Source: Leucoraja erinacea (Eukaryota). From it: a stretch of DNA of 64,000 bases. The stretch spans positions 11,160,001-11,224,000 of the forward strand of contig NC_073408.1 in NCBI RefSeq assembly GCF_028641065.1. The letters are read 5' to 3'. Numbering within the stretch: the stretch's first letter is position 1; every line of letters starts with the position of its first letter. The notes under the pieces are model-generated. The model made no database searches. It was given only the letters and a program-made list of their open reading frames with translations, and was not told the origin of the DNA. The position numbers and the translations under genes are program-made. Below, in pieces: positions 1 to 64,000 of the stretch.

Positions 1-390
1 TAAGAGATGGTGTGACATGTACAGATGTCTAATTGTAGGAATAAGGGCGTATCAAAGGAAATTAGATCCACGTGCTTTACAGGCATTAGGGGGTATATAG
101 AGGGACATGACAGGATAGATGTTGGGATGTTTCTACTACTTGGTGAATCTCATACAAGGGGACATAGTTACATAGTTACAAGAGTATCGCTGGAATTCTT
201 CTCTATCCTGGAGGATTATGGATACAATTAATGTATTGAAAGAGGAGGCTGCTATGCTTTTGAGAGATTGAGAATTGGGGCCCTTTGGGGAACTGGATGA
301 GGCTTGGGGCAGATCTGTATGACCATGTTGAATGGTAGGATCGACTTGAAGGGCCAAGTAGCCACTTCTGCACCTGTTACCTATGTTCTT
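1..390 (+). mobile_element. degraded CR1 3' fragment
   Basis: DRIDVGMF.LLGESHTRGHS motif and CR1-like 3' tail. Confidence 0.7.
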
Positions 391-1451
391 ATAGCTGACA
401 AAATAAAATGAGTAAGCCAGGATAATTTTCCTTCTGTACGTACGAAGATCTAACAACTGAGCTTCACTTATTTTTCATGCGCTCAGTGGCAGCCGCTGCA
501 CGCTCAAATCCATAATTCTATGACAACGTGAGTTTGTTGTATCCACCAATTAGATATAACAATATGAATTGGGGAACATTGTTTGTAATACATGGGCCGA
601 ATTAGATATAAAGATTGGAGAACTACTTAAAAATTACTTTGGAAATTGAGAAGCAGAAAAAAGCTGTCTTGTCCAGGGACAAATAAAATTGTTTCTTTGT
701 AACCGCCCCAGAGTAGCAAAACACAATTGTCTTTTCAGAACACATTCAATGAAATCTACAAGCAATTATGACCCGAAACGTCACCTATTTCTTCGCTCCA
801 TAGATGCTGCCTCACCCGCTGAGTTTCTCCAGCATTTTTGTCTACCTTCGATTTTTCCAGCATCTGTAGTTCTTTTTTAAGCAATTATTTCTAATCACAC
901 TTGCACAACCATACTATTTTAGATTTTGTCACATAGAGCCTTCAGTATTTTTAGCTTAGTGGCTAAAATAAATGTAAAGCTATTAAAAAGACCTTTATTT
1001 TTGATAATCTAACAGAAAAAAAACAGTTTTCCCTCTTTTCCCATAATGACAAGATAGATTTTCTAATACAATTTTCATGATGTTTCTTACGAATAATTTT
1101 TCACCATATAACATAATTACCCTAAAGAAGACATGGAAAGAGATTGGCAAATTGATCAAATTTATGTTTGTAAAATCTCCGGTGCTTTTTGGTTATTACC
1201 CGTTGCAGCAGAGCTCTAACTGCACGCTTCCCGATGTGTGCAGACATGCAGTGTCCCAATTGCTGGCAAGTGAAGCACTGCTTCAACGTCCCCTCTCCAT
1301 GGCAGCCACATCCAGTATTATATGGCAGCCTCAGAGCTGAGGGACAACGTATGGAGATGGGGGGGGGGTGGGGGGGGGGGGGGGGGGGGGGTGTTGTGTA
1401 TTTTTTTTTTTGTGTTCATGGCTACACTCTCTGCGATCGATCCCTGTGCCT

Positions 1452-2624
1452 TGGGATGTGGGAGGAAACCGGAGCACCAGGAGGAAACCAATGCAGCCAC
1501 AGGGAGAACGTGCAAACTCTACATGGACAGCACCCAAGGCTAGGCTCTTACTCAGGTCTCTGGCACTGTGAGGCAGCAGCTCTACCAGCTTCGTGACTGT
1601 GTCCGGCAGGTGGTTGCAGGAGTCTGGGGTTGAGGGTGGGATGGGGCGACTCAGAAGGGTGAGGTGACTTACCCTTGGGGAAAACTGTCCCCACTTAAAA
1701 GGGGGGGGGTGTAGATGCAGCAAATGTTCCCAATGTTGGGGGGGGGGGCCACTGGGGAGGCCATTTAAAACTGATATGAGAAAAAACTTTTTCACCCCAG
1801 AGAGTTGGAATTTGTGGAATTCTCTGCCACAGAAGGCAGTGGAGGCCCAATTCACTGGTTGAATTTTTAAAATCAGGGGATATGAGGAGAAGGCAGGCAC
1901 AGGTTACTTATTGCAGATGATCAGCCATGATCACAATGAATGTCGGTGCTGGCTCGAAGGGCCAAATGACCTCCTCCTGCACCTATTTTCCATGTTTCTA
2001 TGTTTCAAAGCTGGATGTGGGAGGAATCCCCAGGGGAAGCACCATTTGGGGGAGGAAACCAATGCATTCACAGGGAGAACGTGCAGAACTCGATACATGG
2101 ACAGCACCTCCCAAGGCTAGGCTCTTACTCAGGTCTCTGGCACTGTGAGGCAGCAGCTCTACCAGCTTCGTGACTGTGTCCGGCAGGTGAGCAGAGTCTT
2201 GGGTTGAGTGGATGATGGGGCGACTCTGAAGGGTCAGGTGCTACACTTACCCTTGTCCCAGGTCTATGCGAAAACTGTCCCACTTAAAAGGACTGGACAA
2301 TGTAGATGCAGCAAAAATGTTCCCAATGTTGGGGGAGTCCAGAACTAGGGGCCACTGTCTAAGAATAAAGGGGAGGCCATTTAAAACTGATATGAGAAAA
2401 AACTTTTTCACCCAGAGAGTTGTGAATTTGTGGAATTCTCTGCCACAGAAGGCAGTGGAGGCCAATTCACTGGATGAATTTAAAATCAGGGGATATGAGG
2501 AGAAGGCAGGCACAGGTTACTTATTGCAGATGATCAGCCATGATCACAATGAATGTCGGTGCTGGCTCGAAGGGCCAAATGACCTCCTCCTGCACCTATT
2601 TTCCATGTTTCTATGTTTCAAAGC
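1452..2624 (+). repeat. imperfect tandem duplication (about 560-610 bp unit: SINE piece, unique segment, CR1 tail)
   Basis: 1452-2010 and 2011-2624 share long identical runs such as ccaaggctaggctcttactcaggtctctgg and the CR1 tail. Confidence 0.9.
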
Positions 2625-3343
2625 TGACCCCAAGATGTGAATAAATATGGTGTCCATGAATCCCCAGGGGAAGTGGCTGGTGTTCCTCTATTTGGGGACT
2701 AGCATTACCCAACACTCAAATAATCTAATTCACAAGGAGCTGCAGATGCTGGGGTAACTTACGGGTCAGGCAGAATCGCTGGAGAACATGGATAGGCGAT
2801 TTGTTGGATCGGGACCCTTAACCTCGTTCAACAATAAACACAATTTTAGAGATTTGAACTTTACCTTTATTAAAACTATAAAACATGGAACAAAATGACC
2901 ATTAGTGACTGATGCATAGCACAATCGTACTAGAATTGTGTAACCTGATTATGGATGAAACACATTTAAATAAGGGGACCTGGGGGTTACATTAAGCAGC
3001 TGGGTACAATATGCATTTAAGGACTAGTTTAAAAATGGCATAGATTCTAACTGGGCTGAAGCGTGAGCTAAGCCCATGGTGAAAGCAATGAGCTTGCAAG
3101 ACCCAGCCAAGGCGAAACACCTCTGAGAAAGAAACTTCAATTATCCTCAAACGGATGCTCACGTTATTCTTTCTCCAGCAGAGGCCATTAACGAAACCGG
3201 CAATGGCATCCTTTGTTTATAAGCAGTGCCACAAAGCACAAAAGCAAGGTAATAAGACCACACCATTATAAAACATTAGTCAGGCCTTATCTGTGGTATT
3301 GTGTTCAGTTCTGGTCATCCCACTAAAAGATTCTGAATGCTAA

Positions 3344-3565
3344 AGGGCCTGTCGCACTTGGGCGCCATTTGTGGGTCATTTATGCGACATCCTAAAAATT
3401 GGTTGGTGCGCGCATGGCGTGCATGACACGTGCATGGCGCGTGGTTGGTGAGGCATGGTGGCGTGTGCAGTGACACGCGGCAGCGTGCGGCGCCCCAGGA
3501 TTTTTGGATGCTTAAAATCCTAGTGTGCCACCTGCATGACGCGCAAACGATGCCCGTGGGACAAG
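3344..3565. mobile_element. degraded Harbinger-like MITE
   Basis: taa|agggcctgtcgcactt start and ...gtgggaca end, similar to the TIR at 34844; GC-rich CGCG/CATG interior. Confidence 0.6.
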
Positions 3566-3933
3566 AAGGGAATTTTTACAGGGATGAGGGATTTCAGGGA
3601 AGCCGGTGAAACTAAAAATCTCCCATAGAGCAGAGACAGTAACAGCAGATTTGTGGACCAGTTAAAAGTCGCCAGCATCATTTTGAATTGTTGAGAAGAA
3701 ATCCAGCCATTAGTGATGTCCCCAATATTGACAGTCGTACGAACAGGCACTTGTGTACCAAAGGGCAGTGGGACAGCTGAAATGTAGCCCAGCTACTGAA
3801 GGGAGGAGAGTACAGGAATACTGGCAATACGGGGTAAAAAGATGTCAAACCCTAATATTGCTAATTTATTAAGCCTGACTAAATGCCATCCATTTCATAT
3901 TAAGCAGTTTGAAAAATGTCAATTTTTGCAGAA

Positions 3934-4010
3934 TCAACGTCTTTGCAACTTGTCATAGGGGGAACCTTCCTCCCTTCTGCATGTCCACTTCGCTATACAG
4001 AGGGATCTGG
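3934..4010 (-). CDS. CD3E: CD3 epsilon last coding exon (second ITAM half, ...YDKLQRR*), frame-disrupted as assembled
   Basis: tctttcag|CCA at 4010; TAT GAC AAG TTG CAA AGA CGT TGA at 3957-3934; AATAAA (- strand) at 3865-3870. About 26 extra bases upstream of the Tyr break the frame. Confidence 0.6.
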
Positions 4011-5544
4011 CTGAAAGACGTGCCCACAAGATCAGTTCATCACGACACGGTGGGCGAGTCACCTATGGATTTCCCTAGTGGACCATGGTTGCTGACTCAA
4101 CCCAATATCAGGCACAAGCCACCCTTGCCAGGGGAACATCAAACTCCTGGGTGCAGGGTTTGAATAGACCTTACCAGGGACTGATTATCCAAAGGAACCA
4201 TTACCAATGTCGGCATCCCTGGAACAGTCACTAAAAGCTAACATGGGGTAAAATACTGCCACGACGCAGGGACAACGAACTATTCAACCACGGACGTATT
4301 GGAGTTCCTGGAACATCTACACCATGACTAAAAGGTGAGTTACAGTGCCGAGATAAGCATGGAGCGCCTTATCTGCTTATCTAAAAACAGCAGGAGCATG
4401 AGCATGGGATCCCATCCACTGAAGGTATGAAGAGGCAGGAGATATAAGCCCAAAACCCAGTATATACCCATGATGGGACATTGGTGGACATTGAAATGTC
4501 TCAGAGATGGCACCAGCCAGATCCCTCAGCTTGCTTAATCTATGTTTTTAAAAAACGCTCGTGCTTATGGCTCTCGTACACGCTCACAGAGTCCAGTCAC
4601 TCCATAAACCAGACTGGATAACATGGTGATTACCCCAGACGCATCACGTTCATATTTAGGTCTGGTAAAATCTAACTCGCAGGTATATGGGACTAGGCGA
4701 GATTATGAGTTCGGCACGAACTAGTAGGGGAGATCGCCTGTGTTTTCCGTGCTGTAGTCGTTATATGGCTATATGGACCAGGAACGCCCAATTCACTGGT
4801 GGGAAGAGGGGAGAGGAAAGCCTATGGTCAACCACAGTAACCCAAGACGGGGTACGAGCCAAACCACTCCAAGGTGGCTCAAAACAGGTACCGAAAGCTG
4901 CCGGAATAGATAATAAATACATTTAATCCCATTCCACTAGGGAGCGTTGGAGCGGGGAACGAATGGACATCCCGGTTGACCACATTTTCAATACAGCAGG
5001 ATGGTCAAGGGAACGACGTTCTGAACATTTTTTATTATAAACCGTTGATAAATCTGATTTAATTGCAGGAGAATATTACAAACTGCAATATTAATTTAAG
5101 CTCAGAGGGCTTTTATGTTGTTATTGTTAACAAATACCTTTCTGTTTCAAGCAGATCAACTGGTTGATTACGATAACATTCCTCCCTCATAAACTTCGGC
5201 AGTGAGTGCCATTACACGGTTTGAAATCACAGACCTGTCGAGGTCACGGAATCACTCACGTGACTCCGAAGTAAAATAGTTAGATTAGTACTTACCAGTT
5301 TGAAGTTTGATCACGGTGAGGTATTACGTTCCCCCCCATTATATAGATCAGCTATAAACTGATGTCTCGTGATCTTTACTATCTTACTTCAAATATTGTG
5401 TCTATCCTGTGATTCCACACCGCTGCTTCGAAGTATGCCGCATGCGCAGTACCTGCTGGGTTCTTCACGTAATACCTCACCGTAACTCCTCATAAAATAC
5501 AGATCAAACTTCATACTGGTAAGTACTCGTTTAATCTAACTATT
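3958..5544 (+). mobile_element. 5'-truncated, degenerate DIRS1-type tyrosine-recombinase retrotransposon
   Basis: Frameshifted motifs: PPFC (methyltransferase-like), LLTQP..HP, LEFLEHL, KTLVLMALV..HRVQSL, RWLK..KAAGID, HSTR, DHIFNTAGWS. The 3' inverted repeat 5275-5329 / 5467-5544 fits the ICR and right ITR. Confidence 0.85.
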
Positions 5545-6404
5545 AATTTCCATTTGAGGCCTTGTGCTGCAATGGTATCCACCCCATCAGGCAATCAGTG
5601 GAGTCAAGGTTGAGGTTGAATTTTGCAAAGCAAGATGCTAAAATATAGCAATGAGAAAATGAGCAGTTCATCTGTTTTAATCATTTTGCATGGAGGATAA
5701 ATATCATCAAGGGCAGCAGGGACAGGCACTCAGCTCTCTCATAGATATTACCATGACAACCTCTACACCCATCTTGGAGGGCAGATGGGACCATGTCGAA
5801 TATTCAGCATTTTTTAGGAAGTATTGTTGCTTCAAAATCTTATTGCTCCCTTAGATCAGCCACCTGAGGGTGCATCGGTCCCTCAGTGATGGCCTTCTTA
5901 GTGTGCAGAGCCCATCAGTACTACCCACTACTACCCCCTCCACCCCCGTCTCCTGAGTGCAGTGCTCCCTCTGGACTGTTCCCTGAGCATATAATGCCAC
6001 CTTGGTGGTGACCTACAGCCGGCACAGACTTCATTAGCACTTGACATTCTAGTATTAGGCCAGTACCTGTCCCAGGGAGAGTGCACAGTTCCCTTGGGAC
6101 TGCACAGTTGCATCGACCAGGTCTTAAGAGTGGAGATGTGAACCCAAAGCCTTCTGATACAGAAGGAAGAATGCTACTCGTTGAGCCAAGGATACTGAGT
6201 TCAACAGACTAAAACCATAGCATGGAATGGGTTTGACCAGGGGAGATAGGAGGAGTCTTGGTGAGTATTCATCGTATAAGATATGGTGTGGAGTTCCACC
6301 AGATACGTTTTAAAGCCCATGCCCTCAAATGGAGTTGATAAATAACCAGGTACATCATTGACCTTCACCATGAAGGGAGGATAGGTTCATTTGTGAGACT
6401 TTAC

Positions 6405-6481
6405 CGCGTATTCACTCTGATGTGCCGCAGCCGTGGGTGGTGGGCGACTCGGTGGATAGGCAGGTTCAAGTGGACGGAAAT
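6405..6481 (-). CDS. CD3E: CD3 epsilon cytoplasmic exon with proline-rich stretch and first ITAM Tyr (DFRPLEPAYPPSRPPPTAAAHQSEYA)
   Basis: ttctgttttcccgtccag acceptor and GCG|GTAAAG donor, 77 nt, phase 1-0. RPPP followed by EY-x at a phase-0 junction parallels mammalian RPPPVPNPDYE. Confidence 0.85.
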
Positions 6482-6960
6482 CTGGACGGGAAAACAGAAG
6501 AATAGTAAATATAGGCAGGCGATGCCTGTACTGGCAAGAAAAACATAGACAACTAGCATCGACAGTGTTCCATCAAGATCCTCCTAGAACAGCTGCTACA
6601 TAGATAGGATACAGGTTAAAGTTCCCTCCTCAGTGTCCCTGTCAGGCATTCCCAGTTCGGGAATATTGCAGGGTAGTCACAGATTAAATTTCCATCTGCA
6701 CTCCATAGACAAACACACCTTCAGCTTTCATGGACAGTTTCCTCCCAGCTATTATCAGGCAACTGAACCACCCGATCACCAACTCGAGAGCGGTCCTGAC
6801 CTAGCAGCTAGCTCATTGGAAACCCTCAGATGATCCTTAATCAGACTTTACTGGGCTTTATCTTGTGCTAAATGTTATTCCCTTTATCCTGTGTCTGTAC
6901 ACTGTGGACGGCTTGATTGTATTATGTATTTAAGAGGGAACTGCAGATGCTGGAAAATCA

Positions 6961-7100
6961 AAGGTAGACAAAAGTGCTGGAGAAACTCTGCAGATGCGGC
7001 AGCATCTATGGAGCGAAGGAAATAGGCAACGTTGCCTATTTCCTTCGCTCCATAGATGCTGCCGCACCCACTGAGTTTCTCCAGCACTTTTGTCTACCTT
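6961..7100. repeat. 140-bp fold-back palindrome made of two Penelope terminal-repeat halves
   Basis: 70-bp arms, no spacer, centred on CAAC|GTTG at 7030/7031. Confidence 0.9.
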
Positions 7101-7533
7101 GTATTATGTCTAGTCTTTCCGCTGACTGGATAGCACACAACAAAAATGTTTTTCACTGTACCTCAGTACACGTGACAATAAACTAAACCAAACTACTCAT
7201 AGGTTAGATGTAGGTACTAAAGCTTCCTCCACACCGATGCATCAAACTCTTCCATGGCTCTTCTGCACTGGTCAAACTACAACAGTAAAGCTCTCTTTAC
7301 TCAATCCCATTAAACAGTCCCAGATAGGTGTATAGGAAGGAACTGCAGATGCTGGTTTACACTGAAGATGGACAAAATGCAAGAGTAATACAGCGGGACA
7401 GGCAGCATCTCTGGAGAAAAGGAATAGGTGACGTTTCAGGTTGAGACCCATCGTCAGATTTAAACCAGCATCTATCTGCAATTCCTTCATACACATCTTT
7501 ATTATTTGAGTGCACAGTGAAGGCAAATCCAAC

Positions 7534-7662
7534 CTTTGGCAGCTGCTCCTCTTTGCTTGGCAAACCAGTAGACAAGCCCAGCCACCAGGAGAGTGAAGAA
7601 CAGATCGCCGCAGATGATACCGATGACCAACCCTGTGTTGAGTTCAATGCAGCTTTCACAAA
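7534..7662 (-). CDS. CD3E: CD3 epsilon stalk and transmembrane exon (VCESCIELNTGLVIGIICGDLFFTLLVAGLVYWFAKQRGAAAK)
   Basis: CD3-defining CxxCxE stalk, acidic Asp within the TM helix, cttcccccacag acceptor, 129 nt phase 1-1. The donor G|GTTGGA is weak. Confidence 0.93.
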
Positions 7663-8684
7663 CTGTGGGGGAAGGAGAAGCAATCCAGCATTCAGAACAT
7701 GCAAAGTACAAATACAAATGGTGCCTCATGTTAGCAGATTTCAACAACACCTCAGATATGTAGAATCTCACGACACTGACACCGCAGAAAAATAGCACCT
7801 GGCATCTGGTCTCTGGAGTTGATGTCCAATTCCACACATCCACATGTCATCGAGCTTACCTTCACGTTATGGTTCCCACGTGCATCAACACCATCACTCG
7901 GCTGAGTACAGAGCGAGGGAAACAAGATGTCATAGGCAGAGTGGGGAATTGGTCAACGGAGATGAGTGAGGTAAATTAATAGAGGCTGGTTGTGACTGAG
8001 GATTAAATTGTGAATTTGTTCCTTTTATCAAGTCCCTTAAACTGAACTAACACCAGGAGACACTGGAAATAGACAGAAAGCACTGGAGTAGCTCAACTGG
8101 TCCGGTTTCTGGAGAACATAGATAAGTGATGTTTCAGGTTGGGACACTTCTTCAGACCCTTCTTCAGAAGAGTCTCAACCTGAAAAGTCACCTGTCCGTG
8201 TTGCCTGGCCTGCTGTGTTACTCCAGCACTATCTTTGTAAACCACTATCCGCAGTTCCTTGTTTCTACAGACACTGGAAATAGTCTGTGAGTATTGCAGT
8301 TCTTTCTATTTTTATTTCAGATTTCCAAATTCTTTATTTATTTATGTATTTATTTATTTTTATTGGAGGGGGGTAAAAATTACAGTACATCTGATGTATG
8401 GCATTACATTTCCCCCCATTTTGTTTTTTATAAATAATAATAATAATAATAACAAAATAACCCGAACCCACCCTCCCTAAACACCCCTTGGCAGCTAATA
8501 TTTTCACAATACAAATATATCACAAAATCAAATGCACATTTTAACAATAATAAAGTCACAAAACAGAATAAAGGTGGCTCCCCACTTACTATCAAGTGCC
8601 CTCAGTCAATAGATAGTTGCTTTAACTACTATAAATTCAAATTCACACATGCACTGACTACACCGCCCAACACGGACTTCCATC

Positions 8685-8872
8685 TGTATATATGTTTGCT
8701 ATGTATGTAGCGCCGCAGAAATTGTGCACCTATTCCAACCCCCATCTCCCTTCTGTTTCTTGTTTTTTCTGTTTCTTGTTTTTTGTGCTAAATTGTATGT
8801 ACGCACTGAGTACGAGCAGCTTTCAGTTTCACTGTACATGTATAGTGACAATAAATGGCATATCTATATCTA
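8685..8872 (+). mobile_element. LINE 3' UTR fragment; reverse copy at about 39088-39252
   Basis: Two dispersed similar copies ending in gtgacaataaatggcatatctatatcta. Confidence 0.7.
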
Positions 8873-9431
8873 GACCCTCAAAGTATGATTTAAAAAAAGG
8901 ATCCCATTTCAAATAAAACTTTTTCCCAGACAATGTGAATTTAATCTTTTCTAGCCTTTAAAAAAATCACGTCCTCCAGCTAAGCAGCAGCAGATGGAGG
9001 AATGGTAGATTTCCAGACCAGCAAGATCCTCCTATGGGCCAAAAGTAATGTAAATGTAATGATATCAGATTGGGTTGTGTTTAAACCCAAGGTTTTATCT
9101 GCTACACCAAATACAGCTACAAGCGGGCAAGGTCTCACTGTCATCTCAAGGACAAGTTACCATGTTTGGGGCAAGACCAGAATGCATGAGTTAGATTGGC
9201 TGGAGAGAAGGAGCACTTGTCACAGCTTTCCAAATCCTGCCTGTTTTTGCTGGAAAGACCTTTAAACCAACAGCACTAACAGTTGTGTAACGTTAGTACC
9301 TCCACCAGTGTAAAGCACTTTGGTCAATGAGAGTTGTTTTTTAAATGTGCTATAGAAATAAAAGTGACTTGACTTGACTTGAGAGTTACTTTAATTCTCT
9401 TGTTTATTTCATTCCACTGATCATCATTTAC

Positions 9432-9650
9432 CTTTGGCTCGGATGTAGAAGCTGTAGGTGGAAGTACCATCCTTACAATAATACTCGCCGTTATTGGAAT
9501 CGGTGAAATCGCTTATATCATATTTTGTCTCCACGCTTTGAAGATCTGTATCTGTGCCTGATTTCGCCTTCTTAAACCATTCAAGTTTATTTGGTTCAAC
9601 CAAGGGACAAGTTAAAGTGACAGTAGTCCCTGCAACTGTCACAGAAGCTG
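9432..9650 (-). CDS. CD3E: CD3 epsilon Ig-domain exon (PASVTVAGTTVTLTCP...LEWFK...NNGEYYC...SFYIRAK)
   Basis: 219 nt, ttttctttag acceptor and G|GTAAAT donor; Ig Cys, Trp and GxYYC motifs; no N-x-S/T sequon. Confidence 0.93.
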
Positions 9651-9767
9651 CTAAAGAAAACCAAAATTATGAATGAGCACAGTAATATTTTCCAAAGTGT
9701 CTTCTCATAAATCAACAATTGATGGTGTTTAACTTCAAAAATCTATTTTAAAGTAGATTTTACTCAC

Positions 9768-9788
9768 GATCTGTTTGTGCTGCGACTC
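9768..9788 (-). CDS. CD3E: CD3 epsilon 21-nt mini-exon (G)VAAQTD(P)
   Basis: ttttctctttccacag|GAGTCGCAGCACAAACAGATC|gtgagta; phase 1-1 keeps the frame. Mini-exons between leader and Ig exon are typical of CD3E. Confidence 0.8.
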
Positions 9789-12050
9789 CTGTGGAAAGAG
9801 AAAATAACAATGACCAGAACACAAGATTTATAGTCCTTGATCTCCCAATAAAATTAACATTTCATTTTTTTCAGCTACATTAATTTCTATTTCTACTGTG
9901 CCACCTGTAGAGGTTTAAGGATGGGGTACAGCGTGGGTTCGGATTCTGTCAGCTTGGGTGCATATTGGATGGGGTGCTGTCAAGGTGAGCCTGCTTTTGG
10001 GACTGAGCTGCTGCGTTGGGTGGCGTGTTTTTGGTGGCGTGTGTTGGGTGGCGTGCGTTGGTTGGCATGTATTGGTTGGGGGCGTGTGTTGGTTGGTGTG
10101 TTTCAGGACTGGGTCGACCTCGATACGTATTGAGCTCGGGAGAGGGAATAAGCCTGAGGGGCTTAGCTACAACCACTATAACCCTCCAGGGATTGACTTG
10201 AAGAAACACAACACATTATCTAAATCTTTGACACCTTTGGGAGAGGAAATGTAAAATATACAAAATACGTTAACAAAATGTTGCCGCTCAGTAAACTGCC
10301 ATGAAGTTTCTTGTTCAAATTGTCAAAAGATAAAGTCATAGTCAAACATCACTGTAACAGGCCCTTTGGCCCAACTCATCCAACCAGACCATGATGCCCC
10401 ATCCCATTTGCTCACATTTGGCTCAACTCCTTCTAAATCGTTCCTGTCCATCCAAAAGATATTTGTATTTCGAATATTTTCAGAAAAGAAATGCTAATAC
10501 CTAAACATCCTTCAGAGTTCAAAATCAAAAGTGCTTGAATGTTATGGAAGCCAATAAGAATTCTCGTGGATTCATGAGCACAGGAAGAGGTACCTCTGGA
10601 GTATGGCCACCTATAGTTATTGGTGGACAAATGATCTGCTGTTTTATTATCTTTGCAATAACAGAAAAATAAGTTCTCAATTATATTTTCAATTAAATAT
10701 TTTTGAATAAATGGATATCAATTTTGGAATATACAAACCAAAATGATTAGATCCATAAATTCTGCCTATTAATAAAAGCTTCAGGGACAAGTGAAACAGA
10801 TTCAATGACTTCGGCAAAGAATCAGGGGGTTATGAGGAAAAACATCTGTACACGGAGAGTAGTTTGATCAAGAGCATTCTGCCTGTGGGCACAGTGAAAA
10901 CAGAATCAAATAGCCAAATGGTCATTTGTCCAAAGAGCAAGAAGTCATTCTTGTCAGCAGCCAATTGCCATTACGTTGGGATTAAAGGGTCGGCAGCTTA
11001 GAAGGCAACTGCTTTCCCCGCTAATCTTTTTAATGTCTTCTCAACTCTGGTCTACTCGCCTTCTACCACAGCTCTGTAAAACCCATGCTTATTTTTTTTA
11101 TCTAATGTCCTCCAAGATTTGTTGTTGCTAAATATGGACAGTGGGGCAACTCTCAGCTCCCCCATATGCTGGAGGAGGCAATTTTAACCCAAGTCTTTAC
11201 AGGTTGGCGGAGAAAGCCCATTTCTCACCAACTTTCCACGGTAATCTACTTCCCTATATGCCCATTAACTGCCTCCAGATTCTAGCACTCCGCTACACAC
11301 TACGGACAATCTAATGCAAACATTTAATCCACTAACCTGCATGTCTTTGGGATGTGGGAGGAAACCACAGCACTGTACGGTCCCATGGAGAACGTGCAGA
11401 CCAGGATCGTAATGGAATGGAAATTTTAGCAGGGGTTGGCCATTCGGCCATTCAAGATGATCTTGCTTTCTCTGACCCCAGCCTCATCTTCTCTTCTGTG
11501 CCACTTTCCCAGATCCCTTAATACCTCTCAAAGGGAAGAATGGAGCTATGAGCTAGCAACATTACCACCTGCGCCACTTTGACATGGTGATGAGAGGGGA
11601 GCAGAAGCCTTGGCTTTGTGAAACAAAAGGATACAAAGTGTTGGAGTAACTCGGCAGGTCAGGCAGCATCTCTAGAGGACATGGATAGGTGACATTTCTG
11701 GATGGGACCCTTCTTATTTCAGGTCCCTAAGAAGCAGGGTCCCAACCAAAAACGTCACCTATTCATAATCTACAGTGATGCTACCCGGCCCACTCAATTA
11801 CTCCAGCATTTTCTGTCCTTTTGTGTAAACCAGCATCTGCAGTATCAACGCCTTGGTTTTGTATTTCGCTGGAAAGATGGTCTGACTGTTGGTGGAACAC
11901 TCCCTCGAGGCAGATACCTCCAGTATTTGTCCGCCATGTGGCTTCACCCCACAACCCCTCTCTCGAAGCTTAAATATCACTTAACAAAGTACATCGGTAA
12001 CCCTGCACAGACTTTGCCTACACCTCGTGTGCAATGAAAGTTGAACTCAC

Positions 12051-12114
12051 CCAGCCACTGCAAGGTTGCAGCAATGACAATTCCAGAGAGCGCCCACAAC
12101 ATCTTTGCTCCCAT
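12051..12114 (-). CDS. CD3E: CD3 epsilon, first coding exon (signal peptide MGAKMLWALSGIVIAATLQWL-G)
   Basis: ATG at 12114, hydrophobic leader, phase-1 donor G|GTGAGT at 12050. A possible acceptor (ccttccatag) at 12156-12157 hints at an upstream non-coding exon. Confidence 0.85.
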
Positions 12115-14650
12115 ATCCACGGGGATCACCGTGTCCTGATGCTGTTTTACTTTTTCTATGGAAGGCAATCAGAAGACTGTGGCCTGGCCCAAACTGTGTG
12201 ACTGACTCTCACGCAGCTGAATGCTGCTGGAGTGCTCAACATCGAACAGGAAACGGAGAGAAACAACTGCCTTCACCCACTGCGGCCTTGTGTGCAGCTT
12301 CTCAGCAACACGCACAAAGCCACAAGTCGACATCCCCCGCGGTGTGCAGTTTCCATCCCGACTTCCGAATCAAGCATTGCCTTCTAACTCTTTAAACTTA
12401 TATCGACAAATCTCAAGTAATGGAGCCTGCAGTGAGCTATAGATTTAGATCTAACTGAAGGATAGTGTTGGTTTAACGGAACCCGTTTTAGATGGAGAGG
12501 GCATGAAAGCAAGTCTGAAGAGAGGAATTAGAAGGGATGGAGATGGTACGAGAGGTGCCAGAGGAAGGGAGAGGGGTGTGAGGGAGGAGAGGGGTAGAGG
12601 GCAGAGGGAAATCATCAAGTAGCGAGCTCGGTTTGGAGTGACGATTATTAGAACAGGAATGCTTTGAGATCTGTGGCAAACAGGCTCTGAGACCTTGAAG
12701 TACCCTCCAACCTAAGGAGACATCTCCAGGCTCCTTCCAGACCAATGCCATATCTTGTGCCCCACAAAAGCATTGCAAACATAATACTGGAAGGATTATG
12801 CATTAATGTATTATCCATTCCTTCTTTCGATCCTGGTCTGCGCGTTCTCCATGGAACCGTGCGGTGCTGTGGCTTCCTCCCACATCCCAAAGACATGCAG
12901 GTTGGTAGATTAAATGTCCGTAGTGTGTAAGTGGAGTACTAGAATCTGGAGGCGGTTAATGGGCACATGGGGAAGTAGATTGTTGGTGAACGTTAGTAGG
13001 AAACTTTGAGATGCAGCTCAGGCAGCATCTGTGGAGAGAGAAAAACGAAGTTAACACTTCAAATCCTAGATCTTTCATCAGATCTAAGTTCAGTTGGTCA
13101 ACAAATGTGCTTAAAGTTACAAGTCAAGTCAAGTCAAGTTTATTTGTCACATACACATACGAGATGTGCAGTGAAATGAAAGTGGCAATGCTCGCGGACT
13201 TTTGTGCAAAAGACAAACAACAAAACAACCAAACAAATTATAAACACAAATTATAAACACAATCATAACACACATATTCTTTTACATAATAACACATAAT
13301 AAATGTGAAAACACATTTGACTTCTATCCTTTCCTGGTACTGTTCAGACCATCTTTGATCTGAAACATAAAGTCTACTTCTCTCTCCATAGACGGTGTGT
13401 AACCTGCAGAGTGTTTGCAGCATTTTCTGGTTGTACTTCAGACTTCTGACACCTGCTGTTTATTATTTTTCATCGTTTCATTGAACATTTCTGCCTGTAT
13501 ATGATCTCATTTCTGACCCTCTTTACCCTATTGCACCTGTGCTCGCTGGCCTACATTGTCCCGTGTAGCATTAGGCCTCAGCTTTCAAAACAACATCCTT
13601 GCTTCCACATCCCTCTGTGATCTTGCTCCTGCAGCCCCTGAGCACGCATGAACAATCTCTCCTCCCATTCTGGCCACAATCCTATCCCATTTACCTCTAT
13701 CCCACCCCCATCCTCTCCCGATGCCTCAAGACTTCAAACTCCAAAATTCCTCAAATCCCTCCACCCCCTCTCCTACTTTAAGACACTTCAGAAAATATAT
13801 ATTTTAAATTTTTGTTTATCTCTGACTTAATATTACTTCATGGTGGCCAGTGTAAAATTGATGCCGGATTCCTCTTGTAAAACACTTTTCACTATTAATG
13901 ACCCTACACATTTGGGTCATTTTATTTTCACTTTTCCCTTGATTTACTTCAATTTTTTTAATAGCAGCAGCTCCCGAGAGATTAATCTTTAATTGCTGGA
14001 GGTTCCCACACAGTCCTGTTTTCTGATTAACTGAACGGAACGCATTGCAGAATCCGGCAGTAAGTCAAGTTACATCTCATTTTGGTTCAAGCTTCAAATT
14101 GATTGAGAGCAAAACACCTGCAGGGGTGGGAGTTCTCCATCTTAGAAGGCATCAAACAAAAAAGTCTAAAGTCAATAACATCACCTCAAAATGGTGGCCA
14201 ACTACCATCAATATATTGTGGCACAGCAGAGGGCGCTGATGATCCCTTTATGAGTTGATGTAGTCTACATCGCCACCTGCTGCCAGCAAAGCAATACTGC
14301 AGCAGCAACGCCTGATAAAGGGTCTCTCCATTCCCTCCACAGATGCTGCCTGACCCACTGAGATCCTCCAGCATTCAATTTCTGCTCAGGATTCCAGCGT
14401 CTGCAGACTCTTGTACCTCCAGACATCTTTGAGATTTCCTTTCTATTATTGCTTTATTATTATTGTCACGAGATATAGTGAAAAACGTTGTTTTGCACAG
14501 TGTCCAGGCAAATTATACCAGACATGTGTCCATCAGATAGTGCAAAAGAGAAAATAAATAAGAGTACAGAATATTGTTTTACAGTTACAGACTTGAAACA
14601 AGTGAAAGAGCCGCAACAAAGTAGATTGTAAGATCAAGAATGCATCCTAA

Positions 14651-14940
14651 AAGCCCTGTACCACTGTACGAGTTCATTCAAAGAGTTCTCCCGAGTTTGC
14701 CCTGATTCGAATTCGGAGATTTACGGTAATGGCCGCTCGTCGGTACTCGGGGCTCTCGTAGACATTTTTCAACATGTTGAAAAATCTTCACGTGTCTTCC
14801 CGAGCTTATCGCGTTTCCCGAGTACCTGCCTTAGCATTGGGAGCCGCTAAGAGATGTCCCCGAGCTCCGACGTACCCACTACATTCATTCTGCGTGCTTA
14901 CCACGGGTTTGATTTGACTGGGGAGAGCACTTGAATGACG
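14651..14940. mobile_element. Harbinger-like MITE, right end lost
   Basis: taa|aagccctgtaccact TIR-like start; internal palindrome ATTTTTCAACATGTTGAAAAAT; gggagagcacttgaatga mirrors tcattcaaagagttctccc. Confidence 0.6.
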
Positions 14941-15069
14941 GGGAAGCAGCTATTCCTGAATCTGGTGCTATGTGCTTTCAAGTTGTATCTTCTGCCTGAC
15001 AGGTGAGGGGAGAAGAGAGAATGACTGATGTGAGTAACACTTGATTATGTTGGCTGCTCTCCCGATGAG

Positions 15070-15948
15070 GATGCAGGGTGACTTGGATATGTTGGGTGAG
15101 TGGGCAGATGCATGGCAGATGCAATATAATGTGGGTAAATGTGAGGTTATCCACTTTGGTGGCAAGAACAAGAAAGCAGATTATTATCTGAATGGTGTCA
15201 GATTAGGAAAAGATGAGGTGCAACGAGACCTGGGTGTCCTTGTGCATCAGTCACTGAAAGTAAGCATGCAGGTACAGCAGGTAGTGAAGAAAGCAAATGG
15301 CATGTTGGCCTTCATAACAAGAGAATTTGAGTATAGGAGCAAGGAGCACTGCAGTTGTACAGGAACCTGGTGAGACCGCACCTGAATTATTGCGTGCAGT
15401 TTTGGTCTCCTAGTTTGAGAAAGGACATTCTTGCTATTGATGGAGTTCAGCGTTGGTTCACGAGGTTAATTCCCGGGATGGCAGGACTGACATATGATGA
15501 AAAAATGGATCGACTGGGCTTATATTCACTGGAATTTAGAAGGATGCGAGGGGATCTTATAGAAACACATACAATTATTAAGGGATTGGACAGGCTAGAT
15601 GCAGGAAAAAATGTTCCCAATGTTGGGGGAGTCCAGAATCTGGGGTCACAGTTTAAGAATAAGAGGGGAGCCATTTAAGATTGAGATGAGGAAAATCTTT
15701 TTCACCCAGAGAGTTGTGAATCTGTGGAATTCTCCGCCACAGAAGGCAGTGGAGGCCAATTCACTAGATGTATTCAAGAGAGAGTTGGATGTGGCTCTTA
15801 GGGCTAATGGAATCAAGAGATATGGGGAGAAAGCAGAAACAGGGTACTGATTCTGGATGATCAGCTATGATCACATTGAATAGCGGTGCTGGCTCGAAGG
15901 GCTGAATGGCCTACTCCTGCACCTGTTTTCTATGCTTCTATGTTTCTA
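15070..15948 (+). mobile_element. CR1 LINE 3' portion (ORF2 end and tail)
   Basis: WQMQYNVGKC, RDLGV, LVRPHLNYCVQFWSP, RRMRGDLIE, FFTQRVVNLWNS; (TTCTATG)n-like tail. Confidence 0.92.
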
Positions 15949-16637
15949 ACATGGTGTAGATGGAATCGATGACAATGGGGGAGGCTGGTTTGGGTGATGT
16001 ACTAGGCTGTGTTCATAACTCTCTGCAGTTTCTTGCAGTCTTGGGCAGGGCAGTTTGCATCTCAAGCTGTTATACATCCCAATGGGAAGGTTTCAGTGAT
16101 GAATCTGTAGAATTGGTAAGAGCTGTGGGAGACACATCGCATTTCTGAGGAAGTAGAGGCGTTGCTGTGCTATCTTGGCTGTAAAGTCAATGTGTCAATG
16201 GGTTGGACTAGGACAAACTGTTGGTGATATCTGCACCTCGGAACTTGACAATCTCCATTTCAGCACCATTCTAATGGTTAGTGTATGTACTCCACCCACT
16301 CTCTCAAATCAATGTTTTGTTGACATTGAGGGAGAGGTTGTTATATTGACGTCATGCTACTCAGCTCGCTATCTTCTTCCTGCATTCCTTCTCATGTTGT
16401 TTGAGATCTGGCCCACTTCTACTATAGTAAAACTCTGTATTCTGAAAGCCTGTGAATGGTGCTGACTCTGTGTTTGGGGCTCCTTGCAATTAGATTGCAA
16501 GTCATACAGCATTGAAACAAGGCTCTTCGGGCCACTGAGCTGACAATCAACCATGCATCTATAATTTTCCATACATTTTATTCTCCACTGATTGTCATCA
16601 ACTTCCGTCACATTCTAACCCTCACTCACACACTGAG

Positions 16638-17705
16638 ATTCAGATTCTGATTCAGATTCAGATTCAATTTTAATTGTCATTGTCAGTGTACAGTACAGAG
16701 ACAACGAAATGCATTTAGCATCTCCCTTGAAGAGCGACATAGCAAACGAGTTGAATAAAAAATAATAAGTGTCCGGGGGGGGGCGGTGATTGGCAGTTAC
16801 CGAGGTACGTTGTTGAGTAGAGTGACAGCCGCCGGAAAGAAGCTGTTCCTCGACCTGCTGGTTCGGCAACAGAGAGACCTGTAGCGCCTCCCGGATGGTA
16901 GGAGGGTAAACAGTCCATGGTTGGGGTGAGAGCAGTCCTTGGCGATGCTGAGCGCCCTCCGCAGACAGCGCTTGCTTTGGACAGACTCAATGGAGGGGAG
17001 CGTGGAACCGGTGATGCGTTGGGCAATTTTCACCACCCTCTGCAATGCCTTCCGGTCGGAGACAGAGCAGTTCCCATACCATACTGTGATGCAGTTGGTA
17101 AGGATGCTCTCGATGGTGCAGCGGTAGAAGTTCACCAGGATCTGAGGGGACAGATGGACCTTCTTCAGTCTCCTCAGGAAGAAGAGACGCTGATGAGCCT
17201 TCTTGATCAGAGTAGAAGTATTGTGGGTCCAAGAGAGGTCATCAGAGATGTTGACTCCCAGGAACCTGAAGCTAGAAACACGTTCCACCTCCGTCCCGTT
17301 AATGTGGATGGGGGTGTGCGTGCCGCCTCTGGACTTCCTGAAGTCTACAATGAGCTCCTTGGTCTTCTTGGAGTTAAGGGCCAGGTTGTTGTCAGCGCAC
17401 CATGCTGCTAAGTGCTGGACCTCCTCCCTGTAGGCCAGCTCATCGTTGTTGCTGATGAGGCCAATCACCGTTGTATCATCTGCATACTTGATGATGGTGT
17501 TAGTACCATGTACAGGTGTGCAGTCATAGGTGAAGAGGGAGTAGAGGAGGGGGCTCAGCACACAGCCCTGAGGAACGCCGGTGTTCAGGGTGAGGGTTGA
17601 AGAGGTGTGCTTGTCTAACCTCACAGACTGGGGTCTGTTGGTTAGAAAGTCCAGTATCCAGTTGCAGAGGGAGGGGTCGATGCCCAGGTTACCGAGTTTG
17701 GGGCA
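16638..17705 (-). mobile_element. 5'-truncated Rex1/Babar-type LINE with uninterrupted RT C-terminal ORF
   Basis: About 300-aa open frame with [17 protein letters not shown] and FLG motifs; (TGAATC)n 3' tail; 6-bp TSD ACTGAG at 16632-16637 and 17706-17711; inserted into a SINE. Confidence 0.92.
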
Positions 17706-18829
17706 ACTGAGGGGCAACTTACAGAGGAAAATTAACCTACCGGGCCACACAGCCATTGGGATATGGGGGGAAACAGGGAAACCTCATGGTCACAGGGAGA
17801 GCGTGCAAACTTCACACAGACAGAAGCTAAGGTCAGGATTGAAACCCAGGTCTCCAATGCTGTGAGGCAGCAGCTCTACTGACTGCTCCACTGTGTCACC
17901 CCCTAGGTTACTTAAACAGAAATAAAATACAATAAATCATAAATAATATGTGAATGGGTGGGAGTGGACCACCTGGCCCTTCCAGCCTGGCCTATCATTC
18001 ATTAGGAAGGCTGATTGATTTTGTTGTTTGATCAATTGATCAATTGATCGATTGTTGATCTGATTGTGAGATGAACTCTACCTTTGGTAACCTTTCGCCC
18101 TCTTGCCTGTCAGGACCAGTTCTCGCTCTCCTTTTAATAACACACTCCCATGTCAATGCAGGTTGCAACATCTGTCCTTCGATCCCTTCCCATCCAACTG
18201 GGCAAACCCTACTCCCACTGTATTTATAGGCTGAAAAGTAAGTGCATGTCGCAACACGCAGCAGGTAAGTCAGCATCAGTGGAGAGAGATGAATGGAATT
18301 AGTGTTACAGGTTTAGGACCTTTCATTAGATGCAGTTTCCTCTGCGAAGACAATTCAGAATAATGGTTTCATTGCCATTTCTTTATTTCCCCCAATGCAA
18401 CTTCAGACAGTAAGAGACCACATTAAGTTTACTGATCTTTTCCTTTCATGAGTCAAGAGTCAAGTGTTTTATAGTCAATATGAGAGCGGCACAGTCATGC
18501 AGCAGTAGAGTTGTTGCTTCACAGTGCCTGACACCCGGGTTTGATCCTGACAATGGGTGCTGTCTGTACAGAGTTTGCACGTTCTCCCTGTGACCGCGTG
18601 GGTTTTCTCCGAGTGCTCCAGTTTCCCCCCACACTGCAAAGACATACAGCTTTGTAGGTTGTTTGGCTTCTGTTAATTGTAAATTGTCCCTAGTGTGTAT
18701 GATAGTGCTAGTGTATGGGGTGATCGCTGGTCGGCATGGACTCGGTGGCCGAAGGATACATACAATGTATCTATTAAGTATAAATGTCCCATATGAACAA
18801 TGACATTTTGACTTCCATTCTGTTAACAC

Positions 18830-19190
18830 CAAGAGAAATCAACATTGATACCGCTGGGTTGTAAGCTGCCCAAGCAAAATATGAGGTGCTGTTCCTCCAA
18901 TTTACGTTTGGCCTCAATCTGAAAGTGGAGGAGGCCCAGGAAAGAAAGGTCAGTGTGGGAATGGGAAGGGGATTTAACGTGATTGGCAACCGGGACATCA
19001 TGTAGGCCAAGGTGGACTGAGCGAAGGTGTTCAGCGAAACGATCGCCCAGTCTGTGCTTGTTCTCGTTTCTCATTCCCCTGACTCTCAGTCTGAAGAAGG
19101 GTCTCGACCCGAAATGTCGCCCATTCCTTCTCTCTAGCGATGCTGCCTATCCTGCTGAGTTACTCCAGCTTTTTGTGTCAATCTACTATT
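18830..19190. mobile_element. Penelope-like fragment (GIY-YIG tail on -, inverted terminal repeat on +)
   Basis: RLGDRFAEHLRSV...KLEEQHLIFCLGSLQPSGIN on -, joined to a + strand CTGAAGAAGGGTCTCGACCCGAAA repeat. Confidence 0.82.
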
Positions 19191-20149
19191 TTATTTAGTT
19201 AGCTATGGGTAGATCAAGTTTCCTGTTGGGTTTTCAAAAAAAGTATATATGTTATAAACCCTGCGCTAATTATAAATCATAGTCATACATTATAATGTCA
19301 TTTTCCCAATCTACCACAGACAAGTCATTCCTCATAACTTTGTGGTTTGTTTTTGTTTCCATTTAAGGTCTCAGTTTTAGAATTAAGTCGCTACAACATG
19401 CCCTCTGGCGCCGCGCTGTGGCGATCTCCAGGCGCAGTCTCCTGCGGTGAGACCAGGTGGTGTTGGATTTAGGACAGTCCTTTGGGGAATAGCTGAGGGC
19501 CCCACTATAAGCGTCTCTCTGAGGAAAATGCACTCGCCCTGTTGCATTCGTGTTGCTGTTGGAAGGAAACTACACACTGATATCCAAAATAGACATGTTT
19601 ATCCACCACAAAAAAGGAACATTGCACTCTAATGTTTGGCCAAGTAATTGACCTACAATTGTCGGTGTGAATTGGATGTCGCGTTTATAATGGTGGCCAC
19701 TGTTCAGTATCTCAGTGATGCAAAGCGCTGGAAAAGTCCCGAAATCCTGACAGTAGCTCCATAAATGCAAGTGCAATTATATATATATATTGCACACACA
19801 CACACACATACTTTATTCACATGTATTTTTTTCGTTTCAAGCGCTTCACCGCCTCCTTTCTGAAGAAGGGTCTCGACCCGAAAAGTCACCCATACCTTTT
19901 TCTCCAGGGGTGCTGCCTGGAGCATTTTGTCTCTTATCTTTGCAATAAACCAGCATCTGCATTTCTTTGTTTCTATACTTTAAAAACAAAACACGGTTGC
20001 CTGATTCACATTTGCCAGTCGTGTAAATATATGCCACACAACATCACATTTCCAAACAAAATATTGTGAATTTGGGGCATCCTCGAAAACTGCCATGGAG
20101 CTAAAAAAAAAACTTTCTTGGAACTGCTCGGCGAGGATCGGTGTGGCTG

Positions 20150-20314
20150 TTTTAAGGGACTTGCCCCGCCTCCCATTCCTTTGTTGCTGGGCTCCGGATC
20201 CGCGACTTGTTCTCCAGCCCGGAGGTTCCCGGTCTCGACCTCTATCCTCCGCCTCGACGTTCACATTACACCCAGAGGGAAATAAACCCACAGCCAAGGT
20301 GGATCTGCGTGTCG
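20150..20314 (+). promoter_or_regulatory. probable MPZL2 proximal promoter and 5'UTR
   Basis: Local CpG enrichment and a GC-box-like CCCCGCCTCC at about 20164-20173, directly upstream of exon 1. Confidence 0.45.
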
Positions 20315-20366
20315 ATGTGGCCCCATATCTTGTCGTGGACTGTGTTAGCGGCGGCGATACTCGCAG
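20315..20366 (+). CDS. MPZL2: MPZL2 (EVA1) exon 1, signal peptide MWPHILSWTVLAAAILA-G
   Basis: ATG, hydrophobic leader, CAG|GTAAGC phase-1 donor, CpG-rich context; in frame with the exon at 29609. Confidence 0.82.
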
Positions 20367-22811
20367 GTAAGCCGTCTCGGACTGGGACACGATTGCTCGG
20401 GAAATCCTTCCACAGCCCCCCGTCCCCTCAATCCCTGACAATTTCAATCAATGACCATCAAATACGTTCTTTAAAACGTGGTGTGGCAGGTTGTAGAGTA
20501 GGTTTCGCTGGCTGGGATGTAGGGCGTATGAGTTATTTTGTTTTAAAGGTTCAATGCTTCGTCTTGTTATTACACGTTTGGAATACCAAGCATCAAACCC
20601 CGTTTCACTTAAACTCTGTCCCACTCACTACCAGATATAAACTTGCAGTGATTAGGGTTGCAGAATATTGGACTGTGTGGAAGGCATTGAAATCTCGGCC
20701 GTACAGATTGTACAAACCTGTCCGCAGCATTCCATAGGGACAACCATCTCTGGTCGGTTCTTACATACAATAGACTGGAGCCAGCCTGCTTTACATTGTG
20801 GGTCGGCCATGATGCAAGTTAATGGCAGGACAGGTTGAATGGCCTTTTTCAAACCCCCTTGTGTTTTAATTACTCCTGGATGTGAGGACTTGGCTGAGTT
20901 AAAGTGGAGTGTAGAACAAACAAAACAAAAACACCCCACCCCCACACACACCCCACCATCACACACCCCCATCCCCACACACACACACAAAATTGCTGAA
21001 ACCACTCCGCATTTGTGGGAACTTGAGAATCAGTTAATGTTTCAGATCCGAAGTTGAAGACACAGTGAATTGCAGATGCTGGGATCGTGAGCAAAACACA
21101 AAGTGCTGGAGTAACTCAGCGGGTCACTCAGTCCGTAGAAGGGTCCTGACCCAAAACTGCGCTCCCCCCTTCCCTCCTGAGACGCCGTCTGACCCGCTGA
21201 GTTACTCCATTCAGCGCTTTGTGTTTTAATGGGGACATTGAAGCCGTGTGGTGTGGTGGGGTCGGGCTATTGTGGCGAGTCATTGTGGAGATGGGTGAAT
21301 GAAGAACAGAGCCACCGTGCTGATATTGAACTGTGTGAGATGGAGCGAACCGGGAAGCGTTGGATTAACAGCGGGCCAGGCAGCATCTTTGGAGGGTAAT
21401 ACCTTGTGATTTACTGCCGAAGAGTCCAGCTGGACAATTTTACACTGGACATTTTTTTACATTTACCAAGCCAATTAACCTACAAACTTGCACGTCTTTG
21501 GAGTGTGGGAGGAAACCGAAGTTCTCGGATAAAACCCACACAGATCACGAGGAGAACGTACAAACTCCGTACAGACAGCACCCGTAGTCGGGATCGAACC
21601 CGGCTCTCCGGCGCTGCATTTTTGCTGTAAGGCAGCAACTCTACCGCTGCGCCGGATATACAATGTTTCCGGTTGGAACTCTTCTTCTGACTGATTGAGT
21701 TGACAGGAACAGATGGTGAGATTTATTTGGGACACTGCCAATGGGTGGAGATGGTGCAGTTAGCCTGTGGTGAGTGAGTGTGATGAGTGGGAACACAGGC
21801 TGAAGCCTCACCCTGTAGAGCAATGAATATGAGGATTCCAACCCCTAATCTCATCACAGCCTATGACTAACACTGTTGTAAAACCAGAAATGCCTGAATG
21901 ACTCCATGCTCCGATGAAAAGTTCTCACACCTGGAGTTTTTTGTTCCACCGATGCTGCCTGATCTGCTGTAATGTTCTGCCACTTACACTTTTTATTTCA
22001 GACTTCCAGCATCTGCACAATGTAAGCATTTTATCTCAGTGTTTTTAGTTTAGAGATACAGCCCACTGAGTCCGCACAGTCCAGCGATCCCCGCACATTA
22101 ACACTATCCGACACATACTTGGGACAATTTACACTTGTACCAAAGCCAATTAACCCACATACCTGTACGTCTTTGAAGTGTGGGAGGAAACCGAAGATCT
22201 TGGAGGAAACCCAATGGGATCGATGGGAGAATGTATAAACTCCATAAAGACAGCACCCGTAGTCAGGATCGAACCCAGCAATTACATGCAAGCAATTAAA
22301 TGTATGTAAGGCAGGAACTCTACCACTGCTCCACCATCCTGCACACGGATTTTGAATGCACCCAAATCTCTGGTGGGACCTCAAACCCTGAGCAGGGAAG
22401 GACGACCAGACCAGTACTCCAGCTGCGGAGAGGATGTGTGAGTTCCAAATAAAGTGAGGGTGTGATTCCATTTTAATGTGATCCCAGCAGTAGAATGGTC
22501 TATTGTCAGGGTCAACAACAGTGTTGTTTAATAGGCTAACCAGTGCACTAACCTTCTGGTTGTAGAATCATAGAGTCTTACAGTGTGGAAACAGGCCCTT
22601 CAGCCCAACTTGCCCACACCAGCCAACATGTCCCATTCACACTAGTCCCACCTGCTTGCTTTTGCCCCATATCCCTCTAAACCTGCCCTATCCATGCACC
22701 TGTCTAAAACATTCTTAGTTGATAAAAAGTAAGTATAGAGAGATACAGCATGAAAACAGGCCCTTCGACCCACCAAGTCCGTGCTGACCATCAACCATCT
22801 ATTTACACCAA

Positions 22812-24140
22812 TCAACCTCTCCCTGGACAAGTCCGTGGTCCCTGCCTGCTTCAAAAAATCCATCATTGTACCGGTACCAAAAAATGCCTCCCCAGCCTGT
22901 CGGAATGACTAGGTTCGGTGGCCCTTACCTCCATAGTCATGAAAGCTTGAGAGGGTGAAGAATCACATCTGCGCCTTCTCCCCTTGGAACTGGTCCTAGT
23001 TGCAGTTTGCATATCGTGAAACAGGTCCACGGACGATGCGGTCTCCCAGGCCTTGCACACCGCTCTCTCCCATCTGGACAGCCAGAAGGGGGGCTACGTG
23101 AGGATGCTGTTCATAGACTACAGTTCAGCCTTCAACACGATAGTCCCCACCAGACTGGCCGGCAAGCTAATGGAATTGGGACTCAACACCTCCCTGTGTG
23201 CCTGGGTCCTGGACTTTCTCACCGCCAGGCCCCAGGTAGTCAAGATGGGAGGGAATACATCGGAGTCCCTCACCCTGAGCACAGGATCGCCCCAGGGTTG
23301 CTCCTCAGCCCCCACTCCCTGTACACACATGATGTGTGGCTAGGTTCAGCTCCAATTTTAATTAAGTTTGCTGATGACAATCTCTGGTGGGGGCCTGATC
23401 TTAGAAACGACCTGCCTCCGGGAGGAGGGTGGATCGACTGGTGCCAGGATAACAGACCAGTGAACATCAAAAAACGAAGGAGAGGATCATGTTTGAAGGA
23501 ACATCATCCGAGGACGTACACTCTATTGAGGATAAATGGGGATCCTGTGGATAGGGTGAACTGTTTTAAATATCTGGGCGTCCACATCTCCGAGGATATG
23601 ACATGGGCATCACACGCCTCAGCACTCGTGAGTAAGGCAAGGCAGCGCCTTTACCACCTCGGGCAATTGAAGAAATCACAGTGTCTCCGAGGATCCTCCA
23701 GTGCTCTCTACACAGTGCGGTGGAAAGCATCTTGCCCGGGAACATTACCCAACTGGTTTGGGAATTGCACCAAGGCCAAGAAGGCTCCATTCAGTAGTGC
23801 GTTCGGGCCGAACGGACTATGGGAACTTCACTTGCCCCCCTGCAGGAACTATCAACTGCTAACTCCTGAGCCTGGGAGACCCCTTCCACCCCTGTAACAC
23901 TGTTCCACCTGTACTAAAACGCCTTAGTTGCCAAAAAGTAAGAGAGTTGAGAGAGATACCCAGAGGAATTCGGACAGGCCTATCTCAGGGACTACCTCTA
24001 GAACGTTTTTCCTTCCTTTATTTATTATGTAAAAGAATACCAATCCTGATTCTCATAATTTGTTTCCATCCGGTTTTTTCTTTGCACAAAAGTCCGCGAG
24101 CTGCCACTTTCATTTACGGACATCTCGTATGTTTGTAACA
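22812..24140 (+). mobile_element. Rex1/Babar-type LINE fragment, second subfamily, many indels
   Basis: [28 protein letters not shown] and FKYLGVHISEDMTW motifs across shifting frames. Confidence 0.85.
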
Positions 24141-27100
24141 GCAGCAACTTGATCTCATCCTCACTAACCGGACAATTTGTAACAGCAAGTTTGCACAAGT
24201 TTGCAATGTGGGTGGAAACCGGAGCATCCACACGGACACAGGAAGAACTTGCAAACCCCACACAGGCAGAACCCAAGGCTAGGATTGAACCTGGGTCACT
24301 AGCGCTATGAAGCAGCTAGCTTCACCACTGGTTTCACCACTGGTCTTACTAGCTGTACCACTGTACCGCCACAGATGCTATCAACAGCCTTGTGGTCTTG
24401 TTCATCACCGCCTGTGTATGTGATCCATAGCCTTGTTAAGCCCAATCTCCCAGAATGGGTGTTAAGCAACAAAGATATTGCCCTTGGTTGAAAATATCTC
24501 ACAATAGTAACATGAGTGGATAATTGTGGTTATTTATTGTATTTCACTGGACCAACCTCAGACATGCAAGCAGTTGATTTTAAACAGAGAAGTTGTCATT
24601 TGTGGGTTTGCACCAGTAGTTAAGATTTTCTATCCGATAGTCACAAAGGACAACTGGTCAACTCTCTCTCGCCAGACCGAACATGTAGGAGACTGCAGGG
24701 TCTTCTCCTGTTCCTGTGAGCAGTGGCCTTTGGATAAGTTTGAAGGGATGTGTGACCATTGGCTGTTGCTCCAACTTGATTTAGGCAGGGTATGTTATTT
24801 GAGAACAAGGAGTTGGTGTAATGACACCGGTCAGAACGCAGAGTTCCATGGTATTTGGGCCACTTGTGACTTGCAGTTGACCTGGAACAAATAACACTTG
24901 AGAGAAAAGGACGTGATGAACCTCATGACATGAAAGTGTAATGTTAGTTTGGCAAACATTAAATGTGTGCTTGAGCAGTAAATACTTCAATACAGTGGGA
25001 CTGTACAATGGAAGGCAGTGAGAATGACTTGGCCACTCAAAATTGTACATCACTGATGATGGCATCTGGGCAAGTGGGATGAGCAATTGTAGAACATCGT
25101 TTAGGACCATGATGGTCTCTAAGTGCTTTAAAAGCAGATCTCTTTGAAGTTCTGGACCAGCCATGTGACCCTTGACCACTGCCCCCGGCTGATCTGTTCA
25201 TGACCTCAACTTCATTTCTCCTGCTGATCCCCATAATTAATTTCACTTCAGTCCAAACATTCATCCATCTGGCTCGAGTAAACTCGATTGAATTGGCCTC
25301 TGCAGTTTTCTGGGGCAGGGGAGGGGAGGGGTAGAGAAATGTAGAGATGGCATTCCTCCTTCTATTCGTCTTAAGTGACTGATTCCTTAACCTCACAGTA
25401 GCCAACTTGCCAGTCCCTCTGTGGGATTTGAATGTTTTTAAGAGACTACTAGTCATTCTTAAACTTTAGGCCGATTCTGCTCACTTTCCCTGTAGAACAC
25501 CTCACTCTTTCCAGGGATTAATTCAGCGAATCGATGATTTCCTCTTCTAATGCTTGATTCAAAGACTCACTAAGGCCCCATGTAGTTTAACAATACTTTG
25601 CTACTCAATTTGTGCTGTCAAGGTCAACATCCTATTTGCCTTCTGTTCCTGCATTCTAAGTGTTGTTATTTACACATGGAAATCCAGTTTATTCTGAACA
25701 CCCTATATAGCCCTGTCATTGCTGACAAGTCAATGTAAATGCCATTAGTTTCAATTTTTTGTTTGTTAGTTACTTACCTTAATAATTAGTTGCTACTCTC
25801 TCTTCTGTCCCCAAATGTATTTTACTTACAACTCATATCATTAAAAAAATCTCTTGCTTTCTTTTCTTCCTATCATGAGGGTAACTTCCTGTCTCCACAC
25901 GTTATAAGCTTTTGGCAAAAGTCTGCCCACGTAATTCCTTGGCAGACTCTGAGTCCTCATGAAACCACCTACCTTTGTTCTTTTGGAAACTTGAATTCTT
26001 TACTATTGTCCTTTGCATTTAATTTGCAGAATGTAAAGAGTTGAAACCTTGGCACTGATCCCCGAGTTATCCTACTAGTTATAGCTTGCGAGCATGATAA
26101 CTTGTCTTTTCTTGTTTTCTTGAATAGCGTTGCAAGTACAGCAAGCTCTGCAGGTCATCAGCGCTTAAATATTGAGTCATCTGTTATGGTGATGTTGATT
26201 GTGAAATCAATATTGGACAAAAGAGCAGGGAGAAAATCTTGCACATTCTTCAAAATTGTGCAATAAGATCCTTTGCATCTACCCAAGAAGAAGACCTGTT
26301 TCGGGGGTCATGCAGAGGACTGCCCTTTAGTGAAACACTCCCTCAGTATCATGTCGAAGTGTTCAAACCTATAGAGTGAGACTTGAACACATAACCTTCA
26401 GACTCTGAGATGAGAACTTTATCGATGAGGCATGGTTGCCGTGTTGACATTTCTTTTCAATGAATCTACAGGATTGAAGTCAGGAACCACAAATGTGGTG
26501 GTTAAATTTACAAGTAAACATCTGCTGATAAAACCTTTGTCCACCTGTCTTTACAAACTGCAAAGTTAAATAATGTAAAGGCATTGGGATTTCTCCTTGA
26601 ACACATGAAGAGCCTTGTGAGGGACCGTGTTGTGTAATCGGTTGTTAACAGTGCTCGGGATTGACTTTCAGGATTTTACTTCGTTTTATAAGTGTTGAAA
26701 ACACATTTTGGGGGAAAATAAGAGAGGAGGAATAAATTATTGAGGTAAGGAACTAACAAACAATAATGTAGAACTAATAGCAATTACATAGAATTTACAT
26801 CAAGAGCAGAATTGCATCAGGGGTGGAGTTGCCCTATCAGCAAATCTTTTGTATTTGTTTCTCACATGTTTAATTAAACCCTATTAAATTGAACCTATGG
26901 ATTGAATAGGTTCATTGAATTGAATTGAAGATTGAGATTAAATTGAACATCAATCACACCTTGTGTTAGTGAGTCCCAGATAACAGACTGAAGGTGCTGG
27001 GAGATTGGCCGTCAATGGAAATGGCTTGGGTGCAACTGGTTGGTTGGAATACCACTAAATGAGAACACTATATAGAAACCAAAAACGTCACCTGTCCATG

Positions 27101-29608
27101 TTCCCCAGGGATTCTGCCTGACCTGCTGATTTACTCCAGCACTTTGTATTGTTTAAATGAGAACAATACTGCAGAGTGTGGTTTATAGGAGCAGGGTTGC
27201 GAGAGAACCATATGGCCAAGTGTAAATTGGGGAGTTCCAGGGGAAAAAAAACGTATCAAATCACAATTACTCTTTGATCAAGTTGATCATTGCTAAATAA
27301 CATGATCAGTGAATGCGATGCATTTTAGTGAAGAACTGCAGTTAATATTAAGGCATTTGGAATCCTTGGGTTATAGAAGAAAATACACTTCAGGAAGAAG
27401 TGGGAATCAATTGAAGTGACAAGGGACTGGTAATCATGCTGTTGAGGGTTGGGGATGAAGGAGGATCTGTCATTGATGAGGAAAACTGGGTGGTTCAAAA
27501 GAGGAAACAAAAATATTGTGATGTGATGGAGGACAATAGACAATAGGTGCAGGAGTAGGCCATTCGGCCCTTCGAGCCAGCACCACCATTCAATGTGATC
27601 ATGGCTGATCATCCCCAATCAGTAGTCCACTCCTGCCTTCTCTCCATATCCCCTGACTCCGTTATCTTTAAGAGCCCTATCGAGCTCTCTCTTGAAAGTA
27701 TCCAGGTTCGATCCTGACTACGGGTGTTGGCTGTACGGAGTTTGTTCATTCTCCCCGTAACCTGTGTGGGTTTTTTCCAAGATCTCCGGTGTCCTCCCAC
27801 ACTCCAAAGACGTACAGGTTGTAGGTTAATTGACTTTGGTAAAATTGTAAATTGTCCCTCGTGTGTGTAGGGTGGTGATAATGTGCGGGGATTGCTGGTC
27901 GGCGCAGACTCAGTGGACCAAAGGGCCTGTTTCCGCGCTGTATCTCTAAACTAAACTAAACTAAAAACACCACAATGCTGAAAATTAAACTTCCATGATT
28001 CACTTGGATTTGACTTGATAGTTCTTGCCACAAAAAAAAAGTTTCGAAAAGACAAAGTTGAAATAAATTGGGCTGCTGTGTTAAATTGAACTGTTTTCAC
28101 ATTATTTTTCACATTCTTGAGACCTGGGCAGTGTCGTTGGGGAAATATTTATTACCCAACCTGAATTGTTTAGGGGGAGAGAGGCCAGTCTGTCAACTCA
28201 TGTTCTGAAGAAGGATCTCGACCTGAAATGTCATTCATTCCTTCTCTCCAGAGATGCTGCCTGTCCCGCTGAGTTACTCTAGCTTTTTGTTTCGATCATG
28301 TTCACTCGAATCACTGCCAGCGCTGTACCCAGTCCTGTTTAACAAGTGTGTTTTTGTGTAGTGGTGGAGTTGCAATGAGTTATTAATCACAGTCTTTCCA
28401 TCTCTCATTAATAGTTTGTGTATCAACAGCTGTTAGTCTGGATAAGTCTCAGTTCAGGGAGCAGCTTGCAAACTGGGGTCTTGCCTGTTGGTAGCTGAAG
28501 TCAAGGGGATGATGCTGGGTTTGGATCAGGGCCCTGGCTGCTCTCTCTGCACTTGAAGCCGTGCAAGGAAATGTCCCCACTGTCATGACCAGTCAATATC
28601 ACAATGGCACATGGTCTGCTGATTATCTCACTGCTGTTTATGGGCCTTACAATGAGGAACTTGATAAGAATTTCATTGTTCTGCTTTGGTACCTATGACA
28701 ATTAAACACTTGTTTCTTGAAGAGAGTCATAGAGTGCGGAAACAGGCCCAAGTTGCCCATGCCAACCAACATGCCCCAGCTGCACTAGTCCCACCTACTT
28801 GCGTTTGGCCCTTATTCCTCTCATCTTATCCGATCTCTATACTAGTCTAAAAGCTTTTTTTAACTTTGTGACGGTACCTGCCTCAACGACCTTCTTCGGC
28901 AGCTCGTTCCATATACCTACACCTTGCACTTCTCTGTATTAAACACCCTCAACCATTCCTCAGCCCGCCTGCCCAACCAATCAAGACCCTGCTGCAATTT
29001 TTGACAAGCATCTTCACAGCCAACAATACCACCAACGTTAGCGTGTCATGGAATAGAACGTTATTCTGTCAGAATATTTGCTTTCGTGCAGTTTTTCGAA
29101 GTGGGAATTAAAGAGTAGGAGACAGCAATGTGGGAGAGCAGAAATAAGTCAGAACAGGGGACTTTATTATGTTTCTAAATAGTGCCTGTGGTTAGTTGCG
29201 TGATGGAGTTTGTGACTGGGCTACGGGCTATATTTGGAGATAGACTAAGGGAGGCTCCTTCCAGCTGCGCAGCACCTGCTAAATGGGGGAAGCATCATGT
29301 CCTCTGAAGAAATGCCCAATGTACCCTGTGTAGCAAAATGGTTACTTCTGCATAAATGATATGCCTGTGTTTAAAAATGTCAAGGAAGTATTGACGGCAG
29401 TCGAGATTTGAGCCATGTTTCTGTGCAAAGTTCAGTAAAGTTAATATTCACACAGTGCATTAACAGTGTGTAAATGTTGGGCACACAGGCTCTGTGCAGT
29501 TGTACAATCAGTAACCCTCACCCTGTTTCAATAGTGACCTTATACGCAGCGAGCATTTGCTAAACTTGCTGAATGGTGATGAGGGGCTGTGATTTGTTTC
29601 CCATGCAG

Positions 29609-29775
29609 GTATTGGCAATGTTGCTGGGGTCCACGTCTACACAGGAGGCAATGTTGAGGCTCGGAACGGCACAGAGTACCGGCTCAAGTGCACCTTCACA
29701 TCCACCCATCCTGTCGGGAAAAAGACCTCAGTCACTTGGTCCTTCCGACCCGAAAACGGTGGCACTGAGGAAGTT
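29609..29775 (+). CDS. MPZL2: MPZL2 exon 2, first half of V-set Ig domain (VHVYTGGNVEARNGTEYRLKCTFTSTHPVGKKTSVTWSFRPENGGTEEV)
   Basis: 167 nt, atgcag acceptor and GTGAGT donor; NGT..RLKCTF..VG...VTW.FRP resembles human MPZL2 as I recall it. Confidence 0.93.
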
Positions 29776-30935
29776 GTGAGTATCAGGAGGGGAGTTCCAG
29801 CATGTTGGAGAGAGGTGGGAATGTTCCCCTCAGGCTGGGAATGTTAACAATTTAACATTGCAAGCCTAGTGCTAATAAAAAGATGTCCTACATACAAGTC
29901 CAACGCCGATTTTCTGGCAACTGGTGATCTGATGCTCCCCCCCCCCCCCCCCCCCCCCCTTTAATCCGGACGAAACCTCCCCCCCCCCCCGCCGCAGAAT
30001 TGCCCCAGAAAATGTGCCCATGTTGGGTGAAGGGGTTTGATAATGACCTCATCGGGACTTCCGCACCGATCAGCAGGTCACATTTGCCCCCTGAGGAAGC
30101 CTGAGCTGCGGAACTCCGGTCTGGCCAGAGCCAGCAGATCCATTCCCATGGCCGACTTTGCGGGCCGGCATCTCCCAAGGTCGTGACCTCTGTTGGTCCG
30201 GCAAAACGGAGAATCCAGAAAGGCTCTGGAGCCAAGAGTACCGGAGAATCGGAGGTGGGCCTGTAATTCAAGTGTCAACAAGTGTCTCTATTCCACACAG
30301 CAGCTCAGACACATTTACCTGCAAAATACCCTATGCCCCATGAAATTCCAAGGAGGTTTTATCAACACATATACCTTGTTGTGGATAAATCCTCCCTCGG
30401 GACACCCACTTGAACAGACATTTAATTTAGCTGTGTTTATAGTTTTAAACACTCAGTACATTAAATGCACTTCATCGGTTGATATGAACCTTGGGAGACC
30501 CTGAGGTTATGAAAAAGTGCTATAGAAATGTAGATATCGTCTGTAAGACCCTCAGGTCCGTGTGTGTCCCAAAGAACACAGGAACGTGGAATTCTCATGA
30601 GAGACCCAGAACAGTTCTCCCCTGCAGGCTGTGGGTCAACGGCACTGAGTGCAGACAAGGACAAAAATCCTGGGAATGGGCAAGGAAGGGACCTGTCTCC
30701 TGACTTCCAGCCGGCGATCCCTGGTCCTTGTTGTGAATAGCAAGACGGCACATAGTCGAGCCACTGTGCTCATGTCTAGCCATACACAGAGGGTGTGAAC
30801 TTCTGCAGCGGGATATCCAGAAGCTGAGGAATTCTATCCACATTGACAACCATCTGAGAAGAGATAGGGCATAAAGGGGATATACTGTCTCCGACTACAT
30901 TCTATCTCTGTCCTGCCCCCTCCCCTGACATCAGT

Positions 30936-30963
30936 CTGAAGAAGGGTCTCGACCCGAAACGTC
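30936..30963 (+). ncRNA. minimal hammerhead-ribozyme-like motif in a Penelope-derived repeat (best + strand copy)
   Basis: CTGAAGA core, GGGTC-TC-GACCC helix II, GAAA, C-GTC cleavage triplet. Helix I pairing is weak and activity is unproven. Confidence 0.55.
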
Positions 30964-31698
30964 ACCCATTCCTTCTCTCCAGAGATGCTGCCTCACCCGC
31001 TGAGTAACTCCAACATTTTGTGTCTACCAAGGGATATACTAGATGGCTCTAGGGTGGGAAAACCATTGTTACATGGGGAAATAATGTTCAAGTCCTGGAA
31101 TGGAAGGAAACAACAGACACATTCAAAATTTTATGAACAGGTTTGAAGGGAAAAATAAGTTTTAATTTATTCATTTTCTGAGAATATTCTCTGGCAAGGC
31201 CAGCATTGAAGTTAAACCACATGGAGACAGGTCCGTTGGCCCAACTCATGCACTCCGAACAAAACATCTTCAAGAGATTGTCCTATTTACCTGCATTTGG
31301 TCGATATCCCTCCAAATCTTTCCAATCCACAAACCAATTGAAATATTTGTTCATGTTGAATTCTACCCACCCCTACCACTTCCTCTGGCAGCTTGTTCCA
31401 TACACACACCATTCTCTATGTCGAAAACCTGCCTCTTGGGCCCCCTTTAAATCTTGCCCCTCTCACCTTATATTACGCCCTCTATTTTTCGACTCAGCTA
31501 CCTAACTGTGAGAATCCACCATCCATGTCTCTCATGATTTTATAAATCATTATAAGATTATCACTCAACTTTCTTTGGACCAGACGAAATAATATCAACC
31601 TATTTAGTCTGTCCACACAACTCGAGCAAAGCTTGCTCTCCACTGTGCTGGTGGACAGGCTGCCCGCTGAGTGCATAACCTTCCCTTTCTCTCCGTAG

Positions 31699-31909
31699 GT
31701 CATGTATTATCAAGAGCAACCATATGCATCTGCAGGGGGACGGTTTAAGGGACGGGTGGTGTGGTCTGGGAACATTTGGAAAAAAGATGTATCGATTACC
31801 ATCATGGACCTACGCTTCACGGACAATGGGACGTTCATGTGCTCCGTGCTCAATCCCCCTGACGTGGACCTGATCGTTGGTGAAGTCCGACTTGCTGTTG
31901 TGGAAAAAG
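31699..31909 (+). CDS. MPZL2: MPZL2 exon 3, second half of V-set domain (VMYY...GRFKGRVVWSG...DNGTFMCSVLNPPDV...GEVRLAVVEK)
   Basis: 211 nt, phase 0-1; myelin-P0-family DNGTFxCxVxNPPD motif. Confidence 0.95.
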
Positions 31910-32909
31910 GTTTGTGTTAAGGTGTTGTGGCCTGGGTCTGATCCCAATGTAACGTAGTGTCATACAGCATAGAAACAGGCCCTTTGGCCCAACATGCCGG
32001 ACAAGATGTCCCATCTAAGCTAATCCCATTTGTCCACTTTTGTCCCTCTAAACGTTTCCTATCCATGTACCTGTCCAAATGTCTGTTAAATGTTGTAATT
32101 GTACCTGCCTCAACTAATTGCTCTTTTACCCACCGCCTTCTATGTGAAAATGTTTCCCCTCGGGTTGCTATTAACTTTAGGTGCTTGAGTTTACAGTTCA
32201 TTTCAAGTTATTTTAATTTATTGCTTTCCTTCATTGCAAAGAAAAGCAGATAAAGGGATTAACCAGTTGGTGAGGTAACGGGGGAGGAAGCAGATGAATG
32301 TGAAAGGAATCTCCCATTCATCCCGTCATGCCAACCCTAACCCTTCCATGGAGGAACATTGCTTGGCTATGGTGTACTTCCAAGTACGTCTCATTTTGAC
32401 CAAAATAAGACATGCAAGAAGGTTTTGGGAACTATGTAAAGCACAAACTAAACAGTTTCAAGGGAAACCAGCTGGCAGCAATCACATGAGATAACTTTAA
32501 AGCTGATTAAGATAAGTCTGTTTAGTTAACATATGGTAATAGCATATTCCAGATTCCTGTCACATGTGTATGATTGATGTACAGTCACAGACCCGCTTCT
32601 GCGCTTTGCCACTTTATATACTTGCATCAAATCTACACTTGGCTTTCACTAAAGCAAGGAGTCCCAGACTCTCTCATATGTCCATAACCACCACAGTGCA
32701 ACATCCTGGGAATGTCTGTCTTTAATCTTTGCTGGACCCTCCTCGAATAGTACGAACATACTTTAAAAAAAAAACTGGTGTGTCTAAATGCTGATAAATC
32801 CAGAGGGTTGGGATTGAGTTTTGGAAGGTGGCACCCCGCTGAGCTGTGTGTGGTAAGGAACTTGCTCTAAATTGGTGACGTCTTTCTCCCGCTGCTCTCG
32901 GCCCTGCAG

Positions 32910-33096
32910 TCACCTACTCAGAGATGTTGATCTTGGGCATTGTGATCGGAGGAGCAACGGGGCTGGTGGTCCTGATCGTCATCTGTATGGTCACGGTCCA
33001 GCTTTGCAGGAGGAGGAGGGAGGACTTGAGTGTGGAGGAGGTGGAGGTGGAGGCGCATCTACGGAGGGACGAACGAAGATACGAGAGCAAAGATGG
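32910..33096 (+). CDS. MPZL2: MPZL2 exon 4, transmembrane and juxtamembrane (VTYSEMLILGIVIGGATGLVVLIVICMVTVQLCRRRRED...)
   Basis: ccctgcag acceptor, TM helix followed by RRRR stop-transfer, GG|GTAAGG donor (phase 2). Confidence 0.88.
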
Positions 33097-34843
33097 GTAA
33101 GGAGCTACACTCTGCCTCTCCCTGTAGAGGGACATGCTGCCCCCACTGTCTACAGGTAAGGCTCTTCCTGCTTTTACTTTTCATCAGCCACTGCATCAGC
33201 CCAGCAGCCACACTTGGTTTTGGAATATGAGATCAGTCATCTCTCCCAATCTCCCTCTCGCCTGTTCTCTTGTCTTCACTCTTTCCCCACCTCCCTCTTT
33301 CTGCCACCTCACCCTACCACGCTTTCCTCCCCTTGTCCCCATTCTTTCCACTGCTTATTCCCAAATTTCTTCACTGCTTACCCATCCACGAGGGAACAGA
33401 AATACCAAGGCCCCATTCCAACTGCTGTGTTAAAACACGACAAACCAATGGGCAAGAATCACCAGCATAAAGATCGGCCAATGTTTTGTGGTTCAGTCTC
33501 GGTGTGGACTAATACTCAGTTGTTGGGTGTCCTCCACATGCCATCACTTAAAAAGATGTCCCAGATTTAGGTCTGTATTCTTTGGAGTTTAGAAGAATGA
33601 TAGGGTGATCTTATTGAAACGTATGTATAAGGCCTTATTGGGGCATGACGGGTCATATGTTTTCATGAGTCGATGGGTCTCAAGTGGCAGGACAAGATAA
33701 GGGGACGGTCATTTAAAAACCAAGGTGGGTTTCTCTCATCTCTCAGAAGGCAGTGAATCCCTGAGCCCAATGAATAGTGGAGGCTGGATCATTAGAAGCA
33801 ATTAAGATGGGTGTAGATACATTCATGAAAGATCAAGAATTGAAGTCCATGTGGATCTGGCAATGGAAAATTGAGACCCAAGGTAGATCATGGATCATTG
33901 AATCATGGATAGACACAACATGTTGGAGTAACTTAGCGGGACAGGCGGCATAATGCTGCATTTTGTGTCTATCTTCGGTTTACAACAGCATCTGCAGTTC
34001 CTTTCTATCCTATATTGTTCTTATTTCATGCCCGTGAACTTACTGGGCCCCGCATCCTGGGCCTTGAGTTTAAACTACCAATGACACAGATCACGGGCTG
34101 ATCCTGTGGAGCTCCTCCTCCCTTACCTTCCCTCTGTATTCTTTTAACAGTATGGAAATGGGGAAGTTCAATGGTGAGGTGCTGAGTCTGACTGAAGAGG
34201 CCGAGTCAGCAAGGGTTTCCTGAAGACTGAAGGTACCTAACTCAACAGTTTGTTGTCCTTTATATTAAAGAAACAAAAGTCCCATGACCCAGCATCATCT
34301 TCCCCTCCAGCTCCCTCATGAGCCCTCCCTCAGTTTATAGTACCGAGAAGTTCACATCCCACTCCTGAGACTTAACCCAGTGCAGTAACATGGGAAGCTG
34401 CATTGTCAGAGAGGTCACCAATGGGTTACTTCACTATCTCCCAAACAGCAATGAGGAGGAATTGGGATTTGGATAAGAAGTTAAATTGTAATTGCTTTTG
34501 TTCCCTGCCCTTTCAAATCCATGTAAAAGAGTCTACTATTTTAAAGAAAGGAGGTGTTCCTGGCTGAGTGAAGGGGCAATATTTGTTTTCCCTCAACTAA
34601 CGTCACTAAAACAGACAATCTGATGGTTTGCTGCTGAATTTCCTACACTGCAACAGTGACTATGCTTGCAAGTGCTGTTTTGGAAGCGAAGCATTCTGCA
34701 AGGTTGTAAGATAGTCATTGTAAGATACTATAGAAATGCATGACTTCCTTTGCTAACCTCACAGCCCCACCTGCACCCCCACCTATCGCACACAGCCCCG
34801 TGCTTACCTGTCCAAGTGCTGGCATTTGTGCAGAATGATCTTA

Positions 34844-35048
34844 TGCCCCTGTCCCACTTAGGAAACCTGAACGGAAACCTCTGGAGATATTGCGCCCCAC
34901 CCAAGGTTTCCGTGCGGTTCCCGGTGGTTTTTGTCAGTCTCCCTACCTGCTCCACTACCTGCAACCTCCGGGAACCGCACGGAAACCTTGGGTGGGGTGC
35001 AAAGTCTCCAGAGGTTTCCGTTCAGGTTTCCTAAGTGGGACAGGGGCA
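34844..35048. mobile_element. palindromic PIF/Harbinger-like MITE
   Basis: TIR TGCCCCTGTCCCACTTAGG.../...CCTAAGTGGGACAGGGGCA, about 80-bp arms, TTA target duplication at 34841-34843 and 35049-35051. Confidence 0.9.
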
Positions 35049-35712
35049 TTATTTAGTGATCAAGAGAGTACCCTTGGCACTGTGTTTCCTCACCTTGCCA
35101 ATCCTTAATGCTTTTCCTCACCACCGCCTCATTCAATTCCCACGTGTGTTTTTTCAGGACTGCGATCCCACGGGTGATGGGAATACCACTGTTTGCACCA
35201 GTTGAATGGCGTGGGCGGAAAAAGCGTGATGTTTGTGGGTGGGTGGTGGGGAGTGTGTGTGTGTGGGGGGGGGGAAGAGAGGCGTCAGTCACAGAGAAAT
35301 TCTTTCTATCCTGCCAAATCCATGATTTATTATTAATGCCTTTGACTACATTTTTACCTTTGAAACTCAAGGCTGTTCTCTTTAAAAGTGCAAGCAATTT
35401 TCCATAAGGGGATTTGACCTGGACCAAGATCCAAAGTGTCGAGCAGTCAAAGAGCTTCAATGACGGCACCAATTTTCACTAACCAACCCCTACTACTTTT
35501 GAGTTGGTGCTCTCTCCATGGAGAAGATGCTCCTGCACTATGGGTGGCCTGGGATTTAGATTTAGTGACTGGCTGGCATATCGTTCAGGAAACTGGGAGA
35601 TTCTGGTGATCTCAGATATTTGGCACACATGAGTGTGGTGGTCAAACAACAAATGTAACTGCAACCATGGACTGTCCTTGTTTGGTAAAACAGTGTTCTT
35701 CACCTTTTCCAG

Positions 35713-35764
35713 GTCTGTCGCAGAACAAAGTTTAATTTTAACAAGAGAAGAAGCAAGATTTTAA
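35713..35764 (+). CDS. MPZL2: MPZL2 putative last coding exon (G)SVAEQSLILTREEARF*
   Basis: ttcttcaccttttccag acceptor; phase-2 compatible open frame to TAA, followed by a repeat-poor AT-rich 3'UTR-like region. Confidence 0.6.
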
Positions 35765-36866
35765 AGTAAACTTCATGTCGGCCACCTTTTATAGGGGGGA
35801 ACATTTCAGACTATTTTCCTTGTGCTGTTCAGCACATCACGCTTGTTGCTGAGGGTGTTGTATTAAAAAGAGAGCTGCACTTGAGCCCAGGCAACACCAC
35901 CAGTCTGTTGCAGGCGGCTCGAGTCATAGCAGAAACCTATTGTTAAACCTGGAGTGTCCATCGAGAACAATCCAGGGAATAGGAACATAATAGTTATATC
36001 ACTGGAATATTGATTCAAAGAATTTGAGTTCATATCTCAACAATAAAATTTGAGAATTGAAAATTTTAAATTGATTTTGATGAAAGGAACTCCCGAACTG
36101 CCGGATATTTGCAACGATTCAATTAATTTACGGATGGCTGAGGAACAAGGGAAAATGCCATCCTTTCACCACACTGGTGCTTTATGTGACTCCACCTCAA
36201 TGTGATTCATTCTTAAATGTGCTCTGATTTAGTTACTCAGTGGTGTCAAAGGCTGCTTCCCAGACATCAGTGTTCCCAAAGGAAAATCTACCGCCTTCAC
36301 CGGACATCTAGGGATGGACAATGAATGCCAGCTTTGTTCGACAACATTGAATTGATGATACGGCTCCAGATTGGGAGATTCTTCACCACAATCAATACAC
36401 ACCATAAAGCAGCCTCACTTCCATTATCTGCTCCATTCTATTTCCTTCATTTTATTTACTTCCATGCTCTCCCAGAGCCCATAAATTGCTGAGTTTTGAG
36501 TCGCAGGCAGCTGATTACAGAAGCTCTTCAAATGCATCCTCGACCAACATGACCCAAAATTAGCCACGTGTTTGCGCCTGAGCTCCCGGTACCTCACCAA
36601 GACTATAATCAAGAGTTATTTAACGGAATGTCCAATGTCTCTTAAAATGATTTTTATTTTAAAGAGATCCAGGATTTCTAGTTGAGGGGGAGATGAGTGT
36701 TCATAGTTGAGTATCTGTTAGTGATCTGTAAATATTCAAATGTTATATATGAAAGCAAACTTGAATATTTTTTCAATTACTTTAAAGATGTATAGATTTA
36801 TACTTAATTGTTGATGACTTTGATATATATCATGTAAAATGTATTTTCACATTTGCAATTGCATAA

Positions 36867-36872
36867 AATAAA
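36867..36872 (+). terminator. candidate MPZL2 polyadenylation signal
   Basis: AATAAA at the end of an AU-rich tract with a GT/T-rich element downstream (about 36910-36925). Confidence 0.5.
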
Positions 36873-38281
36873 ACCATTAACACTGAGTTATATTTTAAAG
36901 CAAGGTCATAGTTTTTGGTTTTCTCCGACAGGAACTATCTTCAGTTGATTTATCTTCCATCGACACCCAGAAGTTTGAATCAATTCATGGCACCAGTAAT
37001 GATTGAGAGCAGACTGTTTGATCAAAATTCCAGAGGGGAAATGAACACAGAATGTACATTTACAAGGCACTGCCTGAAAGGATAGCGGGAGCAGATTTTC
37101 ACTGGGAAAATGCCTGTAAAGGAACTATATATGGGAGAAACACAAATTAGCAACTGTTTGGCTAGATGTTCAAAGGCAGCCCAAAATGCTTCTTCCTGTG
37201 CTGTGTGATTCAAATGTAGAATGGGGTCAGGCGGGGCTGTGTCATCGCACTGCTGTTTTCAAGTTTACTCATTACAATGTTGAAACAGGGAACTGCAGAT
37301 GCAGGTTTACAAAAAAGGACACAAAGTGCTGGAGTAACTCACCAGGTCCGGCCTGACCCACAGAGTTACTCCAGCATTGTGTGCTGCACACAGCAAGATT
37401 CCACAAAACAAAATTACTGAGATAAATGAAATAAAAGATTGTATGCTTTAGTGATGTTGGCTGAGGATAACATGTTATAGACGCAGTGTGGAGAAAATTT
37501 AATCTGCAAAATTGTGTCATGGATTATTTTGCATCTGTCTCAGTGATGGTACTGAGATGTTATTAGATAACAGTGATGTTATCTAATTAATGTCCAATCC
37601 CATGGATACCACTTCTGAAGGTGTGGCAATGCCTTGTAATGGCTCACCAATTGTGCAGTGCCTGTAGAGTACTACACTAAATGTGTGATTAATGCAATGC
37701 TGTTCTAAGTTTAATGTAAATTGAGGAAATGAACAGATCATGAAATAGGCGTATGCATTTTCTACAATGCGTTTTAGACAAGGGAACAGGCTGGATTAAT
37801 GAGAACTGAAACAAAAATTAGTTAACAATTAGACAGTAAGTTAATATTCTGTAAATAATGGCAACGAGATAATGGCATGACATTTCAATTGGCAGGGATA
37901 AGAGATATAAATCAAGGTTTTAATCTTTGAATCGCTGATAGATTAAAAAAATTAACTGAATTTCTTAATTCTTATTAGTTAGAAACATAGAAAACATAGA
38001 AATTAGGTGCAGGAGTAGGCCATTCGGCCCTTCGAGCCTGCACCGCCATTCAATATGATCATGGCTGATCATCCAACTCGGTATCCAGTACCTGCCTTCT
38101 CTCCATACCCCCTGATCCCCTTAGCCACAAGGGCCACATCTAACTCCCTCTTAAATATAGCTAACATTTAAAAATAAAATCTTGTTAGTCATGAAATGGT
38201 CAATTTCAGTGGCAATAGCACTATCCCTATGTATAGGGGCAGTCTAAGGTACGGTCCAGTGCAGGAAGATCCCTAGACGGA

Positions 38282-38663
38282 CGGTCAAAGTGGCGCAGCG
38301 GTAGAGTTGCTGCCTTACAGCGCTTGCAGCACCGGAGACCCTGGTTCAATCCCGACTACAGGTACTGTCTGTACCGAGTTTGTACATTCTCCCCGTGACC
38401 GTGTGGGATTTCGTTGTCTCTGTACTGTACAGAGTACTGTACTGTACAATGCATTTCGTTGTCTCTGTACTGTACACTGACAATGACAATTAAAATTGAA
38501 TCTGAATCTGAATCTGATTTTTCCGAGATCTTCGGTTTCCTCCCACACTAGATCTTCTTTGGTGTTGTGTAAATTGGTCGTGTGTGTGTGTGTGTGGTGT
38601 GTGTGTGTGTGTGTGTGTAGTCGTACACATTGTGTAGGTTAATGTGGCTTGGTGTATGTGTAA

Positions 38664-38730
<67 letters not shown>

Positions 38731-38820
38731 GATAGTGTTCATGTGAAGGGATCGCTGGTCGGTGCGGTCTCGGTGGGCCGAAGGGCCTGTTTCCGCGCTG
38801 TATCTCTAAACTAAACTAAA
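38282..38820 (+). mobile_element. tRNA-derived HE1/V-SINE-like element with nested LINE-tail insertion and (TG)n expansions
   Basis: A box TGGCGCAGCGG, B box GGTTCAATCC, (CTAAA)n tail. Confidence 0.8.
38579..38726. repeat. (TG)n microsatellites inside a SINE
   Basis: Directly visible. Confidence 0.95.
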
Positions 38821-41791
38821 GACCTACCAAGCTGGCCTAATCCATTATACATCAGCAGCATTTTCCAAATAGTGACCCGACAACTCAGCTCCACCCTAAC
38901 AATGTTGTTTTTACTGCTTTGCTGTTTCACAAAGTAGGTATCATATTTCTGGAAGATTAAATATATGCAGCGCGCCAGTCATTGGGCAGTCGTGATTTAC
39001 GTTCCCACAAGGCATTTTCTACTCCCCATACGCAAACTTTTACAACAATCTGCCAATGGGATTAGAATAGAAACTCCCATGGAGTTTTAGATAGATATGC
39101 CATTTATTGTCACTATACATGTACAATGAGATTAAAAGCAGCTCGTACTCAGTGCATACATATAATTTAGTACAAAAAACAAGAAGCAGAAAACAAAACA
39201 AAAGGGGGAGGGGGGGGATAGGTGCACAATTCTGCGGCGCTATATACATATCTATAAAGGCAAAATGGTGAAGGATGAATAGGTAGTATTTTTAGGCAGA
39301 AGTTTAAAGATTATATTAAATATTTTTTTTTAAATTACAAATATTAAAAATTACAGTTATAATACACATTACAGTTCCAAATTTCAGTACGTGGATAGAA
39401 TAGATGGAAGTCCGGGTGTTTTCCTTCAAATTATCTTCGCATTGTGAAGAATTTCCCACAGGGCCTGGGTAAGAAGTAGTTTTAGAATCAACCCAGGGAA
39501 GAATTCTGGTAGCGGAGGATAAATAGAGCCATTTAGGGAGGTGGCAGATCTGATCAGTCCCGCTTTCTACAAGTTTACAGATCTCAACTACCTGGATCTT
39601 GAGGCCAAATGGAAGAAACATAGAGGCTTCTGAAGAATTCACTTTTTATGAAAAGTATAATATTCATTGGTCCTCTAATAAAGTAATCCCTGCCTCCTGT
39701 ATTCTTGATACCAGGACTGCTGTAGGTTCATTGCTACAGCCATCCGGGGGATGGATCTAGTCAATGGATATTTATAAGGCGGAGATTGACAGAATCTTGA
39801 GTAGTAAGGGTGTTATGGGGAGAATGAGGTTGAGAGGGAAAGACAGATCGGCCATGATTGAATGGCGGAGTAGACCTGATGGGCCCAGTGGCCTAATTCT
39901 GCTCCTAGAACTTGAGAACTTGCAGCAGACACCTCAAAGCACTAGGCTGACCCCATCAACGCTGCCTCCACAAACAGAACCATGAGAGATATAGATAGGA
40001 TAGACAGAGCGATTTTTCCCAGGGTGGAAATATCATAGAGGGCCTAGCTTTAAGATGAGAATGTGTAAAGGAGATGAAGCATAGAAACAGGAGCAGAGTG
40101 TACGGCTTTTTGAGTTTTCCTGCTTGCTTTGCCATTAGATACGATCACAGCTGATCCATTGTCTCTCTTAAACACCACTATTGTATCTGCCTCCACCACC
40201 ACCCCTGGCAGCAAGTTCTAGGCATCACTACCCCCTCCATAGATAAACTTGCCCCGCTCATCTCCTTTGAACTTTGGCCTTCTGACCTATGCCCTCTAGT
40301 CTGATATTTCTACCCTGGGAACAAAGTTGTGACTATCCATCCTATCATTGGCTTCCATAACTTTATATATCTTCGATCAGGTCTCCACTTAACCTCTGGC
40401 GTTGCAGATATACCAGTCCAAGTTTGTCCAACCTCACGTTGCAGCTAATAGCCTCTACTCTGGGCATCATTCCCAGGAATCTCTAAAGTCTTAACGTCAG
40501 TGGGAGCTGGCATCTTGTTGATGGCAGTGGTCTTGGATGGGTCCGGTCTGAGGCCATCACTGGTGAATACGCGTCTGACATAGTTGATCTCCTCAGGGGG
40601 TATGGAGAGAAGGCAGGTACAGGATCCTGAGTTGGATGATCAGACATGATCATATTGAATGGCGGTGCAGGCTCGAAGGGCCGAATGGCTTCCTCCTGCA
40701 CCTATTTTCTATGTTTAAACATCTGCACGCTCCCCACAGCCTCCACGTACTTGCTCTAAAAGGGCGGCCAGGACTTTTCACGTCTCCTCTGACTCCTTGG
40801 GATTTTGCCCCAAAACCAACCATAGTGGAGAGGGAGCATCTGGGGTGTTAATGTGAATGTCAAACCCATGCAGTAGGAGCCCACAGGATCCACGAGCAAA
40901 CCAACTCCAAAACTCCCCACCCACCGGCCCGTCGGCCTGCCTGCCTGATCAGGCACCTTCTGCCCCATCCATGGAAGAGCTTGTGGTTCCCATAAAGGCC
41001 TTGTCAGTCACCTCAGGACCCACACACTGGAGTGGAAGCAAGTTACCCTTGGCTCTGGGGGACTGCTGAAGAGTAGTCCGGTGAAGGAGTTGATGGCAAA
41101 CACATCACCAATAAAGGTCAGATTAGCAGATGGATGAAGGGCAGAATTCTGGATGAGCATTAAACCAGACCACTCTCTATAGAATTACTCCTCATAAGTT
41201 TGATTTGATGCCAAGCAAATTCCATAGTTAACTTTTTTGTTGCTTTTCATTTCTTGTACACTATTTCCCTCCCCTCCCCCCCCAGACTATCTCTTACAAT
41301 TAGATATTCCCTCTGTGACTCATTTCTGGATAAACCACCCTCAATCCCCATCCTCAATCCTCAGCCCTTCTAAACCTTTTCATTAGATGATAGCCTGTAA
41401 CTCACCTCCAATGTCTATTATTTGATAAATATTACATACTATTCAAATCTTTCCACACAGTTTCCAGTCTGTAAATCTGAATTTTTAATCTGTCAGTATT
41501 TTGTGTTTCCGTGAATAGCTCTCTGATCCGATGTGACGACATGTAATTGTGCAATGACAGGAAATGCCGCTGTGATAGCTGATTGATGGAGTCCTCCCAA
41601 TTTTGTTATTCATTTTCTTTAGTGCATATCAGGGTCGACATCTGGGAACTACAGAGTCTATGGCACTGCCTAACTCCACAAGGAAAAGATCAAAAGAGAT
41701 TAAAATCACAATATGGCACTAGTGATAAATAAAATGTCTACTGAGTGCCGCCCTGTGATGTTTTATTAATTTGTGAAGTGGATCAGTCAAA

Positions 41792-42078
41792 GGGTGGCAC
41801 GGCAGAGTTGCTGCCTTGCAGCGCCAGAGACCCGGGTTCGATCCTGACGACTGGTGCCGTCTGTACGGAGTTTGTACGTACTCCCGCGGGTTTTCTCCAG
41901 GAGCTCCAGTTTCCTCCCACAATCCAAAGACGTGCAGGTTTGTAGGTTACTTGGCTTCCGTAACATTGTAAATTGTCCCTAGTGTGTGTAGGATAGTGTT
42001 GGTGTGTGGGGATCGTTGGTCAGCGCGGACTCGGTGGCCAGAAGGGCCCGTTTCTGCGATGCATCTCTAAACTAAACT
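41792..42078 (+). mobile_element. tRNA-derived HE1/V-SINE-like element
   Basis: B box GGTTCGATCC, conserved core, ctaaactaaa tail. Further copies at about 18485-18770(+), 21440-21655(-), 22045-22335(-), 27705-27965(+), 49499-49770(+), 51910-52215(-) and 54370-54672(-). Confidence 0.8.
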
Positions 42079-42099
42079 GCACATTGCTTGTCTGGAAAG

Positions 42100-42770
42100 G
42101 ATCACTGGATGGATTTAAGAGAGAGTTAGATAGAGCTCTAGGGGCTAGTGGAATCAAGGGATATGGGGAGAAGGCAGGCACGGGTTATTGATTGGGGACG
42201 ATCAGCCATGATCGCAATGAATGGCGGTGCTGGCTCGAAGGGCCGAATGGCCTCCTTCTGCACCTATTTTCTATGTTTCTATGGTACAGGATACAAGTGA
42301 AGCTCAGATAATTTACTAGCATAGAACTTAGAACAGCACAGGCCCTTCGACCCACAATATCCATGCTGAACATGATGCCATGATAAACTAATCTGCCTGC
42401 ACCTGATCCATATCCCTCCATTCCCTGCATATCTATGTGCTTATTTAAAAGCCTCTTGAATGCCACTATTGTACATGCCTCCACCACCACTCCTGACAAT
42501 GCGTTCCAGAAACCTGCTATCCTCTGTGTAAAAAATATTGCCCCGAACATCTCCTTTAGATTTTAGCCCTTGCACCTTAAAAGCTATTATACCCTCTCGT
42601 CTTTGACAATTCCACCCTGCAAAAAAAAATAATAATTCTGACTACCCTATATCTATCTATGCCTGTCATAATTGCATATATTTCTATAAGGTCCCCCCTG
42701 AATTTCCGGTGTTCCAGAGAAAACAATCCTTGTTTCCCCCACATCTCCTTGTAACTAATATACCCATTCC
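42100..42770. mobile_element. two CR1 3' ends tail-to-tail (+ about 42100-42280; - about 42330-42770)
   Basis: GIKGYGEKAG tail on +; FRGDLIEIY and FFTQRIAGFWNAL on -. Confidence 0.75.
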
Positions 42771-43059
42771 ACATATTGATTGATTGAAGCCCGAAAAAAT
42801 GTGAAATTTGTTGACTGATCCAGTGTCTAAAGTAATTGGTCTCACAATCTGCAAGGTTTAGTGTTCCATCCTGAAACGTTCAAGCCAAGAGGAAGTCATT
42901 CAGACCACAATTGCCTCTATTTGTGTTAACTTCGCTGAATGCACTTCTGTTCTCTCCCTGAATCCTTTTACATGCTTCCATTAATATTTTATGTTTTCTT
43001 TACATTAATTGATTAATGCCTCACAGTGATTGGAAAGGTCAAAGAGTGCCAGCTGTGTA

Positions 43060-43535
43060 GAAATGATGAACTGCAGATGCTGGTTTATACCAAGATAGAC
43101 ACAAAGTGCTGGAGTAACTCAGCGGGTCAGGTGCTCATCCATTGTCAGAGTGAGGCTAAACGCAAACATCATCTCATATTTTGCTTGGGCAGCTTACAGC
43201 CCAGTAGTATAAATACTGATTTCTCTCACTTCAGGTAGCCTTGGACATTCCCTCTCTCTTTCTCTCTCTCTATCCCTCCCCCACCCAAGTTGCACTAGCT
43301 TATTGATTTCACCCTTCAAACAGCTAATAACAATGGCCTGTTTCCTTTATCATTGTGACTTTTTTGCATATATTTTATTCATTGTTCTTTATCTCTCTAC
43401 ATCATCAACTACATCTCTCGGTTCCCTAATAACTAACCAGTCTGAAGAATGTTCTCAAACAGAAAAGTCACCCATTCCTTCTCTCCAGAGAATCTGCCTG
43501 TCCTGCTGAGTTACTTCAGCTTTTTGTCTCTATCT
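43060..43535 (+). mobile_element. degraded Penelope-like fragment
   Basis: HCQSEAKRK..HLIFCLGSLQPS..N followed by a degenerate terminal repeat. Confidence 0.7.
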
Positions 43536-43620
43536 TAAAGTAAAACACCTTACTGTGTTGTGAAGTAAAAGCAGCATGTCCTCCATGCTGATTCCCCCAA
43601 TCAACATCATCAAAATATAA

Positions 43621-44224
43621 GGTACACAAAAAAGCTGGAGAAACTCAGCGGGTGCAGCAGCATCTATGGAGCGAAGGAAATAGGCAACGTTTCGGGCCGA
43701 AACCCTTCTTCAGACTGATGGGGTGTGGGGGGGGTGAGGAGAAGAAAGGAAAAAGGAGGAGGAGGAACCCCAGGGCTGAGTGATGGGAGGAGATAGCCCA
43801 AGGGCTGAGGAAGAGGAGGAGACAGCAAGGGCTAACAAAATGGGAGAATTCAATGTTCATGCCCCAAGGATGCAGACTTCCCAAGCGGACTATGAGGTGC
43901 TGTTCCTCCAATTTCCGGTGTTGCTCACTCTGGCCATGGAGGAGACCCAGGACAGAGAGGTCGGATACGGAATGGGAGGGGGAGTTGAAGTGCTGAGCCA
44001 CCGGGAGGTCAGGTTGGTTATTGCGGACCGAGCGGAGGTGTTCGGCGAAACGATCGCCAAGCCTCCGCTGGGTCTCACCGATGTACATCAGCTGACATCT
44101 AGAGCAGCGGATGCAATAGATAAGGTTGGAGGAGATGCAGGTGAACCTCTGTCGCACCTGGAACGACTGCTTGGGTCCTTGAATGGAGTCGAGGGGGGGA
44201 AGGTAAAGGGACAAGTGTTGCAAA
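43621..44224 (-). mobile_element. Penelope-like element 3' part (GIY-YIG endonuclease plus terminal repeat with hammerhead-like motif)
   Basis: NLIYCIRCSRCQLMYIGETQRRLGDRFAEH...EEQHLI..LGSLHP.GMN; downstream CTGAAGA-agggtttcggccc-GAAACGTT. Confidence 0.9.
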
Positions 44225-44599
44225 ATCTCATCAAAATATACATTGGTTTCATCATTATAATGTTTGTGGGACCTTGCTGTGCAGGAGGATAGGGCCACAG
44301 TGAACAGCCCTGTCTGCTATCCAGAGTGGGAAGTGGTTCGGCACAGCTGGGGTCACTAACTTGGGGCTTGAGGGAGCAGTGCTGGCCAGCGTGTCTCTAT
44401 CTACCTTGGGAGTAGGAGTTTGGGAACAGTGGAGAGGGAAGGGAAGCCACTGCACTTTCAGGAGCTGCTGGTGGAGGTTTTTGGAGAGTTTGTTTAGGGG
44501 GTGGGGTCATAAGTGATAGGAGTAGAGTTAGGCCATTCGGCCCATCAAGTCTACTCCGCCATTTAATCACGGCTGGTCTATCTCTCGCTCCTGCCTTCT

Positions 44600-44960
44600 C
44601 TCCCGAGGGAACGAGCTGGCCTGTTGTAGGTCGGGCCCGAGTCTCCTCCTCCTCCCCGCTCACCTGCTTCCGACTCTCTGCTTCCGCACTCACCTGGAGT
44701 CGCGTCGTTCAAGGCAAAGATCTCTCTGGTTCAGGGTGGGAATGAGCCCGAGACAGGGGAATCTGGAGCCCGGTCGGAGCCCGCACCGATTCCCGGCCCT
44801 GTGGCTCTTCCCGCTGCTGTTACTTCCCGGTGAGTCCGGTCCGGGCGGCCGCGGCCCCGCAGCCCAACTTGGAGCAAACATTCCCCGGGTGTCCGGTGGC
44901 CCCCAAGTCGCTGCGGGTTCAGTTGGTCTCGGGCATTATTCCCCTCGATTCCGGCCTTGA
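44600..44960 (+). promoter_or_regulatory. CpG-island-like MPZL3 promoter spanning exon 1
   Basis: GC/CpG-rich stretch with two CACCTG E-boxes at about 44660 and 44691. Confidence 0.5.
44742..44829 (+). CDS. MPZL3: MPZL3 exon 1, signal peptide (MSPRQGNLEPGRSPHRFPALWLFPLLLLP-G)
   Basis: ATG in a CpG-rich island, hydrophobic core, G|GTGAGT phase-1 donor. Confidence 0.85.
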
Positions 44961-45021
44961 TTTCGTTTCAGTTCCTTTGATTCAGTCTCAAGGCACAGAC
45001 CTGAAATGTTCCTCTTCTTCC

Positions 45022-45462
45022 GACCCCCCCCCCCCTCACGCCCAACACCCTCCACCCCTCCTCGTCTCCTATAGCCCACCCCACCCCCCCTCCTCCCCCC
45101 CCCCCCTCACTCACTAGCCCCCCACCCCCCCACCCCCCTCACTCCCCACACCCCCACTCACTCCCCCCTCCTCATTCCTCTCACTCACTTCCCCACCCCC
45201 ACCCCCCCTCACTCCCCCCACCCCCTCCTCACTCCCCCACCCCTCACTCCCCCACCCTCCCTCCCTCCCCCCCCCCCCCTTCACTCCCCCACAGCCCCAC
45301 TCACACTCCCCCCCCCTCCCTTCCTCTCACCCCCACCACCTCCTCACTCCCCAACCCCCTCCTCACTCCCCCACCCCTCACTCACTCCCCCCCCCTTCCC
45401 CTCACCCCCACCCCTTCCCCCCCTCACTCCCCCACCACCTCCTCACTCTTCCCCACCCCCCC
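45022..45462. repeat. C-rich low-complexity tract (CTCACTCCCCCACCC-like units) in MPZL3 intron 1
   Basis: Directly visible; almost no G on the + strand. Confidence 0.95.
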
Positions 45463-45513
45463 TATAGTTGAATCTTTATCTTGGTGACGAATCCTGTGTC
45501 CCTCTCCAAACAG

Positions 45514-45671
45514 GTTCTGCTACTATTGAAGTTTCTTTGAAACCAACTGTTCAAGGTTTCATTGGAGAAGATATACAACTGAGTTGTAAGTTCAGATCCT
45601 CCTCTCCCATCACACAGCGTCTGACAGTGGACTGGTCTTTCCGGCCAGCAAAAAGCGGATCAAAACATGGT
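45514..45671 (+). CDS. MPZL3: MPZL3 exon 2 (SATIEVSLKPTVQGFIGEDIQLSCKFRSSSPITQRLTVDWSFRP...)
   Basis: 158 nt, phase 1-0; resembles human VRGYVGEKIKLKCTFKS...LTIDWTYRP as I recall it. Confidence 0.93.
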
Positions 45672-45699
45672 GTGAGTATCAAGGTTGATTATATTTCAT

Positions 45700-46090
45700 A
45701 TGCTCATAAATTCTAGGAGCAGAATTAGGCCATTCAGCCCCATCAAGTCCACTCCTGCATTCAATCAAGGCTGATCTATCTTTGCCTCTCAATCCCATTC
45801 TCCTGCCTTCTCCCCATAGCCCCTAACACCACTATCAATCAAGAATCTGTCAATCTCCACCTTCAAAATATCCATCGACTTGGCCTCCACTGCTGTCTGT
45901 GGCGATGAATTCCACATATTCACCGCCCTCTGACTAAAGAAATTCCTCTTCATCTCCGTTCTAAAGGTGCGTCCTTTTATTCTGAGGCTATGGCCTCTGG
46001 TCCTAGTTTCTCTCACGAGTGAAATCATCCTCTCCACATTCAGTCTACCCAGGCCTTTCACTAGTCAGTAAGTTTCAATGAGGTTCCCCT
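45700..46090 (-). mobile_element. CR1 LINE 3' fragment in MPZL3 intron 2
   Basis: TRGHSLRIKG..RNFFSQRAVNMWNS motif. Confidence 0.85.
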
Positions 46091-47069
46091 CATTTCCTTA
46101 GTTAACAACAATGCTACCTTTTTTTTGAGAATGTATTAACGTAACCTGAAACACTGGGATGTTTGCTCCTAATGTGTTTGATTGTATCTTTGAGGTCTTT
46201 TGAAGAAATGTCTATATTTCACCATCTTCCAGTAAGAAATGTGATGAATGTGTGGTAATTATTTGCAACATGTCTCCCATGTTGAGCATGTGTCTAATTC
46301 TAACATTCTCATGTAAGGCACTGAGAACCCAGAACTTTATCCAGAAAAGTGCTCTGGATCTACTGAACGTTCCCAAAGAGTGTGATGTGAAGCAGGTTCT
46401 GTTGTGGCTTTTGAGAGGGAATTGGATATAACACATGGCGAACATAATGTCGTAAACCTGCAGAGAAAGGACAGTGGGGGAGTTGGGGGGAGGGGAAGTA
46501 ATGAACTCGCATTGAGATCTGCAACGGACACTGGGCAAATTGGCTTCGTCCTGTGCCATTACTATTCTATGATATATGATTTCAAGTCTTTTCGAACCGC
46601 AAGAGGCTGCTGTTACAATGGCAAAGCTTTTCATCAGTGGTGAAGCAATTCAGCACAACCTGTGCGAGACTATATAAATGCAAATTCATCGTTAATAATG
46701 CTAATCTGCTGAGTCGCTGCATTCTGCATCTCATCCACTGTGTGATTTTTTGTGTGTGTGTGTCACCAGCTGGCTGTGGTATTTGGCATTAAGCTCCATC
46801 CTTTGATGTTTTTTTGTTAGTGTTTGTTTGATTGCTCTTCCTTTTGTGTAATTGGCTCCTTCCTTCCTTCCTGAGGCCAGTTGTTGTATGACCACGTTGA
46901 TGGTGGTCTTTATCAGAAGCTTCCTCTGCCCAGCTTGGAGACAGTGAGCCGCAGACTTGCTCGGTCTGCCCCTCTCCACACTGACGTCACATCTGCGTTG
47001 ATGAAGGAGTGATGTTTTTTTCCCGTTTATCTCTTGTCTCAACAAATAGTGCTGCCATATATGGAAGAT

Positions 47070-47545
47070 AACTTCTTCAACCGCAAGAAATGCAACACCT
47101 GTCCCTTCACCTCCCCCCTCGACTCCATTCAAGGACCCAAGCAGTCGTTCCAGGTGCGACAGAGGTTCACCTGTATCTCCTCCAACCTCATCTACTGCAT
47201 CCGCTGCTCTAGATGTCAGCTGGTCTACATCGGTGAGACTAAGCGGAGGTTGGGCGATCGTTTCGCCGAACACCTCCGCTCGGTCCACAAGAACCTACCT
47301 GACCTCCCGGTGGCTCAGCACTTCAACTCCCCCTCCCATTCCCAATCCGACCTCTCTGTCCTGGGTCTCCTCCATTGCCAGAGTGAGCAACACTGGAAAT
47401 TGGAGGAACAGCACCTCATATTTCGCTTGGGGAGTCTGCATCCTGCGGGCATGAACATCGAATTCTCCCAATTTTGTTAGCCCTTGCTGTCTCCTCCCCT
47501 TCCTCAGCCCTCGGGCTGTCTCCTCCCATCCCCCAGCCCTCGGGC
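47070..47545 (+). mobile_element. Penelope-like GIY-YIG fragment
   Basis: CNTCP...LIYCIRCSRCQLVYIGETKRRLGDRFAEH; nearly the same sequence as the 43621-44224 copy. Confidence 0.9.
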
Positions 47546-47684
47546 TGTGTACCTATGGCAGATAACTGTTTGATAATTGAGGAGGAGAGAGGCTGATGGC
47601 AGTGGGATGCAGCAGAGACTCGCTGTTTTCACGGAGTAAAGGCTTGAGCTCTGGCTCGTATCCAGGACCTTCTGACACAACATT

Positions 47685-48520
47685 CAAGATTCATTTAATT
47701 GTCACATGTGCCAGATGGCACAGTGAAATGAAATTCCCATACAGCCATACAATAAAAATAAAGAACACAACACACTATAGAATTTGACATAAAACATCCC
47801 CACACAGCAGAATCACAGTTTCCCACTGTGTGGGAAGGCACCAAAGTCAGTCTCTTCCTCCACTGTTCCTCGTGGTCAGGGCCTCCCCAAGCCCTCCACA
47901 GTTGCAGCTACGGGCGGCCCGATGTCCAGGACTGCTCGCCGGGGTGATACAAGTCCGATGTCGGGGCTGCGGGACGTCCTCATTGGCGTGGACACCAGAG
48001 TCGGCCCCCTCCTACCGGAGTCGGCAGCTTCCAAAGTCCGCAGGCCACGCCGGGTGGAGACTGCCGCTGTAGACCCTCTGCAAGGAGCCCCAGGACTCCA
48101 CGATGTTCAGCGCCGCCCGCGTTGGAAGCTCTCCGCACCAGAGCTCCACGATGTTGGAGCAGCGGCCCAACGCTCCGGAGCTCCAAACGGCGACCCAGGT
48201 AGGCATCGCCCGCTCCGCGGTGACTCCAGCGCTGCGCCGCCGCTGTAGCAGCCCCGGTCTGGTTCCCGGTCCCCAGCAGGAAAGGCCGCTCCGATCCAGC
48301 TGGTTGGCCGCGAGGTGGGGGGCGAGGACGCGACTCGGAGAAATAGTCGCGTCCCTGCCAGGAAGAGACTGGGAGACGGTTTCCCCCTTACCCTGCCCCC
48401 CTCCCCCACATAGAAAAGTAAAGGTTTCCCCCTAAAACAGACTTTGGACTAACTGAAAATTTAAAAAAAGATAGAAATGACAGACAGGCTGTAGGTAGAG
48501 GCTGCTGCCAATGCAGCGCC
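47685..48520 (-). mobile_element. non-coding GC-rich interspersed element with a LINE-like 3' tail; related copy at about 60440-61045
   Basis: Shared blocks in the same order in both copies (aacatcc..cacag, cca[ct]gatgtt, gtttccccc); tail resembles Rex1-type tttcactgtg...gacaattaaa. Confidence 0.55.
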
Positions 48521-51500
48521 CCTAGAGAACTAGAGGGACATCATTGTGCCATTTGATAATTGGGCTTGTTGGAATTGGAAGCGAGAGGGTACTACACTCC
48601 GAGGAGCTGCGTGGGACGGTCTCTCTAAGTACTGCTTCTTCAACATTGCAGTGCCTGTTCAAGGGGCAAAGCACTGCTCCTTCATTGAGGTTCCTGCGAT
48701 AGTCCAGCAGACTGACCCTGGGCCATTGGAAGGGGCGTGGACAGGGAGAGCAACACTGTGGGAGGGGCAACACCGATAGAGGGGCCGTCAGTGCCATCCC
48801 TCTGGCGGTGCTATCCAATGGACAATGCTGCGTCCAGCGTAGGAACAGGCCCTTCAGCCCTTCATGTCCGTTCCAAACATGAAGTCGTCAAACTAATCAC
48901 CTGTCTCTTTCTGTACTGTCTGACTATTGGGCCAAACATGAGCAAATAGGGACTAGCATGGACAAGGCATCTTGGTCACTGTGGGCGAGTTGGCCCCCAT
49001 GCTGTGTGACACCTCTCCCTACACACGATCCATGTCCTTCCATTCCTGCATATTCACGCCTCTCCAGAATTCTTCAATTCCCTGGACACTACCCCTCCAT
49101 GCTCCAGACTGCCAGGTTGCCCTCTGATGATCGTGCTGCTCCTCAGTGCTGTCTCTCTGGAGTCCTACAGTCCCTCCGCACGGCCCCTCCAACAAATGCC
49201 CCCTGATCACCCTCTGTCGTGCTTGCCTCTGCTCTACAGGGCTATTGAGTGGGGCCCTGGTAACTGGCTCTCCAGTCCAGCTCATTCCCAAACTTCATGA
49301 GCTGACAGAGGATTTACAATCCTATTACAATCAAAACCGCCTTGTGTTGAGGAGCTGTAAAACACTCCACTTTACAAGCAGATTGTTTTACAGCCTCATC
49401 AGTTTATAACAGCATGGTTATTTGTTTGCTAACACTGGATGCTGAAGGATCAGCTGCCCGCTGGTCAAACACCAAACAACTGGTGCGGTACATCGTTGGG
49501 GTGGCACAGCAGTAGAGTTATGCCCCTGTCCTGCCTTAATTGCTGCTTTAAGGTGCCAGAAACCCAGGTTCGATCCTGATAAAGGGCGCTGTCTGTACGG
49601 AGTTTGCACGTTCTCCCTGTGACCGCGTGGGTTTTCTCCAGGTGCTCCGGTTTCCTCCCACACTGTAAATTGTAAAATTGTTCCTAGTGTGTATGATAGT
49701 GTTCGTGTATGGGGTGATCGCTGGTCAGCACGGACTCAGTGGGCCGAAGGGCCTGTTTCCACTCTGTATCAAAGTACACAGTGCTCCTCTTATAGAGTCC
49801 ACATCACAAGATTAGACATTGTACAGCCAGAGCTGAACACACTTCTAGGCATCTGCATACAATGGTGTCTTGTGCTTCTTGTGCTTCTTGTACATGGTGG
49901 TGGAAAGATTGGTGGAAACAGGACAGCGACAAGAATGCTCTTTCCTTGACCCCAGTACAGTAGTGGGGTGTAGTGTCTGTGTGCAAGGGGGGGTGGGGGG
50001 CATATACAGGAGCAGTGATGCCCCATGACAGTGAAGAGATTTTGAGAAATGCTCATGTGATAACTCATGGATAACGCAAATACATTTTATTTTAATATTT
50101 TGTTTCTTATAATTCCACCCATCCTTTTTCTCCAGAGATACTGCCTGACCTGAGTTACTCCAGCACTTTGCGCCCATTTGGGCATTAACCAGCATCTGCA
50201 GTTCTTTGTTTCCAAATAAAGGCTGGTTTGTTCTTGTTTAATATCCCTTCATCCCAGCCACAGTGAAGTTAGTTCACAACTGAGGGCACAGCTAGCTTCC
50301 TGGTTGTTTTGTGCCAGCATCACAGAGCAGGGGACTACCACCCATCAGTTTCTTGTTAGTGGATCTGTGTGAAAACTTGTCTGAACGAGCAAACATCAGC
50401 GTACTATTCACAGAATCTCACCATTTCAGCTCTTGATTTCAATCTCACAATTTCATCTTGTATTCGAGGCCAGCAGTTTCAAAACTGCTGAGAGGAATTG
50501 ACAGGGTCATAGTAACTTCCTGGTTTTTCCTCTTACCCATCCTTTGGGAACTGGGAATTGGCAGAGGATGCTCACATTCCAGTTCACCCATGCATGTTGC
50601 TCTCCTTCACACAGAAATTATGGAAAAACTTCCATCATTCTCTCCGATATTTCTCCCTCCCTCAGAACCCCCAATGTAAACCATCCAGTGATTCAGATTC
50701 AGATTCAATTTTAAACAGTGTACAGTACAGAGACAATGAAATGCATTAACCCGTGACCCGTACGAAATTACCTTCCGTCCCATCTCCTGGCTTGAATAAC
50801 AACTCTCACCAACATTCTCCACACCCTCCCCCTTTGCTCTTTGGCTGTGAAAACACAGGTTACTCGAGCCAAACCCATGTGTCCAAACCCATGCTTCACT
50901 CCCTATCTTGTTCACTGTCCCTGTTTAAAACTTTCAATCAATTGTCCCAGTGCATTCTTGCTTTTTCTCATCCTCATTTTGTAAATTTCCTTTACCTCTG
51001 ATCAACTCCTTACTGTCTCCTAGAGTCATACAGCACAGATACAGATTCTTGTGGCCAACCAAGTCTATGCCCACATATACTCATACATTAGTCAGCATTA
51101 ATTCCTCCCACATTATCAGTTCTGCATATACTGAGGAATAGCTAGGATAGACAGCCGTAGAACATAGAGGAGTGCAGCACAGGAACAGCCCACAATATCT
51201 GTGCCGAACATGATACTAATAACACCTCTTATATAATCTCCGTATATCCCTCCATTCCCTGCTTATCTATACATCTATCCAAAAGTCTCCTAAATGCTGC
51301 TATCATATCTGCCTCAACAGTGCGTTCCAGACACTCGCCACCCTCTGTGTAAAAGATTTTCCCCCCATGTCTCCTTTAGACTTTCCCCCTCGCACCTTAC
51401 AGCTACGCACTCTAGTATTTGACTTTTCCATCCTGGGAGAAAGGTTCTGTTTGTTTAAGAAGGAACTGCAGATGCTGGTTTACACCGAATATAGACACAA

Positions 51501-53661
51501 AATGCTGGAGTAACTATGCTGCTGTTCTGTTTGTTTCCCCTATTAAAGCCTCGCATCATTTTATAAATAAATACATTTTATAAAATGATTTTATAAACTG
51601 AACCTTTTCCCGGGATGTAAATAAATAATACGGTGCTAGAGGGTGTAGCTTTAAAGTGAAAGGAGGAAATTACAAAGGAGATGTGCAAGGCCAGTTTCTT
51701 TACACAGAGGCTGGTGAGTGCCTGGTATGTGCTGGTAGTGGCGGCAGAAATGATAGTGGCATTAAAAGACTTTTGGATAGAGCAAGGACTGGAGAGATGT
51801 GGATTGTGTGCATGCATAAGATTTAGTCTGGGCATCATGCTGGGCAGACATTGTGGACCGAAGTGCCTGCCCTGTGCTGTACTGTTCTATGAGTGGCTTT
51901 TTATTCCACTTGTTTAGTTTAGAGATACAGCACGGAAACAGGCCCTTCGGCCCAACGAGTCCACACAAACCAGCGATCTTCACACACTAGCACACCACAC
52001 TGCACACACTAGGGACAATTTACAATTTTACCAAGCCCATTGGCCTACAAACGTGTACATCTGTGGAGTGCGGGAGGAAACTGAAGCATCCGGAGAAACC
52101 CACGCAAGTCACGCACGGGGAGCGTGTACAAACTCCATACAGACAGCACCCGTAGTCAGGATAGAAACTGGGTCTCTGACACTGTAAGGCAGCAACTCTA
52201 CCCATTGCGCCACCGAGCCACCCTTACTTAAGTGCTTAATCATGATTAATGTGGATACTTGATACATTTTTTTGTTAGAATAATTTTTAAAGGTGCACCT
52301 TCTAAGGATCCATTCCAGGATAACATTTGTCCTGGGACAATCCTTACCCTCCTCGTCCCTCCATCAGCACCCAGATCCCACACATCCATTCACGAGTGGC
52401 TTCCTATGAGGTTCATCCATTCACCTCGCCTGCTTGGCGCCAATCAAATGAAACTTGCACTCAATGGCAGAACAGAACCCATCCGATGGGAATGGGGAAA
52501 GGACATGAAGCCCACCCACACCATTCATGGACCTCTCCTACATAATGCTGATTGAGAAGGTATCATATGCCAACAGGGATGAGTATGTGCTGAGACTCGA
52601 GTTTTCTGTCAAATAGTTGAACCCTGCAACCCGTGTCCCATTGTGAAGCCATCAACATATCAGCAATCCATTATTATTTAACAGCTAGTTTTAGATTGCA
52701 ATTAATTGTGACTTCATCTCAAAATAATTTGCAATTAGCTCTTTTAATCAATTGAGGACCCCATCTGTTACATTGTTTCAAGTTTGCTGTAACCATCAAA
52801 ATCACGTTCTTAAACAGGTTCATCCCGATCAATATTCCTGATTTGTGCCCCTTCTTATTTATTTTTTAATATTTGGTGATACCATGCAATTTTGTAGATT
52901 AAAAAAAAACTGAGCAGGGGCCCTATTTGTTGAGGTGCACTATGTTTTTCAGTCGAGCATTCTTGTCCGTCAATGACTGCCCTGCTCTGTCCTCTCCTGT
53001 AATGCACTGCCCTGCCATACATTGCCACTGCTCTAGAGAGCTGTCTCCCTCATCATTGCGTGGAGCATTGGGTTAATGTTCAATGAACTGGAGACAGTGG
53101 CAGTGCATTTCTCCCGTGTGGCACATGCGCCACCCAGTGGTGGTATTTTCTATTGCAGTTCGGAGTGCAAGGTTCTGAGTTCACAACGTTAACCTCTAGG
53201 TCTTAAGGAACGAACTGCAGGTGCTGGTTTAAACCAAAGATAGGCATAAAAGACTGGAGTAACTCAGCGAGTCAGACAGCATCTCTGGAGAAAAGGACTA
53301 GGTGATGTTTCTCAGAGATGCTGTCTGACCCGCTGAGTTACTCAGGCCTTTTATGTCTATCTTCGATTGACATCTCAGTGTTGGAGTAACTCAATACACA
53401 TGGATAGGTGCCATTTTCGGCCATGACCCTTCGCCACTGCGTTTGTGATGGGAGGTCACTATTGGACCCGTATCTCTGGCGCTGTGAGGCCGCAGCTTTA
53501 CCAGCTGTGCCATCGTGCCGCACCTGGTTGCCCAAGGTCGGCACTGGAATGCTGTAGGCAGCCAGCGGTGGCATCACCATCATGGGAGACGATTGCTCTG
53601 TGGCTCGGCGGTGGTGGGTTGAACTGAACCTTCGTCACGTTGCCACTCTCTCCCTCCACAG

Positions 53662-53872
53662 ATCCTGTACTACCACTCCGCGGTGTTCCCTGCCGCACAA
53701 GGCCCATTGAAGGATCGAGTCCTGTGGAACGGGAATGTTATGAACGGCAATGCTTCCATCGTCGTGAAGAATCTGACACTGGTCGACAATGGGACGTTCA
53801 GTTGTGTGGTCCAGAACCCGCCGGATCTCAGCAGTTTTGTGCCGACTACTGTACTCACCGTCATCAAGAGAG
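53662..53872 (+). CDS. MPZL3: MPZL3 exon 3 (ILYYHSAVFP...KDRVLWNGNV...DNGTFSCVVQNPPD...PTTVLTVIKR)
   Basis: 211 nt, the same length as MPZL2 exon 3; P0-family motif; canonical splice sites. Confidence 0.95.
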
Positions 53873-54776
53873 GTGAGCAACTCGGAGGGAGTGGGAGGGG
53901 AAACATTTTGTAGCTGCTTGTTAAATGTTGAGGGTATGATCCCTACAAACTCCGTACGGGCAGCAACACCAGATCGAACACGGGTCTTTTTAGTCCGCTG
54001 CCGTAAATCAACTTATTAATAAATTGAGCTGGGAAGTGGGAAAAAAACTTTATAAAAGAAACACAATGTACTGGGGTAACTCAGCAGATCAGGCAGCATC
54101 CCTGGAGAACATGGATAGGTGATGTATCAGGTCGGGGCCCTTCTTCAGACGGGGAGTGTAGCTCACCAACATCAGTCTGAAGAAGGGTCTCAACCCAAAA
54201 CGTCACCCATTCCTTCTCTCCAGAGATGCTGCCTGTCCCGCTGAGTTACTCCGGCATTTTGTGTCTACCTTCAATAACAGAGGATGCATGTTAAGGAAAA
54301 TAGTTTCAAAATGAAATCAAAAAGTACACGAGGAGAAAAAGAATAAAAAAACTGAAAACCTGTGACTTAGTAGTTTAGTTTACTTTAGAGAAACAGCGTG
54401 GGAAGTGGCCCTTCAGCCCACCGGGTCCGTACTGACCAGCAATCCCCGCACATTGTCACTATCCTACACACACTGGGGACAATTTACAATTTTGCCGATG
54501 CCAATTAACCTATCAACCTGTAGGTCTTTGTAGTGTTGGAGGAAACCAGAGCACCTGGAGAAAACCCACGCAGGTTACATGGAGAATGTACAAACTCAGT
54601 ACATACAGCACCCGTAGTTAGGATTGAACCCGGGTCTCTGGCGCTGTATGGCAGCAACTCTACCGCTGCGCACCATAGAAGGAATGATAGGAGGTGTACA
54701 CTTTCCGTTTGGGCTGAATGGCCTGTTTCTGCGCAGTGTGTTCAGTGTAACTTCAGCCTTGCTTCTCTCTGCACAG

Positions 54777-54930
54777 AGATCCCGTTCCGACTGAGTGTGG
54801 TGGTGGTGCTGATGCTGTTGGTGGTCGTCCCCACTCTGCTGGTGGTCACCCTGCTCCTGGTGCGGACCGCCAAGAGATTTGATATCTGCGGATCTAACGG
54901 CAGCAAGTCACCGATTGAGGTGTTGGAAGG
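54777..54930 (+). CDS. MPZL3: MPZL3 exon 4, transmembrane (EIPFRLSVVVVLMLLVVVPTLLVVTLLLVRTAKR...KSPIEVLE)
   Basis: VP.....LLLVR and KS.IEV motifs typical of MPZL3; phase 1-2. Confidence 0.92.
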
Positions 54931-55074
54931 GTAGGTACAGAAACGGCACCGGGGCTTGGTGTCGAGAACCGGCTGTTTGCCGTTATTGAGCAAACCGGCA
55001 ACTTCCCTTCCAAAGCCCAGAGCACTTTCTGACCAGCAAGTTGCTGTAACAAATCAGGTCATACACTGCATTAA

Positions 55075-55890
55075 ACTGCCCTACACTGCCCTACACTGCC
55101 CTACACTACACTACACTGCATTATACTACACTACACTGCATTACACTACACTCCACTGCATTACACTGCACTGTACTGCACTACACTGCACTACACTGCA
55201 CTACACTACACTGCATTATACTACACTCCACTGCATTACACTACACTCCACTGCATTACACTGCACTGTACTGCACTACACTGTACTACACTACACTGCC
55301 CTACACTGTACTACACTACACTACACTACACTACACTACACTACACTACACTGCACTGTACTACACTACACTGTACTACACTACACTACACTGCACACTG
55401 TACCACACTACACTGCATTAAACTGCCCTACACTGCCCTACACTACACTACACTACACTACACTACACTACACTACACTACACTGCACTGTACTACACTA
55501 CACTGCACAGCATTACACTACACTACACTGTACTACACTGCACTACACTACACTGTACTGAACTACACTACACTACACTGCCCTACACTACACTACACTA
55601 CACTACACTACACTACACTGCATTACACTGCATTACACTGCATTACACTGCATTACACTGCACTACACTACACTGCACTACACTACACTACATTGCACTG
55701 TACTACACTACACTACACTGCAACTCACTACACAACACTGCACTACACTGTACTACACTACACTACATTGTACTGTACTGCACTACATTGCACTGCACTA
55801 CACTACACTGCACTACACTACACTGCACTACACTACACTGCACAGCACTACACTGCCCTACACTGCCCTACACTGCACTACACTGCACTG
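55075..55890. repeat. (CACTA/CACTG)n pentanucleotide array in MPZL3 intron 4
   Basis: Directly visible; it explains the LHYTT ORFs in the track. Confidence 0.97.
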
Positions 55891-56160
55891 TCTCGGGGAT
55901 CTGGGGTGGAGGGTACTACACAAAGGAGTCCCATGCAAACTTTCTATCCCGGTCCACACACTCGCCAGCCGCCTGCCTCTTTTGCTGGCTGGATGAGTCT
56001 GTGTTCCATGTATACATGGAGTGTGTGAGGTTGCGGCCCCTGTTCCAATATCTGAAGGGGTTACTCCTTGCCTTCTGGCTGCACTTCACACCTACTATTC
56101 TCATCTTTGGACACCCTGTGTGCAGGGGAGAGGATAGTGGTGAAGATGTCCTGGTTGGAC
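55891..56160 (+). mobile_element. Tx1/L1-clade ORF2 C-terminal zinc-knuckle fragment
   Basis: GDLGWRVLH...CLFCWLDESVFHVYMEC (CCHC)...LIFG. Confidence 0.75.
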
Positions 56161-56448
56161 ATGGAGATAGCAGCAAATCCCACTGTCCTGACATTCCTTC
56201 CCCTTCCCAAACACCATTCCCTTTCCAGATACCTCCACATGAACACGCCCAACCCTCCTTGCCAAACTCCTTTGCACCCAAACCCCTTCTGCCCCTGGTG
56301 CTTGGTAGGTGTACAGGGGGTTCATTTACTCTTTGGTCAATGCCAACGCTACTTTTCTTCCTTAAATATTACGTTTATTACTTTGAGGAAATTAATTTTG
56401 CTCTTGCTACGAATTACTAACCCTGACTGAAACTCTCTTCCTGTACAG

Positions 56449-56515
56449 AGACGGTGATGCCTCTGTTGATGATTTGAGGAGCGGTTGTTGCAGGCGATGC
56501 GTTGCGTGTTTGCAG
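56449..56515 (+). CDS. MPZL3: MPZL3 exon 5 (GDGDASVDDLRSGCCRRCVACLQ)
   Basis: Perfect TACTAAC branch point at 56415-56421; 67 nt, phase 2-0; CxxCxxCL cluster as in mammalian MPZL3. Confidence 0.9.
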
Positions 56516-57749
56516 GTGGGTGCCAGCACGAACCGTCCAGAAATCAACCCCACCCCCACCCTCCCTCCTCCAACCCCCACCTCCCATTCGGGATTGCCCC
56601 TGAGAGGGGGCAGGGGTCAAGGGTGAGATTAGAGAGAAGGGGGCGAGGGGAGGTAAAAAGGAGGCAGGAAGGTAACTGGCTGGGGAAGTGCGGGGGAGAT
56701 GGGAGAGAGGGCATGGTTGGTGCATCGGATGTTCCTCGGACTGCCCCGTGGTCAACCTGTGCCCAACATTGCTCAGTAGCTGAATTCTATGCTACGGAGT
56801 CAGCACAAGTTTGTGGTGAGAACGGCAAAGAGCAGAGATGAAGGAACGCTGCATCCAAGCACAATCCAATGGCAACTTGTAACCCATCACACCAACATCA
56901 CGGATATGTGCAGGGAAGGGCATGGAAGCCATGTGGTGTAGCGGCAAGCTTGGCTGTATCATCGCCTACACCAACACAGTCTAGGGCAAGACTGCAATCC
57001 CACATTTCTTTAGCTGTAGTGAGTCCGGGCCTGTGATGGCAGGTTAATGTATGAACTGTGAGGAGCCCTGTGCATTATTAGTATTCAAAGCATAGTTTCA
57101 AGAGTGTTGGTAAAGAGAGGGTTGACTGGATCAGATATATAGTCCTTTGTTGAAGGCCATTCAGCCCATTGCATCACTGTTGTGTTGAGAGCAATTCCAT
57201 GTCTCCATCGATTTCTTGGCATCCTATTCATCACACTCTGATTTTCCTACTACCTCCCTAAACCAGTGGTAATTTAGAGTGGCCAGTTTTGGGATGTGGA
57301 GCCAGGGCCCCGGGAGGGAAGACACTCGCGGTGATGGGTAGAACGTGCAAACTCCACATTGACGGGTGGTGATACCATCTGCCGAACCACTCTGCCACCC
57401 TGTGGCCAACCTGTGTCCTACACTGCTCGGGGATTGTTTGCTGGAGCAGGGTAGATAGAGCAAGCCTTGTATCACCCTATTTCATACCTGCGGTGGGTGT
57501 ACCAGCACCTTTCACTGGCAATTTTCCAGATGATTTAATTTAATTTCATTTCATTTATTGTCATGTGTAGCGAGGTACAGTGGAAAAGCTTGTACATGGT
57601 TACATTCAAGCCATTCACAATGTACGGTTACATGTTACGGGAAAGCTTAGTGCAGGATAAAGCCATGTAAAGTCCGGTCAAAGGTAGTCCAAGGGCCTCT
57701 ACTGAGACAGATAGTAGTTTTATTGTTCTTGTGGTTTCTTTTTTTCCAG

Positions 57750-57812
57750 GATTCCGACGAGGAAGATGAGGATTTCCATCATTTTTACCCCACGTCAGAG
57801 TCGGTTACATAG
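57750..57812 (+). CDS. MPZL3: MPZL3 last coding exon (DSDEEDEDFHHFYPTSESVT*)
   Basis: Strong polypyrimidine acceptor; DSD-acidic start as in human DSDYEETY; TAG stop; AATAAA at 57967-57972. Confidence 0.88.
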   Translation, partial: DSDEEDEDFHHFYPTSESVT

Positions 57813-60800
57813 CCTGAGGTGGTCCTTGTCTCAATGGGTGTCCCCTGATCAGTGTCAGGGAGGGAATCATCTTTCTGTCACCGCTCCAGCTAATGCATGA
57901 GTAGGGTGGGGGTGGGTCGCGTGACATCCTATCTTCTCTCTCGTGCTTGCTCTGGTAAAAAGGATGAATAAATATGTATATTTTTAAATTGAGGGGGTGC
58001 TAATTCTACAGTGAGATTTTACACTGGTTAGCTCTATATCCAGTTTTTAAACCACAGAAACGTATATGTGAATACGGAGCAGATCCATTATATCTATATG
58101 TACGAGGCCTACTCTGACATTCAGTCAGACATGGCTGATCTTCTGCAACTACATATCTTTCAGATAGGCACATGGATATGCAGAGAATAGAGAGAGTGCT
58201 GTGGATCACATCTAGGCGGAGGATGCCATCATGTTTGGCATGGACATTATGGGCTGAAGGGCCTGGTGCTGTGCCGTACCCTCTTTGTAGAAACAAGGGA
58301 CCTGCAGATAGTCTTGCAGCACGGAAACAGGCCCTTTTAACCCAACCTGCCCACATCAACCAATGTGTCCCATCTACACTTACACCCACCTGCCTGCATT
58401 GGGTCCATACCCCTCTAAACTTGTCCTATCCATGTACTTGCCCAAATGTTTTTTAAATGTTGCTATAGCACCTGCATCAACCACCTCCTCCGACAGCTCG
58501 TTCCAGAAACGCTAGTTTACAAACAAAGAGACACAAAGTGTTGGAGGAACCCAGTGGGTCAGGCAACAGCATCCCTGGAACATGGATAGGTGATGGTTCA
58601 GGTCAGGGTCCTCCTTCATATATGCCTATGGTATCAACTCATTTCACCATGTTCTCCCTGGTGACCTGCCCTTGGTACTCAAGCCCATGGATGGGCCTAT
58701 ACGTGATTTGTGACCTTGCCAAAGCTTTGCACTTTGCGCTAGAAATCCGATAATCAGGCAGCCTGGGGACTTTGGTGATTCTGGATTTAGGTTTTTTTCC
58801 CCCAGATTATTGGATGTTATTCTTTTAATATGCAGTCCCGCATTTAGTTCACTATTTGTGCATGTCACACAATGGTGAAACAATTGTTTCCGCGAATCCT
58901 GTCAGTTTAAAGGGAACAGGAAGTGTACATACACTCTGGTCCCCCACAACAAACCTACCCACATTCCCAGCCCCTTGTGTTCCTGACCCCACACCCTGGC
59001 TTTGGCCCACACCATTCCTGTTCCCTGGACCCAGTTCTAGACTAATGAGTGAGTCAGATGCCAAACCCTCAGAGTTTCTCAACAATTAAGCTGTAGGATT
59101 ATTGGAGTCTTGTCTGTGGAAAGGTCTAGAACATTAGCGGAGGGACATGATATGAATTTCTCCGAAATCTGTTTAAAAAGGACACAAAGTGCCAGAGTAA
59201 TTCATCTCTGGAGAACACGGATAGGTGATGTTTCACGTAGGGACCCTTCTTCAGACTCCACCCTTCCTGAGGTCATCTCTTGCCGGCCCTGTTTTGTTCT
59301 GGCCTTCCTTATCTTTTAGTTTGGAGAAGGGTTCTGACCTGAAACGCCACCTATTCCTTCTCTCCAGAGATGCTGCCTGACCCACTGAGTTACTCCAGCG
59401 TTTTGTGTCTATCTTCATAGTGATCCAGGAGCTCAGTGTTTAATGGGGGAGTTGGCATCCGTTTTATAGATACACACGTATCACCCCAGGCAACAGCAAT
59501 ACATGAGCAATGATGAGTGGGTTAGGGGTTGCAGTCGCTAAAAGAAGAAGCTAAGCTTTGTGTAAATGTCGACTGCAGCATTATTACCTGAAGTTGTTGG
59601 TCTCCATGGTAACTTCGGAAGAGGGCAAAGATCAAGTGCTGTTCCTCAAGTTCACCTTGACCTTCACAATACAGGTCGTCCCATCACCTGACTTGTGCAA
59701 AAACGCACAAACAAACGAGCTCCATAATATGATTAAACTCAAAAGTCCAACATATGTACATTTCTGTATAGCAGAACTAATTTCCTCTCTTTCACCACCT
59801 CTAGTAATTGTTCAGTCCTGTCCGCCTTGTGTGCTTTTGATGCCACTCATTGCAATACTGCAGAAATATGGCTGAAATATCAGGGGATTTTGTGCATTCT
59901 GCAATTTATGGAAAATTTGACGTCCGTAAAAACAGCAACCAATCCCTGGAGTTGAGCAGGTTGAGCAGCATAGTGTGTGTGTGTGTGGGGGGGAGAAATA
60001 GTTAATGTTTCAGGTTGAAACTAGGGCAGGATAGTGTATGGATCGGTCGGTTTGGACTCGGTGGGCTGAAATGCCTGTCTCAATGCTGTATCTCGAAACT
60101 CTCCTGCTGCTCCCTCAATCACAGTCATATCTTTCTGTTCATTCCTCCCTCTCCTTCCCCCCTCACTCCCTACCCTAAACTCAGTCACAGACAAGCATTT
60201 CTCATTTTTGTTCATTTTCACGAAAGGTCAACTTGAAACATTAACTCCATTCCCCTCTCTAGCATGCTGCCTGATCTGCTGAGTGTTACGTGCAATTTTA
60301 TGCTTTGTATTTAACCAGCAGCTATTATCTGTCGTTAGTCTGGATATTATGCTGAAAATTATGATATTTGTATTTATTTCCATGCAGTTGGGTTTTATAA
60401 TGGTCCTTGTAAATGAAATAAAATGTAACTTAAATATAATTGTAATTTATTTTATCAGCCAAGTATGAAAACAAAACAAGTGTGTAAATCATAGGAAGAC
60501 TTTGATTTGCCAAACAGTCACAGCAAGAAATCAGCAAACACGCAACCACATAAACATTTAACATAAACATCCACCACAGTGGCTCCTCCACATTCCTCAT
60601 TGGGATGGAATGCAATAAAGCATTATCTTCCTTCCTCCTTTTTCTCCCGGGGTTGGGGGAGTTGAACCATCTGCAGTCAGGGCGATTGAAGCTCCTGCAG
60701 CCCGCGATCGAAGCCCCCGTGATCGGGGCGGTAGAAGCTCCCGTGGTTGGAGCTCCCGAAGTCGGTCTCTAACCAGGGACCGCGAGCTCCATGATGTTAA

Positions 60801-62274
60801 AGTCCGCAGTTGGAGCTTCCGAGGACGTTCCCCAGCAAGAGGCCGCCAGCTCCACCATGTTCGGCCGCAGTGCAAACGGAGATACGGTAAGGAAAAAGTT
60901 GCATCTCCATCGAGGAAAGAGCTAAAAAAAGTTTCCCCCCTCCACATAATACTAACTAAACAACATTTAACTATAGACTAAAAATCAACAAAGAGCATCG
61001 AAGAGACAAACTGTTGGCGAGGCAGCAGATGTACGGCGCCACCCAGTGGAATATAGTGGGTTAAATTTATGTAGTGTAAGTTAATTTACTAAATAAAAAA
61101 TACAAACTAAAAATAAAAGTGTGTACTAAAATGATATTCAATATAATAAATATTAATTTTAAGTAGGTGTGTAGAATGTGTAAATTTAATTCATTTCAGT
61201 GTTGAAGGAGATGAGCAGGCAGACTTTTTAACACAGAAGGTGGTGTGTGCCTCACACACTACAAGGAGTGCTGCTGAGACAAATGTGATTGGGGCAATTA
61301 AGAGACTTCTAGAGAGCCACTTGAATATGGGGGAATATGGATTATGTGTAGGCAGATAAAAGTTGGTCTTGGCGTCATGTTTGGTACAGACATTGTGGGC
61401 ATTTGACAAAAATGGGCCAAAGAGCCTGTTTCCGTGTTCTATAACTCTATGATTGTTCCTGTGCAAAAAGGAACTCCAGATGCCGGCTTAAACCGAAGAT
61501 AGGCACAAAAAGCTGGAGTAACTCAGTGGGACGAACGGCATCTCTGGAGAGAAGGAATGGGTGACGTTTTGGGTCGAGACTTAGAAGAAGGGTCTCGACC
61601 CAAAACATCACCCATACCTTCTCTCCAGAGATGCTGCCTGGCCCCGCTGAGTTACTCCAGCTTTTTGTGTCTATCTATGATTGTTCTTGCGTCTTACTGC
61701 TCTTGGTGACAGAGAGTTTAAACACTGAACAGGGAAATTACAGATTCATGAATGTCTATCACACTGTCAAAAGCTATCACACTGACATCAGATATGTTGT
61801 CAGGGAAGCTTATTCATAGCCAGCGTTGCTTCATGTTTGGTGCTAAAGTTACTCATTTACACAAGCATTGGTAATTCAAATAGTGTCGAAGGGGAAAACA
61901 GCTGGCATCAAATGATGAAGTGATGCAACAAATCAGCCTGCGGTTTTCATTGACATCATTCCTGCTGAGTCTTTGTGTTTAATTTCCCCATTTCTTAATT
62001 TGGGTAAACCCAAAACAAACTTGCATATGGAAAATGGGCTTACGTGTTGATTTCCAAGTATCATCCTTTAACATTTTCCAAACTATGAACAGCTTTAATA
62101 CAGGCTTTCAATTCATCTGCGGTATTATCTTCTGAAACTGCTGGTTGTATTTGACAAGTATTAATTTCAAGAGGTACACAAAAGTGCTGGAGAAACTCAG
62201 CGGGTGCAGCAGCATCTATGGAGCGAAGGAAATAGGCAACGTTTTGGGCCGAAACCCTTAATTTCAAGAGAGCT

Positions 62275-62870
62275 TGTACACAAAAGCAGGGATGTAATGC
62301 TGAGGCTCTATAAGGCACAGGTAAGGGTGCATTTGGAATATTGTGAGCAATTTTGGGCACCAGATCTGAGGAAGGATGTGCTGGCTCTGGAGAGGGTCCA
62401 GAGGAGGTTTACAACAATGATCCCAGGAATTAGTAGGTTAACCTATGATGAGCATTTTGCAGCACAGAGCTGTACTCGCTGGAGTTTAGAAGAATGAGGG
62501 GGACCTCGTTGAAACATGCAGAATAGTGAAAGGCTTGGATAGAGTGGATGTGGAGAGGATGTTTCCACGTGGGAGTATCTAGGACTAGCAGTCATAAGCC
62601 TTAGAATTAAAGGATATTCTTTTAGGAAGGAGATGAGGAGAAATATATTTCGTCAGAGCGTGGTGAATCTGTGGAATTCTTTGCCACAGATGGCTGTAGA
62701 GGCCAAGTCAGTGGATATTTTTAAGGCAGAGACATATCGATTCTTGATTAGTATGAGTGTCAGAGGTTATGGGGAGAAGGCCTGGAAATGGGGTTAGGAG
62801 GGAGAGATAGATCAGCCATGATTGAATGGCAGAATAGACTTGATGGGCCAAATGGACTAATTCTACTGCC
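62275..62870 (+). mobile_element. CR1 LINE 3' fragment
   Basis: HLEYCEQFWAP..LERVQRRFT and RVVNLWNSLP motifs. Confidence 0.88.
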
Positions 62871-63545
62871 ATCACTTGTGACCTAATGACAACAATTTCT
62901 AGTCAACACCAAAGTAAAACCTCCATTGAATCTACTATTGTTATGTATAAGGTCGTACACTATTCACTCCCTTGCTTTAGGAACCCTCCTACATTCATTG
63001 CAGGCTGCGATTACATTTTTGTTAGAAATGCTGCCTTTGCAGTTTCCCTGCACATTATTTATTGGAGTCTTCACGTTTGTCATGTTTAATGGGCGTTTAA
63101 AAGCTCAATGTGCAGTTTTCACGTTGACCCCAGGGCCAGGGCGTCATGTTTTGTCTTCAAACTTTATCCAAGATAAACAACCAAGGAAAGTTTCTCCCAT
63201 TCCACCAAAGTGGTAAAAAAACATGATTACTTCGTCATTGAAAACTGCTTCTGTAATCGTGGCATTTCTTTGATATCTCACTAAAAGTTGTTCCTCCTCT
63301 CGGATATATTTATCTAACTGTTTTAAATGAAGTATTAGCTGCTCTCCCGAGGAGACCCAGTGCACACATTTTTCTTTTCTTTTGTGATTCAGTTACAGAA
63401 ACATACTTCGATCAGGCCCACCCAAATATTCACTACTCCGAAAATAGAAATGAAAAACATGTTATCAATTTTCAACAGGGGAAATTAAGCCCTTGTTTGA
63501 ACGAGGGAAGACTTGATATGGCGGTAGAAACTCAGTGCAGTGTAT

Positions 63546-64000
63546 AGGGTGATTTCACCAAAGGTCAAATGAGCGTAGATCCCCCCTCACGTGACCGAAA
63601 ATTTTAACTGGAGGACATCTCTCAGTTTGGTACATGTAAGTGAATAGGGAAACACGCACTTTCCCACCCGTTAAAAACATGGAAAATGGCCGATTTTTGA
63701 GCTGAAATTTTCTGTGCTAGTCGGGGTGACCGTGAAGCACAGCGACCTAAATTTTCAGGCAAAAAAAAAGATAGAAAGTAAGGTAATTATAAGAGGGAAC
63801 TGAAGGTAGAAAGCGGCGGAAGTGAACAGCTGACATTTGCCGTGGTGATTTTAAGATCCAAAATATCGGGAATTATCGCGTTTGCTCGCTGAATTTCATC
63901 AAAAGTAAGGCATTATTAACTTAGTTTTGATGAAATTCAGCGAGCAAACGCGATAATTCCCGATATTTTGGATCTTAAAATCTCCACGGCAAATGTCTGC
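63546..64000. mobile_element. large fold-back non-autonomous DNA element, cut off by the window end
   Basis: 63829-63909 is a near-perfect reverse complement of 63920-64000; CpG-rich, so probably young. The left boundary is approximate. Confidence 0.7.

What the first reader, a model, noticed from the sequence alone, without database searches (positions are those of the whole stretch)
30931..30970. Dispersed minimal hammerhead-ribozyme-like motifs carried by Penelope-derived short repeats
Seen: the motif CTGAAGA-a-GGGTC(tc)GACCC-GAAA-C-GTC/GTT recurs throughout the window. It is intact or nearly so at 30936(+), 19091(+), 19860(+), 28205(+) and 43686-43713(-), and degenerate at about 770, 7430, 8130, 8165, 21660, 43441, 54120, 54177, 59225, 59325, 61561-61610 and 62238. 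The 43686 copy sits directly 3' of a GIY-YIG ORF, and its helix II differs (GGGTTTCGGCCC) yet still pairs. Known: CUGANGA / helix II / GAAA / NUH is the hammerhead core, and Penelope-like elements carry minimal type I hammerheads with a vestigial palindromic helix III thought to work as dimers. Inference: this genome may host an abundant non-autonomous, retrozyme-like family. The copies at 28205 and 30936 lie in sense within MPZL2 introns. Caveat: helix I has only about 2 evident pairs, and several copies show CpG decay of the core.
Basis: partly seen in the sequence, partly recalled or inferred. Interest (0 to 1): 0.7.

Follow-up and report, generated by a model that had tools for sequence, protein, structure and literature searches.

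The report
Penelope retrotransposon ends with minimal hammerheads
The repeat is the end piece of a very abundant Penelope-type jumping gene, in what is likely a skate or ray genome; it carries an already described kind of minimal hammerhead (self-cutting RNA) motif, and the scattered copies were likely made from uncut RNA and are predicted not to cut the RNA of the gene they sit in.

Summary
The motif is real: 37 repeat copies in the window, and 81,555 intact-core matches genome-wide against 2 in the control. Only 30936(+) and 43713(-) meet the strict descriptor. It is the minimal type I hammerhead in the terminal repeat (pLTR) of an autonomous, Neptune-like Penelope element (RT + zinc-finger linker + GIY-YIG; 3.7-3.9-kb tandem units). 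The short copies are 5'-truncated insertions of that end, often flanked by target-site duplications. They are not retrozymes. Most begin at the ribozyme's 5' edge, not at its cut site, so their RNA templates were likely uncut. Copies decay neutrally. Helix II shows only one-sided wobble changes, helix I has 2 pairs, and the hammerhead fold is not the predicted monomer fold. This scan found the same family many times before, on this and other genomes. One lead remains: rare arrays of pLTR/ORF-start units, most flanked as a whole by one target-site duplication and some with intact hammerheads in tandem, resume either at the 5' edge (10 of 13 junctions) or just at the predicted cut site (5 of 12 loci). 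This may record occasional cleavage in vivo. Known kind; low interest.

The parts
30887..31028 (+). 142-bp 5'-truncated insertion of the 3' end (pLTR) of a Neptune-like Penelope element; starts 49 nt upstream of the hammerhead core and ends at the family's short 3' end
30934..30965 (+). Minimal type I hammerhead: helix I 5' strand 30934-35; CUGANGA 30936-42; extra A 30943; 4-bp helix II with tetraloop 30944-55; GAAA 30956-59; palindromic helix III remnant 30959-62; predicted cut between 30963 and 30964; helix I 3' strand 30964-65
   Evidence: layout compared with PMC4209133
30877..30886 (.). Left target-site duplication (10 exact bases)
31031..31040 (.). Right target-site duplication
43620..44227 (-). 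608-bp 5'-truncated Penelope copy of the youngest subfamily: GIY-YIG end, 3' UTR and intact hammerhead (core starts at 43713); 13-bp TSD at 43607-43619 and 44228-44240
19086..19180 (+). Short pLTR copy; palindrome altered by CpG decay; joined head-to-head to an inverted GIY-YIG fragment (18823-19080)
19859..19920 (+). Short pLTR copy; helix III palindrome broken
28204..28292 (+). Short pLTR copy in intron 1 of the MPZL-family gene; helix II mismatch; starts at the hammerhead's 5' edge
54059..54266 (.). Head-to-head pair of decayed pLTR copies. Similar pairs: 6968-7093, 8072-8233, 11631-11816, 21095-21225, 53244-53357, 59183-59410, 61502-61672
20315..20366 (+). Predicted exon 1 (signal peptide) of the host P0/MPZL-family gene
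29609..29775 (+). Exon 2 of the host gene (V-set Ig domain, first half)
31699..31909 (+). Exon 3 of the host gene (V-set Ig domain, second half; closest solved structures MPZL1 and P0)

Best explanation
The motif is the minimal type I hammerhead in the terminal repeat (pLTR) of an autonomous Penelope-like retrotransposon, likely of the Neptune clade, and the dispersed short repeats, 30936 included, are 5'-truncated insertions of that end, likely made by the element's own reverse transcriptase from mostly uncut RNA and predicted to be inactive as ribozymes where they sit. Shown: the motif lies about 115-200 nt behind the GIY-YIG frame and 164 nt before the ORF start of tandem units; copies share two 3' ends (about +93 and +130 from the first core base) and many carry 8-16-bp TSDs; most 5' ends fall at -6 to +12; copies decay neutrally. 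Inferred: reverse transcription starts internally at +93 or +130 (as shown in vitro for the anole element, PMC11167929) and runs to an RNA 5' end near -4 (an initiator-like TCAGT), which gives 95- or 135-bp stubs. In the live element the ribozyme would cut only as a dimer or with the element's protein. Purifying selection acts on the master lineages, not on the copies.
For: 29 of 30 loci found with the window's GIY-YIG piece show the hammerhead just downstream (for L038 the row printed is a second copy in the locus; the exception is the window's own 47013 copy). Tandem units with two hammerhead pLTRs 3,726-3,948 bp apart flank an RT + CX4CXXC + GIY-YIG frame (L083, L091, L096). Subfamily of 30936: shared upstream sequence extends 9-950 bp in 29 of 30 loci, and 19 of 30 have the PLE ORF directly upstream. 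In 1.2 Mb of regularly spaced stretches: 639 hits; 3' ends peak at +83..+96 and +128..+131, the 30-40-bp 'tail' of PLEs; 223 of 598 have an inverted partner directly upstream; TSD of 8 nt or more in 20 of 68 short copies against 0.74 in shuffled pairs; 325 of 598 5' ends lie at -12..+12 and 3 of 598 at +28; among 190 copies anchored on the young subfamily's downstream motif, 123 end at -6..+12, 1 at -59..-13 and 8 at +28..+32, no more than the neighbouring bins. Among 6 subfamily consensuses, 0 of 11 core positions vary against 17 of 56 flank positions (p 0.03), and the hammerhead's variable sites are loop II, N17 and wobble changes. Per-copy mismatch: core 6.2%, lineage-invariant flank 8.0%, not significant. 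The hammerhead pairs have probability about 0 in the monomer ensemble; a forced double hammerhead is -6 to -7 kcal/mol against -27 for the best dimer fold.
Against: Cleavage was not measured. Helix I (2 bp) and helix II (4 bp) are shorter than the typical min-HHR (4-5 and 7-8 bp), and there is no two-sided covariation, so the structure rests on motif order and lineage conservation. The raw per-copy comparison showed the core better conserved than the flank (A/T columns 5.5% vs 9.9%); that gap lost significance once columns varying between subfamilies were removed. Only 32 of 338 core-spanning copies keep the GIY-YIG end, so a share of the stubs could have been copied from transcribed stubs (SINE-like); this was not excluded. 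The RNA start near -4 is inferred from DNA ends only; the RNA lays showed no pile of read starts or ends. No RT tree was built, so Neptune rests on the linker motif.
Confidence: 0.85

Rival explanations
1. The stubs are a non-autonomous SINE-like family: a 95-135-bp copy keeps an internal promoter and the RT start site, is transcribed from about -4, and is moved in trans by the PLE protein.
For: Sharp 5' edge at -6..+1; about 90% of core-spanning copies lack ORF sequence; the unit is abundant in RNA, 11,611 of 12.9 million reads in X24; pLTRs suffice for movement in trans in rotifer PLEs (PMC3846280).
Against: The subfamilies that could be checked also occur with the ORF directly upstream. A pLTR-initiated transcript of a tandem element would give the same edge. 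The anole enzyme needed ORF sequence downstream of the start site (PMC11167929), which stubs lack. RNA abundance is expected from passive transcription of close to a million copies.
Confidence: 0.2
2. The dispersed copies are a retrozyme family that spreads through hammerhead-made circular RNAs.
For: 81,555 intact cores; rare head-to-tail arrays with intact hammerheads 196-285 bp apart exist (L283, L284, L286, L287).
Against: Dispersed copies are not tandem (3 pairs within 1 kb among 60 strict hits). Their ends are fixed by the PLE's start sites, not by the cut site or by circular permutation. Array junctions differ from locus to locus and leave the ORF at +193..+290, not at a second cut site.
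Confidence: 0.05
3. The motif is only a protein-binding or promoter sequence of the pLTR that resembles a hammerhead and never cleaves.
For: The hammerhead fold is not predicted; 2-bp helix I; no two-sided covariation; the region downstream is conserved too; 8 of 9 Xenopus dimers did not cleave in vitro.
Against: All core bases, the extra base after A9, the G10.1-C11.1 pair and the palindrome match the published min-HHR. Variation between lineages avoids the core. The anole PLE hammerhead cleaves with protein and loses activity with core mutants.
Confidence: 0.15

Closest known systems
Minimal type I hammerheads (min-HHR) in pLTRs of metazoan PLEs: Xena, Poseidon and Neptune of fishes; about 4,000 in coelacanth and 9,000 in Xenopus (Cervera and de la Pena 2014, PMC4209133)
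   Same: Full core, extra base between 9 and 10.1, G10.1-C11.1, palindromic 15.2-16.2 with no loop 3, position in the pLTR, mostly single dispersed copies from truncated elements.
   Different: Helix I has 2 bp and helix II 4 bp (published: 4-5 and 7-8; the D. virilis variant has a 2-bp helix I). The intact-core count is about ten times higher, with a different descriptor. No cartilaginous fish was named in the parts read or in supplement file 2; file 1 could not be searched.
Neptune-clade EN+ Penelope-like elements (Craig et al. 2021, 10.1101/2021.04.23.441226; passages read)
   Same: RT with DKG motif, CX2-5CXXC linker, C-terminal GIY-YIG, partial tandems, inverted 5'-truncated partner, 30-40-bp optional tail, heavy 5' truncation.
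   Different: Clade not tested by a tree; Nematis shares the linker. Most copies here are under 140 bp, with a sharp 5' edge.
Poseidon element of Anolis (PAc; Frangieh et al. 2024, PMC11167929)
   Same: Two internal RT start points that define the tail, downstream of the hammerhead; uncut RNA as the main template; no RNA reads ending at the cut site.
   Different: Other clade; in PAc the ORF starts inside helix II, here 164 nt after the first core base.
Non-LTR retrozymes (Cervera and de la Pena 2020, PMC7229834; Li et al. 2026, 10.64898/2026.07.22.740005)
   Same: pLTR-derived; the rare arrays here have 196-285-bp units with a hammerhead in consecutive units.
   Different: The dispersed copies are single and not tandem. 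The hammerhead is minimal, not canonical. Most of the arrays examined are bounded by one TSD, so they arose during insertion and not by later unequal crossover, the route that Li et al. discuss.

Membership tests
min-HHR of PLEs | CUGANGA, GAAA and UH core in type I order | tested here: met
   (intact at 30936 and 43713)
min-HHR of PLEs | Extra base between positions 9 and 10.1; G10.1-C11.1 pair | tested here: met
   definition
min-HHR of PLEs | No or vestigial helix III with palindromic 15.2-16.2 | tested here: met
   a CpG site, so it decays in copies
min-HHR of PLEs | Typical stem sizes (helix I 4-5 bp, helix II 7-8 bp) | tested here: not met
   2 bp and 4 bp. These are typical, not required, sizes: a 2-bp helix I is published for D. 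virilis
min-HHR of PLEs | Compensatory changes in the stems | tested here: inconclusive
   0 of 8 pairs change on both sides in 20 copies; only wobble changes between subfamilies and in three other organisms' runs; the divergence sampled is low
min-HHR of PLEs | Located in the pLTR of a PLE | tested here: met
min-HHR of PLEs | Self-cleavage as a dimer or with protein help | not testable with these tools
   folding does not favour the active form
EN+ PLE, Neptune clade | RT followed by a C-terminal GIY-YIG domain | tested here: met
   (RVT_1 E 1.5e-6 and GIY-YIG E 6e-3 in L096, both under the curated cut-offs)
EN+ PLE, Neptune clade | CX2-5CXXC linker and DKG motif | tested here: met
   definition
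EN+ PLE, Neptune clade | Partial tandems, inverted 5' copies, 30-40-bp tail | tested here: met
EN+ PLE, Neptune clade | Placement in an RT tree | not tested
   no reference PLE proteins were fetched
Non-LTR retrozyme | Tandem units, each with a complete hammerhead | tested here: not met
   dispersed copies: 3 pairs within 1 kb among 60 strict hits; met only by rare arrays outside the window
Non-LTR retrozyme | Non-coding family separate from the autonomous element | tested here: not met
   continuous with the PLE ORF
Non-LTR retrozyme | Circular RNA made by ribozyme cleavage | not testable with these tools
   no RNase R or end-capture data; the lays cannot separate circles from transcribed arrays

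The most novel reading that the evidence does not exclude
The genome holds a fossil record of this minimal hammerhead cutting in the germline, and of how retrozyme-like arrays are born. In the youngest subfamily the Penelope enzyme starts at +93, runs to the RNA's 5' end, jumps back to the ORF start region (+193..+290) and repeats, laying 2-14 head-to-tail units inside one target-site duplication (13 of 16 such insertions). The resume points fall into two classes: -4..+1 (10 of 13 junctions; uncut RNA, units with an intact hammerhead) and +28..+31 (5 of 12 loci; RNA cut at the predicted site, units without the core). Vertebrate non-LTR retrozymes would then be one-step by-products of PLE reverse transcription.
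Probability: 0.3. Interest if true: 0.6.

Novelty: new member of a known kind. Interest (0 to 1): 0.25.

Why it matters
As filed, it is one more lineage with a described motif, notable only for its number (81,555 intact cores; about 0.87 million end pieces, extrapolated). There is no sign of an effect on the host gene. What could matter is mechanism. Whether PLE hammerheads cut in vivo is open: none of the papers read shows it, and the anole study found no RNA ends at the cut site. How tandem retrozymes arise from pLTRs is also open. This very young, very abundant family offers many insertion junctions on which both questions can be tested by computation, and a tandem element that can be assayed like the anole one.

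Tried and rejected
Rfam scan: no hammerhead family at E up to 10, only hairpin-driven miRNA matches. Peak of dispersed 5' ends at the cut site: not found. Intron in the pLTR as in D. virilis (a pyrimidine tract and AG precede helix I): no spliced-type copy among 135 with the ORF end upstream, no matching joint among those listed, and the donor dinucleotide is not conserved; left unresolved. Selection on individual copies: the apparent excess conservation of the core lost significance after removing columns that vary between subfamilies. Two-sided covariation: none. Run search: no RNA holder listed on record; three raw RNA runs came as additions. The lays showed no pile of read starts or ends; these libraries are not made to capture 5'-OH or cyclic-phosphate ends, so this is weak. 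RNA evidence for the host gene's exons and for the intronic copies is missing; the exon layout rests on sequence alone. Post-insertion unequal crossover as the origin of the arrays: disfavoured, because 13 of 16 insertions carry one TSD round the whole insert and one array mixes five junctions; the 14-unit array L282 itself has no TSD. A single covalent circle as the template of L282: disfavoured, because some units hold bases that the 177-bp unit lacks. Lunse et al. 2017 is not held and is known only through PMC6765202. No complex or structure prediction was run.

Full report
Coordinates written +n or -n count from the first base of CUGANGA (0). The predicted cut lies between +27 and +28.

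1. Observation. The motif is at 30936(+) and recurs: 12 matches with up to 3 mismatches against 0.00 expected. It is part of a ~98-nt unit with 37 copies in the window and none in reversed sequence. Genome-wide (2.19 Gb) the exact 30-mer occurs 11,482 times, and a descriptor with all core bases, G10.1-C11.1 and the palindrome occurs 81,555 times against 2 in the control. In 120 regularly spaced 10-kb stretches (1.2 Mb, richer in small chromosomes than the genome) there were 639 hits, or about 0.87 million genome-wide after scaling by the strict descriptor (1.17 million unscaled). In the window only 30936 and 43713 meet the strict descriptor; the other 'nearly intact' copies have a damaged palindrome or helix II. 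28205 and 30936 are in sense in introns 1 and 2 of a P0/MPZL-family gene; the label MPZL2 is recalled from synteny. That the animal is a skate or ray is inferred from recall and from earlier notes, not from a call.

2. What carries it. A search with the window's GIY-YIG piece gave 30 loci, and 29 show the hammerhead shortly behind the frame's end. Walking upstream led to RT + GIY-YIG frames and to tandem units with two hammerhead pLTRs 3,726-3,948 bp apart. The CX4CXXC linker and DKG motif fit Neptune as defined in Craig et al. (passages); no tree was built. The subfamily of copy 30936 behaves alike: in 30 loci found with its upstream motif, shared sequence reaches 9-950 bp upstream in 29, and the PLE ORF lies directly upstream in 19. 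Copy 30936 is a 142-bp insert between 10-bp repeats, and 43713 a 608-bp insert between 13-bp repeats. At least six subfamilies of 6-21% divergence are present.

3. Anatomy of the short copies. Of 639 hits, 605 had 600 bp of upstream sequence and 598 could be mapped. 3' ends cluster at +83..+96 and +128..+131, the optional tail of PLEs. 223 of 598 have an inverted partner directly upstream. 20 of 68 isolated short copies have a TSD of 8 nt or more against 0.74 in shuffled pairs. Only 32 of 338 core-spanning copies keep the GIY-YIG end. The 5' ends are not random: 325 of 598 lie at -12..+12. Among 190 copies anchored on the young subfamily's downstream motif (some belong to other subfamilies), 66 end at -6..+1, 57 at +2..+12, 1 at -59..-13 and 8 at +28..+32, that is 1.6 per base against 1.2 and 1.0 in the neighbouring bins. 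The templates therefore mostly contained the whole ribozyme, uncut. For older subfamilies the edge may be inflated, because their upstream sequence is less well represented in my references.

4. Is it a ribozyme? It has every listed hallmark of the min-HHR in Cervera and de la Pena (parts 1-2 of 4 read), but only 2 bp of helix I and 4 bp of helix II. Between six subfamily consensuses no core base varies (0 of 11 against 17 of 56 flank columns, p 0.03), and the variable sites inside the motif are loop II, N17 and U-A/U-G wobbles. The same sites vary in three other organisms' runs. Against: no pair changes on both sides; individual copies lose core bases about as fast as invariant flank bases (6.2% vs 8.0%, not significant); the hammerhead pairs have about zero probability in the monomer; and the double hammerhead is about 20 kcal/mol above the best dimer fold. 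This matches the low activity reported for min-HHRs and the protein dependence of the anole one (parts 1-2 of 4 read). The nearest same-strand partner of 30936 in the host pre-mRNA is the damaged 28205, 2.7 kb away, so cutting of the host transcript is unlikely (inference). The unit is abundant in RNA (0.09% of the reads read in X24), with coverage steps at the same edges as the DNA copies and no pile of read ends, as passive transcription would give.

5. Mechanism. Most likely (0.85): the element's RNA starts near -4, at an initiator-like TCAGT (inferred; internal TATA-less promoters are described for Penelope, passages). The RT starts inside the RNA at +93 or +130, as shown for the anole element, and most often yields a 95- or 135-bp cDNA that is inserted with a TSD, often with a fold-back partner. 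The ribozyme matters, if at all, in the master elements. A SINE-like contribution from transcribed stubs (0.2) is not excluded. The retrozyme reading of the dispersed copies fails its defining test: 3 same-strand pairs within 1 kb among 60 strict hits.

6. A lead outside the window. A search for the ORF start of the youngest subfamily (168 matches, 100 listed) showed head-to-tail arrays at 7 of the listed loci. Six were fetched and more single-junction inserts were mapped. Units run from the pLTR into the first 30-130 bases of the ORF and back. 13 of 16 such inserts have a TSD of 8 nt or more round the whole insert, against 1.7% of control pairs; L282, L284 and L256 do not. Several arrays hold intact hammerheads 196-285 bp apart and so meet the retrozyme definition of Li et al. 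(parts 1-3 of 5 read). Resume points, read by eye: 10 of 13 junctions at 12 loci fall at -4..+1. In the complementary search, 5 of 12 loci fall at +28..+31, 4 at +41/+42 at the edge of the anchor, and one each at +21, +35 and +39. P is 0.015 with all 12 loci, 0.048 if two identical junctions count once, and 0.002 if the four edge cases are dropped. The window width was chosen after seeing the data, microhomology was not modelled, and the fixed gap hides some junctions. Other arrays resume at -39 to -54 or further upstream. Hence probability 0.3.

7. What is known. Hammerheads in fish PLE pLTRs, and their dispersal as single truncated copies, are published. Five searches turned up no paper on this chondrichthyan family or on arrays made within one insertion; I saw only listings for most hits. 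Supplement file 1 of PMC4209133 could not be searched, and I did not see the supplements of the Li et al. preprint, which covers one chondrichthyan; either may list this family. PMC6765202, PMC7229834, PMC2377424 and PMC3846280 were read as passages only. This scan's earlier notes describe the same family, the 5' edge, the copy number, a small class at the cut site and a dimer; they are not independent support.

8. Verdict. A real motif, a new member of a known kind, interest 0.25.

Noticed in passing
L282, L283, L284, L285, L286, L287, L253 (G000 C1, C7, C9, C10, C15) and G000:C1295:504898-505814: Arrays of 2-14 pLTR/ORF-start units (174-290 bp), near-identical to the young element, most inside one TSD; some with intact hammerheads in tandem. 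One 209-bp junction recurs at two loci.
   Followed up: partly
window 47013-47560 (+): GIY-YIG end whose 3' UTR joins directly to the family's short 3' end, with the hammerhead region missing (row L011).
   Followed up: no
L049:3100-3300 and joints (L096 2219 to 2186-2189): 32-34-bp stutters of the helix II-to-cut-site segment that lack CUGA, seen in DNA and RNA.
   Followed up: no
L096:2062-2181; window 43714-43840: A long pyrimidine tract and AG end right before helix I, like the 3' splice site of the D. virilis Penelope intron; no spliced copy found (0 of 135).
   Followed up: partly
window 30931-30939: The nine bases spanning the 5' edge of the core form a near-palindrome that could sequester CUGA or prime fold-back; several head-to-head junctions lie there.
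   Followed up: partly
L096:2310-6010, L083, L087, L090: The young element's coding region appears as two overlapping frames around a proline-rich low-complexity stretch; a real frameshift or an assembly error, not resolved.
   Followed up: no
window 7445-7846 (-), 45520-45670 (+), 53700-53900 (+): Exons of a CD3-like chain (label recalled) and of a second P0/MPZL-family gene flank the host gene.
   Followed up: no
window 63849-63978: A perfect inverted repeat of about 120 bp (MITE-like), unrelated to the Penelope end.
   Followed up: no
window 54935-56030: Long tandem repeat of a short unit that gives several spurious open frames.
   Followed up: no
L096:1700-2300 in runs X22, X23: Single-cell libraries show about 4:1 strand bias over the element's 3' end; which strand is the RNA was not calibrated.
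   Followed up: no
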